In this document: positions 1 to 64,000 of the stretch, piece by piece
Position numbering within the stretch: position 1 is the stretch's first letter
How the letters are laid out: every line of letters begins with the position of its first letter
Sequence record: NC_041919.1
Origin: Escherichia phage HP3
Length of the DNA stretch: 64,000 nucleotides
Reading direction: 5' to 3' (one strand)
Position numbers and translations under genes: made by a program
The notes under the pieces: model-generated
Database searches by the model: none
What the model was told of the DNA's origin: nothing
What the model saw: only the letters and a program-made list of their open reading frames with translations

Positions 1-473
1 CCGCCGCCGCCGCCACCGCCGCCTGCAATAGCTCCGCCATTATTAATTCTTAGTCTCCCACCAATATCGTTTTGAATACAATGACCTCCAGCTGAACCAG
101 GACTATTGCTACCGCCATTACCGCCACGTCCATACATCGTTACGCCGTGTATATTCAACTGAACATATTCATTCGGTGTATCTCCGTACATGAAGAATAA
201 AGGAACATCTTTAGAATATGATACTAAATCACCTGTAATATTAAACACTATAGGTGCACTACCTGCCTCAAAACATCTATCTCGGAACCATTGACCATTG
301 AAGTTATGGTCTGCTCCAAGCGTGTGAATAATTTCTCGTGAGCGACCTGCAAATTGACTCATCCAGCAAGGAACACCCAATCTTAATTGACCAGCCGCTT
401 GACTCATCCAGCGCTGTCCTGTTTCATTTGCGGCTGAACTTCCAATCCAACCAGGAACACCAACTACTGCCAT
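1..473 (-). CDS. 38: gp38 receptor-recognising adhesin, T2/T6 type (N-terminal ~157 codons; gene runs off the left edge)
   Basis: Minus-strand ATG at 471-473 with GGAG upstream; translation [28 protein letters not shown]... ending in a poly-Gly run encoded by the GGC/GGT repeats at 1-30, as in glycine-rich motifs of T2-type gp38; lies directly after gene 37. Not in the ORF track because it is truncated. Confidence 0.8.
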
Positions 474-488
474 AATTTATACTCCAAA

Positions 489-503
489 GGGGGCATTTCC
501 CCC
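489..503 (-). other. stem-loop between gene 37 stop and gene 38 start
   Basis: GGGGG-aaatg-CCCCC on the minus strand followed by TTTGGAG (gene 38 Shine-Dalgarno). Confidence 0.4.
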
Positions 504-509
504 TTGTTG

Positions 510-3497
510 TTAGAATTTAAAATATTTACTAATTTTGCGAGCAATTTTAGTAAAGAAAGGAGTTTTCAATTCTTTAATTTCTTCACTCATTTCCTGAATA
601 GCCTTAATTAAAAGAGCATTCACAGCAGAGTTAGAAATTGTCAGAACATCAGATCCATCAACTTCAACTTTAGATACAGCTTCCGGTAATTCCTTTTCAA
701 GGTCCTGAGCAATAATACCAACTTCACGTTTAATAACACTACGGTCTTTAATAGACTTAACTTTATCGTAAATATAAACTTTCAGTCGACATACTTTTTC
801 AAGTGCTCCGTTTTCTAGCTCTTTTTTATTAATCTTAAGACGACCATCGGAACGAATATACACATCGTTAAAGTTACCATTACCAGGAGAATAGAAAGTA
901 CCGTCGTAATGAAATTCAAATACCGCGTTAGGGTGTCCAGCCGCTGGCGATGCCTCCGCAGATCCAACACGAATAATTGCTTGCCCCCAATTGTTAGGGA
1001 CACGACGAATACCAAGATCGACGGCAGTTACAAACCCTTGATTGGTGATTACACTTCTTCCTTTGAGAATCGGATAATAACAATCCTGTGAAACATAACC
1101 ATGATCGACGAATATTGGTGCTTCTACTCGCCATTGGTTGCCCCAATCACCCGGTTGTCTAGCAATCCATCCAGAACCGTTAATGTGTACACGATCGCGG
1201 TTAACGTTAACCATTGCGATATTTTGTGGATTTAGCGAAATCTCACCATTGTTTGTGATATGTACTGCCGCCTGAGTAGCATAGCTATAAAATGCTAGCG
1301 AATTATCAGCACCACCCTTACCAATATACCAGTTACCACTCCCGTCTACGTCACCACGAATATGCAAAGCATTACCAGCAGTTGTTGATAATACAATAGA
1401 ATCACCCGGACGTTTAATAATCAATCTACCTTCGGATTCAATTTCACCAAAAAATTTAGTCTTAATTGCACCAGTCGCTAAAGTACGTTCAGTGGAAAAA
1501 TGAACGCCTTTGCTGTCTTCTAACTGAATAATGTTATCGCGCGCATTATTACTATCACCCCAATGATTAAACCGGAAATAATCACGTGATTGCTTACCAC
1601 CCGCTTCAAACGTCAGCGTACCTTTACTTAAATTAACATCACCGCTAAAGGTAGCAGCAAGAGAATCACGTTCTAATTTTAAAACGTTAGCACCACTAGT
1701 ACCACCTAAAGTAACATCACCAGTTCTCAATTCATAACGGAAAGGTCTATTTGTATTATAGTTTCCATTTTGATCATCTTCGTTGGTGGAAAGAATATAA
1801 AGATTCTCTCCATAAGTACGGAAAATTGTACCAAAATTTCCGGCATACATACGGAATGCATTAGATGAGCGAAATTTAACTTCTGTTTTAAAAGTGGTAG
1901 TGTTATTAAGGTTAACAGTAGAGTTAAAATTGGTAGGAGCACCGAAGTTAACTGCGCCATTAAAATCTTGTTGAGCTGTCCATGTGTGGCGACCATCTTC
2001 AAGAACAACACGGCGGACTGTGCAAGTTCTATTTCCAGAATTACCGAACACACGAACGACAAAATAACGGTAGTTTGTCTGGGATACAGTACCGCGCCAA
2101 ACCTGAACAGTACGCCCTGTGCTAGTGTGTTCGCTAGGACCAACGGAAAACATAACCAGGTTTCCGTCAATCGTCCCCCAATCCATATTTGCTGGCATAT
2201 TCTTTATTTTGTTCAAAGGAACACTAAACATACTACCAGGGACAAAATCAAAGGTTTGCCAATCTAGCTCCGCTAATTGAGTTTTAATACCACCCATACC
2301 CAAAGTAATTGGCAAAGAGTAAGATGTATATACTTCGTTCCATGTACCCCACGCGCCACCGGTATATGCACGCTCAAAAATACGATCGCGAGTAGTTGCA
2401 CCCGTTCCGGCAGTAGTAAATTTTTGGAAAATAGCACCACCAGAAGCACGCTGTTTAACTTCCAGCAAACCAACAATAACGGCTGGTAAACCTTCACCAG
2501 TAGGACAGTTAATAACGGCATCAGTGCCTAAAATGTTATATAACCCAGGAGTTTTAAAATCATTCAGATCTCCATCATAGAAAGTCGCTGGTGTGCCATG
2601 ACCAACCTGCTTCCATTCCTCCCACTTAGGTGCACTAGCATCCCATGCAGCAGCGAGACAACGAGTATAAACCATACCCATGCGGGTAGTATAACGCTGA
2701 GTTCTCGTGTATAAACCACCTTCAAATATTTCTAAAAATCCTTGTGCGGCTGATCCTTCTTCTGGATAATGGCGATCAAATGATGCGATTGCGCTTGAAC
2801 TGTTTCGCCATAAGCCACAATGTTCTAATTCTCCCAAGCTATCAAGGTCAATCGTTTGTGAAAGTGGACGAGTTGACGCTTGAACATTACGCCACACACC
2901 CCATGGACCATTGACGCCATTCCATTTAGCAGATAAGGAACGAATATAGACGTTACCAGATCTTACAGTATAACGCTGAGTGCCAGCAAATTGGCCGGCC
3001 ACAAACACTTCTAGTACACCTACGGCATTTTCTTCTGGGAATTTATTTGCTGGTTGCGCATTTGTTGAAGTAGATTTCGACCAAACACCAAGATATTCTT
3101 CAATGGGCCCATACGTATCTAAATTAGCATCAGTAGGTAATTCGCCATTATTTTTTATAAATGTTGTGCTATTGACATTTATGTCAGATGGAGTTAAGGT
3201 AATGTCCTTTGACCCATCAAAAGATATACCATTAATTTTCCTAGGTGTTTGCAATTTAGTAGCTGTGCTAGAATTTCCAATTAAAGTTCCAGTTATATTT
3301 TCTGTAACCTCTAAAGACCCATTTATAGTTCCTCCATATTTTAAACCTAATTCTATAACACTACCTGAGTCATCTTTTGTGAAAATTGTTTTATCTTTTA
3401 AGTTTATAGCCAATTCACCTTCGGCTAATACTGAAGCAGCAGGACGTTGACCTGCAGTTTTGCTTCTTTTAAATTGTATTTGTTTTAAAGTAGCCAT
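510..3497 (-). CDS. 37: gp37 long tail fibre distal subunit, with C-terminal intramolecular-chaperone (self-cleaving) domain
   Basis: 995 aa; N-terminus [13 protein letters not shown]...[15 protein letters not shown] matches T4 gp37; C-terminal ~112 aa carry an S-D-x-R-L-K motif ([22 protein letters not shown]) typical of peptidase S74 type chaperone domains; follows gene 36. Confidence 0.9.
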
Positions 3498-3505
3498 AAG
3501 TCCTC

Positions 3506-4156
3506 TTAATAATAGCCGAAATCTTGAACAGAATCCTTAATTACGATTTGGTCAAATCGTGGAACGTGTGAAGGTTGAGATGCAGGATTCTGTGAAAAAA
3601 GGTTTGGCGCAGTTAAATTTCCTGTCATAGTGTCTCCAGAGCGTAATACCCTAGAGTTTGCATTTGCTGTAACAGTATTTATTGCTCCATCAACATAATC
3701 TTTGCGAGTAACATCAGATGCTGCGGAAGGAGTAGATGTAACAGTTACCGATGGAGCCGTTACAGCCCTGGTAAATGTTGTCAAACCTTCTGGCGTAATA
3801 GTAATTTGTCCAGTAGTGATTTCACTACCTGCTGGTCTAAAACTAATACCGCCAGAAGAGCCACCAACTACAAGAGTATTACCAGTGCCGCCACCAGAAC
3901 GAATTCGGATGGGGGTTTCATTATTACTTAATTGAAGATAACTATTTACCCCGTAATTAATAGTAATTGGACCGGTGTAAGTACCACCATTAGCTTTAGA
4001 AACGAAATCGTTATCAGCTGCCTGCGGTTTATTATATTCTGAATATATTTTAAATGATTTGTAGAGTACATCGTCACCGGCTGAATTCAATGGAAAATTT
4101 CCTTGATGCCAAATGACAGATCCACCTACAGTTGAACCTACTTTTAAATCAGCCAT
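3506..4156 (-). CDS. 36: gp36 long tail fibre distal connector
   Basis: 216 aa; [24 protein letters not shown]... and C-terminus ...[18 protein letters not shown] match T4 gp36; synteny 35-36-37. Confidence 0.9.
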
Positions 4157-4179
4157 TATATGCCCCTTTATTTTAATAT

Positions 4180-4187
4180 TATTTATA
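4180..4187 (-). promoter_or_regulatory. late promoter for gene 36
   Basis: TATAAATA on the minus strand 24 nt upstream of the gene 36 ATG, right after the gene 35 terminator. Confidence 0.6.
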
Positions 4188-4190
4188 AAG

Positions 4191-4213
4191 AAAAAGGGAA
4201 CCCGAAGGCTCCC
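4191..4213 (-). terminator. rho-independent terminator after gene 35
   Basis: Minus strand GGGAGCC-ttcg-GGTTCCC followed by TTTTTCTTT. Confidence 0.7.
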
Positions 4214-4218
4214 TCAGT

Positions 4219-5334
4219 TTAAACTTCTCTAAATTCTTGCCCAAACACTTTGCCAGTTTTAGAAGAGGCTTGTGTAGGAAGTACCATTATATCTGGAGGT
4301 GAAGCCGATTCGCAGACATAATTAACGCGAATACCGTTGACGCCAAATTCGGCAGGTTTTGAAATGCCGCCATTTCTTGATACTTCAGAAAAGCTTAAAT
4401 TTCTCATGCCGCCTTGACCTGCTTGGGCAGTTCTTTGTGCATATATCGTAAATCCTACTGCATTTTCAGGAACAACTACATAATCTTCTTTTAATTCCCA
4501 AGACCCAGCTTGCCCAGTAAACTCAGCTTGGGTCGAGGAAATATATCCATTTGATGCATCATAAAAACGAATAGATATATTTGTAGTTCCAAGATCAAGT
4601 AAATCAGCATCAGCATATAGTTGTGCTTTAAGATAAAGAACATCACCAGGAATTAAATTGTAGTCAGAAAGTTTACTTATAGCAGCTGAAGTTGGCAATC
4701 GCGCAATTTCATTATTAGTTCCTCCAACCGCAGACATAAATTGCTCAACGCTTTCGTATGTTCTTTTAGGAAATCCTGTAGCTCCGACGTCTTCTAAACT
4801 ATCAAATACAACATCTAAAATAGTTTGATAATCATCTGTGCTTTTTCTATTACTTAGTTTAACATGCTCTAATGCAATAGCTCTTTTAGAAGAAGTATAA
4901 AAAGCAGCATATGATACGTCAAATCTTGACAATACTGAATCTGATGGAAAAACTGAAGTTCCTGCTCCCCTTAACCAAGATACCACTTCAGGAGGAAAAT
5001 TAACCTTTCCGCTAGTTAATATAGCAGCAAGTCTATTGTTTGACAAAGAATTCATGAAACTGACAAAAGCAGCTGATGTAGTATTATTTGAAGCAGAAAA
5101 AGCATATGACTTGCTATCAACTAATGCTCCCGTAGAAGGGTCAAAAACTCTTAAATGAAGACCTGCACTAAATGTTTGATTTCCAACGGGATTATCCTGA
5201 AATTTAACATATGGCCCCGCAGTAGAAAGCGGGCAAGAACCCGCTATGCTTATTTTATATCTTACTGAATTGCTTTCCGATAAAAATGGCGTTTGGACAT
5301 ATCCTTGTCCAAACTCTGCCATAAATTTTTCCAT
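4219..5334 (-). CDS. 35: gp35 long tail fibre hinge (knee) protein
   Basis: 371 aa; MEKFMAEFGQGYVQTPFLSESNSVRYKISIAGSCPL... matches T4 gp35 (372 aa). Confidence 0.9.
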   Translation of the reverse strand: MEKFMAEFGQGYVQTPFLSESNSVRYKISIAGSCPLSTAGPYVKFQDNPVGNQTFSAGLHLRVFDPSTGALVDSKSYAFSASNNTTSAAFVSFMNSLSNNRLAAILTSGKVNFPPEVVSWLRGAGTSVFPSDSVLSRFDVSYAAFYTSSKRAIALEHVKLSNRKSTDDYQTILDVVFDSLEDVGATGFPKRTYESVEQFMSAVGGTNNEIARLPTSAAISKLSDYNLIPGDVLYLKAQLYADADLLDLGTTNISIRFYDASNGYISSTQAEFTGQAGSWELKEDYVVVPENAVGFTIYAQRTAQAGQGGMRNLSFSEVSRNGGISKPAEFGVNGIRVNYVCESASPPDIMVLPTQASSKTGKVFGQEFREV

Positions 5335-5342
5335 AATACCTC

Positions 5343-8300
5343 TTATTCAACCCATTCAAATTTAACAGTTTTATTCACTGGGTCAGGAATAATGCGAACA
5401 TTACCAATTCGTAAGAAATCACGAATAGTAAGATTACCTATTATTCCATTATCAGATGGGATCGCTCCTATATCTGAAGGTTGAGGAGGGTTACCTCCGT
5501 CAAATACCTGAACAAAACTTGACCAAGAGTTTTTGGTTTTCTGCCATGTACGTGTCCAGCGAGTGGTACGTGCTTCTGGGGTCGTTGGATAAGTAATCCA
5601 ATCTTGGTAAAGCGAATCAAGTGTGTTACCAAACTGAGTCAATGTACCAGGAGATTTAACTTCTTCGCCACGTTCTAAGTATGGAAGCCCAGTCACTTCA
5701 TTAGTTTTTTCAACCATTTTAAAATAACCCGGGAACTGGTTATAAGTGGCTGAATCATTAATATCGATTGACCAGAATCCTACAGTATCAGATGTCGGCG
5801 CGCGGGTATATAAATCAGAGGTTTTAGTACCCTGAGAACGAATTCTCGAGTTAACAGTCAAACCACCCGAACTTATAGTAGCACCTTTTGCAATGATTAA
5901 GCTTTCACCAATCGTTACTTGGCCAGATGCATTATTAATAGCTAAAGGACGCAATCCATTAAATACGCCAGTTTGATCACCCGATGCAGTAAGCATAAAA
6001 TTCGTTACTGATCCATCATTGCGAACAATGAAACCATAATTTCCGTTAATAGCACGGAAAGCATTTGCGCTTCGAGAAATAATTTCACCAGTTGCAGTGA
6101 CTGAATTACCAAATGTTGCTACACCATTTGCATTCAATGTTCCTGAAGCATTAACATTTATCGGTGTTACTGTACCGTTGATATTAAATGTTATATTTCC
6201 AGCTTTATTACGCTGAGAATAAAAATGACTAGACGTTTCATCACTAACTTCAAATACGGTAGAACGTGTTGTGTCTGATTCCCCACTAAATTGATTTCCC
6301 CACACTCTGACTGTCATCGTTTGAGCCGGGTTTGTTCCAGTTTGAGGTCCTTTCTCAAAAATCAGACGAGTTGCCGTTCCAGTATTAGAAATAGTTAATG
6401 TACTATTTGCTGAAACTGATCCACCGAATGTAGCAGTACTAGATGATACAAGAGGGGCACTCAGATTCGTTTGTTGGGTTAAGGTTAGTGAACCATTAAC
6501 TGTTTGTGCAATGTCCCTACGAATGAACTGGAGCGAATCTAGACCATCTAATAAATTACTATCTACGGCTTTTGCTTTTAATGGCAAATAATTTGCTAAT
6601 ACGCGATTTAATTCATATGGTGATACTGCATAACCATTTTTCTCATATGATTCTAATGGCTGTGTTGAACCAGCTGTATCATTACCAACGAATGTAATTG
6701 AACCAGACGAAGTTTTAACAAAACCTCTTATCGCAGTAGTCGCTGCCCAAGTAGGTTCACTCTGCACAATCCATTTTAAATTTTTTGGAGATACAGCAGT
6801 ATTTGCTGACGTTCCAGCTACAGTTTCAGACCGAGTTGCAACTTTAATAACGCCTTCCTGTGCTTCAGTAGATTTAGTACCTAAAAGCTTTTTAGGAGTT
6901 ATTAAAACATTATCTAATGTTCCTGCAGCAGCTTCAACTTGTGTAGCTACACGAAGTGTACCACGCTGTGTCTCATTTGCTTCAAGAATATTAAGGGTAT
7001 AATGGTCCCAGAGAGTTCCTGATTCAACTAATCCAGATAGAGCAACAACAGAAGTACGATCAGTACTATTAAATCTGGTTTTAATTTTTAATGGTGTAGA
7101 GATACGAGTATCGTCGACGCCTGCGTCGAATTCAACCTGTGTAGCAATTTCAGCTATACCACTTAAACTTTCAGTTGCTCTACGGTCATTTAAAGTTTTA
7201 GGAGTGACTGCACGAGTATAATCAGTTCCTGTATTAACTTCACTTTGCGTAGCAATTTCAATTAAACCAATTCTTCCATCAGTTGATGTCTTTTTATGTA
7301 ACGTTTCTGGTGTTACAACCGCATTTGCCCATCCTTCTTGGCTTTGTCCAGCAATTACTTCACTTTCAACTGCTAAAATTACTGCGCCTTGTTGCGTTGG
7401 AGTAGCTTTATACTGATCCAAAGCTTTAGGTGAAACAACTAAATTATTAGTGTTTTTATTATAAACATTCGTACCATTTAATTCACGACTAGAAGCTGGA
7501 GTAGCTCCTGCAGTAGATACAAAAGTTACAATACCCGATAATGTTTCAGAACCTTGACGAGCTTGAAGCTTTTTAGGAGTGATGATTGTAGTATCATCGA
7601 TACCTGTATTAGTTTCCTGCTGCGTAGCAATTTCAGCAACACCTCTGCGAGTTTCTGTAGCAGTTCTTTCATTCAGCTTTTTAGGAGTGATGATAAGGTC
7701 ATCTGCAAAAGAGAATGTAGTGTTCTGATTTACTTGAGCAGTAGTTGCTATTCTTGCAATACCTCTGCGAGTTTCAGTAGCAGTACGATTAGCTAACGTT
7801 TCTGGAGTAATTGCTAATTCTTTTTGTGGAGAATTTTCTAAATCAGCATTTGCTTGAGCTTGCGTAGCTAAAGCAATTACGCCTAATCTTGCTCTAGTAG
7901 AAGCATTTAAAGAGTCTACTCTTTCTACAGTTGGAACGTTTTGCTGTACAACCCAGTATTTTCCATCAGAATCTTCTATATAAGCAAGTTGCAAAACTGG
8001 TACATAATTAGTTTCACCATTAAAAACTAATTCTTGAACTGTTACCCATTCAGCTTCAGGCGGATATTCTGAACGTTTTGGGAATTGCAGCAATTGAACT
8101 GAAGAAGCAATTTTATCTTCACCAGCAGCTTTGATTTTAACTGTTTGTCCTTTTCTCATGTAATTCATGGAAATTTTAACAGTATCACCAACAGAAATAT
8201 CAGTCGGAAGCTGAAGTTCAATTGTTTGGGTTGTTCCATTATTCGCGCCAAATACCATGACTTCTTCATTTGGACGAATATTTGAATTAGTTGTTATAAT

Positions 8301-9212
8301 GCGTAAACGTGCTTTACTATCCCCGTCAAACAATCTCCACAATTTCTCATTATCGTCAAACATCAAGAAACCGTCAATCGATGTACGGCCTTCAATGGAA
8401 TGAGTTCCAACTTCTTGTACTGAAGTCGTTTCATCGTATGTAGTAACAATTGTATGATAAAGTGGATTCAGTTTATCTAAATCAACGAAATTAATAATAT
8501 CGCCATGATTAGCAAATCTCGGAAGTTTAACATTAATTGGTGCAGCAGAAGTAAATCTACGTACGATAAAATCATTAGATTGTGCTTGATACGCAGTCGA
8601 TGGAGTAACAATCGCAGCTTCTCTGCTATAATCAGCAACATACATTTGCCACAAACGATTATTAAAAATGAATATCATCTGTGACTTTGGATGAGTCATT
8701 AAAACTGAACGTACCTGTTCACCTCTAAAATTGACAATACTCTGATTTGAAGAATTTATTTTAACCTGATTTATGCCAGGTTTTCCACCGATATCTTGAA
8801 TTATTACGGTTTCTCCATCAAGCGGAGAAGGTGGTAAAGTAAACTCAATGTCATTGCCAACTGATGTATCTACTGAAATTGCTTCTCCGGATTTTAATTG
8901 ATATGGTCCAGATGATACGGTTGTATATACGGCATCAGTACGTAATGCTTTCCAACGAATTCTATTAAAATTTCCAGCAGGTTTTGGAATATTATCCGTT
9001 GCTGCCCAAAAACGATTATTATAAATGATTACAAAATCTTTTAAATATCCACGAGTTGGGTCATATTGCTGAACTGTGTTTTCTTGAATTAAGTAATCAA
9101 CGTTAACACCGTCAGTTCCTACGGTACGATCAGCTAAAGCTACGTTGATTATTTTATCGCCACCTGCGTCCAGACCATCTTCTGCTCTGAACTTTCTTTT
9201 AATCTCGGCCAT
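5343..9212 (-). CDS. 34: gp34 long tail fibre proximal subunit
   Basis: 1289 aa, same length as T4 gp34; MAEIKRKFRAEDGLDAGGDKIINVALADRT...; repeated ...TPKKL...TETRRG... segments; divergent from rnh as in T4. Confidence 0.95.
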   Translation of the reverse strand: MAEIKRKFRAEDGLDAGGDKIINVALADRTVGTDGVNVDYLIQENTVQQYDPTRGYLKDFVIIYNNRFWAATDNIPKPAGNFNRIRWKALRTDAVYTTVSSGPYQLKSGEAISVDTSVGNDIEFTLPPSPLDGETVIIQDIGGKPGINQVKINSSNQSIVNFRGEQVRSVLMTHPKSQMIFIFNNRLWQMYVADYSREAAIVTPSTAYQAQSNDFIVRRFTSAAPINVKLPRFANHGDIINFVDLDKLNPLYHTIVTTYDETTSVQEVGTHSIEGRTSIDGFLMFDDNEKLWRLFDGDSKARLRIITTNSNIRPNEEVMVFGANNGTTQTIELQLPTDISVGDTVKISMNYMRKGQTVKIKAAGEDKIASSVQLLQFPKRSEYPPEAEWVTVQELVFNGETNYVPVLQLAYIEDSDGKYWVVQQNVPTVERVDSLNASTRARLGVIALATQAQANADLENSPQKELAITPETLANRTATETRRGIARIATTAQVNQNTTFSFADDLIITPKKLNERTATETRRGVAEIATQQETNTGIDDTTIITPKKLQARQGSETLSGIVTFVSTAGATPASSRELNGTNVYNKNTNNLVVSPKALDQYKATPTQQGAVILAVESEVIAGQSQEGWANAVVTPETLHKKTSTDGRIGLIEIATQSEVNTGTDYTRAVTPKTLNDRRATESLSGIAEIATQVEFDAGVDDTRISTPLKIKTRFNSTDRTSVVALSGLVESGTLWDHYTLNILEANETQRGTLRVATQVEAAAGTLDNVLITPKKLLGTKSTEAQEGVIKVATRSETVAGTSANTAVSPKNLKWIVQSEPTWAATTAIRGFVKTSSGSITFVGNDTAGSTQPLESYEKNGYAVSPYELNRVLANYLPLKAKAVDSNLLDGLDSLQFIRRDIAQTVNGSLTLTQQTNLSAPLVSSSTATFGGSVSANSTLTISNTGTATRLIFEKGPQTGTNPAQTMTVRVWGNQFSGESDTTRSTVFEVSDETSSHFYSQRNKAGNITFNINGTVTPINVNASGTLNANGVATFGNSVTATGEIISRSANAFRAINGNYGFIVRNDGSVTNFMLTASGDQTGVFNGLRPLAINNASGQVTIGESLIIAKGATISSGGLTVNSRIRSQGTKTSDLYTRAPTSDTVGFWSIDINDSATYNQFPGYFKMVEKTNEVTGLPYLERGEEVKSPGTLTQFGNTLDSLYQDWITYPTTPEARTTRWTRTWQKTKNSWSSFVQVFDGGNPPQPSDIGAIPSDNGIIGNLTIRDFLRIGNVRIIPDPVNKTVKFEWVE

Positions 9213-9246
9213 TCTCCCGGGCTCCTATTGTGTTTTCAATAATAAG

Positions 9247-9254
9247 TATTTATA
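9247..9254 (-). promoter_or_regulatory. late promoter for gene 34
   Basis: TATAAATA on the minus strand 35 nt upstream of the gene 34 ATG. Confidence 0.6.
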
Positions 9255-9257
9255 CCT

Positions 9258-9287
9258 GTTTACTTTAAGATTTAGATAGTATATAAT
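9258..9287 (+). promoter_or_regulatory. T4-type early promoter for rnh, back-to-back with the gene 34 late promoter
   Basis: GTTTAC 9258-9263, 18 nt spacer, TATAAT 9282-9287. Confidence 0.45.
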
Positions 9288-9316
9288 AGAAATCTCACTA
9301 ATTGAACGAGGTTCAT

Positions 9317-10234
9317 ATGGATTTAGAAATGATGCTGGATGAAGATTACAAAGAAGGAATTTGCTTTATTGACTTTAGTCAAATTGCTCTTTCAACTGCT
9401 CTGGTAAACTTCCCAGATAAAGAAAAAATTAATTTATCAATGGTTCGTCATTTGATATTGAACTCAATTAAGTTTAATGTCAAAAAAGCAAAAACGCTTG
9501 GATACACTAAAATTGTACTGTGTATTGATAACGCGAAATCTGGATACTGGCGTCGTGATTTCGCTTATTATTATAAGAAAAACCGTGGAAAAGCACGAGA
9601 AGAATCTACTTGGGACTGGGAAGGTTATTTTGAATCCAGTCATAAAGTTATAGATGAATTGAAAGCTTATATGCCATACATTGTTATGGATATTGATAAG
9701 TATGAAGCAGATGACCACATTGCTGTTCTTGTTAAAAAGTTCTCTTTAGAAGGACATAAGATTTTAATCATTTCATCGGACGGTGACTTTACTCAACTTC
9801 ACAAATATCCAAATGTTAAGCAATGGTCACCGATGCACAAGAAATGGGTTAAAATTAAAAGCGGTTCTGCTGAAATTGATTGTATGACTAAAATTCTTAA
9901 GGGTGACAAAAAGGATAACGTTGCTTCAGTTAAAGTACGATCTGACTTTTGGTTTACCAGAGTTGAAGGTGAACGAACTCCTTCAATGAAAACTTCAATC
10001 GTTGAAGCTATTGCTAATGACCGTGAGCAAGCTAAGGTGCTTCTCACAGAATCTGAATATAATCGTTATAAAGAAAATTTAGTTCTAATTGATTTTGATT
10101 ATATTCCTGATAATATTGCTTCAAACATTGTGAATTACTATAATTCATATAAATTACCACCGCGTGGCAAAATTTATTCATATTTTGTAAAAGCGGGTCT
10201 TTCTAAATTAACTAATAGCATTAATGAATTTTGA
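9317..10234 (+). CDS. rnh: RNase H (5'-3' exonuclease, flap endonuclease)
   Basis: 305 aa from ATG 9317 (GAGG 9308-9311 upstream; ORF track begins at TTG 9302); MDLEMMLDEDYKEGIC...SINEF matches T4 RNase H. Confidence 0.95.
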   Translation: MDLEMMLDEDYKEGICFIDFSQIALSTALVNFPDKEKINLSMVRHLILNSIKFNVKKAKTLGYTKIVLCIDNAKSGYWRRDFAYYYKKNRGKAREESTWDWEGYFESSHKVIDELKAYMPYIVMDIDKYEADDHIAVLVKKFSLEGHKILIISSDGDFTQLHKYPNVKQWSPMHKKWVKIKSGSAEIDCMTKILKGDKKDNVASVKVRSDFWFTRVEGERTPSMKTSIVEAIANDREQAKVLLTESEYNRYKENLVLIDFDYIPDNIASNIVNYYNSYKLPPRGKIYSYFVKAGLSKLTNSINEF

Positions 10235-10242
10235 GGTGAATA

Positions 10243-10512
10243 ATGGCTAAAAAAGAAATGGTTGAATTTGATGAAGCTATCCATGGCGAAGACTTGGCTA
10301 AATTTATTAAAGAAGCATCTGATCATAAACTGAAAATTTCCGGTTATAATGAACTGATTAAAGATATTCGAATTCGTGCCAAAGATGAACTTGGCGTTGA
10401 TGGTAAGATGTTTAATCGTCTATTAGCTTTGTATCATAAAGATAACCGTGATGTGTTTGAAGCTGAAACTGAAGAGGTAGTTGAACTTTATGACACAGTT
10501 TTCTCTAAATGA
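10243..10512 (+). CDS. dsbA: DsbA double-stranded DNA binding protein
   Basis: 89 aa, same length and position (between rnh and 33) as T4 dsbA; GAGGTG Shine-Dalgarno. Confidence 0.8.
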   Translation: MAKKEMVEFDEAIHGEDLAKFIKEASDHKLKISGYNELIKDIRIRAKDELGVDGKMFNRLLALYHKDNRDVFEAETEEVVELYDTVFSK

Positions 10513-10828
10513 TATTCGTCCGGTCGATGAGACCGGGCTTTCAGAAAAAGAACTTTCAATTAAGAAAGAAAAGGATGAAATTGCAAAGCTTCTTGACCGC
10601 CAAGAAAATGGATTTATTATTGAAAAAATGGTAGAAGAGTTTGGAATGAGTTATCTTGAAGCTACAACAGCATTCTTAGAAGAAAATTCTATTCCTGAAA
10701 CTCAATTTGCTAAATTTATTCCTTCGGGTATAATTGAAAAAATTCAGTCAGAAGCCATTGACGAAAATCTTTTACGTCCTTCTGTTGTTCGTTGTGAAAA
10801 AACTAATACATTAGATTTTCTACTATGA
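10490..10828 (+). CDS. 33: gp33 late-transcription co-activator
   Basis: 112 aa from ATG 10490 (ORF track starts at TTG 10481); MTQFSLNDIRPVDETGLSEKEL...; between dsbA and 59 as in T4. Confidence 0.85.
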   Translation: MTQFSLNDIRPVDETGLSEKELSIKKEKDEIAKLLDRQENGFIIEKMVEEFGMSYLEATTAFLEENSIPETQFAKFIPSGIIEKIQSEAIDENLLRPSVVRCEKTNTLDFLL

Positions 10829-11478
10829 TTAAACTCCGCATGCCTGCTGGTGGTGAAAGATACATTGATGGTAAATCAGTTTATAAATTATACTTAATGA
10901 TAAAACAACATATGAATGGAAAGTATGATGTTATTAAGTATAATTGGTGCATGCGGGTGTCTGATGCCGCTTATCAAAAGCGAAGGGATAAGTATTTTTT
11001 CCAGAAGTTATCAGAAAAATATAAATTAAAGGAACTTGCTTTAATCTTTATAAGCAATCTTGTTGCTAACCAGGATGCTTGGATTGGCGACATCTCTGAC
11101 GCTGATGCACTTGTGTTTTATCGTGAATATATCGGACGCTTAAAGCAAATTAAATTTAAGTTTGAAGAAGATATTCGCAACATTTATTATTTTAGTAAAA
11201 AAGTTGAAGTTTCTGCTTTTAAAGAAATCTTTGAGTATAATCCAAAAGTTCAATCAAGTTATATTTTTAAACTACTTCAATCGAATATAATTTCGTTTGA
11301 AACGTTTATCTTGCTTGATTCGTTTTTAAATATAATTGATAAACATGATGAACAGACTGATAATTTAGTCTGGAATAATTATTCTATAAAGTTAAAGGCT
11401 TATAGAAAAATTTTAAATATTGATTCACAGAAAGCTAAAAGTGTTTTTATTGAAACTGTGAAATCTTGCAAGTATTGA
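10825..11478 (+). CDS. 59: gp59 helicase (gp41) loader
   Basis: 217 aa; MIKLRMPAGGERYIDGKSVYKLYLMIKQHMNGKYD... matches T4 gp59; start overlaps 33 stop (ATGA). Confidence 0.9.
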   Translation: MIKLRMPAGGERYIDGKSVYKLYLMIKQHMNGKYDVIKYNWCMRVSDAAYQKRRDKYFFQKLSEKYKLKELALIFISNLVANQDAWIGDISDADALVFYREYIGRLKQIKFKFEEDIRNIYYFSKKVEVSAFKEIFEYNPKVQSSYIFKLLQSNIISFETFILLDSFLNIIDKHDEQTDNLVWNNYSIKLKAYRKILNIDSQKAKSVFIETVKSCKY

Positions 11479-11479
11479 T

Positions 11480-12112
11480 ATGAATATAGTATATTGGTTT
11501 ACATTTGAAGACCGTGTCAAAAATAAGACTCCACCGTACTACTATATCGGTAGTAAATTAAATTGCTCATTTGAGAACGGAATAATATATGACTCTTCCG
11601 GAAAGGAATACTGGAGCTCATGTAAACAAAAAAGATTTTTGAATGCGCTAATGCTTCAAAAACCGAGCGTTAAAATAATTCAAATTGATGATGACTTGGA
11701 TGTTATTGAAGCAGAACGAAAATACCAACTTGAAGTAAATGCAAGAGATAATCCAGACTATTTTAATCTGGTATATGCTGGTGGTGGATTTGGTGTGAGT
11801 GGTGAAACTCATCCAGCCAAAGACCCGGAAGTTAGAGAGCATATGAGATTGGCTAATTATATGAACCGTGACGATTTTAGACCTTGGAAAACATCACGAG
11901 CTAATATAGAGTCTTGGAAATTATCTCATATTGCTTACGAGAATTATGTGTTATTATTATCCTCTAATCTGTACGGTAAAACTCCTGGATGGCGAAGAGT
12001 TAAAGGTAATATAAATATAACTGATACAACTGCTAAATCGATGGTAAAGTATTTCAACTTAGGTTGGATACCTCTCGAAGACCCAGAGTATTGCGAATTA
12101 TGCCAGCTATGA
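11480..12112 (+). CDS. GIY-YIG family endonuclease, free-standing homing-endonuclease-like (T4 segG position between 59 and 32)
   Basis: 210 aa; N-terminal IVYWFTF...PPYYYIGSK resembles the GIY...YIG module; occupies the 59/32 junction where T4 carries segG. Confidence 0.6.
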   Translation: MNIVYWFTFEDRVKNKTPPYYYIGSKLNCSFENGIIYDSSGKEYWSSCKQKRFLNALMLQKPSVKIIQIDDDLDVIEAERKYQLEVNARDNPDYFNLVYAGGGFGVSGETHPAKDPEVREHMRLANYMNRDDFRPWKTSRANIESWKLSHIAYENYVLLLSSNLYGKTPGWRRVKGNINITDTTAKSMVKYFNLGWIPLEDPEYCELCQL

Positions 12113-12166
12113 GGTAAAGTGTCATAGCACCAACTGTTAATTAAATTAAATTAAAAAGGAAATAAA
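12108..12166 (+). promoter_or_regulatory. gene 32 translational operator (pseudoknot plus unstructured UUAAA-repeat leader) for gp32 autoregulation
   Basis: TGAGGTAAAGTGTCATAGCACCAACTGTTAATTAAATTAAATTAAAAAGGAAATAAA immediately 5' of the gene 32 ATG; matches the T4 gene 32 leader as remembered. Confidence 0.7.
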
Positions 12167-13072
12167 ATGTTTAAACGTAAATCTACTGCTGAACTTGCTG
12201 CACAAATGGCTAAACTGAATGGCAATAAAGGTTTTTCTTCTGAAGATAAAGGCGAGTGGAAACTGAAACTCGATAATGCGGGTAACGGTCAAGCAGTAAT
12301 TCGTTTTCTTCCGTCTAAAAATGATGAACAAGCACCATTCGCAATTCTTGTAAATCACGGTTTCAAGAAAAATGGTAAATGGTATATTGAAACATGTTCA
12401 TCTACCCATGGTGATTACGATTCTTGCCCAGTATGTCAATACATCAGTAAAAATGATCTGTACAACACTGACAATAAAGAGTACAGTCTTGTTAAACGTA
12501 AAACTTCTTACTGGGCTAATATTCTTGTTGTAAAAGACCCAGCTGCTCCAGAAAATGAAGGTAAAGTATTTAAATATCGTTTCGGTAAGAAAATCTGGGA
12601 TAAAATCAATGCAATGATTGCGGTTGATGTTGAAATGGGTGAAACTCCGGTTGATGTAACTTGTCCGTGGGAAGGTGCTAACTTTGTACTGAAAGTTAAA
12701 CAAGTTTCCGGATTTAGTAACTACGATGAATCTAAATTCCTGAATCAATCTGCGATTCCAAACATTGATGATGAATCTTTCCAGAAAGAACTGTTCGAAC
12801 AAATGGTTGACCTTTCTGAAATGACTTCTAAAGATAAATTCAAATCGTTTGAAGAACTGAGCACTAAGTTCAGTCAAGTTATGGGAACTGCTGCTATGGG
12901 TGGTGCCGCTGCAACTGCTGCTAAGAAAGCTGATAAAGTTGCTGATGATTTGGATGCATTCAATGTTGATGACTTCAATACAAAAACTGAAGATGATTTT
13001 ATGAGCTCAAGCTCTGGCAGTTCATCTAGTGCTGATGACACAGACCTGGATGACCTTTTGAATGACCTTTAA
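12167..13072 (+). CDS. 32: gp32 single-stranded DNA binding protein
   Basis: 301 aa; [49 protein letters not shown]... and acidic C-terminus match T4 gp32. Confidence 0.97.
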
Positions 13073-13094
13073 TAGATTATATTACTAATTAATT

Positions 13095-13120
13095 GGGGAC
13101 CCTAGAGGTCCCCTTTTTTA
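13095..13120 (+). terminator. rho-independent terminator after gene 32
   Basis: GGGGACC-ctaga-GGTCCCC hairpin followed by TTTTTT. Confidence 0.8.
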
Positions 13121-13143
13121 TTTCAAAAATTTTTCATAAAACG

Positions 13144-13173
13144 GTTTACATCCTTGTCCTTCCATGGTACTAT
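13144..13173 (+). promoter_or_regulatory. T4-type early promoter
   Basis: GTTTAC at 13144-13149, 18 nt spacer, TG-n-TACTAT -10 region; precedes the ORF at 13217. Confidence 0.5.
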
Positions 13174-13216
13174 ACAACTATCGGCAATACTGCTGATAAT
13201 TAAAGAGGAAAATAAT

Positions 13217-13444
13217 ATGGCTAAAGTTGATATTGACATCGTTGATTTTGAATATATTGAAGAAATTATTCGTAATCGTTATCCTGAACTTAGTATCACA
13301 AGTGTACAAGATTCTAAGTTTTGGAGTATTCAAATCGTTATTGAAGGTCCTTTAGAAGTTCTTGAGCGGTTTATGGCTAATGAATACTGCGATGGTATGG
13401 ATGCTGAAGACGTAGAATTTTACATGGGACTGATTGAACAATAA
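13217..13444 (+). CDS. hypothetical early protein (frd.3 position)
   Basis: 75 aa from ATG 13217 with AAGAGGAA Shine-Dalgarno; ORF-track start 13154 lies inside the promoter. Confidence 0.5.
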
Positions 13445-13489
13445 TTATCAAGGGGCTATTAAGCCCCTATTAAAATGAGGAAAATCAAA

Positions 13490-13876
13490 ATGGAAATCGG
13501 CAAAAAATACGAGTTAAATCCACATCGTATTAAATCTTTCATTGATATTAGTTCATCAAATGCTAGTATGGTCGGCATCATTCAAGAAAATGGCGGTTGG
13601 TTTGAAGTTAAATCAATATCAAGTTTAGATGGCTTTGATTATGTAACCGAAATCATTTGTGCTAATGGTGAAATCTATAATGATGATGGTATGGGTGATG
13701 ATTATTTTGAACTTAGTGAAGAAGAGTTTTATTGTTTCCGCGAATATAAAGAACCGACTTCTGAAGAGGATGAAGTCAAAGACAAGGTTTCTGGCGTAAC
13801 AAAAATTCACTGCATTGTTGACGAAAACAATGCAGATGAAATCATTGAACTTTTGCGAAAAACTTTCAAAAAGTAG
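13490..13876 (+). CDS. hypothetical early protein (frd.2 position)
   Basis: 128 aa from ATG 13490 preceded by GAGGA; acidic C-terminal part. Confidence 0.5.
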   Translation: MEIGKKYELNPHRIKSFIDISSSNASMVGIIQENGGWFEVKSISSLDGFDYVTEIICANGEIYNDDGMGDDYFELSEEEFYCFREYKEPTSEEDEVKDKVSGVTKIHCIVDENNADEIIELLRKTFKK

Positions 13877-13905
13877 TTTACATCAGGGTAGTAGTGTGAT
13901 ACTAT
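13876..13905 (+). promoter_or_regulatory. T4-type early promoter with flanking imperfect inverted repeat
   Basis: GTTTAC 13876-13881, 17-18 nt spacer, TGATACTAT -10; GGGTAGTAG...CTATTACCC inverted repeat brackets the -10. Confidence 0.45.
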
Positions 13906-13935
13906 TACCCTATCAAAACTAATGGAGAAAAGAAA

Positions 13936-14004
13936 ATGTTCGCACCTTATATTATGGCAGCAGTTATGTTGGTCTGTTTATATCTTTTGATTAAAGCTTG
14001 CTAA
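13936..14004 (+). CDS. very small hydrophobic peptide (22 aa)
   Basis: ATG 13936 preceded by GGAGAAAAG; translation MFAPYIMAAVMLVCLYLLIKAC, a single predicted membrane helix; downstream of an early promoter; below ORF-track size cut-off. Confidence 0.35.
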   Translation: MFAPYIMAAVMLVCLYLLIKAC

Positions 14005-14014
14005 GGAGAATAAA

Positions 14015-14257
14015 ATGAGATTACAACGTCAGAGTATCAAAGATTCAGAAGTTAGAGGTAAATGGTATTTTAATATCATCGGTAAAGATTCTGAACTTGT
14101 TGAAAAAGCTGAACATCTTTTACGTGATATGGGATGGGAAGATGAATGCGATGGATGTCCTCTTTATGAAGATGGAGAAAGCGCGGGATTTTGGATTTAC
14201 TATTCTGACGTTGAACAGTTTAAAGCTGATTGGAAAATTGTGAAAAAGTCTGTTTAA
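14015..14257 (+). CDS. hypothetical early protein (frd.1 position)
   Basis: 80 aa; AAGGAG Shine-Dalgarno; tight packing. Confidence 0.5.
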   Translation: MRLQRQSIKDSEVRGKWYFNIIGKDSELVEKAEHLLRDMGWEDECDGCPLYEDGESAGFWIYYSDVEQFKADWKIVKKSV

Positions 14258-14267
14258 GGAAAATAAT

Positions 14268-15094
<827 letters not shown>

Positions 15095-15114
15095 AATAAC
15101 ACGTGGCGGAAAAT

Positions 15115-15462
15115 ATGAATTTTAATTATTACCCTATTCTATTAGAAGAAGACGCGAAACAGCCAAAGTGGCAGGGTCCTCAGTTTATTAAAGGTGTCTA
15201 TCAATTAGTAGTTCCTAAAGACAAGATTTATAGCAGTTGTTTCACTGAATCCGCTTGCAGTATTTTCGGTAATAGTTCTCCGTATTGGAATTTTGACATA
15301 AAGCTGGATAGAAATATCGATATTTGGTTGAAAGCTATGGATATTGGTAATATCACGTTTGATGAGAATAATTATCATATTATTGGTCGCTTTTCCAAAC
15401 GCGGTAAAGAATTATATTTCACGCCTGAAATTGAGAGAAAATTTGATGCTAAACCGTATTGA
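15115..15462 (+). CDS. hypothetical protein inserted between frd and td
   Basis: 115 aa from ATG 15115 (ORF track starts at GTG 15103); no motif recognised; sits where T4 frd and td abut. Confidence 0.5.
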   Translation: MNFNYYPILLEEDAKQPKWQGPQFIKGVYQLVVPKDKIYSSCFTESACSIFGNSSPYWNFDIKLDRNIDIWLKAMDIGNITFDENNYHIIGRFSKRGKELYFTPEIERKFDAKPY

Positions 15463-15507
15463 TTATTTAGCTTCATAAAATGTATTATAATTTATATAAG
15501 GTACTAA

Positions 15508-16056
15508 ATGAAACAATACCAAGATTTAATTAAAGACATTTTTGAAAATGGCTATGAAACTGATGACCGAACGGGCACAGGAACAATTGCTTTGTTCGGT
15601 ACTAAATTACGCTGGGATTTAACTAAAGGTTTTCCTGCAGTAACAACTAAGAAGCTCGCCTGGAAAGCTTGCATTGCTGAGCTACTTTGGTTTTTATCAG
15701 GAAGCACAAATGTCAATGATTTACGATTAATTCAGCATGATTCGTTAATCCAAGGCAAAACAGTTTGGGATGAAAATTACGAAAATCAGGCAAAAGATTT
15801 AGGATACCATAGTGGTGAACTTGGCCCAATTTATGGAAAACAGTGGCGCGATTTTGGCGGTGTAGACCAAATTATAGAAGTTATTGATCGTATTAAAAAA
15901 CTACCAAGTGATAGGCGTCAAATTGTTTCTGCGTGGAATCCAGCTGAACTTAAATATATGGCATTACCACCTTGTCATATGTTCTATCAGTTTAATGTGC
16001 GTAATGGTTATCTTGATTTACAATGGTATCAACGCAGTGTAGATGTTTTCTTGGGT
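15508..16056 (+). CDS. td: thymidylate synthase, exon 1
   Basis: 183 codons MKQYQDLIKDIFENGYETDDRTGTGT...QRSVDVFLG; reading frame broken by an in-frame TAA at the 5' splice site after ...TTGGGT. Confidence 0.9.
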
Positions 16057-16376
16057 TAATTGAGGCCTAGGTATAAGGTGACTTATACTTGTAATCTATC
16101 TAAACGGGGGACCTCTCTAGTAGACAATCCCGTGCTAAATTGTAGGACTACCCTTTAATAATTTCATCAGGATTAGTTACTTACCGTGTAAAATCTGATA
16201 AATGGAATTGGTTCTACATAAATGCCTAACGACTATCCCTTTGGGGAGTAGGGTCAAGTGACTCGAAACGATAGACAACTTGCTTTAACAAGTTGAAGAT
16301 ATAGTCTGATCTGCATGGTGACATGCAGCTGGATATAATTCCGGGGTAAGATTAACGACCTTATCTGAACATAATG
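16057..16376 (+). ncRNA. group I self-splicing intron in td, lacking a homing endonuclease ORF
   Basis: Starts TAATTGAGGCC..., ends ...CTGAACATAATG with terminal G; conserved td-intron core segments (GGTGACTTATACTTGTAATCTATCTAAACGGGG, CCCTTTGGGGAGTAGGGTCAAGTGACTCGAAACGATAGACAACTTGC, CATGGTGACATGCAGCTGGATATAATTCCGGGGTAAGATTAACGACC); 320 nt, no ORF >= 60 aa in any frame. Confidence 0.85.
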
Positions 16377-16688
16377 CTTCCATTTAATATTGCATCATAT
16401 GCTACGTTAGTTCATATTGTAGCTAAGATGTGTAATCTTATTCCGGGAGATTTGATATTTTCCGGTGGTAATACTCATATCTATATGAATCACGTAGAAC
16501 AATGTAAAGAAATTTTGCGTCGTGAACCTAAAGAGCTTTGTGAACTGGTAATAGGCGGATTGCCTTATAAATTCCGCTATCTTTCTACTAAAGAACAATT
16601 GGAATACATTCTTAAACTCAGGCCTAAAGATTTCGTTCTCAAAGATTATCAGTCCCACGGCGTCTTGAAAGGAAAAATGGCGGTGTAA
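16377..16688 (+). CDS. td: thymidylate synthase, exon 2
   Basis: LPFNIASYATLVHIVAKMCNLIPGDLIFSGGNTHIYMNHVEQ... continues the TS fold; exons 1+2 give 286 aa, as in T4 TS. Confidence 0.9.
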   Translation, partial: LPFNIASYATLVHIVAKMCNLIPGDLIFSGGNTHIYMNHVEQCKEILRREPKELCELVIGGLPYKFRYLSTKEQLEYILKLRPKDFVLKDYQSHGVLKGKMAV

Positions 16689-16711
16689 TTTCAATTTAAT
16701 TGCGAGGATAT

Positions 16712-16975
16712 ATGATTTTACGATTTAAAGATACTTCTGGTGCAGTTCTTTTTACACTTCCTAATCCAAGTGAGCTAGAAGTTCCAGGACCAAATCAGCC
16801 TATTATCATTTATGGCAAAAAATATTATACTCATAAAATGACTCGTGAGTATTTTGATAATAAAATTTCTACAGTTAAAACTTCTTCTGATTGTTACTAT
16901 GATATTACTGTTTTAACGGAAAAACAATATGACGAATTATCACCGCGCGGGCCGTCTATGTCGGGTAGTGAATAA
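16712..16975 (+). CDS. hypothetical protein
   Basis: 87 aa from ATG 16712 with GAGGA Shine-Dalgarno (ORF track starts at TTG 16700). Confidence 0.5.
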
Positions 16976-17255
16976 ATATAAATCCGACTTTGATGTCAAT
17001 ATTCACCGCGGTACATTTTGGGGAAATTACGTCGGTAAAGATGCTGGCAGCCGGGAGGCTGCCATTGAATTATTCAAAAAAGATTTTATACGTCGAATTA
17101 AATCCGGAGAAATAACTAAAGCACATTTAGAGCCTTTACGTGGAATGAGGCTAGGATGCACATGTAAACCAAAGCCGTGTCATGGTGATATAATAGCTCA
17201 TATAGTTAACCGATTGTTTAAAGACGATTTTCAAGTTGAGGACTTATGCAATTAA
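16929..17255 (+). CDS. hypothetical protein with Cys/His cluster (nrdA.1 position)
   Basis: 108 aa; ...[12 protein letters not shown]...; start uncertain because it overlaps the preceding ORF by 47 nt; stop overlaps nrdA start. Confidence 0.45.
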
Positions 17256-19510
17256 TTAATGTTATCAAAAGTAGTGGTGTTTCTCAGAGCTTTGACCCGC
17301 AAAAAATTATTAAAGTTTTATCTTGGGCAGCTGAGGGAACATCAGTAGATCCTTATGAATTATATGAAAATATTAAATCATATCTCCGTGATGGAATGAC
17401 AACTGATGACATTCAGACTATTGTCATTAAGGCTGCTGCGAATTCTATTTCGGTTGAAGAACCTGATTATCAATATGTAGCTGCACGTTGTTTAATGTTT
17501 GCTCTTCGTAAGCATGTTTATGGGCAGTATGAACCACGTTCATTTATTGACCATATTTCTTACTGTGTAAATGAAGGTAAATATGACCCCGAATTATTGT
17601 CAAAATATTCAGCAGAAGAAATTACATTTTTAGAATCAAAAATTAAGCACGAACGGGATATGGAATTTACTTATTCCGGGGCGATGCAATTAAAAGAAAA
17701 ATATCTAGTTAAAGATAAAACCACTGGTCAAATTTATGAAACTCCACAGTTTGCATTTATGACTATTGGAATGGCATTGCATCAAGATGAACCTGTTGAT
17801 AGATTAAAACATGTTATTCGTTTTTATGAAGCAGTATCTACTCGACAGATTTCATTACCAACTCCTATTATGGCTGGTTGCCGTACTCCGACTCGACAGT
17901 TCAGTTCATGCGTTGTTATTGAGGCAGGAGATTCATTGAAGTCTATCAATAAGGCTTCCGCTTCGATTGTTGAATATATCTCTAAACGCGCTGGAATTGG
18001 TATTAACGTTGGTATGATTCGTGCTGAAGGTTCTAAGATTGGCATGGGTGAAGTACGCCATACTGGTGTTATTCCTTTTTGGAAACATTTTCAGACTGCT
18101 GTTAAATCATGTTCACAGGGTGGAATTCGTGGCGGCGCTGCTACTGCTTATTATCCTATTTGGCATTTGGAAGTTGAAAATCTTCTCGTTTTGAAAAATA
18201 ACAAAGGCGTAGAAGAAAACCGCATTCGTCATATGGATTATGGTGTTCAACTGAATGATTTGATGATGGAACGATTCGGAAAGAACGATTACATTACTTT
18301 GTTCAGTCCGCATGAAATGGGTGGAGAGCTTTATTATTCTTATTTTAAAGACAAAGACCGTTTCCGTGAATTATACGAAGCAGCAGAAAAAGACCCTAAT
18401 ATTCGTAAAAAGCGTATTAAAGCCCGTGAACTATTTGAATTGCTCATGACTGAACGTTCAGGAACAGCAAGGATTTATGTACAGTTCATTGATAATACGA
18501 ATAACTATACTCCGTTTATTCGTGAAAAGGCACCTATTCGTCAGAGTAACTTGTGCTGTGAAATTGCTATTCCAACAAATGATGTGAATAGTCCTGATGC
18601 TGAAATTGGATTGTGTACTCTCTCTGCATTCGTACTAGATAATTTTGACTGGCAAGACCAAGATAAAATTAATGAATTGGCAGAAGTTCAAGTTCGTGCT
18701 CTTGATAATCTGTTGGATTACCAAGGATATCCAGTTCCTGAAGCAGAAAAAGCTAAAAAGCGTCGAAATCTTGGCGTAGGTGTTACCAACTATGCAGCTT
18801 GGCTGGCAAGTAACTTTGCTTCTTATGAAGATGCTAACGATTTAACGCATGAACTATTTGAGAGATTACAGTATGGACTCATTAAAGCATCCATTAAGCT
18901 CGCCAAAGAAAAAGGACCTTGCGAATATTATTCAGACACTCGTTGGTCTCGAGGCGAATTACCTATCGACTGGTACAATAAAAAGATTGACCAAATCGCA
19001 GCTCCAAAATACGTTTGTGACTGGTCGTCGCTGCGGGAAGACCTTAAGCTCTTTGGCATCCGTAATAGCACATTATCAGCACTTATGCCATGTGAGTCAT
19101 CTTCCCAAGTTTCTAACAGTACAAACGGTATCGAGCCTCCACGTGGACCAGTCTCTGTTAAAGAATCAAAAGAGGGCTCCTTTAATCAAGTCGTGCCCAA
19201 TATTGAGCATAACATAGACCTTTACGACTATACATGGAAATTAGCTAAGAAAGGTAATAAACCTTATCTTACGCAGGTAGCTATTATGCTGAAATGGGTA
19301 TGTCAATCAGCTTCAGCGAATACATATTATGACCCGCAGATTTTTCCAAAAGGAAAGGTTCCAATGTCAATAATGATTGATGACATGCTATACGGGTGGT
19401 ATTATGGCATTAAAAATTTCTATTATCATAATACCCGTGATGGTTCTGGTACTGATGATTATGAAATAGAAACTCCAAAAGCTGAAGATTGTTCATCCTG
19501 TAAATTATGA
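17246..19510 (+). CDS. nrdA: aerobic ribonucleotide reductase large subunit
   Basis: 754 aa, same length as T4 NrdA; recognisable class I RNR alpha sequence. Confidence 0.95.
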   Translation: MQLINVIKSSGVSQSFDPQKIIKVLSWAAEGTSVDPYELYENIKSYLRDGMTTDDIQTIVIKAAANSISVEEPDYQYVAARCLMFALRKHVYGQYEPRSFIDHISYCVNEGKYDPELLSKYSAEEITFLESKIKHERDMEFTYSGAMQLKEKYLVKDKTTGQIYETPQFAFMTIGMALHQDEPVDRLKHVIRFYEAVSTRQISLPTPIMAGCRTPTRQFSSCVVIEAGDSLKSINKASASIVEYISKRAGIGINVGMIRAEGSKIGMGEVRHTGVIPFWKHFQTAVKSCSQGGIRGGAATAYYPIWHLEVENLLVLKNNKGVEENRIRHMDYGVQLNDLMMERFGKNDYITLFSPHEMGGELYYSYFKDKDRFRELYEAAEKDPNIRKKRIKARELFELLMTERSGTARIYVQFIDNTNNYTPFIREKAPIRQSNLCCEIAIPTNDVNSPDAEIGLCTLSAFVLDNFDWQDQDKINELAEVQVRALDNLLDYQGYPVPEAEKAKKRRNLGVGVTNYAAWLASNFASYEDANDLTHELFERLQYGLIKASIKLAKEKGPCEYYSDTRWSRGELPIDWYNKKIDQIAAPKYVCDWSSLREDLKLFGIRNSTLSALMPCESSSQVSNSTNGIEPPRGPVSVKESKEGSFNQVVPNIEHNIDLYDYTWKLAKKGNKPYLTQVAIMLKWVCQSASANTYYDPQIFPKGKVPMSIMIDDMLYGWYYGIKNFYYHNTRDGSGTDDYEIETPKAEDCSSCKL

Positions 19511-19561
19511 TATAATTTGACTCACGGACGAGTCACCAACTATTAACTAAGTGGAAAATTT

Positions 19562-20740
19562 ATGAGCACAGTTTTTAATACAAACCCAGTTGATGTTTTA
19601 AAAGAACCTATGTTTTTTGGTTCAGGTCTTGGTATTGCGCGTTATGATATTCAACGGCATCGAGTATTTGAAGAACTTACAGAGAAGTCCTTATCATTTT
19701 TCTGGCGCCCGGAAGAAGTAAACTTAATGATGGATGCTGCACAGTTTAATAAGCTTCCTCAGTATCAGCAAAATATTTTTACTAACAACTTGAAGTATCA
19801 ATCACTTTTGGATAGCATTCAGGGTCGTGCGCCGTCTGCTGTACTTATGTCATTAATTTCAGACCCAAGCCTTGATACGTGGATTGCTACATGGACTTTT
19901 AGTGAAACTATTCACAGTCGTTCATATACACATATCATGCGAAATCTTTATACTGATCCATCGAAGGTATTTGATGAGATTGTATTAGATGAAGCTATTA
20001 TGAAACGTGCTGAATCCATTGGACGTTATTATGATGATGTTCTGATTAAAACTCGTGAATGGGAAAATGCTAAAGAATTTGTAGAACTATCTAAAGAATC
20101 TCCTGATGCCGACTTTCGTTTAAACCGAGCTATTAAACAAGAAGCCGAAGCTAAACGTGCTTTAATGAAATCTCTTTACCTCTGTTTGCACGTTATTAAT
20201 GCATTAGAAGCTATTCGTTTTTATGTATCCTTTGCGTGTACCTTTAACTTCCATAAGAACATGGAAATCATGGAAGGTAATGCCAAGATTATGAAGTTCA
20301 TTGCGCGTGATGAGCAGCTTCATCTTAAAGGCACCCAATATATTATTCGTCAACTTCAACTTGGCACTGATGGCGATGAATGGGTTAAAATTGCTCAAGA
20401 GTGTGAACAAGAAGCAGTTGATATTTTCATGGAAGTTAACCGCCAAGAAAAAGATTGGGCAGTTCATTTATTTAAAGATGGAGATGTTCCTGGATTAAAT
20501 ACAAATAGCATGTGGAGCTTTATTGATTACTTAACTGTATCTCGTATGAAGCAGTGTGGTCTTCCATGCCCAATTACCGATGCTCCGGTTAAACATCCAT
20601 ATCCTTGGATTCGTGAATATCTTAATTCTGATAATGTTCAATCTGCACCACAAGAAGTAGAATTGTCATCTTACCTTGTTGCACAGATTGATAATGATGT
20701 TGATGATAAAGTTATGATGAGTTTTAAAAAATACTTTTAA
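19562..20740 (+). CDS. nrdB: aerobic ribonucleotide reductase small subunit (uninterrupted)
   Basis: 392 aa continuous ORF with recognisable R2 sequence; no intron. Confidence 0.95.
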   Translation: MSTVFNTNPVDVLKEPMFFGSGLGIARYDIQRHRVFEELTEKSLSFFWRPEEVNLMMDAAQFNKLPQYQQNIFTNNLKYQSLLDSIQGRAPSAVLMSLISDPSLDTWIATWTFSETIHSRSYTHIMRNLYTDPSKVFDEIVLDEAIMKRAESIGRYYDDVLIKTREWENAKEFVELSKESPDADFRLNRAIKQEAEAKRALMKSLYLCLHVINALEAIRFYVSFACTFNFHKNMEIMEGNAKIMKFIARDEQLHLKGTQYIIRQLQLGTDGDEWVKIAQECEQEAVDIFMEVNRQEKDWAVHLFKDGDVPGLNTNSMWSFIDYLTVSRMKQCGLPCPITDAPVKHPYPWIREYLNSDNVQSAPQEVELSSYLVAQIDNDVDDKVMMSFKKYF

Positions 20741-20745
20741 GGAGT

Positions 20746-20764
20746 GGGCCGCAAGGCCCATTTT
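20746..20764 (+). terminator. rho-independent terminator after nrdB
   Basis: GGGCC-gcaa-GGCCC hairpin then ATTTT. Confidence 0.6.
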
Positions 20765-20767
20765 ATT

Positions 20768-22355
<1,588 letters not shown>

Positions 22356-22358
22356 GCT

Positions 22359-22388
22359 GTTTACAAGTCCCTCGTGTTGTGTTATAGT
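22359..22388 (+). promoter_or_regulatory. T4-type early promoter (copy A of a repeated promoter/leader cassette)
   Basis: GTTTAC 22359-22364, 18 nt spacer, TGTTATAGT -10; leader continues to GAGGA and ATG. Confidence 0.55.
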
Positions 22389-22416
22389 AGTCTTACTGAC
22401 ATAACATGAGGACTTT

Positions 22417-22923
22417 ATGATGGATTTGCAGCTTATTACTACTGAAATGGTCGTTAAAGCATACGGTGATACTACAGATGGGATTTCTGTATTTAAAGGA
22501 AATCGTCGAGTTGGATATATCACCGATCTTAAGAAAGATTTAGCTAAGCAAGTCAAGCGGAAAACGACCATTAAAGAATATCGAAATCGTCGTCTTGAGC
22601 AAGCCCGTGATATGCTTCCTGATGCGGTTGAGGAGATGAAAGTCTTTTTAGAAAATCAGCTTGCGAAATATGATTGCGATGTGTTCATTAATCAGACTCA
22701 ACCTAATGTTCATATTAACAACTGTAAATGCTATATCATCGTTAATCCTTTAACGGGAAAACATCGTCTTGGAATTAGTAATCCAAATCGTAGCGCATCG
22801 GATATGGCAGAAGATGTTGAGGCATGCTTTAAAATTTCTAAATCTCCGGCTGAACATCATATTTTAATTAACGGTCTTTCTCAAGACGATATTATAGAGG
22901 TTATTAAAACTTTATGCAATTAA
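22417..22923 (+). CDS. alc: probable Alc (host transcription shut-off on cytosine DNA)
   Basis: 167-168 aa, matching the length of T4 Alc, at the expected place between 63 and the pseT region; sequence not independently recalled. Confidence 0.5.
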   Translation: MMDLQLITTEMVVKAYGDTTDGISVFKGNRRVGYITDLKKDLAKQVKRKTTIKEYRNRRLEQARDMLPDAVEEMKVFLENQLAKYDCDVFINQTQPNVHINNCKCYIIVNPLTGKHRLGISNPNRSASDMAEDVEACFKISKSPAEHHILINGLSQDDIIEVIKTLCN

Positions 22924-23267
22924 GTAATACGACAGCAGGTTTGCTATTAATTGTAATTGCATTAGGCGGAACTTCTTTAATTTTAAAAAATAAAATTGAA
23001 AGATTAGAAACGTCTGTTGTAGAAATTACAAAAACGGCCAATGAAAACGCCTTAGCATTAAATAATTTGCGAATTCAGTATAATTATATTGATGCGATGA
23101 ATAATAAAAATCGTGAGGCGATTGCTGCTATTGAGCGTGAAAATGAAAAACTGCGCAAAGATGCAAAGAAGGCGGATGTGGTGGCTCGTAAGCCAGGATT
23201 GGTTGAAAAACAAATCAACAACTCCTTCAACAAGTTCGCAGAAGACATCCAGGACCTTTCTAAATGA
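22914..23267 (+). CDS. i-spanin-like inner membrane protein (pseT.3 position)
   Basis: 117 aa; N-terminal hydrophobic helix GLLLIVIALGGTSLIL followed by a charged, coiled-coil-like segment; overlaps next ORF by ATGA. Confidence 0.6.
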   Translation: MQLSNTTAGLLLIVIALGGTSLILKNKIERLETSVVEITKTANENALALNNLRIQYNYIDAMNNKNREAIAAIERENEKLRKDAKKADVVARKPGLVEKQINNSFNKFAEDIQDLSK

Positions 23268-23563
23268 TTAGACTATCAGCAGTAATATTATCTATCGGTC
23301 TTCTAGCTGGTTGTTCGACAAAGCCTCTAGAAGTAAAGAAAGAAACAGTTCATCCTAATTGGCCTGTACAAATAAAGTCATATGACGAAGCTAAATTATC
23401 TTGGCAAGTTAAAGTTATTGATGGCAAAGCTTGGGTCGGTATGCCATTTGAAGATTCTCAGGAATTTCGTATTTGGCTTAATGATGTAAAACGATATGTA
23501 CATGACCAGAAAACTATGATATGTTATTATCGTCAAGAGTTAAAAGAGGATAAATGTAAATGA
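23264..23563 (+). CDS. o-spanin-like outer membrane lipoprotein (pseT.2 position)
   Basis: 99 aa; signal with lipobox LLAGC (Cys17); immediately after the i-spanin-like gene. Confidence 0.6.
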   Translation: MIRLSAVILSIGLLAGCSTKPLEVKKETVHPNWPVQIKSYDEAKLSWQVKVIDGKAWVGMPFEDSQEFRIWLNDVKRYVHDQKTMICYYRQELKEDKCK

Positions 23564-23786
23564 TTTCATGGCATCAATTTGAACATCTCAAAGGATTGAT
23601 TTATGAATCCGAGATGGCTGCAATGATTTATGGACGCCAGATTCAGCGATTAGAATCTTTACCTCCAACTAATGATGTTTTATTAGCTCAATCACGTGCT
23701 AATCTTAAAAATGAATACCAAAATAAGTGGGGCAAAGCATCTAAAGACCTGCATGATTATATTCAATCATTAGTTGAGAAAAATAA

Positions 23787-23790
<4 letters not shown>
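23560..23790 (+). CDS. hypothetical protein
   Basis: 76 aa, translationally coupled to neighbours. Confidence 0.5.
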
Positions 23791-25008
<1,218 letters not shown>

Positions 25009-25009
<1 letters not shown>

Positions 25010-25206
25010 TGGCTTGGCACCATGAAACTTGGGCTATTGTTATTGTAAATAGCGGTTTAGTTGGTACTAGTAATGGGCAATTTTGTGTATTTACTAGTGA
25101 AAATAGAGCATGGGAGGAATGCCTTAAATTAAGAGAAAAGAATCCTGATGTTGAACTAGTAGTAAAGAAAACTAAACTGCCTTTACCATGGAAAACGTAT
25201 GAATAA
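25009..25206 (+). CDS. hypothetical protein
   Basis: 65 aa from ATG 25009 overlapping pseT stop (TAATG); ORF track starts upstream at 24979. Confidence 0.45.
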
Positions 25207-25399
25207 CCTAGAAAAGATTTATCGTCTTTGTGATAAAATTGAAAAAGAAAAGAAATATCTATTTTGTCTATGGCCTATTGTTGACGGAAGAGTAGGCCTA
25301 GATGTTCTTGATTATGAAACAGAAGACAAAGTAGATGGCGCAACTTTTGATAACGCTTTGGATGTTATTGATTGGCTCGAAGAAAATTATGTGAGGTAA
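25199..25399 (+). CDS. hypothetical protein
   Basis: 66 aa, coupled start. Confidence 0.45.
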   Translation: MNNLEKIYRLCDKIEKEKKYLFCLWPIVDGRVGLDVLDYETEDKVDGATFDNALDVIDWLEENYVR

Positions 25400-25401
25400 A
25401 T

Positions 25402-25677
25402 ATGTTTCCGACTTACTCTAAAATCGTAGAAGTAGTGTTTAGCCAAATTATCGCTAATAATATGTTTGAAAAACTTGATAACGCAGCTGAGCTTCGAATC
25501 CACGCTCAAGTGACTCATGTATTGAACACTTTGCTTCCAGACCAGGTGGATTCTATTGCCATTACGTTGTATCCAGGTTCCGCGCATATCATTGTTGTAT
25601 TCGGTCTTGATGCTGAGCTAGTTATCAAAGGCGACATTCGCTTTGAATCTCAAACTGCGGAATTCAAAGCGATTTAA
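25402..25677 (+). CDS. hypothetical protein
   Basis: 91 aa from ATG 25402 with GAGG upstream (ORF track starts at 25372). Confidence 0.45.
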   Translation: MFPTYSKIVEVVFSQIIANNMFEKLDNAAELRIHAQVTHVLNTLLPDQVDSIAITLYPGSAHIIVVFGLDAELVIKGDIRFESQTAEFKAI

Positions 25678-25679
25678 TG

Positions 25680-25718
25680 GTTTACTTTACGGTAGAGTTG
25701 TGATATTATAGCTCTACC
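25680..25718 (+). promoter_or_regulatory. T4-type early promoter embedded in a perfect inverted repeat
   Basis: GTTTAC 25680-25685, 17 nt spacer, TGATATTAT -10; GGTAGAG (25691-25697) and CTCTACC (25712-25718) bracket the -10. Confidence 0.5.
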
Positions 25719-25739
25719 AAAACAAATGAGGAAATTGAA

Positions 25740-26267
25740 ATGAGCGAATGGTTTGAAGAAGATAAGGTTTATCGCTTTAAAACTGGGTATAAAGATATTT
25801 TTAATGAAACTTGCGGGGCTAATAAACGAATCGCCCAGTTTATTGGGGAAAATTCATTTAAAGTAAAAATTGACCCTGCAAAGAATGTTATTAGCATTAA
25901 ACGCGAAATTGATGATTGTTGGTATAAAGCTGTTGATGTAATGGGTGAATCCTATAAAGTTAGCCCGTTATTTTCAATTGCTTATATGTTAGAATATTCT
26001 TTTTTCGAAGAAGTTCAAAAAGATGATTCTGTCAGTAAATTTGAAATTAAAACTGATAAAGAAATTAAGTGGAAAGTAGTAGGTATTACTGGTTGCATGT
26101 TTTATATCTATGCTCAAACTGATACAAAGGAAGAAGCTAAAAAGAAAGCTCTAGAATATCTTGAAGAGTATGAAGAAGGCCCGGTAATGATTACCCAAGA
26201 TGCTGAATTAGTTTCTGTCAAATTAGTTAAAAACGTTGAAAGTAAGGAGCTGGGATCAACATGCTAA
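25740..26267 (+). CDS. hypothetical protein
   Basis: 175 aa; first gene after an early promoter; no motif recognised. Confidence 0.55.
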   Translation: MSEWFEEDKVYRFKTGYKDIFNETCGANKRIAQFIGENSFKVKIDPAKNVISIKREIDDCWYKAVDVMGESYKVSPLFSIAYMLEYSFFEEVQKDDSVSKFEIKTDKEIKWKVVGITGCMFYIYAQTDTKEEAKKKALEYLEEYEEGPVMITQDAELVSVKLVKNVESKELGSTC

Positions 26268-26497
26268 GCGAAAAACCAATTACTGTTAAAGAATTCCAAG
26301 AAAAAGTTAAACTATTTGCTCAAGAATTGGTAAATAAGGTTTCTGAACGATTTCCTGAAACGTCGGTTCGTGTTATTACCGAAACTCCTCGTTCGGTATT
26401 AGTAATTGTGAATCCAGGTGATGGTGACCAAATAACACATCTCAAATTGGATTTTGATGGATTAGTTGAAGCACAAAGGGTGTATGGCGTACTATGA
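26261..26497 (+). CDS. hypothetical protein
   Basis: 78 aa. Confidence 0.5.
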   Translation: MLSEKPITVKEFQEKVKLFAQELVNKVSERFPETSVRVITETPRSVLVIVNPGDGDQITHLKLDFDGLVEAQRVYGVL

Positions 26498-26832
26498 TGA
26501 ATTTAACTGATATAATTGATAATTGTCTTGAAAATGATACTGGCGATCATAGAGCGCTTGACTCTGAAACAGCAAAGTTCATTAGAATAACTTTAATGAA
26601 TGATACTCTGGTGAATAGTATTCATCCTTCTGTGTATGATGCTATTATTGTGACGAAGTATCCAGTTGAGCTTCACAAAAAGATGGTTGGCGCAATTTTT
26701 ATTGATAAGAAAAACCGCTTTAAAGATGGGCAGAATATAATTAGTTCTGTTATTAAAAGTATAACTAAACTTCGTCACGAAATTTATCGTGTTGAAACTG
26801 CTAAATCTGCTTATCTGGTGATTATGAAATGA
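26494..26832 (+). CDS. hypothetical protein
   Basis: 112 aa. Confidence 0.5.
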   Translation: MMNLTDIIDNCLENDTGDHRALDSETAKFIRITLMNDTLVNSIHPSVYDAIIVTKYPVELHKKMVGAIFIDKKNRFKDGQNIISSVIKSITKLRHEIYRVETAKSAYLVIMK

Positions 26833-27410
26833 AAGCGAGTACAGTACTTCAAATTGCATATTTAGTATCACAAGAATCAAAATGTTGCTCCTGGAAAGTA
26901 GGAGCAGTAATTGAAAAGAATGGACGTATTATTTCTACTGGATATAATGGTTCACCTGCAGGTGGTGTGAACTGCTGTGATTATGCTGCTGAGCAAGGTT
27001 GGTTGCTGAATAAGCCTAAACATACTATCATTCAAGGTCATAAGCCTGAATGTGTATCGTTTGGTTCAACTGATCGTTTTGTATTGGCGAAAGAACATCG
27101 TAGCGCGCACTCTGAATGGTCGTCTAAAAATGAAATTCATGCTGAACTAAATGCGATTTTGTTTGCTGCACGAAACGGTTCTTCAATTGAAGGTGCTACT
27201 ATGTATGTAACACTTTCTCCTTGCCCAGATTGTGCAAAAGCAATAGCTCAATCTGGAATTAAAAAGCTGGTTTATTGTGAAACATACGATAAAAATAAAC
27301 CTGGCTGGGATGATATTCTGCGAAATGCAGGTATTGAAGTGTTTAATGTTCCTAAGAAAAACTTAAATAAGTTAAACTGGGAAAATATCAACGAATTCTG
27401 TGGTGAATAA
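26829..27410 (+). CDS. cd: dCMP deaminase
   Basis: 193 aa; cytidine/dCMP deaminase zinc motifs HAE and PCxxC; matches T4 Cd. Confidence 0.9.
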   Translation: MKASTVLQIAYLVSQESKCCSWKVGAVIEKNGRIISTGYNGSPAGGVNCCDYAAEQGWLLNKPKHTIIQGHKPECVSFGSTDRFVLAKEHRSAHSEWSSKNEIHAELNAILFAARNGSSIEGATMYVTLSPCPDCAKAIAQSGIKKLVYCETYDKNKPGWDDILRNAGIEVFNVPKKNLNKLNWENINEFCGE

Positions 27411-27646
27411 TGAAATTTCGTTTGGTACAGCTCACAGCAATTAGTTCTTATTCCAACGAGAACATTTCATTTGCTGTAGAGTATAAGAAGTATTTTTTCT
27501 CTAAATGGAAGCAGTATTATAAGTCAAACTGGGTTTGTATTGATAGACCACATAGTTGGAAATCTGATTTAGAAAAATGCCAAAAATTACTTTCCACTCT
27601 TAAAGAACGTGGAACAACTCATATTAAAACTGTAATAGGTAAATAA
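27410..27646 (+). CDS. hypothetical protein
   Basis: 78 aa. Confidence 0.5.
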   Translation: MKFRLVQLTAISSYSNENISFAVEYKKYFFSKWKQYYKSNWVCIDRPHSWKSDLEKCQKLLSTLKERGTTHIKTVIGK

Positions 27647-27955
27647 ATGAAACTGACGACTGAACAAAAAGTAGCAATTCGTGAAATTTTGAAAACTAAA
27701 TTGTCCATGGGTGTTTCAAACGTAGTTTTTGAAAAGTCTGATGGTACTATTCGTGTTATGAAAGGTACTCGCGATGCTGACTTTATGCCAACCATGCAAA
27801 CTGGTAAATTGACTGAATCTACCCGGAAAGAATCTACTGATATGATTCCAGTATTTGATGTTGAACTTGGTGCATGGCGAGGTTTTTCTATTGACAAATT
27901 GATTTCCGTTAATGGTATGAAAGTTGAGCATTTGCTCCAATTTATTGGTAAATAA
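27647..27955 (+). CDS. hypothetical protein
   Basis: 102 aa. Confidence 0.5.
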   Translation: MKLTTEQKVAIREILKTKLSMGVSNVVFEKSDGTIRVMKGTRDADFMPTMQTGKLTESTRKESTDMIPVFDVELGAWRGFSIDKLISVNGMKVEHLLQFIGK

Positions 27956-27956
27956 A

Positions 27957-27981
27957 TGCTTTAAGAATTATTTGTTATTAT
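27957..27981 (+). promoter_or_regulatory. MotA-dependent middle promoter for gene 31
   Basis: AAATGCTTTA MotA box (27957-27963), 12 nt spacer, TATTAT -10 (27976-27981). Confidence 0.55.
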
Positions 27982-28011
27982 TAATTCATCTGTTAACAAA
28001 AAGGAAAAACG

Positions 28012-28347
28012 ATGTCTGAAGTACAACAGCTACCAATTCGTGCTGTCGGTGAATATGTTATTTTAGTTTCTGAACCTGCACAAGCCGGTGATGAAGAAGT
28101 TACAGAATCAGGACTTATTATCGGTAAACGTGTTCAAGGTGAAGTTCCTGAACTGTGTGTAGTTCACTCTGTCGGTCCTGATGTTCCTGAAGGTTTCTGT
28201 GAAGTTGGTGATTTGACTTCTCTTCCAGTTGGTCAAATTCGAAACGTTCCACACCCTTTTGTAGCTCTGGGTCTTAAGCAGCCAAAAGAAATTAAACAAA
28301 AATTCGTTACCTGTCACTATAAAGCTATTCCGTGTCTTTATAAGTGA
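28012..28347 (+). CDS. 31: gp31 co-chaperonin (GroES analogue for capsid folding)
   Basis: 111 aa; [40 protein letters not shown]... matches T4 gp31. Confidence 0.9.
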
Positions 28348-28494
28348 TATAAATAATAATATGAATTGGGTGTCGGAATAATAAGTTAACCGAACAATTC
28401 TATGTGGTAGTCTACAACTGAGAGATCTGTCGAAAGAAGATGAAATTCAGAAGAACGTGACTACCGAGTTTTAATCTCTAACGAGAATTTTTAA

Positions 28495-28743
28495 ATGATT
28501 AAACAATTACAACACGCTCTTGAACTGCAACGAAACGCATGGAATAATGGTCACGAAAACTATGGCGCATCTATTGATGTTGAAGCCGAAGCTCTTGAAA
28601 TCCTGCGTTATTTCAAACATCTGAATCCTGCTCAAACTGCATTAGCTGCTGAGCTTCAGGAAAAAGATGAACTTAAATATGCTAAGCCTCTGGCTTCTGC
28701 TGCACGAAAAGCAGTTCGTCACTTTGTGGTAACATTGAAGTAA
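28495..28743 (+). CDS. rIII: rIII lysis inhibition accessory protein
   Basis: 82 aa; MIKQLQHALELQRNAWNNGHENYGASIDVEAEALEILRYF... matches T4 RIII. Confidence 0.85.
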   Translation: MIKQLQHALELQRNAWNNGHENYGASIDVEAEALEILRYFKHLNPAQTALAAELQEKDELKYAKPLASAARKAVRHFVVTLK

Positions 28744-28987
28744 TTTATTGGAGATTCACTGCCTTAGTGTGAGCTAAATCGAGGAGCCGTCGAACTGTCT
28801 GATTAATGATTTGCGAATCATTATAGTTTTAAGACCCCGGCAGTTTTACGGTGTACCTCTTGAATGTGAATGATGACGGGTTTATGGTTATCCTGGTCGT
28901 TAAATATCCAAAAACCTATGTTCCCCTTGAGGGCTTGCGCAGGCAATGCCAATAAGTCCTGCATTTTCATTTAAAAGAGAATTTATA

Positions 28988-29164
28988 ATGGCAAAACAAG
29001 CTAAAGCAAAGAAAGCAGTTGAAAAGAAAGTTGGTGATTCTAAACGCGCTGGCTACAAGCGTGGGTCGAACTCTCGTATCAATCAAACTGTTGAGAAGAT
29101 CATGCGCCGAGCACGTGCGGTTCTTCGAGATGATGCTTCTCGTTTTGGTAAGCAGAAAGCATAA
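28988..29164 (+). CDS. hypothetical small basic protein
   Basis: 58 aa from ATG 28988 (ORF track starts at 28946); Lys/Arg-rich; followed by a strong terminator. Confidence 0.45.
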   Translation: MAKQAKAKKAVEKKVGDSKRAGYKRGSNSRINQTVEKIMRRARAVLRDDASRFGKQKA

Positions 29165-29169
29165 GTTGA

Positions 29170-29194
29170 GGACTCCTTCGGGAGTCCTTTTTTA
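29170..29194 (+). terminator. rho-independent terminator
   Basis: GGACTCC-ttcg-GGAGTCC hairpin followed by TTTTTTATTTT. Confidence 0.8.
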
Positions 29195-29207
29195 TTTTCC
29201 AAAGATT

Positions 29208-29240
29208 GCATAAAGTTGTTTACAGTATGGTTCCTTTGTG
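29208..29240 (+). promoter_or_regulatory. T4-type early promoter
   Basis: GTTTAC 29208-29213, 17 nt spacer, TGATAGTATTAT -10; imperfect inverted repeat CCTTTGTG...CACAAACAAAGG around it. Confidence 0.5.
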
Positions 29241-29274
29241 ATAGTATTATCTTACACAAACAAAGGAGAATAAA

Positions 29275-29607
29275 ATGAAAACGATTAATCTGAACGCTGC
29301 AGTTAAAACTAAATGCTTCAATGGTAAATATGATGAAACTATGTGGTTCTTAATGGCAGTTGAAGGTGATATTATTGAAGTAGAAACAACAGAAGGTATG
29401 GGAACAGATTTCACCTTTACAATTCAAGTTCATAATTTCTTTACTGGTTGGATTTATGAATTGAATACAGTAATCGTTGGAAAAATTGAACAAAATGAAT
29501 TAGGTGAATGGTATTATGTTACAGCTCGCCAACGTGCCGAACGCTTAATTGAGAAGATGAAAAAAGTTGGTAAACTTGATATGCAGCATTGGAAAGTAGT
29601 AAAATAA
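29275..29607 (+). CDS. hypothetical protein
   Basis: 110 aa; AAGGAG Shine-Dalgarno. Confidence 0.55.
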   Translation: MKTINLNAAVKTKCFNGKYDETMWFLMAVEGDIIEVETTEGMGTDFTFTIQVHNFFTGWIYELNTVIVGKIEQNELGEWYYVTARQRAERLIEKMKKVGKLDMQHWKVVK

Positions 29608-29609
29608 TT

Positions 29610-29648
29610 GTTTACTTTGGTACAGGATATGATATTATATACCTGTAC
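29610..29648 (+). promoter_or_regulatory. T4-type early promoter embedded in a perfect inverted repeat
   Basis: GTTTAC 29610-29615, 17 nt spacer, TGATATTAT -10; GGTACAGG and CCTGTACC bracket the -10. Confidence 0.5.
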
Positions 29649-29674
29649 CGCAATTAAACATCTTGGAGAATAAA

Positions 29675-30040
29675 ATGAACTACATCAACTTTGAACGTAA
29701 ATATGTTTCTAATGGTATTACAGGTTCTATTGATACCATCTGCCTTTGGAAACATCAAAATGGATCAGTATGCGAAATTGAACAGTACATGACTCCTAAT
29801 TACGTTTATATGCGATTTGAAAACGGTATCACGGTTTCAATCACGATGGAAGGTTCCAACTTTAAAATCGCTCTGGATGATGATTTCCGTGAACGCGATT
29901 TAGGGACTCATCCTTGCTGGAATGGCGTTAATCGCAAGCTTTTGGTTAAAACTTGGATTCGTCATATTCTGAGTAACAGAGCTAAACCTGAGCATCTTGA
30001 AGCAATCTTTGATGTAGTTCTTAACGAATTTGATATTTAA
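29675..30040 (+). CDS. hypothetical protein
   Basis: 121 aa from ATG 29675 with GGAG upstream (ORF track starts at TTG 29663). Confidence 0.5.
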   Translation: MNYINFERKYVSNGITGSIDTICLWKHQNGSVCEIEQYMTPNYVYMRFENGITVSITMEGSNFKIALDDDFRERDLGTHPCWNGVNRKLLVKTWIRHILSNRAKPEHLEAIFDVVLNEFDI

Positions 30041-30080
30041 AATAAATGAGGGGCTTTGGCCCCTTACTGAGGAAAATGTT

Positions 30081-30368
30081 ATGTTTATGACCACTTATTT
30101 TGATACTCGTAAAAACTTCTGCGAAGTAGTTTTCTCAAAGGCGCCTAAAGACCTTCCTGCACATTTGCAGCCTACTAGCGAATCGATTAAAAACTACGTT
30201 GATGTGGTTTGTCCTTTAGAGTTTCGTACTGTAAATGGGCGCGATACTTTAGCTATCACTAAACTCAATCGTGAAATTGACATTGACCCCTCAATTGCAC
30301 GTGAAATTAATAGTTCTGATATTAATGGCGGTAATGTTAAATCGCACGGTTTTCAGATGAGGTTTTAA
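30081..30368 (+). CDS. hypothetical protein
   Basis: 95 aa from ATG 30081 with GAGG upstream; ORF-track start 30030 lies before a GGGGC-tttg-GCCCC hairpin. Confidence 0.45.
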   Translation: MFMTTYFDTRKNFCEVVFSKAPKDLPAHLQPTSESIKNYVDVVCPLEFRTVNGRDTLAITKLNREIDIDPSIAREINSSDINGGNVKSHGFQMRF

Positions 30369-30565
30369 TGAAATTCTTTTTAGGTCAAACTGTTGAATTA
30401 AAGGGAGTTGGTATACCTGGATTAATTTCTAAGGTTCTACCTCCGTTTAAATGGAGTGGTATTCAAATAAAAGAGGCTTATATTGTTTTCTGGGTAGATG
30501 GAAATGAAGACCTTCGTATGGGTGATGAATTATCTCCTATCTACGGATTAAAGGAAATAGTATGA
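30368..30565 (+). CDS. hypothetical protein
   Basis: 65 aa, start overlaps previous stop. Confidence 0.45.
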   Translation: MKFFLGQTVELKGVGIPGLISKVLPPFKWSGIQIKEAYIVFWVDGNEDLRMGDELSPIYGLKEIV

Positions 30566-30768
30566 ATATAATTAATAAGATTTTTGGAATTCAGTACATT
30601 AAGGTCACATATAAAGTAACAGATAAAAATCCGTATACTGATGAACATGAAGAACCGCAAGTTGAGTCTATTATATTAGAAAAGGACCCTAACTGGCCAG
30701 TTGAATTTCGTCTTCCTTGCTATGGTCATTGGGCTGATGTTGAAATTATAAGCATTGAAAATGTCTGA
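30562..30768 (+). CDS. hypothetical protein
   Basis: 68 aa. Confidence 0.45.
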   Translation: MNIINKIFGIQYIKVTYKVTDKNPYTDEHEEPQVESIILEKDPNWPVEFRLPCYGHWADVEIISIENV

Positions 30769-31219
30769 GTTAGAGATTAGAAGCAATTTTAGGTGGCCAT
30801 CATGTGCATTAAGTAATTTCGCCCATTGGCCTTTCGTTATGGATGGCATTCAATTTGGAGGTCTTGAAGGATTCCTCCAAGGATGCAAGGTGAAAAACGT
30901 TGAACAACAACGTCGTATATTTGGGTTATCCGGGCTTGCCGCTCAACAAGCTGGAAGGTCTTATGCAAGAGCTCAGGACCGTGGGACCCTCTTCTGGCTT
31001 GGAGTTCCATTTTCAAGATACTCCCCGGCGTGGAAAGAATTATACACAAATGCATATTTTGAAGCAGCGATCCAAAACAAGGGCTTCCGTGATGCATTAC
31101 AAGCCTCGAAAGGAAAAGTTTTGAAGCACAGCATGGCTAGTGGTCTAACAAAAGATGATACAATACTAACCGAAGCTGAATTTATTGATGTGTTAAACCT
31201 ATTAAGAGACTCTCTATGA
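30761..31219 (+). CDS. NADAR / YbiA-like (DUF1768) domain protein, candidate ADP-ribose N-glycosidase
   Basis: 152 aa from ATG 30761; LSNFAHWPFVMDGIQFGGLEGFLQGCKV aligns by eye with E. coli YbiA FSNFAAWPIKVDGKTWPTSEHYFQAQKF, including the Glu position. Confidence 0.5.
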   Translation: MSELEIRSNFRWPSCALSNFAHWPFVMDGIQFGGLEGFLQGCKVKNVEQQRRIFGLSGLAAQQAGRSYARAQDRGTLFWLGVPFSRYSPAWKELYTNAYFEAAIQNKGFRDALQASKGKVLKHSMASGLTKDDTILTEAEFIDVLNLLRDSL

Positions 31220-32055
31220 AGCCTACTATTTTAACTGATATTGATGGAGTATGTTTAAGCTGGCAATCAGGCCTTCCTTATTTTGCTCAGAAATATAATC
31301 TTCCGTTAGAACATATTTTAAAAATGATCCAGGATGAGAAATTTATTTCTCCTGGTAAACTCTTTAATTGTGACGAAGAACTTGGCGTTAAGCTAATTGA
31401 AAAATACAATCGTTCAGATTTTATTCGTTACTTGTCTCCATATAAAGATGCTCTGTGTGTAATTAACAAATTAAAAGAAGATTATAATTTTGTAGCTGTT
31501 ACAGCATTGGGTGATTCTATTGACGCTCTGCTGAATCGTCAATTTAATTTGAACGCTCTTTTTCCTGGTGCCTTCTCAGAAGTACTGATGTGTGGTCATG
31601 ATTCTTCAAAAGAAGAGTTGTTCAAAAAGGCAAAAGAGAAATATAACGTAATTTGTTATATTGACGATCTCGCTCACCATTGCGATCATGCGAGTGAAAT
31701 ATTAAATGTTCCTGTTTATTGGATGGCTCGAGGGGAGCGTGACAATATTCCAAAAACTGCTCAGCGAGTTTATACATGGAATGATGTAGAGAATAAGATT
31801 TTTTCGCCGAAGGAAAATAAAGAAAGTTTTGATCGTGAAAAAGCTATAAAAGATGCAATCGAGAAGATGATTAAAAACGATTCTTTTCCTTGGAACACTA
31901 CCTGGAGAACGCCTGGATTTAATCCTTATAATCATCTATATCATCCATATCAGACACATCCGTTTCAGACATGGAACTATATTAAACCTGGTGGCATAGA
32001 GTATTTGTATAATAGACCTACTAGTGGTGATAATATTTTCCAAGGAGCATTCTAA
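31216..32055 (+). CDS. HAD-like hydrolase / nucleotidase candidate
   Basis: 279 aa; N-terminal LTDIDGV resembles HAD motif I (DxDG); a later ICYIDD could be motif IV. Confidence 0.4.
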   Translation: MKPTILTDIDGVCLSWQSGLPYFAQKYNLPLEHILKMIQDEKFISPGKLFNCDEELGVKLIEKYNRSDFIRYLSPYKDALCVINKLKEDYNFVAVTALGDSIDALLNRQFNLNALFPGAFSEVLMCGHDSSKEELFKKAKEKYNVICYIDDLAHHCDHASEILNVPVYWMARGERDNIPKTAQRVYTWNDVENKIFSPKENKESFDREKAIKDAIEKMIKNDSFPWNTTWRTPGFNPYNHLYHPYQTHPFQTWNYIKPGGIEYLYNRPTSGDNIFQGAF

Positions 32056-32321
32056 TGTTTGTTGTTCACACTATTTATGAAAATGAAGGTAATACTACAC
32101 GTGATTACGGTCACGTAAATCAATTTTTTAGATGCAATCCAGAATTCCGAGCTCAAAAAGACGAACGAATTTTTAAAAAATGTGTAGAGCAAGGTTTCAT
32201 TTACGTCAAGCACTGGATGCAAGGAAATAAAGTTAGAACCACATATCATAAGTCTTTGACTGAGCTTAATGATGAATTGATTTATAATAGAGCTGTAAAC
32301 CAAACTCTGAAGGATGAATAA
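32055..32321 (+). CDS. hypothetical protein
   Basis: 88 aa, coupled between neighbours. Confidence 0.5.
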   Translation: MFVVHTIYENEGNTTRDYGHVNQFFRCNPEFRAQKDERIFKKCVEQGFIYVKHWMQGNKVRTTYHKSLTELNDELIYNRAVNQTLKDE

Positions 32322-33784
32322 TGATTCTTAAAATTCTGAACGAAATAGCATCTATTGGTTCAACTAAGCAGAAGCAAGCAATTCTTGAAAAGAATAAAGA
32401 TAATGAATTGCTTAAACGAGTATATCGTCTGACTTATTCTCGTGGGTTACAGTATTATATCAAGAAATGGCCTAAACCGGGTATTGCTACCCAGAGTTTT
32501 GGAATGTTGACTCTTACCGATATGCTTGACTTCATTGAATTCACGTTAGCTACTCGGAAATTGACTGGAAATGCTGCAATTGAGGAATTAACTGGATATA
32601 TTACTGACGGTAAAAAAGATGATGTTGAAGTTTTGCGTCGGGTGATGATGCGAGACCTTGAATGCGGTGCTTCAGTATCTATTGCAAACAAAGTTTGGCC
32701 AGGTTTAATTCCTGAACAACCTCAAATGCTTGCAAGTTCTTATGATGAAAAAGGCATTAATAAGAATATCAAATTTCCAGCCTTTGCCCAGTTAAAAGCT
32801 GATGGAGCTCGGTGTTTTGCTGAAGTTAGAGGTGATGAATTAGATGATGTTCGTCTTTTATCACGAGCTGGTAATGAATATCTAGGATTAGATCTTCTTA
32901 AGGAAGAGTTAATCAAAATGACTGCAGAAGCTCGCCAGATTCATCCAGAAGGTGTGTTAATTGATGGCGAATTGGTATACCATGAGCAAGTTGAAAAGGA
33001 GCCAGAAGGCCTAGATTTTCTTTTTGATGCTTATCCTGAAATTAGTAAAGCTAAAGAATTCGCCGAAGTAGCTGAATCACGTACTGCATCTAATGGCATC
33101 GCCAATAAATCTTTAAAGGGAACCATTTCTGAAAAAGAAGCACAATGCATGAAGTTTCAGGTCTGGGATTATGTCCCGTTGGTAGAAATATACGGTCTTC
33201 CTGCATTTCGTTTGAAATATGATGTACGTTTTTCTAAACTAGAACAAATGACATCAGGCTATGATAAAGTAATTTTAATTGAAAACCAGGTAGTAAATAA
33301 CCTAGATGAAGCTAAGGTAATTTATAAAAAGTATATTGACCAAGGTCTTGAAGGTATTATTCTCAAAAATATCGATGGATTATGGGAAAATGCTCGTTCA
33401 AAAAATCTTTATAAATTTAAAGAAGTAATTGATGTTGATTTAAAAATTGTAGGAATTTATCCTCACCGTAAAGACCCTACTAAAGCGGGTGGATTTATTC
33501 TTGAATCAGAGTGTGGAAAAATTAAGGTAAATGCTGGTTCAGGCTTAAAAGACAAAGCCGGCGTAAAATCGCATGAACTTGACCGTACTCGCATTATGGA
33601 AAACCAAAATTATTATATTGGAAAAATTCTAGAGTGCGAATGCAACGGTTGGTTAAAATCTGATGGCCGCACTGATTACGTTAAATTATTTCTTCCGATT
33701 GCGATTCGTTTACGTGAAGATAAAACTAAAGCTAATACATTCGAGGATGTATTTGGTGATTTTCATGAGGTAACTGGTTTATGA
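32321..33784 (+). CDS. 30: ATP-dependent DNA ligase
   Basis: 487 aa, same length as T4 DNA ligase; MILKILNEIASIGSTKQKQAILEKNKDNELLKRVYRLTYSRGLQYYIKKW...; KADGAR adenylation motif. Confidence 0.95.
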   Translation: MILKILNEIASIGSTKQKQAILEKNKDNELLKRVYRLTYSRGLQYYIKKWPKPGIATQSFGMLTLTDMLDFIEFTLATRKLTGNAAIEELTGYITDGKKDDVEVLRRVMMRDLECGASVSIANKVWPGLIPEQPQMLASSYDEKGINKNIKFPAFAQLKADGARCFAEVRGDELDDVRLLSRAGNEYLGLDLLKEELIKMTAEARQIHPEGVLIDGELVYHEQVEKEPEGLDFLFDAYPEISKAKEFAEVAESRTASNGIANKSLKGTISEKEAQCMKFQVWDYVPLVEIYGLPAFRLKYDVRFSKLEQMTSGYDKVILIENQVVNNLDEAKVIYKKYIDQGLEGIILKNIDGLWENARSKNLYKFKEVIDVDLKIVGIYPHRKDPTKAGGFILESECGKIKVNAGSGLKDKAGVKSHELDRTRIMENQNYYIGKILECECNGWLKSDGRTDYVKLFLPIAIRLREDKTKANTFEDVFGDFHEVTGL

Positions 33785-33969
33785 AAGCTTACTTAGAAAC
33801 AATTGTCATTGCTCAAAAAGAAGGTGGAGATGTTTCTACTTCTGTATCACAAGTCATTCTCGAATTTGTAGATGCATACGCTTATAATAAATTTACAGAA
33901 ACATTTGATGCCTATGAAAAAGGACCAAAGTTTGAAATATATCGTACTCTCTTACCACTAGATTACTAA
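33781..33969 (+). CDS. hypothetical protein
   Basis: 62 aa, overlaps ligase stop. Confidence 0.45.
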   Translation: MKAYLETIVIAQKEGGDVSTSVSQVILEFVDAYAYNKFTETFDAYEKGPKFEIYRTLLPLDY

Positions 33970-33985
33970 AGGCCTTCGGGCCTTT
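33968..33985 (+). terminator. rho-independent terminator
   Basis: AAAGGCC-ttcg-GGCCTTT hairpin with T-rich tail. Confidence 0.55.
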
Positions 33986-33990
33986 AATTT

Positions 33991-33998
33991 TATAAATA
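33991..33998 (+). promoter_or_regulatory. late promoter for alt
   Basis: Exact TATAAATA, 24 nt upstream of the alt ATG, with GAGAGG Shine-Dalgarno between. Confidence 0.65.
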
Positions 33999-34021
33999 GA
34001 ATAAACACTAGAGAGGCTATG

Positions 34022-36076
34022 ATGGAACTTATTACAGAATTATTTGACGAAGATACTACTCTTCCGATTACAAACTTAAATCCAAAGAAGAAAATACCGC
34101 AAATTTTTTCAGTTCATGTTGATGATGCAATTGAACAACCAGGCTTTCGTTTATGTACCTATACATCTGGAGGTGATACTAATCGCGATTTAAAAATGGG
34201 CGATAAAATGATGCATATTGTTCCTTTTACATTAACTGCTAAAGGTTCAATTGCTAAATTAAAAGGTCTTGGTCCAAGCCCAATTAATTATATCAATTCA
34301 GTTTTTACTGTTGCAATGCAAACAATGCGTCAGTATAAAATTGATGCTTGTATGCTTCGTATTCTTAAGTCTAAAACCGCTGGTCAAGCTCGACAAATTC
34401 AAGTTATTGCTGATAGACTTATCCGTAGTCGTTCAGGTGGCAGATACGTCCTTCTTAAGGAACTCTGGGATTATGATAAAAAGTATGCATATATTCTTAT
34501 ACATCGCAAAAATGTATCACTAGAAGACATTCCAGGAGTTCCGGAAATTAGTACCGAGCTCTTTACTAAAGTTGAATCGAAGGTCGGTGATGTTTATATC
34601 AATAAAGATACCGGAGCTCAAGTAACCAAAAATGAGGCAATTGCAGCATCTATTGCACAAGAAAATGATAAACGTTCTGACCAAGCTGTAATCGTTAAAG
34701 TTAAAATTTCCCGTAGAGCAATTGCACAAAGTCAGTCATTGGAATCTTCTAGATTTGAAACACCGATGTTTCAAAAATTTGAGGCTTCAGCGGCAGAATT
34801 AAATAAACCAGCGGACGCGCCTTTAATTTCTGATTCTAATGAATTAACGGTAATTTCTACTTCAGGATTTGCACTAGAGAATGCTCTTAGCAGTGTTACA
34901 GCTGGGATGGCATTCAGAGAAGCTTCTATAATTCCTGAAGATAAAGAATCCATTATTAATGCAGAAATAAAAAATAAAGCTTTAGAAAAATTACGAAAAG
35001 AATCTATTACTTCAATAAAAACTTTAGAAACTATTGCTTCTATCGTCGATGATACTTTAGAAAAATATAAAGGTGCTTGGTTTGAAAGAAATATTAACAA
35101 ACATTCGCATTTAAATCAAGATGCTGCGAATGAGTTAGTACAAAATTCTTGGAATGCAATAAAAACAAAGATTATTCGAAGAGAATTGCGTGGATATGCT
35201 CTTACCGCTGGATGGTCACTACATCCTATAGTCGAAAATAAAGATTCATCTAAATACACACCAGCACAAAAACGCGGAATTCGTGAATACGTAGGTTCAG
35301 GATATGTAGACATAAATAATGCTCTTTTGGGATTATATAATCCAGATGAGCGTACAAGTATTTTGACAGCATCTGACATAGAAAAAGCTATTGATAATTT
35401 AGATTCAGCCTTTAAAAATGGTGATCGATTGCCAAAAGGTATTACTTTATATCGTTCACAGCGAATGTTACCTTCAATATATGAAGCATTGGTAAAAAAT
35501 CGAGTTTTTTATTTTAGAAATTTTGTATCAACATCATTATATCCAAACATTTTTGGTACTTGGATGACTGATTCAGCTGTTGGTGTTTTACCAGATGAAA
35601 AGCGTCTAAACATTTCTATCGATAAAAATGATGAAGGGCTTGTTAATTCTAGCGATAATTTAGTCGGAATTGGATGGGTTATTACTGGGGCTGATAAAGT
35701 CAATGTTGTTTTACCCGGTGGAAGTTTAGCGCCTTCAAATGAAATGGAAGTTATTTTGCCACGTGGATTAATGGTCAAAGTTAATAAAATAACTGATGCA
35801 TCTTACAATGATGGAACAGTTAAAACTAACAACAAGCTTATTCAAGCTGAAGTTATGACCACGGAAGAGCTCACCGAATCGGTAATCTATGACGGAGACC
35901 ATTTAATGGAAACTGGTGAATTGGTTGCAATGACAGGTGATATTGAAGTAGAAGACAGAGTTGACTTTGCATCATTTGTTTCATCAAATGTTAAACAGAA
36001 AGTAGAATCATCTCTTGGAATTATTGCGTCTTGTATAGATATTGCAAACATGCCTTACAAGTTCGTTCAAGGATAA
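34022..36076 (+). CDS. alt: Alt ADP-ribosyltransferase (capsid-packaged, injected)
   Basis: 684 aa from second ATG; MELITELFDEDTTLPITNL...; C-terminal motifs LYRSQR, FVSTSLYP, EVILPRG consistent with an R-S-E catalytic triad. Confidence 0.9.
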   Translation: MELITELFDEDTTLPITNLNPKKKIPQIFSVHVDDAIEQPGFRLCTYTSGGDTNRDLKMGDKMMHIVPFTLTAKGSIAKLKGLGPSPINYINSVFTVAMQTMRQYKIDACMLRILKSKTAGQARQIQVIADRLIRSRSGGRYVLLKELWDYDKKYAYILIHRKNVSLEDIPGVPEISTELFTKVESKVGDVYINKDTGAQVTKNEAIAASIAQENDKRSDQAVIVKVKISRRAIAQSQSLESSRFETPMFQKFEASAAELNKPADAPLISDSNELTVISTSGFALENALSSVTAGMAFREASIIPEDKESIINAEIKNKALEKLRKESITSIKTLETIASIVDDTLEKYKGAWFERNINKHSHLNQDAANELVQNSWNAIKTKIIRRELRGYALTAGWSLHPIVENKDSSKYTPAQKRGIREYVGSGYVDINNALLGLYNPDERTSILTASDIEKAIDNLDSAFKNGDRLPKGITLYRSQRMLPSIYEALVKNRVFYFRNFVSTSLYPNIFGTWMTDSAVGVLPDEKRLNISIDKNDEGLVNSSDNLVGIGWVITGADKVNVVLPGGSLAPSNEMEVILPRGLMVKVNKITDASYNDGTVKTNNKLIQAEVMTTEELTESVIYDGDHLMETGELVAMTGDIEVEDRVDFASFVSSNVKQKVESSLGIIASCIDIANMPYKFVQG

Positions 36077-36079
36077 ATC

Positions 36080-38137
36080 ATGGAACTTATTACAGAATTA
36101 TTTGACGGCGCTTCGGCGCCGGTTGTTAACTTAAATCCTAAGCATAAAATACCACAAATTTTTGCTATTCAAGCCGGCGAAGAAAGCGTGCTTCCTGGAT
36201 TTAGATTTTGTACATACACCTCTGGTGGTGATACGAATAAAAACGTTAAGCCAGGCGATAAAATGATGCATATCGTAATGATAGGTGTTAATGAGAAACT
36301 ATCATTAGTTAAGCTTAAAAACTTGGGTGGAAATCCAATTGGTGTCATTAATGCCGTTTTTGATACTGCTCTTCAAACAATGAAACAGTATAAAATCGAC
36401 GCATGCCTATTCCGCGTACTAAAAAGTAAAACAAATGGCGCAGCTCGTCAAATGCAAGTTATTGCTGACCGTTTAGTACGTACTAAAGGAGCAGGTCGAT
36501 ATGTTCTTTTAAAGGAAATCTGGGACTATGATAAGAAATATGCATATATTATGGTTTACCGTAAAAATGCCAATTTAGAAGACATTCCAGGTGTACCTCC
36601 TATTTCAACTGAGTTATTCACAAAAGTTGAATCAAAGGTCGGTGATGTTTATGTAGACGTTAAAACAGGAAATGCTGTTCCTAAAGCTGTTGCTGTTGCT
36701 GCTTCTATTGCTTTAGAAAATGATAAGCGCACGGACCAAGCTGTTATTCAGAAAACTAAAATTAGTCGTCGATTAGCAGCACAAGCTCAATATTCTACTG
36801 TTGATGCTTCACTTCAGGGTGATAGCTTCGCTGCTAAGAAATATCAAGAGTTTGAATCTAAAGTTCCGGTATATAAAGCAGAAGGACCAATGAACTCTGG
36901 CGTTATTCAGATTGGTTCAAACTTCAGCAAAGGAGCTATCGGTGGTATGAGAAGTGCTTCTCGTTTTAAATCTAACGATTATGAACTAGAAAGCTTCCGA
37001 AATCATATTGCATTAGCCCATGCACGTTTACGTGATCCATCTATCAAGTTGCAGAGCGATATAACATATCAAGGTTCTCAAGAATATTTAAAGAATAAAG
37101 AATTCTTTGATTATAAAACTGATAAAATTTTAAGCGATCTTGCTGATATTAATATTTCTAATAGCTTTGATGTTATTAAGAAAATTATTAATGATTTAGT
37201 TAAAGGTTCTAAAACCACACCAGATGAAAAGACAGCTATTATTCAATTTGTAATGAATGGCATTTATAAATTGATTAATGAATCTGCTGCCCAGGCATAT
37301 GAATACGCAAGCACCGAAGTAGCTCCAAAAGGACTGACTCAGGCTGAATCTGATGTAATTGAAGATTATTGTGCAGATTCATATGTTGAAATGAACTCGT
37401 TCCTTTTGGGTAAACCAGATTCTACCCGTGAAGAATACATGGAACGAGCTATTAAGCACATCGAGACGTTAGATTCTGCCTTTGCCAAAGGATCAGTTCT
37501 TCCTCCAGGAACTACACTTTACCGTGGGCAAGAAGTTACCTTTAAAACTTTGCGTCATAACATTGAAAATAAAATGTTCTATTTCAAGAACTTCGTATCC
37601 ACATCGCTTAAACCAAATATCTTCGGTGAGCATGGTAAAAACTATATGGCTCTAGATGATTCCGGCGCAGTATTTTCTGGTGAAGGAGAAGGTTCCGTTG
37701 ATGCAGAAGATTTGATGCATATGGGTAGTCATTCTACATATGCTAATGAAGATGCAGAAACTAGCGTGGGTATGGTAATTAAAGGAGCTGAGCGAATCAA
37801 AGTTATCGTTCCAGGTCATTTATCAGGATTTCCATCAGAAGCTGAAGTTATTCTACCACGTGGAATTTTACTGAAGATTAATAAAGTAAGTACGTACTTT
37901 ATGAAAGAAACTGCTTATAACAAGTATCTAATCGAAGGTACAATCGTTCCTCCTTCTGAACAATTAGAAGAATCAGTATATGATGGAGACCATCTAATGG
38001 AAACTGGTGAAGTTCGTCCAATGGCTGGATTTAATCAATTCCTTGTAGAAGAATCAAAAGAAGAGGAAAATGAAGTTTCTCAAATCTTGACTTCTTTGGT
38101 TAACATCAACGGAATGTCTAAAAAGTTCAAAATGTAG
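36080..38137 (+). CDS. second Alt-like ADP-ribosyltransferase paralog
   Basis: 685 aa; N-terminal ~220 aa closely similar to Alt (MELITELFDGASAPVVNL...), divergent middle, conserved C-terminal motifs LYRGQE, FVSTSLKP, EVILPRG; starts 4 nt after alt stop. Confidence 0.8.
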   Translation: MELITELFDGASAPVVNLNPKHKIPQIFAIQAGEESVLPGFRFCTYTSGGDTNKNVKPGDKMMHIVMIGVNEKLSLVKLKNLGGNPIGVINAVFDTALQTMKQYKIDACLFRVLKSKTNGAARQMQVIADRLVRTKGAGRYVLLKEIWDYDKKYAYIMVYRKNANLEDIPGVPPISTELFTKVESKVGDVYVDVKTGNAVPKAVAVAASIALENDKRTDQAVIQKTKISRRLAAQAQYSTVDASLQGDSFAAKKYQEFESKVPVYKAEGPMNSGVIQIGSNFSKGAIGGMRSASRFKSNDYELESFRNHIALAHARLRDPSIKLQSDITYQGSQEYLKNKEFFDYKTDKILSDLADINISNSFDVIKKIINDLVKGSKTTPDEKTAIIQFVMNGIYKLINESAAQAYEYASTEVAPKGLTQAESDVIEDYCADSYVEMNSFLLGKPDSTREEYMERAIKHIETLDSAFAKGSVLPPGTTLYRGQEVTFKTLRHNIENKMFYFKNFVSTSLKPNIFGEHGKNYMALDDSGAVFSGEGEGSVDAEDLMHMGSHSTYANEDAETSVGMVIKGAERIKVIVPGHLSGFPSEAEVILPRGILLKINKVSTYFMKETAYNKYLIEGTIVPPSEQLEESVYDGDHLMETGEVRPMAGFNQFLVEESKEEENEVSQILTSLVNINGMSKKFKM

Positions 38138-38166
38138 TTTACAAGTTCCTTATGTTGTGTTATAGT
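38137..38166 (+). promoter_or_regulatory. T4-type early promoter (copy B of repeated promoter/leader cassette)
   Basis: GTTTAC 38137-38142, 18 nt spacer, TGTTATAGT -10; near-identical to 22359-22412. Confidence 0.55.
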
Positions 38167-38197
38167 AGTCTTACTGACATAACATGAGGAACACAAA

Positions 38198-38488
38198 ATG
38201 AAATCTTCTTTGCGCTTTTTAGGTCAAGAACTTGTAGTTGAAGGCGTTATTCCTGCTGATAATGCTTTTAATGAAGCAGTTTACGATGAATTTATTAAAA
38301 TTTTTGGAACAGATAAAAAGTTCGGAATTTTTCCTTCTGAAAATTTTTCAAAGCCAGAACAGACTGAAAGCATTTTCCAAGGTGTAGTAACAGGTAAATT
38401 TGAGTCAGAAGCTCCGGTAAAAATTGAAGTTTATATTGAAGACAGTTTAGTTGCTTCAGTTGCTGCTTTTATTTCATTCCGTAAATAA
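38198..38488 (+). CDS. hypothetical protein
   Basis: 96 aa; first ORF after the early promoter cassette. Confidence 0.5.
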   Translation: MKSSLRFLGQELVVEGVIPADNAFNEAVYDEFIKIFGTDKKFGIFPSENFSKPEQTESIFQGVVTGKFESEAPVKIEVYIEDSLVASVAAFISFRK

Positions 38489-38493
38489 AAATA

Positions 38494-38511
38494 TGGGGAC
38501 CGAAAGGTCCC
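38494..38511. terminator. bidirectional rho-independent terminator between convergent ORF 38198 and gene 54
   Basis: GGGGACC-gaaa-GGTCCCC hairpin; T-rich on the minus-strand side, moderately T-rich on the plus side. Confidence 0.7.
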
Positions 38512-38516
38512 CATTG

Positions 38517-39482
38517 TTATATTGCTCCTAATATTTTACTTTGCGAATTGACAATTCCTGTCATAGTATTAATGTTTGAAATGCTTCCTGCAGTTCCACC
38601 TAATCTACTGAGTCGTGAAAGCGAATTAGATAGTCCAGTAACACCTCCACTATTTCCGAGAACGCTTTGAATACCATTTATAGCAGCAGATTCAAGCCAT
38701 TCAAGCGCAGCTTGCCTATCAACTGCTCCAGCCTGCATGACTCTATATGCAAAAGTAACATCAAATGTAGTTATTTGGTTATCTCCATCATATGATAACT
38801 CAGGAGCGCTCACTGACACTGGAATGCATCCGGTGAACATTACCGCAGTATGAGGTAATCCATTGCGAGAATGAAGATTAACCTGAATATCTGCCTCGAC
38901 ATCTTGTGGCAAAGCACGCAGTCCAGTTACTGGGTCTTGAACAGCGTTAACCCAGTCTTGCATTGCACGATAGTTACAAGCTTCTGAATCCATTCTAAAT
39001 GAAATAACCAAAGGGTCTAATTCTCTCCCAGTTATACGAATATTAGGAGAGTTGTAGTTCCAGTCAGTTTCATAGGATAATCTATTCTCTGGCATTTTTA
39101 CAGAGTATATCATCAATCCAGATGAGTTATATGCCATGTTAAAGAAGTCAATTAAATATGTACCAACTGTAAATGAGCCTAATAAACTTTGAACTGTACG
39201 TTGACTCATGGCACCAATAAGATATTTACTAACCCCTGATTTTCTTATCAGTTTTTGTGTGCCAGCAGTAATTAGCGTGGTAATTCCCTGATTAATATCG
39301 CCTTGAGACAATCCTAACCAGTCTGAATTTAGACCCAAGTTATTATAAGAAAAGTTGCTAATTGAACTTATCAACGAAGAGCTTTTAGTTGATGGAGTTG
39401 TTGCAAAAACGCAGCTAAACATATTATTACGTTGGAAATCTGCGTTTATTGCTTGATTATTAAATTCCTCTAAAGAATACAT
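38517..39482 (-). CDS. 54: gp54 baseplate tail-tube initiator
   Basis: 321 aa; synteny 29-48-54; recognisable T4 gp54 sequence. Confidence 0.9.
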   Translation of the reverse strand: MYSLEEFNNQAINADFQRNNMFSCVFATTPSTKSSSLISSISNFSYNNLGLNSDWLGLSQGDINQGITTLITAGTQKLIRKSGVSKYLIGAMSQRTVQSLLGSFTVGTYLIDFFNMAYNSSGLMIYSVKMPENRLSYETDWNYNSPNIRITGRELDPLVISFRMDSEACNYRAMQDWVNAVQDPVTGLRALPQDVEADIQVNLHSRNGLPHTAVMFTGCIPVSVSAPELSYDGDNQITTFDVTFAYRVMQAGAVDRQAALEWLESAAINGIQSVLGNSGGVTGLSNSLSRLSRLGGTAGSISNINTMTGIVNSQSKILGAI

Positions 39483-40576
39483 TAAAAAGTCCCCGCATAT
39501 AAAGAAGCACGATTTAACGTGATAATTTCTCTCATAGTAATCTCAAGAGTAAATGTACTAGGGAGGTTTGGAGCAATAGCTAATCCGTTAAAATTACCAT
39601 TCGGAGTTTTATCAAATCTAATACTTTGAATTTGACACGGTCCAAACACTTCTGTTTTTCCGTCAAATTTAGAAGTTGCGCCAAAGTTTTTAACCATCCA
39701 AATTGTCGGGTTTGAAACTACAAGAACGTTAGTTAAACTCGATGTCATTTTCTCAAATAACGTCTTATTTTTAACTGCATCTTCTGGAGTTAATGGCTCA
39801 ATAAAAGTAGAACGGTACCACTCATCTAAATATCCTTTTATTTCAGCAGCATATTGAGATTTACCAGTTTCACCGTAAGAAAAATAGTTAAAATACTGAT
39901 AGATATTAATAATAGCCATTAAATCTTCTGTTGAGCGCGGAGTCAAATCCCAAGTGAACACTTTAGTTCTATTTTCAGCACCGCCGTACATGCTTCTGGC
40001 TGTCGTATAAATCTGTTCATTATTATCAGCCATTATACCTTGTGTTATACTTTCCAGCGCTCCAAATACTGCGGTTGAAGCCATATTGCTTAGCACACCA
40101 GTAGCAGTACCTCCACCTTTTGTAATAAGACTATCTTGAACATCATTAAATCTATGTGATGACGTATCGACGTCAGATTTAGATCTAGGTAAAAGAATAT
40201 TTGCAACAGGAACTTTACTTATTGTTCTTGAATTATTATCTGATATTAGTCCATTTGATAGTTTTGATACTGTATTACTGATAGTGTTTCTGGCTGTACG
40301 TAAAATACTCGAAGATGAAGAAGAGTAGTTAGATCTCATCGTTCTAAGACTTCCAGAATCCCTAGATGACATATTGTATGCAGTAAATAATAATCCATTC
40401 TTATATAGATCTGTTACCTGGAAGTCCCCTGTAGTGTCATTACCACTAGCACGCCCAGTTGGAAACTGGGCTGTGTATGTTTTAGTTCCTACTTCTGATT
40501 TAGTACTCTGTCCGGCTGAAATTGTTTCACCGGACTTTTTAATTAAATCAGCAGTTATTTCTTTAACAATTGCCAT
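39482..40576 (-). CDS. 48: gp48 baseplate tail-tube cap
   Basis: 364 aa, same length as T4 gp48; MAIVKEITADLIKKSGETISAGQSTKSEVGTKTY... Confidence 0.9.
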   Translation of the reverse strand: MAIVKEITADLIKKSGETISAGQSTKSEVGTKTYTAQFPTGRASGNDTTGDFQVTDLYKNGLLFTAYNMSSRDSGSLRTMRSNYSSSSSSILRTARNTISNTVSKLSNGLISDNNSRTISKVPVANILLPRSKSDVDTSSHRFNDVQDSLITKGGGTATGVLSNMASTAVFGALESITQGIMADNNEQIYTTARSMYGGAENRTKVFTWDLTPRSTEDLMAIINIYQYFNYFSYGETGKSQYAAEIKGYLDEWYRSTFIEPLTPEDAVKNKTLFEKMTSSLTNVLVVSNPTIWMVKNFGATSKFDGKTEVFGPCQIQSIRFDKTPNGNFNGLAIAPNLPSTFTLEITMREIITLNRASLYAGTF

Positions 40577-40584
40577 ATTATTCC

Positions 40585-42357
40585 TTAATTAACTCCCGTC
40601 GCACCAAATACACCAGGAGCAGTTGTGCTTGTGACAGGTGTCATATTATGAACGACAGTATTTTTCTTAATAACATTATTAGTATTATTGATTGAAGGAG
40701 ATGCTTGTTGAACAGGAGCTTGTTGTGCTTTGTTCTTTTCAATCACCTGGACCTGTTTTGCTTCTGGTGATTTAGCAGAAGTTTCAGGTTTTGCTTCAGG
40801 TTGATTTTTCTTGAGCTCTTGATAAGTGGCATCAATTTTAGCAAATCTAGAAGCAAGTTCTTTTTTAACTGCTGGTGAATTATTTAAATCCGGATCATTC
40901 ATTCGTTTTTTAAGGTCTTCATGAGCAGCTTCAATTGATTTAACTGTCGAGTCTTTGCTCATATCAGCTGAATCAGCATATTTTTCAAAACGAATCATCG
41001 CAGCACGAGCTTCATTAGCTTTCATTAAAGCATTTTTTCTTTCTTCCGGTGAAAGTTGTTTTAATTTTTCTTCTTCTGCTGCACGTTCTTCGTCAGTAGT
41101 CAATGCTTCTTTATTATCTACACCACGAATCCAGTTAGATGCACGAGTTTTCCAGTTCGCAATTTTGTCTAATCCTTCTGCTATTGGGCCAAGATCATCA
41201 TTCATTCGTTTATCTTGATAATTTGCTACTTTTTCTTGGTCTTCTTTATTAAGAGATGCTCCAGTAGAATTTTGGAAATTTTCTAATGCTCTTCCTTCTA
41301 CTTCATCAGCAGTATCCTTCATGCCAGGAATGACTCGAAGAATTGCTGCAGATAATTTAGCCATACCTAATTGAATAAGCTCTCCTAAATTATAAAGAAC
41401 ACTTCCAAGCCCTTCAACAATAGCTACTGTTAATCCGCCCCAATCTCCAGCTTCCCAGAACTTTTTAATTTCATCAATAGATTCAAAGATGCTTTGTAAT
41501 AAAGGGCCCCAAGTTCCTGTTTCGCTTGAGAAAGTTTTAAAATCAGTGCTAAATAAATCCCAGGCTTTTGAAAATTTATCTGACCAGTATTTAAAATGAA
41601 CCATCAGCAGGTCTATTCCAATAACAACAGCCATTATCAATGCAACCATTTTAGCAGCTTCAATAGCAGCACTGACGGTATACTTAAATAGCATGCTAGA
41701 TATTTTATCAGTAATTGAAATAGATTTCTTAAATCCGAAATCAACTGTCTTTGTTAATTTATCTAAAGCTTGAGATAATTTTAAGTTAAATGCGTCTCTT
41801 TTTTGCTTCTCTTCTGGAGACTCTTGTTTTGGTTCAATTGGCTGAGGAGTAGGGAAAAAATCAGCATCAGGATCATTATTAACTGCTTCAGGAGCCGGTA
41901 ATAAAGGACCCACAGATTCAGCTGTATCATCCTCGACGACTTTAACAGGAATAGCATTTTCTACTACTGCTAAACTCGTTCCAGTCTGTTGAATTCCAGC
42001 TGTTTGAATTTTTTGTTCTAATAAACTCGTTAATTTATCTAATTTGCTTCCGAGTGATTCGCCTATTTCTTTATTGATATTATTGCCAATTTCAACAGTC
42101 TCGGCAATTAACTCAGAACCAGCAGTAGTATCACTCACTGCGCTTTCTACATTGTCAATTGCTCCAATTATTTCATTCGATTTTTCTTCGACAGTTTGAG
42201 CAATTAATTCAGAAGCAGCTTGAGCATCATCCAATTTCGTAGATATATCGTTAAGCCCAGATAAAGTGTTGGAAGCGGATTTAGCCGCTTCCTGTGTTGG
42301 TTTATTATCTGAAATAACTTTTCTACGCATCGTTTGCATTTCTTGTGGCTTTTTCAT
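40585..42357 (-). CDS. 29: gp29 tail length tape-measure / baseplate hub protein
   Basis: 590 aa, same length as T4 gp29; internal hydrophobic segment and Ala/Glu-rich coiled regions. Confidence 0.9.
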   Translation of the reverse strand: MKKPQEMQTMRRKVISDNKPTQEAAKSASNTLSGLNDISTKLDDAQAASELIAQTVEEKSNEIIGAIDNVESAVSDTTAGSELIAETVEIGNNINKEIGESLGSKLDKLTSLLEQKIQTAGIQQTGTSLAVVENAIPVKVVEDDTAESVGPLLPAPEAVNNDPDADFFPTPQPIEPKQESPEEKQKRDAFNLKLSQALDKLTKTVDFGFKKSISITDKISSMLFKYTVSAAIEAAKMVALIMAVVIGIDLLMVHFKYWSDKFSKAWDLFSTDFKTFSSETGTWGPLLQSIFESIDEIKKFWEAGDWGGLTVAIVEGLGSVLYNLGELIQLGMAKLSAAILRVIPGMKDTADEVEGRALENFQNSTGASLNKEDQEKVANYQDKRMNDDLGPIAEGLDKIANWKTRASNWIRGVDNKEALTTDEERAAEEEKLKQLSPEERKNALMKANEARAAMIRFEKYADSADMSKDSTVKSIEAAHEDLKKRMNDPDLNNSPAVKKELASRFAKIDATYQELKKNQPEAKPETSAKSPEAKQVQVIEKNKAQQAPVQQASPSINNTNNVIKKNTVVHNMTPVTSTTAPGVFGATGVN

Positions 42358-42887
42358 TCAAATAATCCAATAATATTACCAATTCCAGTTATTGGACCAT
42401 TAGGGCCAGGAATTGCTAAAGTTGTAAAAATATCATTTGCCCATTTTAAAACGAATGCTGGCATCTCAAGAAAATTAATTTCTTTAACTTCATCATTGAC
42501 CTTAAGCAAGCATTTGGATAACATATCGCTCACAGTTAAAAATTGTTCAAATTTTCCAGGCGGTCTAAAATAAAATGTATTTCCTTGGTATTGAAATTCT
42601 AATCTTTGGCATACATAAACATCATTAATGTCATAAGTATAGCCATCTATTTCTTTACGAGATTTAATCTTTCCATTAAATTCCAATAAATGAATAGAAA
42701 CGAAATCAACTTCTGCCGGTGACAAATTCGGACAAATAGAATCAATAAGAAGTTTTAAATTTTCATCAGGGCCTTTAACATCTTTTAAAATGTTATAATG
42801 TTTAAGACCCATTTTAGGAATAGAAACTTCTTTATTGCTTATTGGAAGAACTACTTTCTTCAGTGGTAGTATCAGATTTAAATTCAT
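42354..42887 (-). CDS. 28: gp28 baseplate hub distal subunit
   Basis: 177 aa, same length as T4 gp28; overlaps 3' end of gene 27 by 56 nt if the first ATG is used. Confidence 0.8.
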
Positions 42888-44007
42888 TTTTAACCTTAAC
42901 TGGGTCTATTGTTTCCAGTTTCGTTGCATTAGTGAACATATATAGATGAGTTACTGAATTATTATTTGATAATTCATGGATAACTTCATCAACGTAAAAT
43001 TCTGTTTTAAATTGGTTTTTACTATCATTAAAAATAATTTTAACACCAGGAGTCAAGTTAAAATTACCGACAGTAGAACATTTAGCATAGCCATCATATT
43101 GCGCCATAGTTTGAAGACGAATAGCTTCTTCATAGCCATTCCTATAAGTCATTTCAGAATAAGCACCTGACCTTGACACTACAATAGAGTTTTCACCCTT
43201 TCCTGTAGTAATCATTGGTAGTGAAGAATCTAAAAACGAATGAGCATAGATAGTAGCATTTTTCATTGGATCACGTTTATGCGGGTTTGATTTAGTCAAC
43301 CAAACAAAATCATATGCCAATGGATATTTTAATTCTTGGATGAATTGACCTATTAAAGATGGCTCACCTACAATCATTGGATATGGTTCTTGATTTATCA
43401 TCATATCATAGTCCATCATGTTAACTCCCATGATGTCTTGCCACACAAATACAAATTTGTCACTTCCTACAGCTAGAGCAACTTCTCTTACATAGGACAA
43501 ATAATTTTCAAATGTACTAGTCCATGGAATATCAGGAACATAAGCATTTATAGCATTTATTGCTGGAGTTAATAATGTGCGGTCTTGATAAATGACACCA
43601 AGCATTTCTTTTATAGATTCACCTGCATCAGGGAAAAATGGTCTACCAAATTTAAGATTTTCTATAGAATGAATAGTTCCCAATTCAATAGCAATGATGT
43701 TATCGCCTTTTGAATCTACTGACACGGAAAAATGCTTGCATCCATAAATTCGTGTTTTAACATTATTAATATCGTTTGCATTAGCTACAGAAATTTGAAT
43801 TATTTCATTTCCATCCATTTTTGTGTGGATATTTTTAGAATCATAAAACTGCAGCATTCCTTCATTTCGACCATAAAGAGAGTCACGCATAGTTAATGTG
43901 GTAATAGTAGCAGCTAATTCAACAAATCTATTATTACTCCAAGCGTCATAACTCTCAAATAATTTAACGCTGAGATTTGGATATCCAGGACGTTGTAACA
44001 TACTCAT
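42832..44007 (-). CDS. 27: gp27 baseplate hub subunit
   Basis: 391 aa, same length as T4 gp27; [35 protein letters not shown]... Confidence 0.9.
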
Positions 44008-44756
44008 TGATGTTTATCCTTCTCAATCAGTTTTAATACGAATCCGCGCTCGGCAGGAATCATTTTCATTATTGAATTTAAGCTATAATTACTTTTTACA
44101 AGCGTGTGATTAATTTGATAAAAAGTAAATATCTCATCTGGATTAACTAATAGCTTAAACACATCTACTATATCAGTGTATTTTTTAATGTACTTATCAC
44201 AACACGACATGTGCAATGTTAAATTAATAGGATTCATTGCATCGAGAATTTTTTCTAATGTTTCTATCTCGATGGCGTCAACAAGTTCTATTTGACTCGA
44301 TTCACTAATTTCCTTCCAATCATACCACATTTCATCTACTTGAACAGAATGAATATTTTCAGTAATCATCTTTGCTTTATTTTCATAAAACTCAGAAGGA
44401 AAATTTAATTTAATTTTAACATTAGCTACATCAAAAATAGGTTCCTTTAATTCTTTTTGATATATTTCAAATGGAACTGTCTTTTCTTTTTTACATTTTG
44501 GACATACAAATGTGACTGGTACTTTAGTTTTACCTATTGAACCTACAAATACCTGCAAAAATATAAATGGTTGCCAAGTCTTCGGATAGTCTCCAAAATA
44601 ATCATCAATTAAATCAGTAATTATTTCTTTTTGTTCTTGTGGTGACCGATGTTCTATATCGTTTCGAACTAACAAAAAATCTCGATAATCTTCTACCGTA
44701 AATGGTTTAAAACGATGAACACCATCTGGTAATTTACAACGAATAATGTTTGCCAT
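44004..44756 (-). CDS. 51: gp51 baseplate hub assembly catalyst
   Basis: 250 aa; [35 protein letters not shown]...; CPKC Cys pair; synteny 51-27. Confidence 0.85.
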
Positions 44757-44773
44757 AGATGCTCCTTTTATTC

Positions 44774-44781
44774 TATTTATA
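44774..44781 (-). promoter_or_regulatory. late promoter for gene 51
   Basis: TATAAATA on the minus strand just upstream of the gene 51 start; overlaps the plus-strand motif for gene 26. Confidence 0.5.
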
Positions 44782-44785
44782 AATA
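44778..44785 (+). promoter_or_regulatory. late promoter for gene 26
   Basis: TATAAATA 22 nt upstream of the gene 26 ATG with AAGGAG between. Confidence 0.55.
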
Positions 44786-44806
44786 TGATAAATAAAGGAG
44801 CTAAAT

Positions 44807-45433
44807 ATGTATGAATACAAATTTGATGTGAGAGTTGGTTCTAAAATAATCAACTGTCGCGCATTTACTCTTAAAGAATATCTAGAACTTATTACTGCCA
44901 AAAATAATGGTTCTGTAGAAGTAATTGTTAAAAAGCTAATCAAAGACTGCACAAATGCAAAAGATTTAAATCGCCAAGAATCAGAACTATTGTTGATTCA
45001 TTTATGGGCGCATTCTCTTGGAGAAGTTAATCACGAAAACTCCTGGAAGTGCACCTGCGGAACTGAAATACCAACCCATATAAATCTATTACATACACAA
45101 ATAGATGCACCAGAAGACCTTTGGTATACACTTGGTGACATTAAAATTAAATTCCATTACCCTAAAATTTTTGATGATAAAAATATAGCCCACATGATAG
45201 TATCATGTATAGAAACGATTCATGCTAACGGTGAAAGCATTCCAGTTGAAGACTTAAATGAAAAAGAACTGGAAGATTTATATTCTATCATCACAGAGTC
45301 AGATATTGTAGCTATAAAAGATATGCTTTTAAAGCCTACTGTTTATTTGGCTGTTCCAATTAAATGTCCAGAGTGTGGAAAAACTCACGCTCATGTAATA
45401 AGAGGACTCAAAGAGTTCTTTGAGTTACTATAA
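44807..45433 (+). CDS. 26: gp26 baseplate hub subunit
   Basis: 208 aa, same length as T4 gp26; synteny 26-25. Confidence 0.85.
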
Positions 45434-45831
45434 TGGCAAATATTAATAAGCTTTATTCTGACATTGACCCAGAAATGAAAATGGATTGGAACAAAGATGT
45501 TTCCAGATCGCTTGGATTAAGGTCAATTAAAAACAGTCTTTTGGGAATTATTACAACAAGAAAAGGTTCAAGACCGTTTGACCCTGAATTTGGATGTGAT
45601 TTATCAGACCAGCTTTTTGAAAATATGACTCCTCTTACTGCTGACACAGTTGAGCGCAATATCGAAAGCGCAGTAAGAAACTATGAGCCACGTATTGATA
45701 AATTAGCAGTTAATGTAATACCGGTTTATGATGATTATACTTTGATAGTAGAAATACGCTTTTCAGTCATCGATAACCCTGATGATATTGAGCAGATAAA
45801 ACTACAACTGGCTTCCAGTAATAGAGTATAA
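45433..45831 (+). CDS. 25: gp25 baseplate wedge subunit (sheath initiator)
   Basis: 132 aa; [54 protein letters not shown]... matches T4 gp25. Confidence 0.9.
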   Translation: MANINKLYSDIDPEMKMDWNKDVSRSLGLRSIKNSLLGIITTRKGSRPFDPEFGCDLSDQLFENMTPLTADTVERNIESAVRNYEPRIDKLAVNVIPVYDDYTLIVEIRFSVIDNPDDIEQIKLQLASSNRV

Positions 45832-45857
45832 TGCTTCACGTATAAACGTGGTATAAT
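45832..45857 (+). promoter_or_regulatory. MotA-dependent middle promoter for uvsY
   Basis: ATAATGCTTCA MotA box (TGCTTCA 45832-45838), 13 nt spacer, TATAAT (45852-45857). Confidence 0.6.
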
Positions 45858-45897
45858 GAATCTAAGTCCATCCAATAACAATTGAATAGAGAACAAT

Positions 45898-46311
45898 ATG
45901 AGATTAGAAGATCTTCAAGAAGAATTGAAGAAAGATGTATTTATAGATTCGACTAAATTACAGTATGAAGCAGCTAATAATGTGATGTTATATAGTAAAT
46001 GGCTTAATAAGCATTCAAGTATTAAAAAGGAAATGCTTAGAATTGATGCACAGAAAAAAGTTGCTCTTAAAGCTAAATTAGACTACTACTCGGGACGAGG
46101 AGATGGTGATGAATTTAGTATGGATCGTTACGAGAAATCAGAAATGAAGACAGTTCTATCAGCTGATAAGGATGTTTTAAAGGTTGATACCTCGTTACAG
46201 TATTGGGGGATTTTATTAGATTTCTGTAGCGGAGCTCTTGATGCTATTAAATCACGTGGATTTGCTATTAAGCATATTCAAGACATGCGAGCATTTGAGG
46301 CTGGAAAATAA
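45898..46311 (+). CDS. uvsY: UvsY recombination mediator
   Basis: 137 aa; MRLEDLQEELKKDVFIDSTKLQYEAANNVMLYSKWLNKHSSIKKEMLR... matches T4 UvsY. Confidence 0.9.
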   Translation: MRLEDLQEELKKDVFIDSTKLQYEAANNVMLYSKWLNKHSSIKKEMLRIDAQKKVALKAKLDYYSGRGDGDEFSMDRYEKSEMKTVLSADKDVLKVDTSLQYWGILLDFCSGALDAIKSRGFAIKHIQDMRAFEAGK

Positions 46312-46535
46312 TGAGATATAGCATTGATGATGCTTTTAATTATGAAGAAGAATTTGAAACGGAAATTCAATTCTTAATGAAAAAGCATAATCTTAAGCGT
46401 CAGGATATTCGTATCTTGGCCGACCACCCGTGCGGTGAAGATGTTCTTTATATTAAAGGAAAATTTGCCGGATATCTTGATGAATATTTTTATTCTAAAG
46501 ATATGGGCATTGATATGCATATGAGAGTTGTATAA
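46311..46535 (+). CDS. hypothetical protein (uvsY.-1 position)
   Basis: 74 aa, coupled to uvsY stop. Confidence 0.6.
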   Translation: MRYSIDDAFNYEEEFETEIQFLMKKHNLKRQDIRILADHPCGEDVLYIKGKFAGYLDEYFYSKDMGIDMHMRVV

Positions 46536-46563
46536 ATAGATATATAATTCAGAGGAGACAATC

Positions 46564-46731
46564 ATGTCAGATAAGATTTGTGTTGTCTGTAAAACTCCAA
46601 TCGATTCTGCATTGGTTGTTGAAACAGACAAAGGTCCTGTACATCCTGGGCCTTGCTATAATTACATTAAAGAACTACCAGTTTCAGAAAGTTCGGAAGA
46701 ACAATTAAATGAAACGCAACTTTTGCTATAG
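46564..46731 (+). CDS. hypothetical small Cys-containing protein (uvsY.-2 position)
   Basis: 55 aa from ATG 46564 with GGAGA upstream; MSDKICVVCKTPIDS...HPGPCYNY; below ORF-track cut-off. Confidence 0.45.
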   Translation: MSDKICVVCKTPIDSALVVETDKGPVHPGPCYNYIKELPVSESSEEQLNETQLLL

Positions 46732-46754
46732 TGTGACCTTTAGTCTATAGTTTT

Positions 46755-46783
46755 GGCCCTTCCTTTTTGGTTGGGCCTTTTTT
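46755..46783 (+). terminator. rho-independent terminator of the uvsY operon
   Basis: GGCCC-13 nt loop-GGGCC followed by TTTTTTAATTT. Confidence 0.6.
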
Positions 46784-46786
46784 AAT

Positions 46787-47017
46787 TTAAAAGCTTTCTT
46801 CTACTTCATCGTCTGAATCTTCTAATTCAGCTCTTTTTCCTGCCAAAGCATCTCTGACTGAGATGTCATCAGTATCTTTTAATTCAGTTTCTTTAACTCT
46901 TTTCTTATAATAAGCTTCAAGTTCTTCTAAACCTTCTAATGTTTGACAAGAGGCAATTTTACCCATAAATTCATCAATAGAAGCTTCATAAAGAAATTGT
47001 TTAAATTCTAGTAACAT
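46787..47017 (-). CDS. UvsW.1-like small acidic protein
   Basis: 76 aa from ATG 47017 with GGAG upstream (ORF track starts at TTG 47029); directly downstream of uvsW. Confidence 0.6.
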   Translation of the reverse strand: MLLEFKQFLYEASIDEFMGKIASCQTLEGLEELEAYYKKRVKETELKDTDDISVRDALAGKRAELEDSDDEVEESF

Positions 47018-47042
47018 CTTTTTCTCCAAAGGGCCGAAGCCC

Positions 47043-48554
47043 TTATAAATTAACTGTTTTCATTACGTAATTAAATTTTTCATCTGCGTAGCGCTGAATA
47101 CGATCAATGCCGTGTTTTAAAAGATAGTTCAAGTGAACATATTTCTTTTTAGTATTAGCAGATTTTGGCTTGACACCACAGTCATCTATGAGGTCCCAGA
47201 CTGTTGCGATTGTTTTAGAACCATGTTTACGTAATACGCGACCTATTGTTTGCAATACAATAATTTTAGATTTAACACCGTGTGCTAAAACAACGTGATG
47301 CAGATTTTTAACTGAAATACCAGTAGAAAATACACCATAACTAGCTACTATAATTATTCCTTTACCGTTTTCAGCTAAGGTTTTCATTATATTGCGGGTT
47401 TCGGTATCAACTTCCCCTGATACGTAATAAACTTTATCGTATTCATTTTTAATTAAATCGAAAATAGCTTTACCGTGCGATACGTGTTTAAACATGACAA
47501 AAGCGTTTTCATCTTTTTGTGCAAGCTTAATAGCTAATTTAGCGATCCATTTATTTCTTTTACTAAGCCCAGTAATAATTTTTATTTCTTCTTGGTAAGT
47601 TTTTCCCTTTAATTTAGTAGTGAACTCATCGGGATAGCGAAGAAAAATACTATTAATTTTTAACTCAGTTACTTGTCCATCTTCCATTAATTTAGAGGTC
47701 GTTACTGGCTTAAATATTTCACCGAACATTCCAACATACTGCATGATATTGGCTTTGCCATCACGTAATGAACCAGACAAACCGAATTTGAACATGCAGT
47801 TATTTAAACCTGATATGATAGATGAAATACTTTTTCCTGTAGCAAGATGACATTCATCATTCATCATCATTCCAAACTGTGAGAACCATTCTTTCGGTTG
47901 TTTTACTACAGTTTGCCATGTACCAACAACGACCGGTGCATCATTTTTATATTTATCATCTTTTGATGCTCCACCACCGATTTTCTTTATCATTGCATGA
48001 CTGAATAAACGATAGTCAACAAAGTCATCAGCCATCTGAGTTGTCAGAGCAGTTGTTGGAACAATAATAAGAATTTTGCCTTCATAATTTTCCAAATAAT
48101 ACCGAGCAAGCAAAGCTTGAATTAAAGATTTACCTGCGGATGTTGGAAGATTAAGAATTCTACGACGATTAACTAATCCTTCGAACACTGCATCTTTTTG
48201 ATACCAATGCGGTTCAATTCTTTTATTTCCTGAATAGATTTCTAATTTAGAAAGCCATTCATCAAAATCTTTTCTTGATAATTCTTCTTTTTCGTTAATC
48301 TGTGGGTCAATCCAGGCTTTATAGCCAAAGTTATCGCAGAACTTTTTAATTTGCCCGACTAAACCGAATGGAAGAAGGCGATTATAATCTAAAAGACGAA
48401 TTCGTCCATCCCAGTGGCCATATTTGTACTTCGGATTAAAACGATACCCATCAGCTTCAAAGCTAAAGAAATCACGGAGTTCATGAAATGTACTTTCTTC
48501 GCAATCAATTCTCACGTGACTAAAATCATAAAAATGTACTTTAATGTCAGTCAT
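47043..48554 (-). CDS. uvsW: UvsW DNA/RNA helicase
   Basis: 503 aa; Walker A PTSAGKS, DEAH-like NDECH; MTDIKVHFYDFSHVRIDCEESTFHELRDFF... matches T4 UvsW. Confidence 0.9.
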   Translation of the reverse strand: MTDIKVHFYDFSHVRIDCEESTFHELRDFFSFEADGYRFNPKYKYGHWDGRIRLLDYNRLLPFGLVGQIKKFCDNFGYKAWIDPQINEKEELSRKDFDEWLSKLEIYSGNKRIEPHWYQKDAVFEGLVNRRRILNLPTSAGKSLIQALLARYYLENYEGKILIIVPTTALTTQMADDFVDYRLFSHAMIKKIGGGASKDDKYKNDAPVVVGTWQTVVKQPKEWFSQFGMMMNDECHLATGKSISSIISGLNNCMFKFGLSGSLRDGKANIMQYVGMFGEIFKPVTTSKLMEDGQVTELKINSIFLRYPDEFTTKLKGKTYQEEIKIITGLSKRNKWIAKLAIKLAQKDENAFVMFKHVSHGKAIFDLIKNEYDKVYYVSGEVDTETRNIMKTLAENGKGIIIVASYGVFSTGISVKNLHHVVLAHGVKSKIIVLQTIGRVLRKHGSKTIATVWDLIDDCGVKPKSANTKKKYVHLNYLLKHGIDRIQRYADEKFNYVMKTVNL

Positions 48555-48583
48555 GTCTAAATACCATGTAATAAATATATCTA

Positions 48584-48591
48584 TATTTATA
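48584..48591 (-). promoter_or_regulatory. late promoter for uvsW
   Basis: TATAAATA on the minus strand 30 nt upstream of the uvsW ATG. Confidence 0.5.
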
Positions 48592-48604
48592 CTGAGGAAA
48601 TATT

Positions 48605-49285
48605 ATGATAGATAAAGATTATATTGCAGAGCTGAAGGCTCTTGATGATAATAAAGAAGCTAAAGCTAAATTAGCTGAATATGCTGAACAGTTTGGTATA
48701 AAGGTCAAAAAGAATAAATCTTTTGATAATATCGTTAATGATATTGAAGAAGCTCTCCAGAAGCTCGCTAGTGAACCTATGCCAGAGACTGATGGGTTAT
48801 CTATTAAAGACTTAATTGATGCTGCTGATGCCGCAGACGGATTAAAATATGACGATGAAGAAGTCAATCCAGAGGCAGCACTTCTGATTGATTCTCCGGT
48901 TAAATCTGACATTAAAATTGAAGTAGTAGAAACGGATAAAATTCCTGAAAATACCACTGTTTTAATTGAAGATAATCCTTTTGTTGAAGAAAAATTCGAA
49001 CAGGCTGTAGCTGAGATTATTGAATCTGAAAAGCCGTCTGTATTTACTCTTCCGGAAAACTTTAGTCCGAATCTTCAGCTGATTGGAAAAAATCCAGGAT
49101 TCTGCACTGTTCCTTGGTGGATTTATCAATGGATTGCTGAAACCCCAGATTGGAAATCTCACCCAACTAGTTTTGAACATGCGTCGGCACACCAAACTTT
49201 ATTTAGCTTAATTTACTACATTAATCGTGACGGATCAGTTCTAATTCGTGAAACACGTAATTCTTCTTTCGTAACATTAAAATAA
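48605..49285 (+). CDS. inh: Inh, inhibitor of prohead protease gp21
   Basis: 226 aa, length and position (upstream of hoc) as T4 inh. Confidence 0.7.
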   Translation: MIDKDYIAELKALDDNKEAKAKLAEYAEQFGIKVKKNKSFDNIVNDIEEALQKLASEPMPETDGLSIKDLIDAADAADGLKYDDEEVNPEAALLIDSPVKSDIKIEVVETDKIPENTTVLIEDNPFVEEKFEQAVAEIIESEKPSVFTLPENFSPNLQLIGKNPGFCTVPWWIYQWIAETPDWKSHPTSFEHASAHQTLFSLIYYINRDGSVLIRETRNSSFVTLK

Positions 49286-49294
49286 GGATAACTT

Positions 49295-50713
49295 ATGGCT
49301 TTTACAGTTGATATAACTCCTAAAACACCTACTGGAGTTATAGATCAGACTCAGCAGTTTACTGCTACACCCAGTGGTCAAACTGGAGATGGACCTATTA
49401 CATATGCTTGGACTGTAGACGACGCTCCACAGGAAGAAACGTCAGCAACTTTTAGTTATGTACTAAAAGGACCTGCCGGTCAAAAGACTATTAAAGTAGT
49501 TGCAACCAATCAAGTTGCAGAATCTGAACCTGAAACAGCAGAAATTAGTACAACTATCACAGTTCAAAATAAGACACAAACAACTACTTTAGCTGTAACT
49601 CCTGGTAGCCCTGATGCTGGAGTGATTGGAACTCCAATTGAATTTACCGCTGCCTTAGCTTCACAGCCATCAGGTGCAAACGCTACGTATCAATGGCACG
49701 TTGACGGTTCTCCTGTAGACGAAGCAACTGACGCTACATTCAATTACACTCCTGACACAAGCGGAGTTAAAAAAATCAAGTGTGTAGCTCAAGTAACTGC
49801 GGCAGATTATGACGCAAAAACAGTTACTTCTAATGAAGTATCATTGACTGTTAATAAGAAGACACAGACAACTACGTTAGCCGTAACTCCTGCTAATCCT
49901 GCTGCCGGAGTAATTGGAACAGCCGTTGAATTTACTGCTGCCTTAGCTTCTCAACCTGATGGGGCATCTGCTACGTATCAGTGGTATGTTGACGGTTCTC
50001 TGGTCGATGGAGAAACTACTACTACATTTAACTATACTCCTACCACAGTTGGAGCTAAAACAGTTAAGTGTGTAGCGCAAGTAACTGCAGAAAATTACAA
50101 TGAAAAGGAAGTTACTTCTAATGAAGTATCATTAACAGTTAATAAGAAAACAATGAATCCACAGGTTACATTGACTCCTCCTTCTATTAACGTTCAGCAA
50201 GATGCTTCGGCTACATTTACGGCTAATGTTACGGGTGCTCCAGAAGAAGCACAAATTACTTACTCATGGAAGAAAGATTCTTCTCCTGTAGAAGGGTCAA
50301 CTAACGTATATACTGTCGATACCTCATCTGTTGGAAGTCAAACTATTGAAGTTACTGCTGTCGTTACTGCAACTGATTACGATAGCAAAACTATTACAGC
50401 AGAAGGTCAAGTTCAGGTAACTGATAAAGTTGCTCCAGAACCAGAAGGTGAATTGCCTTATGTTCATCCTCTTCCACATCGTACTTCAGCTTATATCTGG
50501 TGCGGTTGGTGGGTTATGGATGAAATCCAAAAAATGACCGAAGAAGGTAAAGATTGGAAAACTGAAGATCCAGACAGTAAATACTACCTGCATCGTTACA
50601 CTCTTCAGAAGATGATGAAAGACTATCCAGAAGTTGATGTTCAAGAATCACGCAATGGATACATCATTCATAAAACTGCTTTAGAAACTGGTATCATCTA
50701 TACCTATCCATAA
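49295..50713 (+). CDS. hoc: Hoc outer capsid decoration protein with an extra Ig-like domain
   Basis: 472 aa; N-terminus MAFTVDITPKTPTGVIDQTQQFTATPSGQTG and C-terminus ...GYIIHKTALETGIIYTYP match T4 Hoc (376 aa); contains two tandem 96-aa KTQTTTLAVTP...SLTVNK units. Confidence 0.9.
   Translation: MAFTVDITPKTPTGVIDQTQQFTATPSGQTGDGPITYAWTVDDAPQEETSATFSYVLKGPAGQKTIKVVATNQVAESEPETAEISTTITVQNKTQTTTLAVTPGSPDAGVIGTPIEFTAALASQPSGANATYQWHVDGSPVDEATDATFNYTPDTSGVKKIKCVAQVTAADYDAKTVTSNEVSLTVNKKTQTTTLAVTPANPAAGVIGTAVEFTAALASQPDGASATYQWYVDGSLVDGETTTTFNYTPTTVGAKTVKCVAQVTAENYNEKEVTSNEVSLTVNKKTMNPQVTLTPPSINVQQDASATFTANVTGAPEEAQITYSWKKDSSPVEGSTNVYTVDTSSVGSQTIEVTAVVTATDYDSKTITAEGQVQVTDKVAPEPEGELPYVHPLPHRTSAYIWCGWWVMDEIQKMTEEGKDWKTEDPDSKYYLHRYTLQKMMKDYPEVDVQESRNGYIIHKTALETGIIYTYP
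49571..50146 (+). repeat. tandem in-frame duplication of a 288 bp Ig-like-domain coding unit within hoc
   Basis: Unit 1 49571-49858 and unit 2 49859-50146, both beginning AAGACACA(A/G)ACAACTAC and ending GTATCATT(G/A)AC(T/A)GTTAATAAG; about three quarters of residues identical by eye. Confidence 0.85.
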
Positions 50714-50725
50714 TCATAATCATAA

Positions 50726-50745
50726 GGGGCTTCGGCCCCTTTCTT
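50726..50745 (+). terminator. rho-independent terminator after hoc
   Basis: GGGGC-ttcg-GCCCC then TTTCTTCATTTT. Confidence 0.7.
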
Positions 50746-50808
50746 CATTTTGAAAGCACACAAAACATACTCAGAAAATGATGTATATAATGGCATCAAC
50801 TCGATAAC

Positions 50809-51006
50809 ATGAGATTGATTATGAGAACTGAGGTTGTGGTGTTTACTCTTCATGAGTCTGGAAAGTCATTCATTGAAATTGCTCGTGAATTAAACTTACA
50901 GGCGAAAGAAGTGGCTGTATTATGGGCTCGAGCTATGACTGCTAAGAATAAATTTGAAACTCGAGAAAAAGTTGTCTATAGAAAAAGACATATTAATAAA
51001 AGGTGA
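50809..51006 (+). CDS. hypothetical protein
   Basis: 65 aa; start could also be ATG 50821. Confidence 0.45.
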   Translation: MRLIMRTEVVVFTLHESGKSFIEIARELNLQAKEVAVLWARAMTAKNKFETREKVVYRKRHINKR

Positions 51007-51009
51007 AAA

Positions 51010-51288
51010 ATGGAACAGTATGATCTTTATGAAAATGAATCTTTTGCTAATCGATTACGCGAAAAAGCACTTAAAAGTAAACAGTTTAAGCTAGAGTGTT
51101 TTATTAAAGATTTTTCGGAACTTGCTAATAAAGCAGCTGAACAAGGTAAAACATATTTTAGTTATTATTGTACTGCTCGCGATAAATTGATTACTGAAGA
51201 AATTGGTGATTGGCTGAGAAAAGAAGGATTTAGCTTTAAAGTCAATAGTGATCAGCGTGATGGTGATTGGTTAGAAATTACATTTTGA
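51010..51288 (+). CDS. hypothetical protein
   Basis: 92 aa. Confidence 0.5.
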   Translation: MEQYDLYENESFANRLREKALKSKQFKLECFIKDFSELANKAAEQGKTYFSYYCTARDKLITEEIGDWLRKEGFSFKVNSDQRDGDWLEITF

Positions 51289-51297
51289 GGATTAATT

Positions 51298-52302
51298 ATG
51301 TTTAAAAAGTATAGCAGTCTTGAAAATCATTACAACTCTAAATTTATTGAAAAACTTTATAGCTTGGGATTGACTGGTGGGGAGTGGGTAGCTCGTGAAA
51401 AGATTCACGGCACAAATTTCTCATTGATTATTGAGCGTGATAAAGTAACTTGCGCTAAACGCACTGGTCCTATTCTTCCTGCTGAAGATTTCTTTGGGTA
51501 TGAAATTATTTTGAAGAATTACTCTGATTCCATTAAAGCAGTACAAGATATTATGGAAACTTCAGCGGTTGTATCTTATCAAGTTTTTGGCGAATTCGCT
51601 GGACCTGGCATTCAGAAGAATGTCGATTATGGCGATAAAGATTTTTATGTATTTGACATTATTGTTACTACAGAAAGTGGTGATGTGACTTATGTCGATG
51701 ATTATATGATGGAATCATTCTGCAATACATTTAAATTTAAAATGGCTCCACTTTTAGGTCGCGGTAAATTTGAAGAACTTATTAAATTGCCAAATGATTT
51801 AGATTCTGTCGTCCAGGATTATAATTTTACGGTAGACCATGCTGGATTAGTTGATGCAAATAAATGCGTTTGGAATGCTGAAGTAAAAGGCGAAGTATTT
51901 ACCGCTGAAGGATATGTATTGAAACCTTGTTATCCTTCTTGGATGCCTAATGGCAATCGCGTAGCTATCAAATGCAAGAACTCTAAATTTAGTGAAAAGA
52001 AAAAGTCTGATAAGCCTATTAAAGCTAAAGTTGAACTGTCAGAAGCTGATAACAAATTGGTTGGAATTTTAGCTTGTTACGTTACACTGAACCGAGTAAA
52101 TAACGTTATTTCTAAAATTGGTGAAATTGGTCCAAAAGATTTTGGAAAGGTGATGGGGCTAACTGTTCAAGATATTTTGGAAGAAACTTCTCGTGAAGGT
52201 ATTACTCTAACTCAAGCGGATAATCCTTCTTTGATTAAGAAGGAATTAGTTAAAATGGTACAAGATGTACTTCGTCCGGCTTGGATTGAATTGGTAAGTT
52301 AA
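51298..52302 (+). CDS. rnlB: RNA ligase 2
   Basis: 334 aa; [44 protein letters not shown]... with ligase motif I KIHGTN; matches T4 Rnl2. Confidence 0.9.
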
Positions 52303-52309
52303 ATAAAAA

Positions 52310-52325
52310 GGGACCTTTCGGTCCC
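52310..52325. terminator. bidirectional terminator between convergent rnlB and gene 24
   Basis: GGGACC-tttc-GGTCCC with AAAAA upstream and TTTGTTTTATT downstream. Confidence 0.75.
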
Positions 52326-52331
52326 TTTGTT

Positions 52332-53615
52332 TTATTCATCAATGATAATTTTTGGTAGCTTAACACCTAATAAAACAGACAAATCTGAACGACCCGCCAT
52401 TTTATCCATATCTCCACCATCAATTACTCTTGCTTCTTTTTCATCTTTTGCTACAGTGTAAGGATTTGCAGATAAAGCATATCTAACTAATAAACCGATA
52501 GATGGCTGCAAACTTTCTGGATCAACTACAACTTTAAATGCACCTACATGTTCAGGGTCATCTAAGTCAAGACCTTCTGTATACGGAGCATAGAAAATTG
52601 ATCCAACAATTTCTTTTTCACCAATATTTTCTACTACGCCAACGATTACATAATCTAATGGACTGTTGGTATCGCAATAAAGCGGTAAACCATTAGCTAA
52701 GAACCCGTAGGCATTTTGTGAAAGATATTTGTCATCTTCTGGTTTATGTTTTAACCAACCTGATGCAGCAAGAATCGCAGCGGCACGAGCTGAAGCAACA
52801 CAGAACGTTGCTGTATAAGTTGATTCTTTCTGGATATGTGAAACCATTTCACACACCATTCGGTATAATGAACGACCAGCTTCAGGTGCAGATGCATAAC
52901 TCAAATCAATGAATCCAGTATCAGTAATTCCTGTAACTTTATAGCGTTTTGATACTGTAATCAAAGACTGCAGAATATCTTTATTGATTTCATCCGCCAT
53001 TTCAGTTGCAAGCAAATCTTCCAAGAAATTAGGAGCATCGAATCCGTTTGCTTCTAAATCTTGTGCTAATTCAACTGTGATGCCAGTTTTAAGTTTACGA
53101 GATTTAACTGCGGTTTGCCATTTATTAATCTGGAATCTAGCATCCGCAATTTCGCTATCAGAGTTTTCAAATTTGCTTGTTACTGCAGCATCAGAAAATA
53201 GACGAACCTTTAAAAGAACGATTGCAATCTGAAGAGCTAATTCTAAATCGCTTTCTTCAATATCAGCAAATGGTGTATCTTCTAATACTTTATAAACGAT
53301 ATTATTATATTTGAATAAATCGCCTTTATTGAGAGTTAATTTAGACTCTTCTGTTAATTCTGTGATTTGTTCTCGGTCTACATACCCAGCTTCGCCAGCG
53401 TAAGTAGCACCAGTTTTAAATGTAAATTCGTTATCCGGGTTAAGGTATTTGATACCATAAAAAGCAGCAACAGGTTGATTAGTTCTTTGCGTTGCTACAA
53501 TGTCAGAATATATTAATTTAGTGGTAGCGCGAGTCAAAGCAACGAGATTTGGGCGACCGATTGAGTTGCTATTCGTTGTGGTTGATTCGCGCAGAAGTTC
53601 GTTGATTTTAGCCAT
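52332..53615 (-). CDS. 24: gp24 capsid vertex protein
   Basis: 427 aa, same length as T4 gp24; paralogous to gp23. Confidence 0.9.
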   Translation of the reverse strand: MAKINELLRESTTTNSNSIGRPNLVALTRATTKLIYSDIVATQRTNQPVAAFYGIKYLNPDNEFTFKTGATYAGEAGYVDREQITELTEESKLTLNKGDLFKYNNIVYKVLEDTPFADIEESDLELALQIAIVLLKVRLFSDAAVTSKFENSDSEIADARFQINKWQTAVKSRKLKTGITVELAQDLEANGFDAPNFLEDLLATEMADEINKDILQSLITVSKRYKVTGITDTGFIDLSYASAPEAGRSLYRMVCEMVSHIQKESTYTATFCVASARAAAILAASGWLKHKPEDDKYLSQNAYGFLANGLPLYCDTNSPLDYVIVGVVENIGEKEIVGSIFYAPYTEGLDLDDPEHVGAFKVVVDPESLQPSIGLLVRYALSANPYTVAKDEKEARVIDGGDMDKMAGRSDLSVLLGVKLPKIIIDE

Positions 53616-53642
53616 TGCGCTTTCCTTTCAGTTTATATGATT

Positions 53643-53650
53643 TATTTATA
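53643..53650 (-). promoter_or_regulatory. late promoter for gene 24
   Basis: TATAAATA on the minus strand about 30 nt upstream of the gene 24 ATG. Confidence 0.55.
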
Positions 53651-53654
53651 CCAT

Positions 53655-53683
53655 AAAAACAACTAAAGGGACCCGAAGGTCCC
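53655..53683 (-). terminator. rho-independent terminator after gene 23
   Basis: Minus strand GGGACC-ttcg-GGTCCC followed by TTTAGTTGTTTTTATGG. Confidence 0.7.
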
Positions 53684-53698
53684 TTAAATCGTCAAAGA

Positions 53699-55264
53699 TT
53701 AGATACCTTTAACATATACACGGCGGAAGTAAGCGTTTTTACCAAGGCTATTCAGAATAGAAGGCATACCGCTCTGGATGCGAGAAGCCGGAGCCTGAGC
53801 AGCGGATTCTGCAAATGGGTTGATACCGATACCGTAACGAGTTTTGAATCCCATTACCGGTTGGAAGTTCTTCGGATCAGAACCACGCAGCGGAGTCAGA
53901 GCTACATATGGAGCATAGTAAATACCAGCATCCATTTCGTTCGGACCTTTATAACCTACGGTGAAATAATCCTGTTTAGCATACTGGTCGATATATACAC
54001 GGTATTTACCACCCAGAACACCAGCAAATACTGACTTGGTAGTATCAGTGTTAAAGCCAGTAGCCAGACCTTGTGCAGCATAAGAAATGCCGGTATCAAC
54101 TGAAGCCAGAACGTTAACTACGTTACGGGAAGCGATAATGAAGTTACCTTCGCCGCGACCAGTCTGACGAGCAATTTCAACTGCTTCTTTGTCAATCTGG
54201 AACAACAGAGCTTTAAAGGATTCACCTGCCCAGCGAGCACCACGAATATCGATTGGGTCCTGGAAGTCAAATACACCAGCTTTAGAACCCGGAGTCAGGG
54301 TCATACCAGATTTACCAACCTGAGCGGAGTAGTTAATCCAATCAACAACTTCGCGGTTGATTTCCAGCATAATTTCGGTAGCCAGAATACCAGACAGTTC
54401 AGCATCAGCATCCATACCGTGAACAGCGCGAAGGTCTTGTGCTAATTCAATAGAGTAAGCAGCTTTCAGCTGACGAGATTTAGCTTCGATAACTTGCTTA
54501 TCGATACGGAAGCCCATTTCATTCCATGGGTTATCGGTAGAACCGTTAAAACCTTCCTGAAGTTCAGCGATAGAAGTAGCCATACCTTCAGCGATTTCTA
54601 CCAGTACACCAGCTTCCATTTGTTTCTTAATTTCAGCATCTAATTTGTCTGCGTCAGATGCGCCTGAATCAATTTGTTTAACTTCTGTAGCTTGCAGATA
54701 TACTGTACCAGTTTCCTGGAAGAAGTGAGTGTAAATAGTTCCGACTTCAAGAGTATCACTTGCTTTCAAAGCAGCGAATTTCTTAGCAGCACCCTGACCA
54801 GAGAACATTGCATCTGGACCATACATTGGGTGGAATGCTTCTTTAGCACCGGAAGCGATTGGGTCTTTACCATATACTGCGCGCAGTGCGAATACCTGGC
54901 CAGTCGGGCTGTTCATTGGCTGAACACCACAAATATCGAAAGCAATCAGGTTAGGAATAGCACGACGTACCATACCCATAACAGCTGGGCCAATCTGAGT
55001 TACTGCTCCAGAAGTCTGACCTGCAGCGATGTTGGTAGCATTGTAACCGTGGTCACCACCGATTTCAGCTTCTGTTAAGAAAGAACCGAATGCCTGAGCA
55101 ATTTTTTCGTCTTTATATTCCGGAGCTGTCTGGAAATCTTTTTCCTGGTTTTCAAAGATTTTAGCGATAATCGCTTGTTTGCTATTAGCAATTTCCGGTA
55201 AACCTTCACCTTCCAGTAATGGCTTCCATTTGTTCAAAAGTTCAGCTTTAGTTTTGATAGTCAT
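53699..55264 (-). CDS. 23: gp23 major capsid protein
   Basis: 521 aa; MTIKTKAELLNKWKPLLEGEGLPEIANSKQAIIAKIFENQEKDFQTAPEYKDEKIAQAFGSFLTEAEIGGDHGYNATNIAAGQTSGAVTQIGPAVMGMVRR... matches T4 gp23. Confidence 0.97.
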   Translation of the reverse strand: MTIKTKAELLNKWKPLLEGEGLPEIANSKQAIIAKIFENQEKDFQTAPEYKDEKIAQAFGSFLTEAEIGGDHGYNATNIAAGQTSGAVTQIGPAVMGMVRRAIPNLIAFDICGVQPMNSPTGQVFALRAVYGKDPIASGAKEAFHPMYGPDAMFSGQGAAKKFAALKASDTLEVGTIYTHFFQETGTVYLQATEVKQIDSGASDADKLDAEIKKQMEAGVLVEIAEGMATSIAELQEGFNGSTDNPWNEMGFRIDKQVIEAKSRQLKAAYSIELAQDLRAVHGMDADAELSGILATEIMLEINREVVDWINYSAQVGKSGMTLTPGSKAGVFDFQDPIDIRGARWAGESFKALLFQIDKEAVEIARQTGRGEGNFIIASRNVVNVLASVDTGISYAAQGLATGFNTDTTKSVFAGVLGGKYRVYIDQYAKQDYFTVGYKGPNEMDAGIYYAPYVALTPLRGSDPKNFQPVMGFKTRYGIGINPFAESAAQAPASRIQSGMPSILNSLGKNAYFRRVYVKGI

Positions 55265-55282
55265 TTGTGTTAACCTTTAAAA

Positions 55283-56092
55283 TTAGAAACGAGATGCGAC
55301 TTTCGCATATACACTTACAATATCTTCTGCACCTTGTGCAGATTTATCTTCTACAGCTTCAGTGACGAAATTCAGTCCGGCTGCTTCAGTATCAGGAGTA
55401 TTTATACTCTCAGTAATAGTGCTTTCATCTTTATTAGATTTCTTCACCATTTCTACGATTGCACTCAATTTACTTGAGAATGCATCTGAATAATCCATAC
55501 CTTCGACCAGAGCAGAGACTTTTTCTTTTTGAGACTCAGTCAGATCTTTAGTACTTTCGCTCAATGCCACTTCACGCTGCACATAATTGATATATGCGTC
55601 ACGCTTATTGAGTTCTTCGAACAGACGAGCTGATTCTTCTTTATGTTCTTGCAGTTCTTCTTCCATTTCAGCTACAACATCAACTGATTCTTCTGGAACA
55701 ACAACGTTGTGTTCAACGAAGAGCTCTTTCAATCCACCAAGCATGGATTCAAACAGTTCGGCTTTGATACCTTTATCTACTGCTAATTTATTTTCAGTGA
55801 GCCATTCTTTTGCAAGATGGTCAAGGAATTTAGAAGCTTGCTCAGCGATTTTCTTCTCAGCTTTTTCTTCTGCTTCTTCTTTATTTTTTTCTACTTCTTC
55901 TTCTGCTTTTTCAGCAATTTTAGCGATATGAGATTCAGCTAATTTAACGGCGTGCTGCTTGACGGTAGCTTCGAATACAGTGCCGAAAGTTTCTTTTGCT
56001 TCCGGAGAAATATTAACTGATTCGAAAATACTATCAAGAGCAACGGAAGCATCAATTTTTTGCGCTTCAGCAATCAGTTGTTCTTTAAGCAT
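55283..56092 (-). CDS. 22: gp22 prohead core scaffold protein
   Basis: 269 aa, same length as T4 gp22; Glu/Lys-rich coiled-coil sequence. Confidence 0.9.
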   Translation of the reverse strand: MLKEQLIAEAQKIDASVALDSIFESVNISPEAKETFGTVFEATVKQHAVKLAESHIAKIAEKAEEEVEKNKEEAEEKAEKKIAEQASKFLDHLAKEWLTENKLAVDKGIKAELFESMLGGLKELFVEHNVVVPEESVDVVAEMEEELQEHKEESARLFEELNKRDAYINYVQREVALSESTKDLTESQKEKVSALVEGMDYSDAFSSKLSAIVEMVKKSNKDESTITESINTPDTEAAGLNFVTEAVEDKSAQGAEDIVSVYAKVASRF

Positions 56093-56112
56093 TTTGTAGT
56101 CCTGTTGTTTAG

Positions 56113-56120
56113 ATAATAAT
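56113..56120 (-). promoter_or_regulatory. late promoter for gene 22
   Basis: TATAAATA on the minus strand about 20 nt upstream of the gene 22 ATG. Confidence 0.55.
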
Positions 56121-56122
56121 AT

Positions 56123-56761
56123 TTATAACGCTTTTTTCATGGCCTCTGCGAGAGCCATATAGGCGTCATCGGCACTTGTATCGGCTTCCGCCGTCTGTGA
56201 TTCGGTAATTTCCTTAGGAGTTACCCATGCATCTGGAGCACTTGGACCCCATACTGCATCAACACCTACAGTTAATTTGAATCCTTCGTTTACGATACGA
56301 TAACCTTTATTTGTGTCAGTCAATGAACCTAATCCACGAGAAGAAACTCCTGGAATCCATCCGGCACGAATATTAGCTGCTAATTTATCTCCAGGACCGT
56401 GGTCACCTTCAATAACACGAGCTCGTCCGTATACGTCATTTCCTTTCCACCACATATCTTCTATAATGATAGCGGCTTGCATCGGGTCAACATTAGCGCG
56501 TGGAGGATGATTTAATTCTCCGAGAGCTTGTTTAGTTAAAACTTGCTCATTAATATAGTCTTTTACCGCTTTTTCTAATATACGTTTTGGATAAAGACGT
56601 TTATTTCTATTGACGACTTCCGCTTGCATGAATATTCCTTCGATGTATAAACCCGGTTTTAAACCTAAGTCTTTTCCATCATGAGATTCAAGCATTGGTA
56701 CGCCATCAATAATTTCGCCAGGTTGACCCCAAGTTTCAATTAGTAATTGGGGTTCATTCAT
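56123..56761 (-). CDS. 21: gp21 prohead core protease
   Basis: 212 aa, same length as T4 gp21; [34 protein letters not shown]... Confidence 0.9.
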   Translation of the reverse strand: MNEPQLLIETWGQPGEIIDGVPMLESHDGKDLGLKPGLYIEGIFMQAEVVNRNKRLYPKRILEKAVKDYINEQVLTKQALGELNHPPRANVDPMQAAIIIEDMWWKGNDVYGRARVIEGDHGPGDKLAANIRAGWIPGVSSRGLGSLTDTNKGYRIVNEGFKLTVGVDAVWGPSAPDAWVTPKEITESQTAEADTSADDAYMALAEAMKKAL

Positions 56762-57186
56762 TAGCTTAATCCTAATGCTTTACGGCGTTTAAGAGCTTTT
56801 TTACGCTTACGCTGAGCACGAGATTGACCTGCTGGATTGGCAATCTTCGTTTTGGTAGCTTTACGAGCAATTTGTCTACGTTTTGCTTTAGACAACCCGG
56901 TAGTTTGAAATGCATTACGTTCGCGGGTTTTGCGATCTTTAGTGCGAGTAATTTCACCACGGGCAGAAACATGTTTAACGATAAATTCATTTAACGGCAT
57001 ATTTTCATTAATAGAAGCTAATGCAACCGCTAAATCAGTTTCATCATCAAGCATATTCTCGACAATTGTATTTATATCGTCTTTATTTAAAGCAGAAGAC
57101 AATTCGTCAAAGCGACCCTGTGCTTCAGGAATAAGTGCTTCGACATTCTCGAGAACTAATTCATGAGTTTCAGGGATCAGAAGCAT
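56761..57186 (-). CDS. 68: gp68 prohead core protein
   Basis: 141 aa; position between 67 and 21 as in T4; basic C-terminal tail. Confidence 0.8.
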
Positions 57187-57424
57187 TATTCATCATCCTC
57201 GTCTTCGTCAGAGTCTTTGTCTTTTTTGTCGTCTTTATCATCACTATCTTCGTCTTCGTCATCATCCTCGTCATCAGGTTCTTCACCTTCGATTAAGAAA
57301 TTACGAGCGATAGCGATTTTTTCTTCTTTAATTAAATCAGTCGTTCTTGCAGCCATGGCTTCAGCAAATAATTTACGAGCGGCTACGAGGTCGTTTGATT
57401 TAATAGCTTCAATTAAACCTTCCA

Positions 57425-57425
<1 letters not shown>
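57186..57425 (-). CDS. 67: gp67 prohead core protein
   Basis: 79 aa; [31 protein letters not shown]... with poly-Asp/Glu tail; position after gene 20. Confidence 0.8.
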
Positions 57426-59050
<1,625 letters not shown>

Positions 59051-59082
59051 TTAAGCAGGATGGGGATTTCTCCCCATTCATT

Positions 59083-59574
59083 TTATTCCCAATAATCGAG
59101 AGCAAGAGTTACTTCAAAGGTTTGGATTTCATTGTTTGAATCCCAATCTAATTGAAGTTCACCCACGTTAGTAGGCCACAGACCTTTAATTTCAATTTCT
59201 TTTGTTACTGTTTTAGCATCACGAGCATATTGACGAACAATAGCGCTCTTTTTATACTCTGCAGGTTTTCCACCAGTAATTTCGTTTCCTTGACCAGCAG
59301 CAATGCTTTGCCAATCAACAAACTTCTGGCGAGCATCATGAGCTTCATCGTTCATTACTGTAACAGTCCAGTCATCGAATGTACGATCGCCTGCTACGTT
59401 AATTTTACGGTTCATAAATCCGACTGGAATTTTTTCTACAATACCAGCTGGTAAAGCAGTGGCTTTACATTGGAATGTAAAATTTTGTCCAAGATAAGAA
59501 ATTTCTACTTGGAATAAGTTAGGTCGAGCAAAATCACCAGATTCAAACGCTCGTGTTACATCATCTACAAACAT
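59083..59574 (-). CDS. 19: gp19 tail tube protein
   Basis: 163 aa; MFVDDVTRAFESGDFARPNLFQVEISYLGQNFTFQCKATALPAGIVEKIPVGFMNRKINVAGDRTFDDW... matches T4 gp19. Confidence 0.95.
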   Translation of the reverse strand: MFVDDVTRAFESGDFARPNLFQVEISYLGQNFTFQCKATALPAGIVEKIPVGFMNRKINVAGDRTFDDWTVTVMNDEAHDARQKFVDWQSIAAGQGNEITGGKPAEYKKSAIVRQYARDAKTVTKEIEIKGLWPTNVGELQLDWDSNNEIQTFEVTLALDYWE

Positions 59575-59588
59575 ATTAGCCTCTGTAG

Positions 59589-59596
59589 TATTTATA
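59589..59596 (-). promoter_or_regulatory. late promoter for gene 19 (proximal copy)
   Basis: ATATAAATAC on the minus strand, 15-22 nt upstream of the gene 19 ATG. Confidence 0.55.
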
Positions 59597-59647
59597 TCCC
59601 TATGTTTAACCTAGGGCATATAGAATTAAAGAATTAAGGATATAGTG

Positions 59648-59655
59648 TATTTATA
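59648..59655 (-). promoter_or_regulatory. second late-promoter motif downstream of the HNH ORF
   Basis: ATATAAATAC on the minus strand immediately after hairpin GGCCTG-tttcgg-CAGGCC (59657-59674); shares a 10-mer with the proximal copy. Confidence 0.4.
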
Positions 59656-59681
59656 TGGCCTGCCGAAACAGGCCTTTAGAA

Positions 59682-60332
59682 TCATTCTAGTAAATCCCAA
59701 AGATCTACACTATTTCTTTTTGATTTTTCTCGGTTAGATTCCCAAGTGATTATTTCTAAATTATTAATACCGCCAATTATTTTAGCAGGAATTAAATTAT
59801 CAAAACCGTATTTGATAGATACCTTATGATCAAGTTGGTAAGCGCCTTTTGTACCACACACTCCTATTTTATCAGCATTTGGCCATTTTGACCAAATTTT
59901 CTTATGCTTACGAGTTTCTTTATATACCGATGAAATATATTCACGCATTTCAGATTTATTTGGGTTCCATCTTGGATGATTTACGCCATGCATACATTCT
60001 ACTGTTTTTCCTTTATTCGCGGAACCATATGAATTATTGCGCATTTTATCTTTATGACGGCAATCACGACAAATATCAGTGTTTCTTCCAATGCGTTGGT
60101 TATATTCAATTCCACATTTATCGCAACGGCATTTTACATACGCGGTACTACCTTTAATGTCTTCAACTTTAACATCAATTTCATAATACCTAAATCCATG
60201 TTTAACCGCTCCAAGAGGTGTTAATTTATAACCCTTTGATTGATAATGTTTAAAATTTGATGGTACAATTTTCACTTTAATAAATTTAGAAATAATCACT
60301 TGATTCCTCGAGAATAGGGGCCGAAGCCCCAT
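59682..60332 (-). CDS. HNH family endonuclease, free-standing homing-endonuclease-like, inserted between genes 18 and 19
   Basis: 216 aa; C-terminal YQLDHKVSIKYGFDN...GGINNLEIITWESNREKSKRN fits the HNH motif; N-terminal Cys cluster CRCDKC...CRDC; annotated ATG lies inside the gene 18 terminator hairpin so the true start is uncertain. Confidence 0.7.
   Translation of the reverse strand: MGLRPLFSRNQVIISKFIKVKIVPSNFKHYQSKGYKLTPLGAVKHGFRYYEIDVKVEDIKGSTAYVKCRCDKCGIEYNQRIGRNTDICRDCRHKDKMRNNSYGSANKGKTVECMHGVNHPRWNPNKSEMREYISSVYKETRKHKKIWSKWPNADKIGVCGTKGAYQLDHKVSIKYGFDNLIPAKIIGGINNLEIITWESNREKSKRNSVDLWDLLE
60317..60330 (-). terminator. hairpin after gene 18 (weak terminator or RNA stability element)
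   Basis: GGGGC-cgaa-GCCCC directly after the gene 18 stop; no strong T-run. Confidence 0.35.
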
Positions 60333-60337
60333 ATCAA

Positions 60338-62317
60338 TTAACCTGCAAGACCAGTTAACTCATCGAAATCTGCACCAGTAGCAGTTGCGACGAAATTCAA
60401 AGTAATATAATTTATACTGCGCGCCGGTTGAATGTAGAATGTTGCAACAAACTCATTTCTATCAATTACTGACGGAGTGTTATTTGTTGTATCGCAAACT
60501 ACACGATATTCATAAATTCCACCGAGAGCTTTAATTCCCTGTAAGTACTGGGCAGTTTCTGTGCGGAATGATGAACGAGTAAACGCGTTGTTTAATTCGA
60601 ACAAACGATATTTTGAACTACGTCCGATATTCGTTTTCAACATATTAAACAGACGACGAACGTTAATACGATCAAATGGAGAAGGAACAGAAGTAGCTGT
60701 TTTATCACCATACAATACGTAACCATCACCACCTGTACCAGTTACTGGGTTGATAGCTTCTTGATATAAACGGTCGCGCTGAGCTTGGCGAGTTTCAATA
60801 GCAAGTTTAATAACGTTAAGAATCTGACCACGATTATAACCAGCTGGAGACATCCAAGTCTGAGAAACGTTATCAGTTCTCGCGCATAAACCAGCAATGT
60901 CAGCTGCTAATGGAACCCAACGATTTACATCATTATATTTGTCATACTGATATTTGTAGTTACCATCAATTGCTGCGTAGGTTGAACTAATATTAAAGTT
61001 ATTATCAGTATATGAACCTGCCGCAGTTCTCCAGTTAACTAAATTATCTACTGCACGAGTTACAGGAATTCCAACAACAGTTTCACGCGGTGGTGAGCAC
61101 AATACTAAGCAATCTTGGCGAGCATCTCCAATTGAAACGACGTGTTTTTGGACAGTAGATGCTGTTTCTAAAGATTCACCGGCACAAGAACCCGCAATAA
61201 ACAGTTGAACGTCAACAGATTCACGGTCAGCAAAGAAGTCCCAAGCTTCCATCAAATCTCCTGCTGTAACTTCAGCATTTGATGATAATCCACCAGAAAG
61301 AGTTAAAATTCCAGAGAATCCTTCTGGCCAGTTTTGTGCAGTTGCAAAAATATATTCTGAACCACCTTTTGCGAAAAAGTCATCGATATAGATGTTACTA
61401 TCGTAAATATCTTTTTCACCACGCTTAGTTGAAAGAACAACGCTTTGAACAATAGCATCATTTCGACGAACTATAATAGCGTACTGTGAGTCAGTCTGCG
61501 GCCCATATCCAAATACTGCCTTGGCAGTAGATGCACGAGTACCACCACCTGGATAAATTGGCAGTAATGCAGAAGCGCCTTTCGCATAGTCAGCTTTAGA
61601 TACGATTTCAATTTCAATTTTATCGCCTAATTCGCCTGGATAGAGAGCTACTACTCCTGGAATTCCATATTTTTCAAGATTTGCCTGAAAATCAACTGCT
61701 GTCATAGCAGTTTCAGCGCTCTCGATTTCAGCTAATAAAATACCGGAATCAGTAATAATTTTTCCAAGAGTTATTACTGCAGCTAAACCGGAAGAAGATG
61801 AAGAAATTTCTGCAGTCCAGTTAGAACCTAATGTTGGGTATTCGCCAACTTCTTTAGCTTTAGCAATAATTTTTGCAGTAGGAATATTAATTTTCTTAAT
61901 TTTTCCATCAGCATCTACTTCGGTAATTTTACCTTCTGTTTCAACATCTTCTGAAACATATTTGACCGTGATTTTATCTCCAACCGCGTAGTTACTACCT
62001 GGGGTAGAAATTGTGTATTCAATATTACCAGCAATCGGAGATGAGTTTTTAGCGGTATCTCTATCGACAGCGCGCACAACTCGCAAATCATTTCCATATT
62101 GTAAGAAATTCATTGCAGACATAAAATAGTCAGCAGTTTCAGCTGTAGGTTGACCAAAAGTATTAACTAAATCTACTTCGTTTGTAACCTGTTTAATCTG
62201 AAAAGCAGGACCCCACTGGAATTTACCGGCCAAAGCTGCTGTACCAGTAGAGTTATTAACCACGGTGCTTTGAACCGTAGTTTCTTTGAGCTCAATGCCC
62301 GGAGATAATAAAGTCAT
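60338..62317 (-). CDS. 18: gp18 tail sheath protein
   Basis: 659 aa, same length as T4 gp18; MTLLSPGIELKETTVQSTVVNNSTGTAALAGKFQWGPAFQIKQVTNEVDLVNTFGQP... Confidence 0.95.
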   Translation of the reverse strand: MTLLSPGIELKETTVQSTVVNNSTGTAALAGKFQWGPAFQIKQVTNEVDLVNTFGQPTAETADYFMSAMNFLQYGNDLRVVRAVDRDTAKNSSPIAGNIEYTISTPGSNYAVGDKITVKYVSEDVETEGKITEVDADGKIKKINIPTAKIIAKAKEVGEYPTLGSNWTAEISSSSSGLAAVITLGKIITDSGILLAEIESAETAMTAVDFQANLEKYGIPGVVALYPGELGDKIEIEIVSKADYAKGASALLPIYPGGGTRASTAKAVFGYGPQTDSQYAIIVRRNDAIVQSVVLSTKRGEKDIYDSNIYIDDFFAKGGSEYIFATAQNWPEGFSGILTLSGGLSSNAEVTAGDLMEAWDFFADRESVDVQLFIAGSCAGESLETASTVQKHVVSIGDARQDCLVLCSPPRETVVGIPVTRAVDNLVNWRTAAGSYTDNNFNISSTYAAIDGNYKYQYDKYNDVNRWVPLAADIAGLCARTDNVSQTWMSPAGYNRGQILNVIKLAIETRQAQRDRLYQEAINPVTGTGGDGYVLYGDKTATSVPSPFDRINVRRLFNMLKTNIGRSSKYRLFELNNAFTRSSFRTETAQYLQGIKALGGIYEYRVVCDTTNNTPSVIDRNEFVATFYIQPARSINYITLNFVATATGADFDELTGLAG

Positions 62318-62345
62318 TTTTAATCCTCTTTAATATGCTTTAATA

Positions 62346-64000
<1,655 letters not shown>

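Follow-up and report, generated by a model that had tools for sequence, protein, structure and literature searches.

Genes 37 and 38 of Escherichia phages HP3 and HP3.1, very probably a T6-type distal long-tail-fibre cassette

Gene order and features of the locus

The window analysed is a stretch of 64,000 nucleotides from Escherichia phage HP3 (NC_041919.1), in which the distal long-tail-fibre genes occupy the first positions, on the minus strand. Window positions 1-9497 are 100% identical in DNA to phage HP3.1 (OK275722.1), with no sequence difference. In that record the two genes are HP31_0084, which is gene 37 (100% DNA identity), and HP31_0085, labelled only 'Phage tail fiber' and 'tail fibers protein'. 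Gene 37 (510..3497, minus strand) is an ORF of 995 codons encoding the distal long-tail-fibre subunit precursor, of 109.5 kDa. The 5' part of gene 38, identified by its Pfam matches (1..473, minus strand), encodes residues 1-157 of the gp38 adhesin (260 residues, 26.4 kDa) and ends at the window edge; these residues are the same as the first 157 of the full HP3.1 protein (9025-9807 of the compared HP3.1 DNA).

The surrounding gene order is that of T4, as the first-pass annotation had stated. With DNA identities of 87-98%, the window follows T4 (NC_000866) collinearly from gene 18 up to a point about 155 nt inside gene 37, and the module shares with T4 its map position and the genes that flank it (34, 35, 36 ... 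t, asiA). The final blastn match to T4 covers window positions 3343-3735; DNA homology stops at about nt 3343, inside the gp37 N-terminus, and resumes at the end of gene 38, as seen in HP3.1. Upstream of gene 36, TATAAATA (4180..4187, minus strand) agrees at every position with the consensus of T4 late promoters. We infer that genes 36, 37 and 38 are probably transcribed together from this promoter in a single late mRNA.

Genes 37 and 38 are separated by a spacer of 36 nt (474..509, minus strand), which contains a hairpin and a ribosome-binding site. The ATG of gene 38 lies at nt 473-471 on the minus strand, with GGAG 8 nt ahead. The hairpin is G+C-rich (GGGGG-AAATG-CCCCC), and it was rejected as a structured element, its fold of -14.9 kcal/mol not being significant against shuffles (z = -1.3). 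The spacer of phage T6 likewise contains a hairpin, but with another loop. The record of Yersinia phage fPS-65 annotates a terminator at the spacer position, on the opposite strand, and a 'predicted late promoter' at the place equivalent to that upstream of gene 36.

Domain structure of gp37 and gp38

The product of gene 37 is matched end to end by PHROG 1699, 'long tail fiber protein distal subunit' (E = 2e-229), and every function-labelled PHROG match belongs to a tail-fibre or tail family. Its conserved N-terminus (residues 1-64; 3306..3497, minus strand), delimited by protein identity, is common to T4 and T2: residues 1-64 are 75% identical to T4 gp37 and residues 1-71 are 73% identical to T2 gp37. 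It is followed by tandem knob-like repeats (2313..3128, minus strand), R1 at about residues 124-205 and R2 at about 216-298, with a weak third copy, R3, at about 300-395. Self-blastp gave nothing useful on internal repeats, whereas segment alignment against shuffles did reveal them: the local alignment of R1 with R2 scored 155, with a shuffle mean of 25 (z = 30), and that of R1 with R3 gave z = 3.5. Three 'pyocin knob' domains have been described in HP3/HP3.1 gp37 (PMC9127763). Further downstream, residues 522-587 (1737..1934, minus strand) resemble the C-terminal trimerisation domain of gp34 (Pfam Gp34_trimer, E = 2.5e-10), and the T4 gp34 PDB chains 4uxe, 5nxf and 9x3r match residues 441-599, with E from 3.5e-7 to 3e-6.

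The last 113 residues of gp37 (883-995, 12.9 kDa; 513..851, minus strand) constitute an intramolecular chaperone domain, placed at the extreme C-terminus as the Peptidase S74 class requires. Pfam Peptidase_S74 (PF13884) matches residues 883-941 over model positions 1-57 of 58, with E = 6.2e-11 and 42.9 bits against a curated cut-off of 22 bits, and its first position falls exactly on Ser883. The domain also matches residues 86-191 of gp37 of Salmonella phage S16 (E = 9e-5). The motif SDGRLK (residues 883-888; 834..851, minus strand) occurs once in gp37 and aligns with SDRRIK of S16 gp37 (6f45_A) and SDERLK of 8jov_1. The pattern S-D-x-R-x-K is kept in gp37 of T6, fPS-65, T2 and S16, with the Ser-to-Lys spacing as expected; we take it to be a Ser-Lys dyad, as in endosialidase work. 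On this motif, Ser883 is the predicted nucleophile and first residue of the released fragment, and Lys888 the predicted general base. An SD-x-RLK self-cleaving domain of about 112 residues, alignable with S74 peptidases and cut near nt 848, had been proposed earlier, and the analysis bears out the domain and its motif with slight corrections, the domain having 113 residues and the Ser883 codon lying at nt 849-851.

Immediately before the motif stands NDVYIR (852..872, minus strand), the predicted C-terminus of mature gp37, which would end at Arg882. It aligns with ...RDLNVS of S16 gp37, immediately N-terminal of the cleavage site there. The same cleavage, DVYIR^SDGRLK, has been published as a prediction for the fPS phages, whose sequence is identical at this point, and it carries over unchanged from fPS-65 (PMC7917993). 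Cut between Arg882 and Ser883, the 109.5 kDa precursor would leave a product of about 96.6 kDa. By analogy with S16, the exposed NDVYIR end is predicted to be the docking surface of gp38. Self-cleavage of gp37 has been described for the homologues in S16 (PMC7917993) and in T2 and T6 (PMC3157838).

Gene 38 lies directly downstream of a gene 37 with a chaperone domain, as is demanded of an adhesin-type gp38. The N-terminal attachment domain (residues 1-42; 348..473, minus strand) is matched by Pfam Gp38_N (E = 3.2e-20) and has three tryptophans, W9, W22 and W37, in the repeated motifs PGW, QRW and PCW. Pfam GP38 matches residues 47-157, within the window part of the protein (E = 1e-46). The first long poly-Gly tract begins at residues 151-157 (3..23, minus strand) and is a run of 9 Gly in the full protein. 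Full HP3.1 gp38 has 34% Gly over residues 110-260, a content that fits the polyglycine sandwich domain known from S16 (PMC7917993). It ends in ...PTWQNVGAIYGPRV, in agreement with the conserved adhesin-family ending WQNVGxIYGxRV. The full protein matches gp38 of PP01 (PDB 9v85, E = 2e-79) and of S16 (PDB 6f45_D, E = 2.5e-49), while blastp against T4 gp38 found no match at E <= 1e-3. With both Pfam gp38 domains matched, gp38 is classed as the adhesin type, running into poly-Gly as had been claimed from the first reading. The S74 and gp38 profile matches are strong and above curated thresholds, not chance resemblance. Gene anatomy, family memberships, catalytic-motif conservation and identity to HP3.1 were all observed directly.

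Comparison with known phages

The module closely resembles that of T6 (AP018814): over 12.2 kb the two tail-fibre regions are collinear, with 94.3% DNA identity. Full-length identity to the T6 protein is 89.8% for gp37, and gp38 is 92.7% identical; the proteins differ little in size (gp37 of 995 residues here and 994 in T6, gp38 of 260 and 261), and the architecture is alike. The differences in gp37 are found chiefly at residues 550-900. In gp38 there are 18 substituted positions and a one-residue indel, and those in the C-terminal domain include S165/R166, D187, A199, N206 and Y231. The receptor of T6 is Tsx, whereas mapping of HP3 pointed to LPS and OmpA. The fPS-65 module is 95.1% identical in DNA, with gp37 94% and gp38 98% identical. 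Five gp38 residues differ (R166Q, G194A, Y231S, D234N and T246A), and the receptor reported for fPS-65 in Yersinia is the inner-core heptose of LPS.

Phage T2 (AP018813) belongs to the same functional class, with an adhesin gp38 on a processed gp37, and shares the gp37 N-terminus, the gp38 attachment domain and, together with T6, the cleavage motif VYIRSDxRLK. However, T2 gp37 has 1341 residues and is unrelated over most of its length, with strong matches only to residues 1-71 and 859-982 of the protein here and two weak internal ones at 23-36% identity. The gp38 identity to T2 is 52% and is restricted to the N-terminal 147 residues; the released gp37 fragment of T2 has 99 residues, and T2 binds FadL. 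The module had first been called T2-type. That is right for the functional class, but a strict T2-type cassette was ruled out by the pairwise gp37, gp38 and DNA comparisons, which make it T6-type.

Salmonella phage S16 (PDB 6F45) is alike in mechanism. The last 113 residues of its gp37 form a chaperone that cuts itself off, leaving a tip on which gp38 docks (PMC7917993), a course of events that would apply here by homology. The S16 gp38 is a monomer that has Trp prongs as well as a polyglycine sandwich domain. The S16 gp37 shaft ahead of the cleavage site is unrelated to that of HP3, the site is S^S rather than R^S, and S16 binds OmpC. T4 is different: as previously noted for this locus, its gp37 has a receptor-binding tip of its own, without similarity to the S74 region here, and its gp38 is an unrelated protein, annotated as a chaperone and absent from the virion.

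An adhesin module within a T4-like gene order, as the first-pass annotation described it, is nothing out of the ordinary. Among phage records, adhesin-type gp38 numbers 815 against 297 of the T4 type; most T4 relatives have the adhesin form (record counts; PMC3157838), so that the T4 type is the exception. The arrangement is ordinary, well described and common to most T4 relatives, and there is nothing new in it. The S74 domain of HP3/HP3.1 gp37 has already been reported (PMC9127763), and the fibre-tip mechanism has been worked out by genetics in T2 and T6 and by structure in S16 (PDB 6F45).

Fibre assembly, receptors and host range

We consider it very probable that genes 37 and 38 of the Tequatrovirus phage HP3.1 form a distal long-tail-fibre cassette of T6 type and act as follows, with cleavage, capping and receptor choice resting on close homologues and published work. 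Genes 36, 37 and 38 would be expressed late. By homology, gp37 would trimerise with the aid of its own C-terminal chaperone domain of 113 residues, which, once the fibre has folded, would cut itself off between Arg882 and Ser883 by means of Ser883 and Lys888. Cleavage would expose a flat trimeric tip ending in ...DVYIR, and a single gp38 would dock there by its N-terminal domain, with W9, W22 and W37 as Trp prongs. As in the relatives, the Gly-rich C-terminal domain of gp38 may then offer its variable loops to a host outer-membrane receptor. In relatives gp38 sits in the virion at the fibre tip and sets the receptor (PMC3157838, PMC12032242, PMC7917993).

Other readings of the two proteins were considered. 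For this very gp37 it has been proposed that the protein is itself an enzyme, because it has a 'chaperone of endosialidase' domain, and the HP3/HP3.1 distal tail fibre was listed as a putative depolymerase from its S74 and knob domains (PMC9127763). An endosialidase or polysaccharide depolymerase degrading capsule or biofilm matrix is extremely unlikely here. The S74 match in gp37 is real, but this domain is a folding and self-cleavage module only, predicted to be released from the mature protein. The endosialidase reading was rejected because gp37 is without a catalytic domain: the Pfam scan (E <= 0.01) gave only S74, Gp34_trimer and a weak gp37_trimer, with no sialidase or glycosidase domain, and the function-labelled PHROG matches are all tail families. 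Moreover, HP3 and HP3.1 form no halos (PMC9127763). A second possibility, that the S74-like domain is a degenerate remnant and gp37 stays uncleaved or is cut by another protease, draws on the fact that cleavage in HP3.1 is a prediction; in addition, a single-sequence AlphaFold2 model of residues 860-995 is mostly helical, but of low confidence (pLDDT 43.7). Against it, neither Ser883 nor Lys888 has been lost, and T6, fPS-65, T2 and S16 all keep the motif. The domain is nearly invariant among HP3.1, T6 and fPS-65 (0-1 differences in the last two 50-column alignment blocks) while the shaft just upstream varies, and homologues of gp37 are processed (PMC3157838, PMC7917993), which makes a remnant very unlikely.

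It is likewise highly improbable that gp38 is no more than an assembly chaperone of the T4 kind, with gp37 itself binding the receptor. The T4 gene at this map position is annotated as a chaperone, and T2-type gp38 also chaperones before it stays attached to the fibre (PMC7917993). Nevertheless, the gp38 encoded here is without sequence similarity to the T4 protein and falls fully in the adhesin family by its attachment domain, Gly-rich motifs and variable segments, and exchange of such segments between the gp38 of T6 and PST alters host range (PMC3157838).

Resistance mapping of HP3/HP3.1 led to LPS and ompA, and these screens reported no tsx mutants (PMC8092219). gp38 is about 97-98% identical to that of RB5, RB14 and KarlGJung, its closest relatives, which are Tsx users (PMC3157838, PMC13353012). 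Residue R166 is common to phage PST, which uses Tsx, OmpA and LPS (PMC3157838), and Y231 is unique among the seven sequences compared. From the published genetics and these relatives, the phage most likely has a Tsx-like receptor set that is widened to include OmpA and LPS. Of the receptors suggested at the outset, Tsx thus agrees with the closest gp38 relatives, while nothing points to OmpF or FadL. The expectation that gp38 sets host range fits its adhesin class, but not as sole determinant, since the two range-extending mutations of HP3.1, one reported in the short tail fibre and the other at residue 9 (Gln9Arg) of a long-tail-fibre gene (PMC8092219), are outside the gp38 variable loops. 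In the deposited record of the evolved phage HP3.2 an 11-bp deletion frameshifts gene 38, and a start further downstream is annotated there; should the deletion be genuine, an altered gp38 may be tolerated by this phage.

Coming from the deposited sequence of a therapeutic-candidate phage, the result carries little weight as a discovery, and its value lies in annotation and phage therapy. In place of its vague labels, the HP3.1 record could carry 'long tail fibre distal subunit with self-cleaving chaperone' and 'gp38 adhesin', and the published endosialidase interpretation of gp37 should be given up. From its sequence, gp38 is predicted to use T6/PST-like receptors (Tsx, OmpA and LPS), a point of relevance to the way in which bacteria will become resistant to HP3-family phages. 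As a tentative and rather doubtful proposal, R166, which lies in variable segment 2, and Y231, in the last such segment, might shift or widen Tsx recognition towards OmpA and LPS on ST131 E. coli. If true, the Tsx-to-OmpA switch proposed by others would have a natural intermediate in this phage.

Genes 37 and 38 and the type of cassette

The distal long-tail-fibre subunit gp37 is encoded on the minus strand by an ORF of 995 aa (window 510..3497), with ORFs of 216, 371 and 1289 aa upstream. Gene 38, which encodes the adhesin, starts at nt 473 on the same strand and continues past the window edge, where the ORF is interrupted within a Gly run. The motif SDGRLK occurs once in the 995-aa protein (aa 883-888; Ser883 codon at nt 849-851), and Pfam places Peptidase_S74 ('chaperone of endosialidase') on aa 883-941, beginning at model position 1 (42.9 bits, cut-off 22). 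Pfam also detected Gp38_N on gp38 aa 1-42 (E = 3e-20) and GP38 on aa 47-157 of the window portion (E = 1e-46). All elements of the first-pass annotation, a gp37 ending in a self-cleaving chaperone followed by an adhesin-type gp38, were thus recovered at their positions with support well above chance. The observation stands, its main points were described correctly, and it is not new.

Escherichia phage HP3.1 (OK275722.1, Tequatrovirus) shares 100% identity with window 1-3497, and base-for-base identity reaches across window 1-9497. That record, in which genes 37 and 38 are labeled merely 'Phage tail fiber' and 'tail fibers protein', gives a complete gp38 of 260 aa. Megablast with the module matched 627 phage records, 135 of them covering at least 80% of it.

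An adhesin-type cassette in a T4-like backbone was confirmed, because collinearity with T4 spans the entire window from gene 18 up to the beginning of gene 37 (87-98% identity). However, protein and DNA comparisons show that the cassette is T6-type and not T2-type, as had been proposed. Identity to T6 is 89.8% over the full length of gp37 and 92.7% for gp38, and identity to Yersinia phage fPS-65 is 94% and 98%, respectively. In contrast, T2 gp37 (1341 aa) matches at aa 1-71 (73%), aa 859-982 (46%) and weakly at internal positions, and the match to T2 gp38 (52%) is limited to the N-terminal 147 aa. T4 gp37 matches at aa 1-64 (75%) and in one short weak internal segment, and no match between T4 gp38 and HP3.1 gp38 was found by protein comparison. 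T6 DNA is collinear with 12.2 kb around the module (94.3% identity), whereas homology to T4 and T2 DNA is lost ~155 nt into gene 37 and regained at the end of gene 38. The adhesin-type arrangement is not unusual: 815 phage records carry an adhesin-type gp38 versus 297 with the T4 type, in agreement with Trojet et al., for whom the T2/T6 form is predominant (PMC3157838).

Several other features were found in the window. The gene 37/38 spacer contains a G+C-rich hairpin, GGGGG-AAATG-CCCCC (window 474-509, minus), with a folding energy indistinguishable from that of shuffled sequence (z = -1.3). T6 has a hairpin in the same spacer with a different loop. In the fPS-65 record the element at this position is annotated as a terminator on the opposite strand. 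The T4 late-promoter consensus TATAAATA is present in 19 copies versus 8.9 expected, mainly on the minus strand before structural genes, with exact copies upstream of gene 36 (4180-4187, minus) and gene 34 (9247-9254, minus). The hinge connector gp35 (4219-5334, minus) matches Pfam ILEI, 'Interleukin-like EMT inducer', at aa 58-112, barely above the cut-off (28 bits against 27). Within window ~14290-26262, collinearity gaps coincide with T4 introns and homing-endonuclease genes (td/I-TevI, nrdB/I-TevIII, mobE and segG regions), and these mobile elements seem to be absent or different in this phage.

Anatomy of gp37 and probable capping of the fibre tip

The conserved N-terminus of gp37 (aa 1-64) is followed by a repeat region in its N-terminal half (aa 124-395; window 2313-3128, minus). 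Two tandem repeats of ~85 aa are clear (~aa 124-205 and 216-298; alignment z = 30) and a third copy is weak (~aa 300-395; z = 3.5). The three correspond to the 'pyocin knob' domains described for HP3/HP3.1 gp37 (PMC9127763). A gp34 C-terminal-like segment spans aa 441-599 (Pfam and PDB matches), and the shaft at aa 550-900 holds most differences from T6 and fPS-65. The mature protein is predicted to end at ...NDVYIR882, before a chaperone domain of 113 aa (aa 883-995) that is nearly invariant among HP3.1, T6 and fPS-65; a single-sequence structure model of this domain was not usable.

The S74 domain of this exact gp37 had already been noted and taken to indicate endosialidase activity (PMC9127763). 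This reading is unsupported, because a Pfam scan found no glycosidase domain in gp37.

VYIRSDxRLK is kept in T6 (Ser882), fPS-65 (Ser882) and T2 (Ser1243), and aligns to DLNVS-SDRRIK of gp37 from Salmonella phage S16 (PDB 6F45 chain A). In S16, gp37 trimerises and then cleaves off its own last 113 residues, and gp38 binds the tip so exposed via conserved Trp residues; for the fPS phages, the same cleavage behind DVYIR is an explicit published prediction (PMC7917993). HP3.1 gp38 has W9, W22 and W37 within the repeated motifs PGW, QRW and PCW, its C-terminal domain is 34% Gly, and the protein matches the gp38 structures of PP01 (9v85, identified through PMC12892980; E = 2e-79) and of S16 (E = 2.5e-49). 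By homology, HP3.1 gp37 probably cleaves itself and is then capped by gp38. The gp37 precursor has a predicted mass of 109.5 kDa, which cleavage would divide into mature gp37 (96.6 kDa) and a released fragment (12.9 kDa); gp38 is predicted at 26.4 kDa. The cleavage site, docking model and adhesin role are already published for near-identical relatives.

Gene 38 differs in the sister evolved phage HP3.2 (OP978391.1), which lacks 11 bp (CACGCTTGGAG) at ~4673-4684 of the HP3.2 sequence compared, equivalent to window ~nt 314-324 and codons ~50-53, directly after the attachment domain. The deletion shifts the frame, and gp38 is annotated from a downstream start. Either this is an error of sequencing, or HP3.2 has an adhesin that is split or truncated.

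Receptor use and host range

KarlGJung and fPS-65 have the same gp38, which differs from that of HP3.1 at five positions; those of RB14, RB5, T6 and PST are likewise close. Tsx is the receptor of T6-like adhesins in E. coli (PMC3157838), and KarlGJung uses it in this host (PMC13353012). PST gp38 differs from that of T6 by 167R, 168I and 208I, and PST additionally uses OmpA and, less so, LPS (PMC3157838). In HP3.1 (gene at 9025-9807 of the HP3.1 sequence compared, aa 166 and 231 beyond the window), R166 is the counterpart of PST 167R and is shared by PST only among seven T6-like gp38 compared, while Y231 was found in no other of the seven. In ST131, resistance to HP3 and HP3.1 was located in LPS core genes and ompA (PMC8092219), and R166 and Y231 are candidates for the residues behind the reported dependence of HP3 on OmpA/LPS.

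Two changes are reported to separate HP3.1 from HP3, one affecting the short tail fibre and the other residue 9 of a long-tail-fibre gene; neither lies in gp38 (PMC8092219). Codon 9 of gp34 (window 9186-9188, minus) encodes Arg, as in T4, T2, T6 and PST.

The first-pass annotation had suggested receptor mapping on OmpF, FadL or Tsx mutants. OmpF and FadL are without support. Close Tsx-using relatives, an R166 as in PST and this location of resistance therefore make a T6/PST-like receptor set the best inference for HP3.1.

Follow-up and report, generated by a model that had tools for sequence, protein, structure and literature searches.

The free-standing seg genes of T4 form the closest described system to the locus examined here. 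SegA-F and SegG have in common that they are free-standing, lie between conserved genes, cut at a distance and bring about marker exclusion; SegG is unlike the others in having gene 32 as its target and in carrying a different C-terminal domain. T4 segG encodes an active GIY-YIG endonuclease, is inserted between genes 32 and 59, and has its target in gene 32 (PMC2988022, citing Liu, Belle, Shub, Belfort & Edgell 2003, J Mol Biol 334:13). When T4 is crossed with T2, it is SegG that excludes the gene 32 markers of T2, and free-standing endonucleases cut hundreds to thousands of bp away from their own insertion site. In the same review segG figures as a promoter-less endonuclease cassette and, elsewhere, as one transcribed from a promoter at the 3' end of the gene before it; the review locates the gene 32 promoters, middle and late, within segG, describes RNase E processing of the segG-32 transcript, and reasons that an endonuclease gene is more readily kept when such promoters are embedded in it (PMC2988022). 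The segG frame extends into the 5' part of the pseudoknot in the gene 32 operator (PMC535899). The SegG enzyme, where it is encoded, which gene it targets and its part in T2/T4 marker exclusion have been known since their publication in 2003.

The window analysed here is a stretch of 64,000 nucleotides from Escherichia phage HP3 (NC_041919.1). It contains an ORF that is segG of a T4-like phage (Tequatrovirus), an already characterised homing endonuclease. We have very little doubt that its product is a free-standing two-domain homing endonuclease that homes by cutting gene 32 in segG-less relatives. The window copy is one residue from published T4 SegG and carries little weight as a discovery. 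What is new is minor: the invisibility of the SegG family to standard GIY-YIG HMMs, the canonical Arg that was not recovered, and a measured tract of population linkage. Our own observations concern identity to T4 SegG, synteny, the boundaries of the polymorphism, the fold, the motif residues and a one-sided linkage to gene 32.

The ORF between genes 59 and 32

The segG ORF occupies 11480..12112 on the plus strand, with an ATG start and 210 codons plus a stop. Its upstream neighbour is gene 59, for the helicase loader (10825..11478, +; Pfam T4_Gp59_N 1.1e-53, T4_Gp59_C 4.6e-52), and downstream lies gene 32, for the single-stranded-DNA-binding protein (12167..13072, +; Pfam gp32 1.5e-66). All three genes share one orientation, and both flanks were checked by Pfam. 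The gene 59 stop is 1 nt from the segG ATG, and the segG stop is 54 nt from the gene 32 ATG, so that the initial annotation of a 210-aa ORF with these gaps was exact in its coordinates. The GIY-YIG-like motifs it had quoted are likewise found in the N-terminus, IVYWFTF as residues 3-9 and YYYIGSK as residues 20-26.

That annotation had also rightly pointed to segG at this junction in T4 and proposed an alignment with T4 SegG. The T4 reference annotation has the same order, namely 59, SegG ('site-specific DNA endonuclease; GIY-YIG family') and 32, and the ORF product aligns with T4 SegG (NP_049855) without gaps and with 209 of 210 residues identical. The sole difference, S194L, falls inside the C-terminal domain at a position that varies among SegG homologues, with Leu also in P0013. 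At the DNA level three synonymous sites and one non-synonymous site differ from T4. T4 SegG (gene 32.1) has the same length, the same position between 59 and 32 and the same 1-nt gap as the window copy, and shares with it the overlap with the gene 32 pseudoknot and an embedded TATAAATA.

The PHROG match is to phrog_7504, 'homing endonuclease' (2.5e-133). The stretch from gene 59 through the ORF to gene 32 is 100% identical to that of Escherichia phages HP3.1 and HP3.2, and its identity to many Tequatrovirus genomes is 98.6-99.2%. Proteins at least 95% identical to the ORF product occur in 139 phage records, and SegG homologues are detected down to 33% identity. Given the identity to T4 SegG, these records and the distant homologues, the ORF is not a chance reading frame. 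No paralogue of the SegG family was found elsewhere within the 64-kb window.

SegG-family genes occupy the same 59/32 junction in Dhakavirus Bp7, Gaprivervirus UPEC07 and Moonvirus KM16. These genes and the junction gene of Klebsiella phage Hyena_ER38 have the same orientation and encode 205-220 aa. The junction genes of other Tevenvirinae are all annotated as homing endonucleases and are 34-58% identical to SegG. The Klebsiella-phage type represented by Hyena_ER38 has its N-terminal ~120 residues in common with SegG but a different, Cys-containing C-terminal domain.

A divergent GIY-YIG nuclease domain

An AlphaFold2 model, for which 31 homologues served as input, has a mean pLDDT of 89.9 and consists of two confident domains with a low-pLDDT linker between them. 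The N-terminal GIY-YIG-type nuclease domain spans residues 1 to ~103 (11480..11788, +), the flexible linker residues ~104-115 (11789..11824, +; pLDDT <50 at 104-107, mean 54 at 101-110), and an all-helical C-terminal domain, which holds L194, residues ~116-210 (11825..12109, +). Strands in the N-terminal domain are modelled at 2-8, 21-26 and 63-70, and helices at 51-59 and 75-85. The GIY and YIG motif residues fall on two of these strands, VY5W on 2-8 and Y22-I-G24 on 21-26. The absence of a GIY-YIG fold from a predicted structure had been named beforehand as grounds for giving up the nuclease assignment; the modelled N-terminal domain has that alpha/beta fold, and its best structural match is the catalytic domain of I-TevI. 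Foldseek against the PDB placed I-TevI third, at a non-significant E of 1.4. Against viral models it returned 23 matches at E<=1e-3, and 13 of the 17 with names were homing endonucleases or Seg-like/NUMOD/GIY-YIG proteins. A BFVD match, T4 P04523 ('DNA replication protein'), we take to be the old gene 69, that is, SegF. The C-terminal domain structurally resembles HTH regulators and is presumed to act in DNA binding or target recognition. Homologue architectures part ways from the linker onward, and the SegG-like N-terminal domain recurs joined to several unlike C-terminal modules.

Sequence models were far less responsive. Neither Pfam, including GIY-YIG PF01541 (E up to 1), nor NCBIfam (E up to 10) gave a relevant match to the single SegG protein, phmmer of SegG against all PDB sequences gave no GIY-YIG match, and a profile of 31 homologues gave no match in the PDB. 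An exhaustive profile search then widened the family to 535 cluster representatives at E<=1e-3, 135 of which were aligned. Run against the PDB, the 135-sequence profile matched solely the DNA-binding (NUMOD3) region of I-TevI, which is missing from SegG; hhalign of SegG-family alignments against full-length I-TevI likewise aligned the NUMOD3 region and not the nuclease domains. The model PF19835, SegE_GIY-YIG, is matched by 9 of the 135 relatives (best E 3.3e-4), with SegG itself below threshold both there and on PF01541.

Residues of the motif are nevertheless close to invariant across the 135-sequence alignment: Y5 (131/131), Y22 (134/135), G24 (135/135) and K26 (133/135), and further along Y44 (134/135), S47 (133/135), E79 (134/135) and N96 (134/135). 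A global alignment of SegG 1-105 with I-TevI 1-97 has z=3.9, a score attained by 0 of 300 shuffles, and pairs Y5 with Y6, Y22 with Y17, G24 with G19, E79 with E75 and N96 with N90. The equivalents of the catalytic Glu (I-TevI E75) and the structural Asn (I-TevI N90) are therefore the near-invariant E79 and N96. NUMOD3 motifs occur in 85 of the 135 relatives, and others carry NUMOD1 or the I-TevI DNA-binding domain. For comparison, I-TevI structures are available for the catalytic domain (PDB 1LN0/1MK0) and for the DNA-binding domain (1I3J).

The SegG family departs from I-TevI at R27, the helix Arg, for which it has no invariant Arg at the matching place. SegG R52, near the helix-1 Arg of I-TevI in the alignment, is replaced in relatives by G, L or E, and details of the active site may therefore differ. 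Conserved basic residues lie elsewhere, at K26 and at R12 (110/123), the latter on a short helical insertion that separates the GIY strand from the YIG strand. As modelled, the N-terminal domain of SegG is a divergent GIY-YIG fold without a recovered equivalent of the R27 Arg. It is conceivable, and in our judgement rather unlikely, that the SegG/SegE-like branch has a rearranged active site in which a beta-hairpin at 30-37 replaces the R27 helix and R12 or K26 supplies the charge; such an arrangement would explain why standard GIY-YIG models miss the SegG family. A real GIY-YIG enzyme can escape standard sequence models, which calls for caution in automated annotation.

The silence of the Pfam GIY-YIG model, NCBIfam and PDB sequence searches, together with the lack of a conserved counterpart of the canonical Arg and the likeness of the C-terminal domain to HTH regulators, would also suit a conserved protein that is no nuclease, such as a regulator that binds DNA to control gene 32 expression and resembles GIY-YIG only superficially at its N-terminus. 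We regard this as extremely improbable, since the I-TevI catalytic domain is the best structural match, the catalytic Glu and structural Asn have invariant equivalents, relatives carry the homing-endonuclease modules NUMOD3, NUMOD1 and I-TevI_DNA-bd, and endonuclease activity has been published for T4 SegG (PMC2988022). The distribution of the gene, described below, speaks against it as well.

Insertion boundaries and linkage to gene 32

Eight Tequatroviruses, T2 (AY310907, the T2 sequence deposited with the SegG study) and seven others, lack segG and have gene 59, a spacer of 99 nt or 113 nt, and gene 32. In anchored alignments, homology between the window and T2-type sequences stops right after GCAAGTATT, at the end of gene 59, and restarts at CCAGCTATGAGG, from 12103 onward. 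Between these points the window has about 625 bp where T2-type phages have about 50 bp of spacer. The gene is thus polymorphic for presence and absence at a fixed site between conserved genes. Records with a protein at least 95% identical number 139, as compared with 506 that have a closely similar gene 59 end, and segG is missing from about three quarters of close relatives. It is therefore not a core function, which argues against the reading as a regulator, and the conserved non-nuclease gene that the initial annotation had allowed for as a way to be wrong is not borne out.

Linkage between segG and neighbouring alleles was compared in 17 phylogenetically related Tequatrovirus genomes, nine with segG (the window, T4, SHFML-26, NBEco003, F25, G2540, SfPhi01, PST and RB6) and eight without (T2, ZCEC15, fFiEco06, slur14, RB32, HY03, PP01 and CrRp10). 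The tract co-inherited with segG, by allele-frequency difference between the two groups, is 12113..12530 (+). The difference is 1.0 at 12114-12120, 12218, 12219, 12223 and a GGT indel after 12229, 0.76-0.89 at 12196, 12393, 12394 and 12409, and about 0.5-0.6 at 12439-12529. Past ~12560 it is 0.3 or less at nearly every site (0.51 at 12622). On the other side, informative sites in gene 59 and upstream have differences of at most 0.57, with 0.18 at 11469, 8 nt off the junction. The sole linked base there is stop-codon position 11477, which is perfectly linked to segG: gene 59 ends in TGA in the window and in TAA in segG-less phages.

The linkage tract, a population-level proxy and not a cross, is thus one-sided in this small sample of 17 related genomes and is roughly 300-450 nt long, with tight linkage over the first ~300 nt of gene 32, as expected of co-conversion from a break inside that gene. 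From the decay of linkage, the likely region of SegG cleavage is about 12390-12560. The T4 enzyme is reported to cleave about 330 bp from its insertion site. Part of the linkage could stem from co-adaptation between the operator and the N-terminus of gp32 and not from co-conversion. The pattern illustrates that a free-standing homing gene can drag a defined stretch of about 300 nt of its neighbour along in natural phage populations.

Gene 32 of the window is itself a mosaic. It is T4-like to about 12540 and T2-like from 12580, with the switch at ~12540-12580, so that its 3' half differs from T4; alleles shared with T2 in the region 12580-13042 include those at 12580, 12583, 12649, 12709, 12859-12868, 12894-12907 and 13018. 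The annotated length of gene 32 also varies. It is 1179 nt in the Citrobacter phage CrRp10, apparently through a 3' extension or fusion, and 834 nt in ZCEC15, where the gene is diverged and the C-terminal acidic region shorter; elsewhere it is 906-909 nt.

For the window copy, nuclease activity, target gene, homing and marker exclusion would carry over from the T4 SegG literature. With high probability segG spreads by intronless homing to relatives without it, and does so by way of a double-strand break made in their gene 32. The protein would probably be made by low-level translation from a polycistronic 59-segG-32 mRNA, as suggested by a start 1 nt after the gene 59 stop and the lack of an evident Shine-Dalgarno sequence. 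In a mixed infection with a segG-less phage of T2 type, SegG would make a double-strand break in gene 32 of that phage, some hundreds of bp away from the unoccupied 59/32 junction. The cut genome would then undergo resection and be repaired by recombination with the segG+ genome as template, acquiring segG along with the operator and the 5' portion of gene 32. Homing with co-conversion of this kind would lead to exclusion of T2 gene 32 markers.

Gene 32 control elements and the wider neighbourhood

The locus is a clean example of a homing endonuclease gene entangled with an essential neighbour, through the gene 32 promoters and the translational operator. The T4 late-promoter motif TATAAATA lies in segG at 12010..12017 (+), about 150 nt upstream of gene 32. 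Two candidate middle promoters were read by eye with the consensus generally known for T4 middle promoters: a MotA-box-like AATGCTTCA followed by a 12-nt spacer and TAAAAT (11650..11676, +), and a weaker candidate, ATTGCTTA ... TATTAT (11930-11957, +). A generic scan for sigma-70 promoters and terminators gave 9 sites as compared with 7.8 expected, T4 middle and late promoters being outside its models. The short T2-type 59-32 spacer also contains TATAAATA and TTGCTTA motifs.

The gene 32 operator pseudoknot spans 12101..12128 (+), as assigned from folding, alignment and the published overlap with segG (PMC535899). Stem 1 pairs UGCC (12101-12104) with GGUA (12113-12116); stem 2 pairs GCUAUGA (12106-12112), which includes the UGA stop of segG, with UCAUAGC (12122-12128), and folding predicts this hairpin. 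The last codons of segG, UGC CAG CUA UGA, thus provide the 5' strands of both stems. The initial annotation had put the operator immediately downstream of the ORF; the operator does continue past the ORF, but the 5' strands of the stems lie within the last 12 nt of it (12101-12112, stop included). Stem 1 differs by haplotype, with UGCC/GGUA in segG+ and UGACC/GGUCA in segG- phages, both strands changing together. When 11300-12400 was compared with Rfam in search of a family for the gene 32 operator, the sole match was a chance one to a Drosophila scaRNA, far under the gathering score, and Rfam has no curated family for this pseudoknot.

Beyond the pseudoknot, an A/U-rich unstructured part with UUAAA-type repeats and a Shine-Dalgarno sequence completes the operator (12129..12166, +). 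The 5-nt repeats (AAUUA/UUAAA-type, 12134-12166) vary in number among phages, and the pseudoknot anchor and the ATG are 58-76 nt apart, with the greatest distance in HY03; this variation could tune cooperative gp32 binding. The A-run directly ahead of the gene 32 start codon is shorter by 1 nt in the window, and in most segG+ phages, than in T4.

The sequence GCGAAUUAU at 12093-12100 lies 17 nt ahead of the segG stop, with the gene 32 ATG 71 nt downstream of it, and is presumably the '-71' site at which RNase E processes the gene 32 transcript. A cut at GCGAAUUAU would leave segG mRNA without a stop codon. NBEco003 and RB6, both segG+, have GCAAAUUAU in its place.

Insertion of segG has displaced the original 59-32 spacer. 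A late-promoter motif of gene 32 has thereby come to lie inside segG, with the last codons giving one strand to each pseudoknot stem, and simple deletion of the element would therefore be costly. A late-promoter motif and part of the pseudoknot inside the ORF, the argument that embedded promoters favour endonuclease gene retention (PMC2988022), and the S194L change from T4 in the putative DNA-binding domain could all be taken to mean that segG here is a domesticated or decaying remnant, kept for the gene 32 promoters, the RNase E site and half of the operator pseudoknot, with a nuclease that is no longer active. We find this highly improbable. The ORF is intact and keeps all near-invariant motif residues, its differences from T4 are the three synonymous sites and one non-synonymous site noted above, the residue that changed varies in homologues and is Leu also in P0013, and the T4 protein, one residue different, is experimentally active (PMC2988022). 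The tight linkage of segG to gene 32 in natural isolates also fits continuing homing, and an active homing endonuclease remains the reading that we prefer.

A difference in mobile elements from T4 lies further downstream. The thymidylate synthase gene td (15508-16688) is split by a compact group I intron of ~282 nt at 16047-16328 (Rfam RF00028, 70.3 bits). The T4 td intron carries the 245-aa I-TevI ORF; the window intron is without it, though segG is kept. Two ORFs of this neighbourhood are missing from the T4 annotation: one of 81 aa between frd.1 and frd (14268-14513; PHROG 3183, unknown function, 4.4e-43) and one of 119 aa between frd and td (15103-15462; PHROG 1928, unknown function, 9.3e-36). 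The genes frd and td overlap in T4, whereas a gap of ~414 nt separates them in T2.

Follow-up and report, generated by a model that had tools for sequence, protein, structure and literature searches.

Genome plasticity in T4 and its relatives is associated with the variable regions of T4-like genomes. These regions, and the small ORFs between gene 32 and nrdA of T4 (frd.1, frd.2, frd.3, nrdA.1 and nrdA.2), resemble the 115-codon ORF considered here, which lies between frd and td and which we refer to as ORF115: presence varies among relatives, and start and stop codons overlap. The gene 32-nrdA ORFs are short and of unknown function, as is ORF115, and they are prereplicative, as ORF115 probably is. 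ORF115 differs from them in being missing from T4, in being more conserved than most (dN/dS about 0.04) and in forming arrays of tandem paralogs; because T4 lacks it, it was never covered by T4 genetics.

Both the indel and the ORF within it are already known as features, and are annotated in hundreds of T-even genomes. The nearest described counterparts are RB32ORF229c/RB14ORF231 (YP_002854567) and an ORF left without annotation in the frd-td sequence of T2 (AY310907), which are 99% identical to ORF115 at the amino acid level and occupy the same position; in the RB14 RefSeq record the gene is named “RB32ORF229c hypothetical protein”. A 9-bp flanking repeat is common to RB14, T2 and the window (i.e., the whole 64,000-nt stretch of phage HP3 DNA analysed here), and the RB14 record describes the gene as “flanked by 9 bp repeat”. 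The window protein differs by one residue from the T2/RB14-type protein (E12 rather than K12), and the window td has an ORF-less intron whereas td of T2 and RB14 is intronless.

The window is a segment of a Tequatrovirus (T-even) genome, with the gene order gp32, frd.3, frd.2, frd.1, an extra 81-aa ORF, frd, ORF115, td, nrdA.2, nrdA.1 and nrdA; its parts from frd to td given below lie on the + strand. The frd gene (dihydrofolate reductase, DHFR; 14513..15094) encodes 193 aa, has 96% nucleotide identity to T4 frd, and ends with the TGA at 15092-15094. The left copy of the direct repeat TAAATGAAA (15088..15096) takes in the final codon and the stop of frd as well as an overlapping ATG (15091-15093), which with the following AAA TAA makes up a mini-ORF of two codons (15091-15099). 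In agreement with the first-pass annotation, frd (ending at 15094) and td (starting at 15508) are separated by 413 nt (15095-15507), in which the sole sizeable ORF is ORF115 (15115..15462). It starts with ATG, encodes 115 aa of PHROG family 1928, and is preceded, 4 nt upstream, by the Shine-Dalgarno-like sequence GGCGGA (15105..15110). ORF115 is present as a single copy with spacers of 20 nt on the frd side and 45 nt on the td side, and no second copy of its family was found elsewhere in the window. The spacer before td (15463..15507) contains approximately 30 nt that represent an insert relative to phages F2 and SF, as well as a possible td ribosome-binding site (AAGG, 15498-15501), and the right copy of TAAATGAAA (15505..15513) includes the td start codon. 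The td gene (thymidylate synthase, TS) consists of exon 1 (15508..16056), a 320-nt group I intron that contains no ORF (16057-16376; Rfam RF00028, 70.3 bits) and exon 2 (16377-16688). The 81-aa ORF between frd.1 and frd (14268-14513) abuts the frd start and is not in T4; it corresponds to RB14ncORF233c of the RB14 annotation, and adds a further small indel to this gene cluster.

T4 (NC_000866) does have the overlap of frd and td that had been claimed, which amounts to 4 nt (ATGA), and the window has 417 nt of extra DNA when the alignment is measured from one TAAATGAAA copy to the other. The 413-nt segment is present in 361 phage records at 80-100% identity, and the ORF115 protein is matched in 587 records (by tblastn), T2, RB14, RB3, AR1 and PP01 among them. 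The overlapping junction of the T4 type, as detected with a 37-nt junction-specific probe, occurs in 32 records, about half of which are T4 itself or its laboratory derivatives. An empty, overlapping frd/td slot with the same junction sequence is found in T4, RB69 (Mosigvirus) and VR7 (Gaprivervirus), and ORF115 is polymorphic for presence and absence inside both Tequatrovirus and Mosigvirus. Among the T-even and RB phages proposed earlier for comparison, T4 and RB69 are empty and T2, RB14 and RB3 are occupied. With 361 occupied against 32 empty records, the ORF-bearing arrangement is the majority state in Tequatrovirus, and T4 carries an unusual, minority allele. The first-pass annotation had spoken of an insertion, which is right in the sense of an indel relative to T4 but misleading because the ORF-bearing state is the majority. 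Our preferred reading, to which we assign a probability of roughly 0.55, is that the frd-td segment represents a conserved accessory-gene cassette, of an ordinary kind for T-even phages, rather than a private insertion; the status of ORF115 as a gene, its family and its distribution are, taken by themselves, held with high confidence to be as described here. As a genome feature, the segment is largely ordinary and of little importance. At this locus it is T4, the reference phage, that is atypical, and a strongly constrained gene of most of its relatives was never studied.

The pattern of substitution in ORF115 is that of constraint on the protein. Between the window and F2 there are 30 synonymous and 9 non-synonymous differences (dS 0.73, dN 0.033, dN/dS 0.045), and dN/dS among other Tequatrovirus/Mosigvirus pairs is 0.015-0.046. 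The frame is intact across hundreds of genomes, and the family is recognisable down to about 30% identity with its motifs kept. One could argue that an old insertion left junk DNA behind in which ORF115 is spurious or decaying, and that only the promoter-like spacer matters, given that the whole segment is missing from fully viable T4 and that no database assigns it a function. The synonymous excess, the unbroken frame, the distant homologues with conserved motifs and the confident fold prediction described below all speak against this; we regard it as already refuted by the selection and conservation data, and give it next to no credence. The same data, together with the predicted structure, indicate that ORF115 is a genuine gene for a small folded protein under strong purifying selection.

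ORF115 matches the profile of PHROG 1928, a family whose function is listed as unknown, with an E-value of 8.2e-36; the alignment spans residues 4-111 of the protein and positions 2-125 of the 126 in the profile. An exhaustive profile search of 1.8 billion representative proteins gave 23 matches, 21 of which are standalone proteins of 95-116 aa; two longer matches (P0021 and P0023), considered as possible multi-domain relatives, are repetitive eukaryotic sequences and were rejected as false positives. In a wider profile search we found only hypothetical proteins of 113-119 aa from T4-like contigs, none of them fused or named. The first-pass annotation had listed the 115-aa product as lacking any recognisable motif, and searches of Pfam, NCBIfam, PADLOC and the PDB sequences, with the single protein and with profiles, indeed returned nothing credible. 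The ORF is at the same time widely conserved and annotated (as RB32ORF229c/RB14ORF231 and in PHROG 1928), with no function assigned. Nothing turned up in the literature under the ORF names or the PHROG number, and the T4-genome reviews examined do not cover this ORF.

The family has three motifs, LLExDxxQxKW, (H/K)G(I/V)Y and IGRFxKxGxxxxF, and its invariant or near-invariant residues are Q16, W19, G27, Y29, G91, F93, K95, G97 and F102. All of these are present in the window protein, as are the shorter signatures of membership (QxKW, G-x-Y and GRFxKxG....F). Members are neutral to basic (pI 6.6-9.4) and rich in aromatic residues. Structure prediction, which had been recommended for this product, gave a confident AlphaFold2 model (pLDDT 90.7, pTM 0.83, based on an alignment of 24 sequences), with strands at 6-12, 27-34, 62-64, 86-96 and 99-104, a helix at 68-77 and a possible short strand at 80-82. 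The predicted product of ORF115 is thus a compact domain that resembles a beta-barrel and includes a single helix. In the order of its secondary-structure elements it would fit an OB-fold (five strands, with the helix between strands 3 and 4); no significant structural similarity to solved OB folds was found.

Records of the BASEL phages annotate the ORF as “putative homing endonuclease”, and a selfish mobile gene able to drive its own insertion at the frd/td junction, such as a free-standing homing endonuclease, would be in keeping with the label used in some GenBank records, the patchy distribution, the short flanking repeats, the horizontal transfer described below, and a T4 neighbourhood that is rich in such genes (segG, mobE and I-TevI). 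Presence/absence polymorphism between collinear genomes is indeed seen (361 versus 32 records), but it is not specific to homing endonucleases. The protein itself argues for something else. With the window protein and 24 family members, no catalytic motif of the GIY-YIG, HNH, LAGLIDADG, PD-(D/E)XK, His-Cys or EDxHD types was found in Pfam or NCBIfam, and no Pfam nuclease match was credible (the best single-member E-value was 0.011). The invariant residues are Q16, W19, G27, G91, K95 and G97, with no conserved Asp, Glu or His for a metal site, and a length of 95-119 aa comes with no separate DNA-binding domain. In addition, the translational coupling within the operon in most genera and the tandem paralogs are unlike homing endonuclease genes, and the flanking repeat is a generic junction motif. 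We consider a homing endonuclease very improbable. Labels for the same ORF conflict among the records MZ501113, MZ501066, MZ501089, OR125554 and OK274152; those in use are “putative homing endonuclease”, “putative glucose-1-phosphate adenylyltransferase” and “dihydrofolate reductase”, none of which is supported by any search in this analysis. Such labels should not be propagated.

Besides Tequatrovirus, at least six other genera have homologues at the same place. In several genera, relatives that are 30-45% identical lie directly downstream of frd; these occupants of the slot are found in Jiaodavirus, Mosugukvirus PM2, Kanagawavirus ZX14, Moonvirus Moon, a Gelderlandvirus, a Klebsiella phage and metagenomic T4-like contigs. 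Most of these loci have a second ORF of approximately 115 aa before td, which is a paralog (hhalign probability 99.3%, E 1e-20); one contig has three copies in tandem (98.8% and 75% for the two extra copies), and another has two (98.3%). In Jiaodavirus there is one copy, which overlaps both frd and td. At every inspected locus the family is located between frd and td of a T4-like phage, as one to three tandem paralogs whose stop and start codons usually overlap, and it is known only from T4-like (Tevenvirinae) phages of enterobacteria. PHROG 1928 and the paralogous sister group (of the Kanagawa-, Mosuguk-, Moon-, Gelderland- and Jiaodaviruses) share with the window gene the domain, the position after frd, and the motifs LLExDxxQKKW, HGxY and GRFxKxG. 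In these genera there is overlap of the genes with frd, with one another and with td, and pairs or triplets are usual, whereas the window copy is single, is set off by spacers, and has a ribosome-binding site of its own as well as a promoter-like insert.

The slot can also accommodate an unrelated ORF of 69 aa, which in contig L013 (4670-4879) is the third occupant. In JS98 (Dhakavirus, NC_010105; L015), a 202-nt frd-td “gap” (6215-6416, minus strand) contains an ORF of about 68 aa (MSNKLKVKDVPNAMALF...) that lacks annotation; it overlaps the frd stop by ATGA and is homologous to the 69-aa ORF of L013. An ORF of Klebsiella phage Clarke_MM3 is probably homologous to this JS98/L013 slot ORF.

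The sequence TAAATGAA(A) is common to the end of frd, the start of ORF115 and the start of td, and the ends of the indel fall within it. In the window TAAATGAA occurs 18 times against 9.4 expected, a count reached by none of 100 shuffles. In Mosigvirus SF, frd is joined to the ORF exactly at TATAAATGAA (…TATAAATGAATTTT…), where the window has 24 extra nt; this 24-nt spacer, which contains the GGCGGA, is missing in SF, and the overlap between frd and the ORF there is ATGA. Deletion between two TAAATGAA motifs would produce exactly the T4/RB69 junction and leave both enzymes intact, and acquisition could occur by the same microhomology, or by homologous recombination within the frd and td flanks. 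With the junction motif at the ends of the indel, whole gene modules can be lost or gained precisely; part of this mechanism is visible in the junctions themselves, and the remainder we infer. The frd-td junction in this way illustrates how T-even genomes may add or drop whole genes, via a stop/start motif, with no harm to the neighbours. In F2 (L017, 1136-1226) and RB14 (L005, 2436-2526), two extra A residues before the frd stop cause a frameshift, which adds 11-12 codons to frd and makes it run into the start of ORF115.

Between the window and SF, identity is 61.6% for frd, 89.9% for ORF115 and 79.8% for td exon 1. SF is a mosaic, with RB69-like frd (96%) and td (96%) on either side of a Tequatrovirus-like ORF115 (90% to the window, 98% to F2), and F2 is a mosaic of a different kind, with T4-like frd (86.5%) and Mosigvirus-like td (89%). 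A recent transfer of ORF115 between Tequatrovirus and Mosigvirus is visible in these identity levels, and the mosaic pattern points to intergeneric recombination around the frd-td slot. Since ORF115 is 90% identical where frd is 62% identical, the gene seems to have been gained, lost and exchanged at microhomologies.

The presence of the family in distant genera favours an ancient occupant of the slot. This is also favoured by the comparison with contig L013, where ORF115 (63-66% amino acid identity) and Frd (about 56% nucleotide identity) have diverged to a similar degree. Either loss in the T4 lineage or gain in the T2 lineage would account for the difference within Tequatrovirus, and the empty junction in three genera keeps the alternative to an ancient occupant alive. 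In the window, 13 of 15 positions at the left junction agree with the td start, which points to gain; the resemblance is weaker in T2, F2 and RB14.

Several other origins were considered. A target-site duplication is an unlikely source of the 9-bp repeat, whose motif is of a generic kind found at junctions, and T2, F2 and RB14 do not share the similarity that extends past 9 bp. Hitch-hiking with the I-TevI-containing td intron was also rejected: the ORF is found with intronless td, with the ORF-less intron and with the I-TevI-containing intron, and the stretch that separates the ORF from the intron site, td exon 1, shows lower conservation between genera than the ORF itself. Promoter-early/stem-loop (PeSL) cassettes are said to have been described by Arbiol and colleagues in 2010 as shuffling elements of T4-type phages. 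At the present locus, the early promoter and flanking stem-loop of such a cassette were not seen, as there is no terminator-like hairpin and sigma-70-like sites are at background. The RNA folds of the two spacers are not significant (z-scores of -1.8 and +1.6).

Expression of ORF115 can be considered in the light of the T4 middle promoter Ptd, whose start site is listed in the Hinton review at 145142 (PMC2988021, Table 1), within frd and 30 nt ahead of the td ATG. Its counterpart in the window (15030..15061) is identical in sequence to that of T4 and also lies inside the 3' end of frd; it consists of TGGTTGA (15030-15036), 12 nt, TAAAAT (15049-15054), 6 nt, and A15061, which matches the T4 start site. 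Here it precedes ORF115 rather than td, at a distance of 54 nt. Because Ptd is conserved and upstream of ORF115, the gene is probably transcribed with the middle, prereplicative genes. Transcripts would come from frd read-through and from Ptd, alongside those of the prereplicative nucleotide-metabolism genes, a pattern of expression that we consider somewhat more likely than not.

The first-pass annotation had overlooked Ptd, and had instead noted a promoter-like sequence before td, whose two elements, AGCTTCA (15469-15475) and TATAAT (15486-15491), are present as it described. The first is similar to a MotA box, and both are part of the approximately 30-nt insert in the spacer. The MotA box consensus is (a/t)(a/t)(a/t)TGCTTtA, located 12+/-1 bp from a sigma-70 -10 element, and MotA tolerates deviations (PMC2988021). 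The spacer sequence tttAGCTTcA agrees with six of the seven core positions (the first T is A). When the distance from box to -10 is counted as calibrated on T4 PnrdB, PI-TevIII and Ptd, the TATAAT is separated by 10 nt from AGCTTCA, and the canonical 12-nt spacing is obtained only with the weaker -10 sequence TAATTT (15488-15493). The spacer shares with the T4 MotA/AsiA middle promoters PnrdB and PI-TevIII the GCTTCA core and a TAnnnT 12 nt downstream, and differs from them in the first T of the box and in having its perfect TATAAT at the wrong distance. In the 64 kb of the window, GCTTYA-N12-TANNNT occurs 6 times compared to 2.4 expected (approximately 2.5-fold), with five of the six on the + strand. 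The element is missing from the short spacers of F2 and SF, and a start site here would give td a leader of only 8-10 nt. A MotA-type middle promoter is plausible for this element, with a loose fit to the consensus that is suggestive, and the insert may restore to td a dedicated middle promoter. One more sequence of the relaxed middle-promoter pattern, GCTTTA-N12-TATAGT, is found inside the td intron (16282-16305, + strand).

The nature of the conserved residues gives some guidance on function. They are basic, aromatic or glycine; neither acidic residues nor histidines are conserved, and this speaks against a metal enzyme such as a nuclease. In the model, QxKW would be placed in the loop that follows the first strand, with GRFxKxG in the final hairpin. 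As a module of OB-like topology, ORF115 would use the basic and aromatic residues of these two motifs to bind nucleic acid or a partner, and among the closest known systems in this respect are small OB-fold subunits and domains (RPA14/RPA32, Stn1-Ten1, Teb1, HIN and S1 domains). We tentatively propose, as a possibility well short of an even chance, that ORF115 is a non-enzymatic binding protein, with either nucleic acid or a protein as its partner, that acts in the prereplicative phase with DHFR and TS. If it does act with these enzymes, it would be an added component of the classic T-even nucleotide-synthesis machinery. Against a functional link, T4, RB69 and VR7 do well without ORF115; the gene is dispensable because T4 lacks it, and its synteny with frd and td may reflect frozen gene order only, with no functional linkage.

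A stronger form of the same idea is that the family of the frd-td slot is an unrecognised class of small OB-like proteins that couple DHFR and thymidylate synthase, physically or regulatorily, to nucleic acid. The coupling could possibly take the form of a dNTP-synthesising complex tethered to DNA, or of a translational or mRNA regulator of the operon, and the tandem paralogs would then form heterodimers. If true, this family would have been missed by five decades of genetics in T4, which is without it. We think this coupling unlikely.

As the main rival reading of its function, ORF115 might be an anti-defence or host-takeover gene. Its product would then be a small protein of the early or middle phase that neutralises some factor of the host; the gene would spread horizontally since it is adaptive in some hosts, and would be found between frd and td only because this junction tolerates insertions. 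Its presence/absence polymorphism in Tequatrovirus and Mosigvirus, the intergeneric transfer, the variation in copy number from one to three tandem paralogs, and the small size of the protein and its lack of an enzymatic motif would all fit. The very low dN/dS would not, with no diversifying selection seen, and neither would a position that is strictly conserved across genera and translationally coupled to frd and td. The protein is not acidic and so is no DNA mimic, and there is no PADLOC match, although that library consists of defence rather than anti-defence proteins. With these points on either side, an anti-defence role has perhaps one chance in several, and the accessory-gene cassette remains our preferred description of the locus.

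Two further features of the locus are of minor interest. First, the td intron varies among these phages: that of T4 is about 1 kb and encodes I-TevI, and that of the window is without the endonuclease ORF. The same ORF-less intron is 100% identical in U115, ESh30, L14 and HP3.1/HP3.2, and 99.7-99.8% identical in Elenatom and Pinarejo, and other relatives have either an intronless td or the I-TevI form. Second, a 20-nt imperfect direct repeat with 75% identity links positions 15030-15049 (TGGTTGAAACGCATTGGTAT), in the MotA-box region of Ptd within frd, to positions 15325-15344 (TGGTTGAAAGCTATGGATAT) inside ORF115, a similarity that is probably due to chance.

Follow-up and report, generated by a model that had tools for sequence, protein, structure and literature searches.

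The thymidylate synthase gene (td) of the window (the whole 64,000-nt stretch of phage DNA analysed here) is interrupted by a compact group I intron, very probably the td intron of the T-even phages from which one 696-bp deletion removed most of the gene for the homing endonuclease I-TevI, while the ribozyme was left whole and is predicted to remain capable of splicing. The earlier note, which proposed a compact td group I intron with an intact conserved core and without a functional homing-endonuclease gene, is supported in this respect by the Rfam search, the alignment with the T4 intron and the count of base pairs. The feature is real and ordinary, i.e., an expected and documented stage of selfish introns: the decay of homing-endonuclease genes in T-even introns has already been published, and the exact td sequence of the window is already public. 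By its sequence, the phage is a Tequatrovirus (T4-like coliphage) essentially identical to Escherichia phages HP3.1 and HP3.2; over td (region 15508-16688), identity is 100% with both and 96-99.8% with many other T4-like phages.

The split td gene and its ribozyme

Exon 1 of td occupies 15508..16056 (+ strand, 183 codons) and exon 2 occupies 16377..16688 (+ strand, 103 codons and the stop); in the list of open reading frames, the two halves appear as 15508-16059 (183 aa) and 16374-16688. The frame is closed by TAA at 16057-16059, directly after the end of exon 1 (...TTCTTGGGT at 16056), and exon 2 opens with CTTCCATTT at 16377, after the intron end ...AACATAATG at 16376. The stop right after ...TTGGGT and the resumption past 320 nt had been described in the earlier note, and reading of the sequence bears out both to the base. 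The joined exons yield a 286-aa thymidylate synthase covered by the Pfam profile Thymidylat_synt (PF00303) at positions 1-266 of 266 (317 bits, E 1e-94), so the removal of the intron restores the uninterrupted host frame. Relative to T4, 66 of the 861 exon nucleotides differ (92.3% identity) but only 11 amino acids are changed, 55 of the 66 differences leaving the amino acids as they were; this disproportion indicates purifying selection on a product whose synthesis requires precise splicing. Still, since thyA+ hosts do not strictly require the td of the phage, the conservation of the exons argues for splicing less strongly than it would in an essential gene.

The intron itself (16057..16376, + strand, 320 nt) was identified as an orthologue of the T4 td intron with Rfam and by alignment to T4. 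It starts with UAAUUGAGG and ends with ...AUAAUG, the terminal G (omega-G) being located at 16376, before the 3' splice site, and invariant across the aligned alleles. The flanks of the insertion are in the same register as in T4, i.e., ...TTCTTGGGT upstream and CT(T/A)CC(A/G)TTT downstream. A search with the group I intron model, one of the checks proposed in the earlier note, returned a full-length match to RF00028 (Intron_gpI) at 16047-16328 (model positions 1-253 of 253, 70.3 bits, E 8.1e-16; the gathering score is 50 bits). It is the sole Rfam match across the 64 kb window, and no second intron was found by Rfam anywhere in it. The full-length T4 intron and the 445-nt intron of phage G28 are not reported by Rfam at the gathering threshold, which is attributed to their large L6a insert. 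Over the retained 318 nt, the intron is 97.2% identical to that of T4 (9 mismatches) vs. 92.3% for the exons; it is more conserved than the exons, consistent with horizontal transfer of the intron between phages.

The internal guide sequence GCCUAG (16065..16070, + strand), representing the 3' strand of P1, pairs with the exon UUGGGU (16051-16056) and forms the U16056.G16065 wobble at the 5' splice site; the helix is 100% paired in 11 alleles. In comparison with T4, the guide sequence harbors a GA->AG swap converting U-G and U-A into U-A and U-G, so that both pairs are kept. Unconstrained folding of the 320 nt by minimum free energy (MFE) yields P2, P3, P4, P5, P6, P6a (10 bp), P7.1, P7.2, P8, and P9. 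According to the MFE fold and the pair count, the 5' strand of P6a (UGUAGGACUA) spans 16141..16150 (+ strand), and the 3' strands of P6a (16209-16218) and P6 (16224-16225) lie within 16209..16225 (+ strand), in the last I-TevI codons. The 3' half of the catalytic core (16231..16328, + strand), supported by Rfam, the fold and the pairs, comprises P7 (16231-16235 with 16302-16306, a pseudoknot), P7.1, P7.2, P3' (16270-16275), P8 (16276-16295), and P9 (16311-16328), all on the + strand.

To quantify the pairing, 68 pairs (P1-P9, with P7 as a pseudoknot) were written out and counted in 11 aligned natural deletion alleles. In the window, 68 of 68 modelled pairs are standard, a figure which is partly circular since the model was built from the window sequence; the informative controls are the ten remaining alleles and the registers with shifted partners. 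Across the 11 alleles, 99.4% of pair cells are standard vs. 31-42% after a shift of the 3' partners by 1-3 columns, and the variation consists of wobble changes and one compensatory A-U -> U-A change in P8. The conserved core, i.e., the P4-P6 and P3-P7-P8 domains including the P3/P7 pseudoknot, is kept with all its pairs standard; a disruption of the P3-P9 elements, named in the earlier note as an outcome that would speak against the intron, is absent.

The I-TevI remnant and its likely parent lineage

The deletion was mapped by alignment to phage T4T, in which the intron is 1016 nt long and I-TevI is located at intron nt 132-869. Nucleotides 1-105 of the window intron align with nt 1-105 of the T4 intron, and nt 104-320 with its nt 800-1016; the window intron is the T4 td intron minus nt 106-801, with exactly 696 nt gone. 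The alignment with T4, likewise proposed in the earlier note, has in this way delimited the ORF deletion. The lost part includes 26 nt of the leader next to the ATG, the ribosome-binding region, and the first ~223 I-TevI codons. The crossover took place inside an AA dinucleotide (2-nt microhomology, window 16160-16161), which is situated inside an imperfect repeat (TTTAATAA at the 5' side and TTTTAAAA at the 3' side). Slippage or illegitimate recombination typically leaves such an arrangement, and the deletion presumably arose by one of these processes at the microhomology.

What is left of the endonuclease gene begins with a remnant of its untranslated leader (CCCTTTAATA, 10-11 nt, 16151..16160, + strand), which ends in the deletion junction. 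Next to it is a 69-nt remnant of I-TevI (16161..16229, + strand), consisting of the last 22 sense codons (ISSGLVTYRVKSDKWNWFYINA) and TAA, all in frame (ATT TCA TCA GGA ... GCC TAA). In the window sequence, no in-frame ATG, GTG or TTG is found from the upstream stop TAG at 16143-16145 into the remnant, so the latter is neither an ORF nor translatable. Hence, there is no intact endonuclease ORF within the intron, only 22 C-terminal codons and the stop being left; the intact endonuclease ORF characteristic of a mobile intron is missing, as are an in-frame start codon and the leader. Loop L6a comprises 58 nt (16151-16208) vs. 754 nt in T4, and the remnant of ~55 nt described in the earlier note at the site of the I-TevI ORF was about right. 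The I-TevI-derived stretch, at 69 nt, is longer than its L6a share, since the last 21 nt of the ORF (UGG UUC UAC AUA AAU GCC UAA) reside within the P6a and P6 helices. The survival of these 21 nt is explained by their role as the 3' halves of the P6a and P6 helices; likewise, every natural deletion stops upstream of these strands because the ribozyme needs them.

The remnant differs from T4 at three positions, all of them synonymous third positions. This three-of-three count was considered as a proof of selection preceding the deletion and dropped, since one of the differences (TAT->TAC) varies within the 320-nt class. Better evidence of ancestry is provided by an intact allele possessing all three synonymous variants. 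It was discovered by a scan for the variant I-TevI tail, which yielded one contig: the metagenome contig NFYZ01006445.1 (L015), with an intact 1016-nt td intron at 13141-14156. The encoded I-TevI is identical to that of T4 at 217 of 245 amino acids (88.6%), and 91 of 738 nt differ (87.7% nucleotide identity). This allele has all seven variants separating nt 1-130 of the window intron from T4, i.e., AG in the internal guide sequence (GA->AG, two bases), A->G in J4/5, A94 atop P6a, and the codons TCA, TCA, and TAC. Likely, L015 marks the parent lineage of the window intron. The shared variants argue that the latter descends, by deletion, from a diverged lineage bearing I-TevI and not from T4's own allele; it is also mosaic, as its 3' half is nearer to T4-type alleles. 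In the ribozyme parts, identity between L015 and the window is ~98%; the core of the intron is far more conserved than the endonuclease gene within it. In IMG/VR viral contigs, both the deletion junction and the intact allele with the variant I-TevI tail gave zero matches.

Distribution of the deletion alleles and the td neighborhood

The 320-nt intron (319 nt in one case) and the identical junction are shared by 15 GenBank phage records, namely HP3.1, HP3.2, SYGD1, U115, ESh30, L14, Pinarejo, Elenatom, C2-3, 235Ecol030PP, Shinka, 101112UKE3-1, PYps55T, MLP2, and UPWr_E2, with origins including the USA, Spain, Poland, and Germany. Their introns diverge by 0-1.6%, and their td regions by up to 3.6%. 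A junction common to 15 records points to one deletion event with subsequent spread.

At the same time, at least 34 of about 260-290 intron-matching GenBank phage records have a deleted I-TevI. Judging by the differing junctions, at least four further independent I-TevI deletions have occurred in related phages, i.e., at least five together with the window allele. The 445-nt allele (G28, e11/2) was deleted between exact 9-bp repeats CATTTTAAA and retains an annotated 55-codon stub; the introns of FL18, F1, and FN are of the same length as in G28. In the 315-nt allele of Klebsiella phage EI, the junction reads ATGAAAAG/TGGAAT. The 262-263-nt allele (215Ecol030PP, BYEP01; PD112 and CE1 have introns of this length) has L6a cut to the tetraloop UUUG, and in the 254-nt allele (CJY920 and N2, intron region 1201-1454; three more records have an intron of this length), a short GUUC-UUUU-GAAC hairpin takes the place of P6a and L6a. 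The 254-, 262-, and 315-nt alleles pass the Rfam threshold with 64-76 bits, the 254-nt form having the highest score (75.7 bits). Altogether, the natural series of 254, 262, 315, 320, and 445 nt maps the tolerance of the td ribozyme in P6a/L6a, and the deletion alleles represent markers for the exchange of introns and exons among therapeutic T4-like phages such as HP3.

The hairpin of the 254-nt allele in CJY920 and N2 cannot be derived from T4 by one simple deletion; this allele may have arisen by a secondary rearrangement, or it may represent a distinct form of the intron, perhaps one predating the invasion. In N2 (ON645936.1), a gene annotated as "endonuclease I-TevI" resides at 2024-2654 of the locus, on the minus strand (opposite to td), just downstream of td and nrdA.2. 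It is possibly a free-standing relative of I-TevI beside an endonuclease-less td intron and, as such, a candidate for collaborative homing.

In the window, td is accompanied by frd, an ORF of phrog_1928, nrdA.2, nrdA.1, nrdA, and nrdB. No free-standing homing-endonuclease gene was found beside td, only nrdA.2 and nrdA.1 being present between td and nrdA-nrdB; hence, the window is outside the collaborative (trans-homing) arrangement. The nearest homing-endonuclease gene is free-standing and located 3.4 kb upstream of td, at 11480-12112 (+ strand), between the homologue of gene 59 (10825-11478) and gene 32 (12167-13072), which is the position of segG in T4. Its 210-aa product matches phrog_7504 ("homing endonuclease") with E 2.5e-133. 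This gene was considered as a trans-mobilizer of the td intron and set aside, there being no evidence of its targeting td. The ORF between frd and td (15103-15462, + strand, 119 aa, GTG start) belongs to phrog_1928 and is annotated as 115 aa in HP3.1; Pfam returned nothing for this ORF or for the phrog_7504 endonuclease, whereas PHROGs matched both. In T4, frd and td overlap directly, unlike in the window, where this ORF lies between them. The slot is variable: PM107, PYps55T, and C2-3 possess a different 207-nt ORF, G28 possesses none, and L015 harbors the window-type ORF. Where such optional genes flank td, intron homing could have less exon homology to draw on. Further downstream, a gap of 51 nt separates nrdA (17246-19510) from an uninterrupted nrdB (19562-20740, 392 aa); unlike in T4, no nrdB intron, I-TevIII or mobE is present at 17246-20740 of the window.

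In the records of HP3.1, Elenatom, and Klebsiella phage EI, td is represented by two separate "thymidylate synthase" CDSs with no intron feature. Three "hypothetical proteins" of ~33 aa are called inside the intron in the Elenatom record, and the EI record bears the note "dTMP synthase, with intron of plasmid pMTL007C-E2", probably arising from an engineered plasmid carrying the td intron. The annotation of these phages is correctable to a joined td CDS with an intron feature.

Alternative readings, expected behavior and known systems

The earlier note allowed for an endonuclease gene either lost or never acquired by the intron. The former part stands: together, the in-frame I-TevI tail and the leader remnant show that the gene was lost, and the intact allele of the metagenome agrees with it. 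The latter part does not. An ancestral ORF-less td intron, to which I-TevI of T4 would be a later insertion into L6a, accords with the existence of endonuclease-lacking group I introns in T4-related phages (PMC2993671) and with the 254-nt CJY920/N2 alleles, whose hairpin is not a simple deletion product. For the window allele, such an origin is extremely improbable, being refuted by the in-frame tail: 48 nt of L6a are I-TevI codons running to the I-TevI stop, and ~10 nt of the leader are kept as well, whereas a pre-invasion intron would have neither leader nor tail. L015, in addition, documents an intact allele with the same diagnostic variants. The chance that the deletion is not a natural allele but an artefact of assembly or sequencing, or a laboratory construct, is practically negligible. 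Suspicion may be raised by the HP3.1 record, which is identical to the window and gives in vitro directed evolution as its origin, and by the ORF-deleted td introns of engineered plasmids, e.g., pMTL007C-E2 named in the record of Klebsiella phage EI, but the same junction recurs in 15 independently sequenced records from several countries with 0-1.6% divergence of the intron.

A decaying, splicing-defective relic, with td as a split pseudogene tolerated thanks to the host ThyA, is improbable, though less so than the two preceding alternatives. It would be compatible with the dispensability of td on thyA+ hosts, with the public annotation of td as two separate CDSs, and with the substitutions in the guide sequence and J4/5. 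The latter also count against the best explanation, since the window subclade combines J4/5 A->G (16110) with the guide GA->AG swap, changes that may bear on the rate of splicing. However, both changes are present in the intact L015 allele, the J4/5 G recurs in BYEP01, and the swap in the guide sequence retains both pairs. The relic is also at odds with exons which are both open and, when joined, match the full Pfam profile, with the predominantly silent divergence of the exons from T4 (55 of 66 differences), and with the preservation of every helix pair, the natural alleles displaying wobble and compensatory changes, not disruption.

Under the preferred reading, i.e., the loss of I-TevI from a T-even td intron, a single 696-bp deletion took the I-TevI leader, the ribosome-binding region, and the first ~223 codons; the ribozyme remained whole, with P1-P9 intact and the former 754-nt L6a reduced to 58 nt. 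Splicing would begin with an attack of exogenous G at 16056/16057, immediately past the U.G pair of P1, whereupon the terminal G (16376) would dock and the exons would be ligated to encode the full-length thymidylate synthase. Given its homology to the T4 td intron and its intact structure, the intron should self-splice as the latter does, in two transesterifications.

Without I-TevI, the intron is expected to be unable to home autonomously; it would be transmitted vertically, by ordinary recombination of the flanking exons, or in trans with I-TevI from a co-infecting phage. For tdDelta1-3, a laboratory td intron donor with deleted I-TevI, homing was 1%, compared with 33% when the intron was intact (PMC1865063). 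Exon 1 of the window keeps CAACG, the cleavage motif of I-TevI, at 16030-16034 (-27 to -23 from the insertion site). The td allele should nevertheless stay immune to I-TevI cleavage, because the intron splits the recognition site, parting CAACG from its half in exon 2; this expectation draws on the established knowledge of I-TevI.

Premature translation of I-TevI impairs td splicing (PMC2988022), so the phage may be unaffected by losing the ORF or may profit slightly from it. A more far-reaching and rather doubtful idea is that the loss was selected for, due to the gain in splicing and ~0.7 kb less DNA, the intron turning into an "immunity plug", i.e., a domesticated 320-nt resistance allele which is spreading. 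It is suggested by at least five independent deletions all stopping short of the 3' strands of P6a and P6. If this were true, ribosome traffic would no longer enter the intron core, improving the splicing of td, the gene would be uncleavable by I-TevI of co-infecting phages, and the 320-nt allele would spread across td regions differing by up to 3.6%. An I-TevI-free, cleavage-immune td allele could also sway the outcome of co-infection in phage cocktails.

The closest known system is the T4 td intron with I-TevI, a GIY-YIG endonuclease. The window intron has in common with it the gene, the insertion site after ...CTTGGGT, the first and last bases, and the P1-P9 architecture including P7.1 and P7.2; it differs in the absence of nt 106-801, of the endonuclease and of autonomous homing, and in nt 1-130, which display the variants of the L015 lineage instead of those of T4. 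Other natural I-TevI deletions represent the same intron with the endonuclease gene partly or wholly gone and the core kept, but with different junctions. The survey of T-even introns by Sandegren and Sjoberg in 2004 is said to have encountered several intron endonuclease genes with inactivating deletions. The engineered tdDelta1-3, which served as a control unable to home (PMC1865063), is likewise a td intron with a deleted ORF, whereas the window allele is natural and common to 15 GenBank records. In the T4 nrdB intron, a truncated and defunct I-TevIII has been described (Eddy and Gold 1991, as cited in PMC2790892 and PMC2993671). As in the window, it is a T-even group I intron in which the endonuclease gene was inactivated by an internal deletion and the ribozyme persists, but the gene, the intron, and the endonuclease family (HNH) are different; moreover, the defunct nrdB intron is mobilized in trans by the adjacent mobE, and td of the window is without such a neighbor. 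The life-cycle model of homing endonucleases comprises invasion, fixation, degeneration of the endonuclease gene, and loss (PMC5009752). The window allele corresponds, with no difference in kind, to the stage at which this gene has degenerated or been deleted and the intron is retained.

Follow-up and report, generated by a model that had tools for sequence, protein, structure and literature searches.

A duplicated early-promoter and leader cassette before alc and alt.-3 in Tequatrovirus, a candidate translation switch dependent on RNA origin

Why should two unrelated early genes of a T4-like phage, 16 kb apart, stand behind nearly the same promoter and leader? The question is raised by a 64,000-nt stretch of the genome of Escherichia phage HP3.1 (Tequatrovirus), hereafter the window, in which a 54-bp cassette occurs once before alc (copy A) and once before alt.-3 (copy B). 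T4 relies on Alc to shut down host transcription on cytosine-containing DNA, and the reviews consulted give no account of how its synthesis stays limited to the first minutes of infection. We regard it as reasonably probable that the cassette is an early promoter and leader acting as an RNA-origin-dependent translation switch, which was duplicated from alc to alt.-3 and has been homogenised. The features at and around copy A are as follows.

21231 to 22355, + strand: rnlA (gene 63), the upstream neighbour of copy A
22359 to 22412, + strand: cassette copy A, in the rnlA-alc intergenic region, starting 3 nt past the rnlA stop and ending at the Shine-Dalgarno GAGGA
22360 to 22388, + strand: early promoter of copy A, with -35 TTTACA at 22360-22365, a 17-bp spacer and TG-extended -10 TATAGT at 22383-22388
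22365 to 22415, + strand: sense-strand RNA hairpin of copy A (predicted fold)
22420 to 22923, + strand: alc, host transcription inhibitor (PF17527, E 3e-90), served by copy A

The corresponding features around copy B are these.

33971 to 33998, + strand: terminator-like hairpin followed by a late promoter, TATAAATA (33991-33998), directly before the first alt gene
36080 to 38137, + strand: second full-length alt paralogue, upstream of copy B
38137 to 38190, + strand: cassette copy B, between the second alt and alt.-3, ending at the Shine-Dalgarno GAGGA
38138 to 38166, + strand: early promoter of copy B, with TTTACA, a 17-bp spacer and TG-extended TATAGT at 38161-38166
38145 to 38192, + strand: sense-strand RNA hairpin of copy B (predicted), 17 contiguous pairs, two of them G.U
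38198 to 38488, + strand: alt.-3 (DUF5498), served by copy B
38493 to 38514, either strand: bidirectional terminator-like hairpin between the alt.-3 unit, which it closes, and the convergent gene 54

Aligned without a gap, the two copies agree at 51 of 54 bases, and in pairwise comparison within the window their likeness ends sharply at both flanks. Eight plus-strand early-promoter-like sites, copies A and B included, were anchored at GTTTAC and compared in pairs; the 27 remaining pairs share a mean of 24.7 of 54 positions (sd 6.1, maximum 40), and the original prediction of a near-identical pair, closer to each other than properly aligned early promoters are, is thus borne out. A search allowing up to 14 mismatches found no third copy in the window, and BLAST returned 995 matching places across 498 Tequatrovirus records, which amounts to two copies per genome. 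T4 and T2 are among these approximately 498 genomes, and a single base separates the two copies of T4. Many genomes have copies identical at 54 of 54 positions (142 exact records), and in the genomes read the mismatches range from 0 to 5 of 54, whereas ordinary T4 early promoters do not share their spacers and leaders. The genes behind the two copies are unrelated, as had been claimed: Alc (PF17527) and Alt.-3 (DUF5498) are dissimilar proteins, and homology between them can be dismissed as the cause of the leader likeness.

The resemblance might come from the T4 early-promoter and ribosome-binding-site consensus alone. GTTTAC, TGTG ahead of the -10 box, a CTTAC start, GAGG and a leader rich in A and C are common to T4 early promoters; the canonical form combines GTTTAC, a spacer of 17-18 bp, TATAAT, a TG-extended -10 and upstream A-tracts. 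Such convergence has next to no probability, however, given 51 of 54 matches where other pairs average 24.7 and never exceed 40, an exact run of 38 bases, complete identity of the pair in many genomes, and multi-site haplotypes common to both loci (below). The pair comparison and the cross-locus haplotypes refute a likeness due to chance or consensus only.

The cassettes were identified as early promoters from the outset, and this holds: TTTACA, the 17-bp spacer, TATAGT and the upstream TG are present in both copies, which match the T4 early promoter at 10 of 12 hexamer positions plus the TG extension. Copy A is labelled 'predicted early promoter' in the annotation of phage fPS-65, and phages ASO78A and Lutter have a promoter annotated at copy B. 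From spacing, transcription is predicted to start at about 22395 (the A of CTTAC) in copy A and at about 38173 in copy B. Both cassettes end at GAGGA, 4-7 nt ahead of the first ATG; alc also has an in-frame ATG at 22417. Copy B overlaps the alt stop codon TAG, whose final G is its first base. In T4 omics data, alc and alt.-3 are early as RNA and as protein, while the rnlA protein is late and the Alt protein rises late (PMC9697503, supplement).

Transcripts from upstream are expected to enter both cassettes. No terminator was found between rnlA and copy A, into which rnlA transcripts probably read, and none between the second alt and copy B. Late RNA from TATAAATA at 33991-33998 is likely to run through both alt genes into alt.-3; this late promoter motif is absent from both cassettes themselves.

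On the sense strand, both cassettes are predicted to fold into a hairpin with a stem of 17-18 bp. The plus-strand fold of copy A reaches -27.3 kcal/mol (z -5.07; minus strand -15.4) and that of copy B -25.7 kcal/mol (z -5.55; minus strand -15.7), and 0 of 200 shuffles were as stable as the plus-strand folds. In both copies the -10 box and the predicted start sit in the loop. In copy A the 5' arm (22365-22383) lies within the promoter spacer and the 3' arm (22398-22415) contains the Shine-Dalgarno (22408-22412); in copy B the arms are 38145-38161 and 38176-38192, the latter holding the Shine-Dalgarno at 38186-38190. Part of this stability comes free of cost, because the upper stem pairs the TGTG before the -10 box with the A/C-rich leader, both generic early-promoter features. 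All three differences between the copies sit in the 5' arm; two preserve pairing (C-G to U.G and G.U to A-U), and the third, C11T, suits the 3' flank of its own copy. No RNA family was found in Rfam at either cassette (E up to 1). The G.U pairs make the inverted repeat visible only as a plus-strand RNA fold. The strongest inverted repeat is the duplicated cassette itself, which had been overlooked on first reading.

The predicted start lies 3' of the 5' arm, and RNA from the cassette's own promoter would lack that arm; the modelled own-promoter transcripts fold at only -4.1 and -2.2 kcal/mol (z about 0). In read-through RNA, the modelled probability that the Shine-Dalgarno is unpaired is 0.00-0.03 (0.03 for copy A), which predicts its sequestration on RNA started upstream. 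For alt.-3, the own-promoter RNA still reaches just 0.17 in the model, because of a weak interaction (about -2 kcal/mol) with early codons. In the mechanism that we propose, the spacer between -35 and -10 would double as the 5' arm, and the leader with GAGGA would be the 3' arm. RNA entering from upstream would carry both arms, whether it came from rnlA by middle-mode or read-through transcription or from alt, a virion protein gene, by late transcription, so that the ribosome-binding site would be locked away. The early promoter of the cassette would start RNA inside the loop, giving a translatable message without the 5' arm, and since only this RNA would be translatable, Alc and Alt.-3 would be made solely while early promoters fire.

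To assess the conservation of this arrangement, we drew on the annotated phage collection for diversity; IMG/VR gave 5-6 loci. Of the 14 lineages sampled, 10 have the architecture before alc, with arms that differ from one another and remain mutually complementary: CTCCGTTT with AAACGGAG, CTCCTCAT with ATGAGGAG, CTCCATTTGG with CCAAATGGAG, CCTCGTTTGTT with AACAAACGAGG, TCCTCATCAG with CTGATGAGGA, CCTCTCATTTTTA with TGAAAATGAGAGG, and TCCTCATTTCGTT with AACGAAATGAGGA. Duplexes of cognate spacer and leader have a mean of -17.6 kcal/mol, non-cognate combinations one of -9.5; the cognate duplex ranks first in its row in 9 of 12 cases, and the observed sum was reached in 0 of 20000 permutations. 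The Shine-Dalgarno clamp at alc is missing in RB69, phiR1-RT, PEi26 and VR25 (4 of the 14 lineages). Before alt.-3 the clamp is confined to Tequatrovirus among the genera examined, six others having a small hairpin within the spacer and a free Shine-Dalgarno. These four lineages and six genera indicate that the clamp is dispensable in some backgrounds.

Four further early promoters of the window, all on the plus strand, had been described as carrying inverted repeats that bracket the -10 box.

13876 to 13935, + strand: early promoter with a hairpin (13885-13895 and 13901-13911) around the -10 box, the 3' arm stopping before the Shine-Dalgarno
25680 to 25739, + strand: early promoter with a hairpin (25691-25704 and 25705-25718) around the -10 box, leaving the Shine-Dalgarno uncovered
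29218 to 29274, + strand: early promoter whose spacer TCCTTTGT (29232-29239) faces the Shine-Dalgarno region ACAAAGGA (29260-29267)
29610 to 29674, + strand: early promoter with a hairpin, GGTACAGG (29619-29626) and CCTGTACC (29642-29649), around the -10 box

The repeats are present at all four sites, with two corrections of position: the promoter placed at 29208 begins at 29218, and the arm placed at 29641 begins at 29642. At 25680 the hairpin has a perfect core (GGTAGAG and CTCTACC) and is stable mainly on the plus strand (-17.9 vs -9.2 kcal/mol). The arms TCCTTTGT and ACAAAGGA are perfect complements, the 3' arm covering the Shine-Dalgarno (z -3.16). Those at 29610 are likewise perfect (z -4.07), and the sequence of this promoter is kept in RB69, VR25 and IME08. 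No hairpin brackets the -10 box at the promoters at 9258 and 13144, two of the eight in the window. Three of the promoter hairpins in the window leave the Shine-Dalgarno uncovered, so sequestration is not the sole role of such stems. Across seven T4-like genomes, the spacer-leader duplex has a z of -3 or below at 20 of 35 early promoters. Complementarity of spacer and leader might be a rule by which early promoters of T4-like phages are generally built, a tentative idea that we think possible rather than probable.

The position of the -10 box in a hairpin loop at six of the eight early promoters could also point to an element acting as DNA, a cruciform or single-strand hairpin that modulates the promoter (for example in early shut-off) or is bound by a protein, and the mechanism of early-promoter shut-off is described as not fully understood (PMC3014915). 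We consider this highly improbable. The stability is strand-asymmetric owing to G.U pairs (-27 vs -15 kcal/mol in the cassette, and similarly at 25680), and changes of the type C-G to U.G preserve pairing in the sense-strand RNA alone. Moreover, the arms differ among promoters and genera, which leaves no common site for a protein, and the specific use of the Shine-Dalgarno as 3' arm would go unexplained.

Both cassettes start 0-3 nt after the upstream stop codon, as might be expected if the hairpin served translational coupling with rnlA or alt, or RNA processing or stability. In the coupling version, ribosomes ending rnlA or alt would open the hairpin, and translation of the downstream gene would require that of the upstream gene; in the stability version, once the leader had been cleaved, the hairpin would protect the 3' end of the message from upstream, a role of the kind that early-promoter hairpins not covering the Shine-Dalgarno must have. 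Coupling is difficult to reconcile with a 5' arm that begins 8-10 nt after the stop, which footprint geometry would put roughly at the limit of a terminating ribosome or past it, with a stem of -25 kcal/mol, well above the usual need for coupling, and with the early accumulation of Alc and Alt.-3 against the late accumulation of RnlA and Alt. We therefore hold these alternatives to be improbable, and the switch governed by RNA origin remains the preferred reading.

The history of the two copies is recorded in their variants. The haplotype C11T+C15T+G16A occupies the alt.-3 copy in HP3.1 and SV76 and the alc copy in OE5505, whose alt.-3 copy has the consensus sequence, and in ZCEC15 both copies carry G29A+G32A. 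Multi-site haplotypes found at either locus in different phages indicate that the copies exchange patches, and they are best explained by recombination between the 54-bp repeats in natural phage populations; the exchange may occur within one genome or between co-infecting genomes. Ectopic gene conversion of dispersed repeats is a close parallel, with haplotypes at either locus and, in ZCEC15, a derived pair in both, although the repeat here is merely 54 bp long and lies in the genome of a lytic phage. The HP3.1-type 5' arm, with TCCTTA, gives a better fold in the alt.-3 context (-25.7 vs -23.0 kcal/mol) and a worse one in the alc context (-22.7 vs -27.3 kcal/mol). Its interpretation as an adaptation private to alt.-3 is weakened by the same haplotype at alc in OE5505.

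The architecture would be ancestral at alc, and the Tequatrovirus lineage would have gained a second copy before alt.-3, probably taken from alc, with ectopic gene conversion between the 54-bp repeats keeping the copies nearly identical. Architecture and flank pairing favour, and do not settle, copying from alc to alt.-3. The direction is blurred by the Mosigvirus ndd.1 leader, which resembles the alt.-3 leader even past the Shine-Dalgarno; in Mosigvirus JS09, the promoter of the non-homologous ndd.1 shares the 3' half of the cassette.

The original prediction compared the cassettes with promoter-early stem-loops (PeSLs; PMC2839356, Arbiol et al. 2010; PMC4122927, Comeau et al. 2014), whose stem-loop, in the initial proposal, ends or attenuates transcription coming from upstream, the cassette being mainly a portable recombination site for module shuffling. 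The anatomy fits: the definition lists five places for the stem-loop, among them the -35/-10 spacer and an overlap with the -10 box, and accepts G-T pairs (PMC2839356), and the cassettes correspond to the subclass with the stem-loop over the -10 box and G-T pairs. PeSLs have also been reported for the PST/T4 pair, with the promoter TTTACW-N17-TAYWAT (PMC4122927). Like the cassettes, PeSLs join a strong sigma-70-type early promoter with a stem-loop in or overlapping it, are repeated in the genome and recombine between copies. Sequence exchange between the two copies, the presence of the cassette's 3' half at the ndd.1 promoter of JS09, and an extra ORF between rnlA and alc in VR25, beside a composite terminator and promoter, all agree with that model.

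The modular part of the PeSL proposal fares less well. An intrinsic terminator is not indicated, as neither stem is followed by a U-tract or called terminator-like. The elements had been expected at module boundaries, and this is not what comparison reveals: the order rnlA-alc is kept in 13 of 14 lineages and 11 of 12 genera, VR25 being the exception, and the order alt, alt.-3, 54 in 7 of 7 genera examined, with the cassettes at the same two fixed loci in about 498 genomes. Conserved gene order at both loci leaves modular shuffling unsupported, and a crossover between the direct repeats would lose 16 kb together with genes 30 and 31. Unlike PeSLs, the cassettes number just two, at syntenic sites outside hyperplastic regions, and show no module inserted, deleted or swapped; the regulatory cassette moved, the gene modules did not. 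The conserved, covarying trait here is instead pairing of the Shine-Dalgarno, a predicted translational function that the PeSL papers do not mention (PMC2839356, PMC4122927), and a 3' arm that coincides with the Shine-Dalgarno in 10 covarying lineages is left unexplained by that proposal. The resemblance to PeSLs thus stands in anatomy and recombination, and as a full explanation of the cassettes the PeSL model is unlikely.

Hairpins that sequester a ribosome-binding site and contain an internal promoter are known from T4 e, soc, 49, I-TevI/II/III and segB, and from Aeh1 mobE (PMC3014915, PMC2988022). As in e, soc, 49 and I-TevI, the Shine-Dalgarno of the cassettes is predicted to lie in a helix on RNA started upstream, and the RNA from the internal promoter is predicted to lack the 5' strand. 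In those genes, in contrast, the internal promoter is the late TATAAATA and the gene is late, whereas the cassettes combine an early sigma-70 promoter with early genes and would turn translation off after the early phase, not on late in infection. The best reading of the folding predictions is that the cassette would be the translational device of T4 e, soc and I-TevI with an early in place of a late promoter.

If true, a hairpin that makes translation depend on the promoter would offer a simple and testable answer to the early-only synthesis of Alc, and would add an "early only" form to the "late only" mechanism classically known from gene e and I-TevI. With its covariation over about 10 genera, the hairpin ranks among the better-supported structures of this kind on comparative grounds. 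Recombination between the copies backs the core idea of PeSLs, with promoter replacement and homogenisation as its outcome here, rather than gene shuffling. For annotation, intergenic hairpins at early promoters would be flagged as translational elements, not terminators. Should the tentative general rule be true, immediate-early genes would be translated solely from their own promoters and would gain nothing from read-through RNA of the delayed-early, middle or late kind. This built-in effect, which needs no protein, would contribute to the rapid shut-off by which early protein synthesis ends; short-patch gene conversion would keep the cassettes uniform and sometimes move them before new genes.

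The original prediction held that one early promoter and its leader occur twice, 16 kb apart, and this near-identity was borne out: the two copies share 51 of 54 bases in an ungapped alignment, with a longest exact run of 38 bases and sharp borders of similarity at both ends.

22359-22412, + strand, copy A, early-promoter and leader cassette before alc: GTTTACAAGTCCCTCGTGTTGTGTTATAGTAGTCTTACTGACATAACATGAGGA
38137-38190, + strand, copy B, early-promoter and leader cassette before alt.-3: GTTTACAAGTTCCTTATGTTGTGTTATAGTAGTCTTACTGACATAACATGAGGA

Allowing up to 14 mismatches, no third copy was found in the window. The + strand, which is the early-gene strand of the window, carries eight early-promoter-like sites (9258, 13144, 13876, 22359, 25680, 29218, 29610, and 38137). 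Anchored on GTTTAC, the 27 other promoter pairs have a mean of 24.7 of 54 bases in common (sd 6.1, maximum 40), so copies A and B are far more alike than early promoters generally, contrary to the possibility that they are no more similar than the others.

The window is 100% identical to the Tequatrovirus Escherichia phage HP3.1 (OK275722.1). Comparison with annotated T4 and HP3.1 shows that copy A spans the rnlA (gene 63)-alc gap, and that copy B spans the gap that follows the second alt paralogue and precedes alt.-3; the first G of copy B also closes the alt stop codon. Alc (PF17527) and Alt.-3 (DUF5498) are unrelated proteins, as had been supposed. In each copy, TTTACA and TATAGT, 17 bp apart and with a TG upstream of TATAGT, make a good sigma-70-type promoter, already labeled as an early promoter by other annotators in related genomes. 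Each copy ends at its 3' side in the Shine-Dalgarno sequence GAGGA. A wider database search with 81 bases around copy A returned 995 places in 498 Tequatrovirus records, including T4 and T2, that is, two per genome; in T4, the sequences of the two copies differ by one base. The tandem alt paralogues (34019-36076 and 36080-38137) are full-length, with 685 aa and an ADP-ribosyltransferase domain each; in T4, according to its annotation, alt.-1 and alt.-2 are the decayed remains of the second alt copy. Elsewhere in the window, a group I intron lies at 16047-16328 on the + strand, in the td/nrd region (Rfam RF00028, 70.3 bits, E 3e-16).

Folded as + strand RNA, each copy forms a long hairpin (A, -27.3 kcal/mol, z -5.07; B, -25.7 kcal/mol, z -5.55), with none of 200 shuffles equally stable. 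The -35/-10 spacer of the promoter itself serves as the 5' arm, the loop encloses the -10 box together with the predicted start site (~22395 in A, ~38173 in B), and leader plus Shine-Dalgarno sequence make up the 3' arm. The minus strand folds at -15.4 (A) and -15.7 (B) kcal/mol; this asymmetry, due to G.U pairs, points to a structure that would act in sense-strand RNA, with duplex DNA the less fitting medium. In RNA entering from upstream, the Shine-Dalgarno bases are predicted to be unpaired with a probability of 0.00-0.03. Without the 5' arm, RNA started at the internal promoter is predicted to be essentially unstructured (-4.1 and -2.2 kcal/mol, z ~0), the alt.-3 leader from its own promoter pairing weakly with early codons (0.17 unpaired). 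All three differences between the copies fall within the 5' arm; two keep the pairing (C-G to U.G and G.U to A-U), and the third, C11T, matches the 3' flank of its own copy.

No terminator was found at either the rnlA-copy A or the alt-copy B junction. A MotA-box-like middle promoter lies upstream of rnlA, and upstream of alt, which encodes a virion protein, a terminator-like hairpin is followed by a late promoter, TATAAATA (33991-33998). With no terminator and with middle and late promoters upstream, the cassettes stand where a later-transcribed gene runs into a strictly early gene. Time-resolved omics of T4 agree with this placement for both cassettes: alc and alt.-3 are early in RNA and protein, RnlA protein belongs to the late class, and Alt protein shows a late rise (PMC9697503 supplement). 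The region upstream of rnlA (21181-21214) has the MotA-box-like TGCTTC, then TACTAT, with a spacer hairpin, CCACA-TGGAG-TGTGG. Across the whole window there are 19 occurrences of the late-promoter motif TATAAATA, where 8.9 (sd 3.1) would be expected; most are minus-strand copies past 44 kb, in keeping with the late structural gene block. A bidirectional terminator-like hairpin (38493-38514, ATGGGGACC-GAAA-GGTCCCCAT) separates alt.-3 from the convergent late gene 54.

Sequences preceding alc were compared across 14 lineages (12 genera); in 10 of these lineages, the same architecture is built from different sequences.

Hairpin arms upstream of alc in the ten lineages (5' arm / 3' arm)
Gelderlandvirus: CTCCGTTT / AAACGGAG
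Dhakavirus: CTCCTCAT / ATGAGGAG
Karamvirus: CTCCATTTGG / CCAAATGGAG
Marfavirus (Marfa): CCTCGTTTGTT / AACAAACGAGG
Jiaodavirus: TCCTCATCAG / CTGATGAGGA
Bragavirus: CCTCTCATTTTTA / TGAAAATGAGAGG
Winklervirus: TCCTCATTTCGTT / AACGAAATGAGGA
Roskildevirus: similar arms
Tequatrovirus: HP3.1
Marfavirus R3_1: same arms as Marfa

As a swap control, every spacer was duplexed with every leader. Cognate duplexes averaged -17.6 kcal/mol versus -9.5 (sd 4.1) for non-cognate ones, the cognate pair ranked first in its own row in 9 of 12 cases, and none of 20000 permutations matched the observed sum. The exceptions are RB69, with only a small hairpin inside the spacer (ACACC-AAGGAA-GGTGT); phiR1-RT and PEi26, in which a hairpin brackets the -10 box and leaves the Shine-Dalgarno sequence uncovered; and Gaprivervirus VR25 (locus L007, 17752-18055), with an extra ORF, gp243, between rnlA and alc. 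In VR25, gp243 follows a G+C-rich terminator-like hairpin (AAGGGG..CCCCTT and a T-run, with a -35 box in the loop), and alc is without a promoter of its own.

In the six other genera examined at alt.-3, a small spacer hairpin, CACCACAT-GGA-TGTGGT, is all that is present, and the Shine-Dalgarno sequence is free; the motif in the rnlA upstream hairpin recurs in this form, and the spacer hairpin of the RB69 alc promoter is related to it. Judged by this distribution, the clamp of spacer on Shine-Dalgarno sequence is ancestral at alc and specific to Tequatrovirus at alt.-3. The consensus 5' arm AAGTCC is complementary to GGACTT, an alc-specific flank outside the repeat, which favors copying from alc to alt.-3. 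This direction is blurred by the Mosigvirus ndd.1 promoter, whose leader has TATAGTAGTCCTACTGA-AACATGAGGAACACAAAATG in common with Tequatrovirus alt.-3, including bases past the Shine-Dalgarno sequence. In Mosigvirus JS09 (locus L029, ~581-643), the ndd.1 early promoter matches the Tequatrovirus alt.-3 cassette at 40 of 43 bases from -10 box to start codon and differs in its 5' half; ~78 Mosigvirus records hold this match. Such likeness suggests that promoter halves may be exchanged between non-homologous genes of different genera.

Within Tequatrovirus, alt.-3 is most often preceded by a cassette that does not differ from the alc consensus (142 exact records); the form seen in HP3.1 is a minority (24 exact records). 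Among 26 copies compared, positions 41-54 are invariant, and the variable sites lie in the 5' arm, the loop, and position 40 at the top of the 3' arm. The combination C11T+C15T+G16A occurs at alt.-3 in HP3.1, an IMG/VR contig and SV76 (T2), and at alc in OE5505, which has a consensus alt.-3 copy. Similarly, several alt.-3 copies carry G29A+G32A, as do both ZCEC15 copies, and the SV76 alc copy has G32A. Independent recurrence of these multi-site haplotypes at both loci is very unlikely, and short-patch ectopic gene conversion between the repeats is the simplest account of the sharing.

The inverted repeats predicted at other early promoters are also real, with 29208 mended to 29218 and 29641 to 29642. 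Scored against shuffled spacers, the spacer-leader duplex has z ≤ -3 in 20 of 35 early promoters of seven genomes. The Shine-Dalgarno sequence is clamped in several of them, such as that at 29218 in the window and a Melville/Karamvirus promoter (CCTCCGTTGTAT / ATACAACGGAG); in others, the stems bracket the -10 box only. At ~9100 of the reverse-complemented Melville (L006) and Karamvirus (L020) loci, a strong Shine-Dalgarno clamp (CCTCCGTTGTAT / ATACAACGGAGA, -22.2 kcal/mol, z ~-6) is found at the early promoter of a different gene, in the 30.x region. The promoters at 13876-13929 and 25680-25733 (40 of 54 bases in common) belong with JS09 ndd.1 and phiR1-RT alc to a group whose GGTAG...CTACC hairpin brackets the -10 box and leaves the Shine-Dalgarno sequence uncovered. 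Just upstream of the 29218 promoter, a weak match to the Rhizobiales sRNA family Atu_C8 (29120-29203; 31.4 bits versus a gathering score of 50, E 0.0096) is most likely due to chance.

Promoter-early stem-loop cassettes (PeSLs) of T4-type phages combine a stop codon and an AT-rich stretch with a sigma-70 promoter, a stem-loop, and a Shine-Dalgarno sequence (PMC2839356; PMC4122927), and copies A and B are PeSLs by anatomy. Five stem-loop positions have been described, among them the interval from -35 to -10 and an overlap with the -10 box, and G-T pairs are noted (PMC2839356). In these papers, the stem is held to terminate or attenuate transcription and the cassette to drive modular shuffling; translation is nowhere mentioned (PMC2839356; PMC4122927). 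Copies A and B, in contrast, have no terminator signature, and what covaries and is conserved is pairing with the Shine-Dalgarno sequence. The proposed resemblance to PeSLs thus stands for anatomy and for recombination between the copies, seen in the haplotypes at either locus, but not for modular shuffling at these sites, where gene order is conserved. The closest mechanism is the RBS-sequestering hairpin with an internal promoter at T4 e, soc, 49, I-TevI, segB, and Aeh1 mobE. Unlike hairpins of the T4 e, soc and I-TevI type, those described here enclose an early promoter, which would reverse the timing. The most likely function, predicted from sequence and strongly backed by the comparison among lineages, would be promoter-selective translation that confines the synthesis of Alc and Alt.-3 to the early period.
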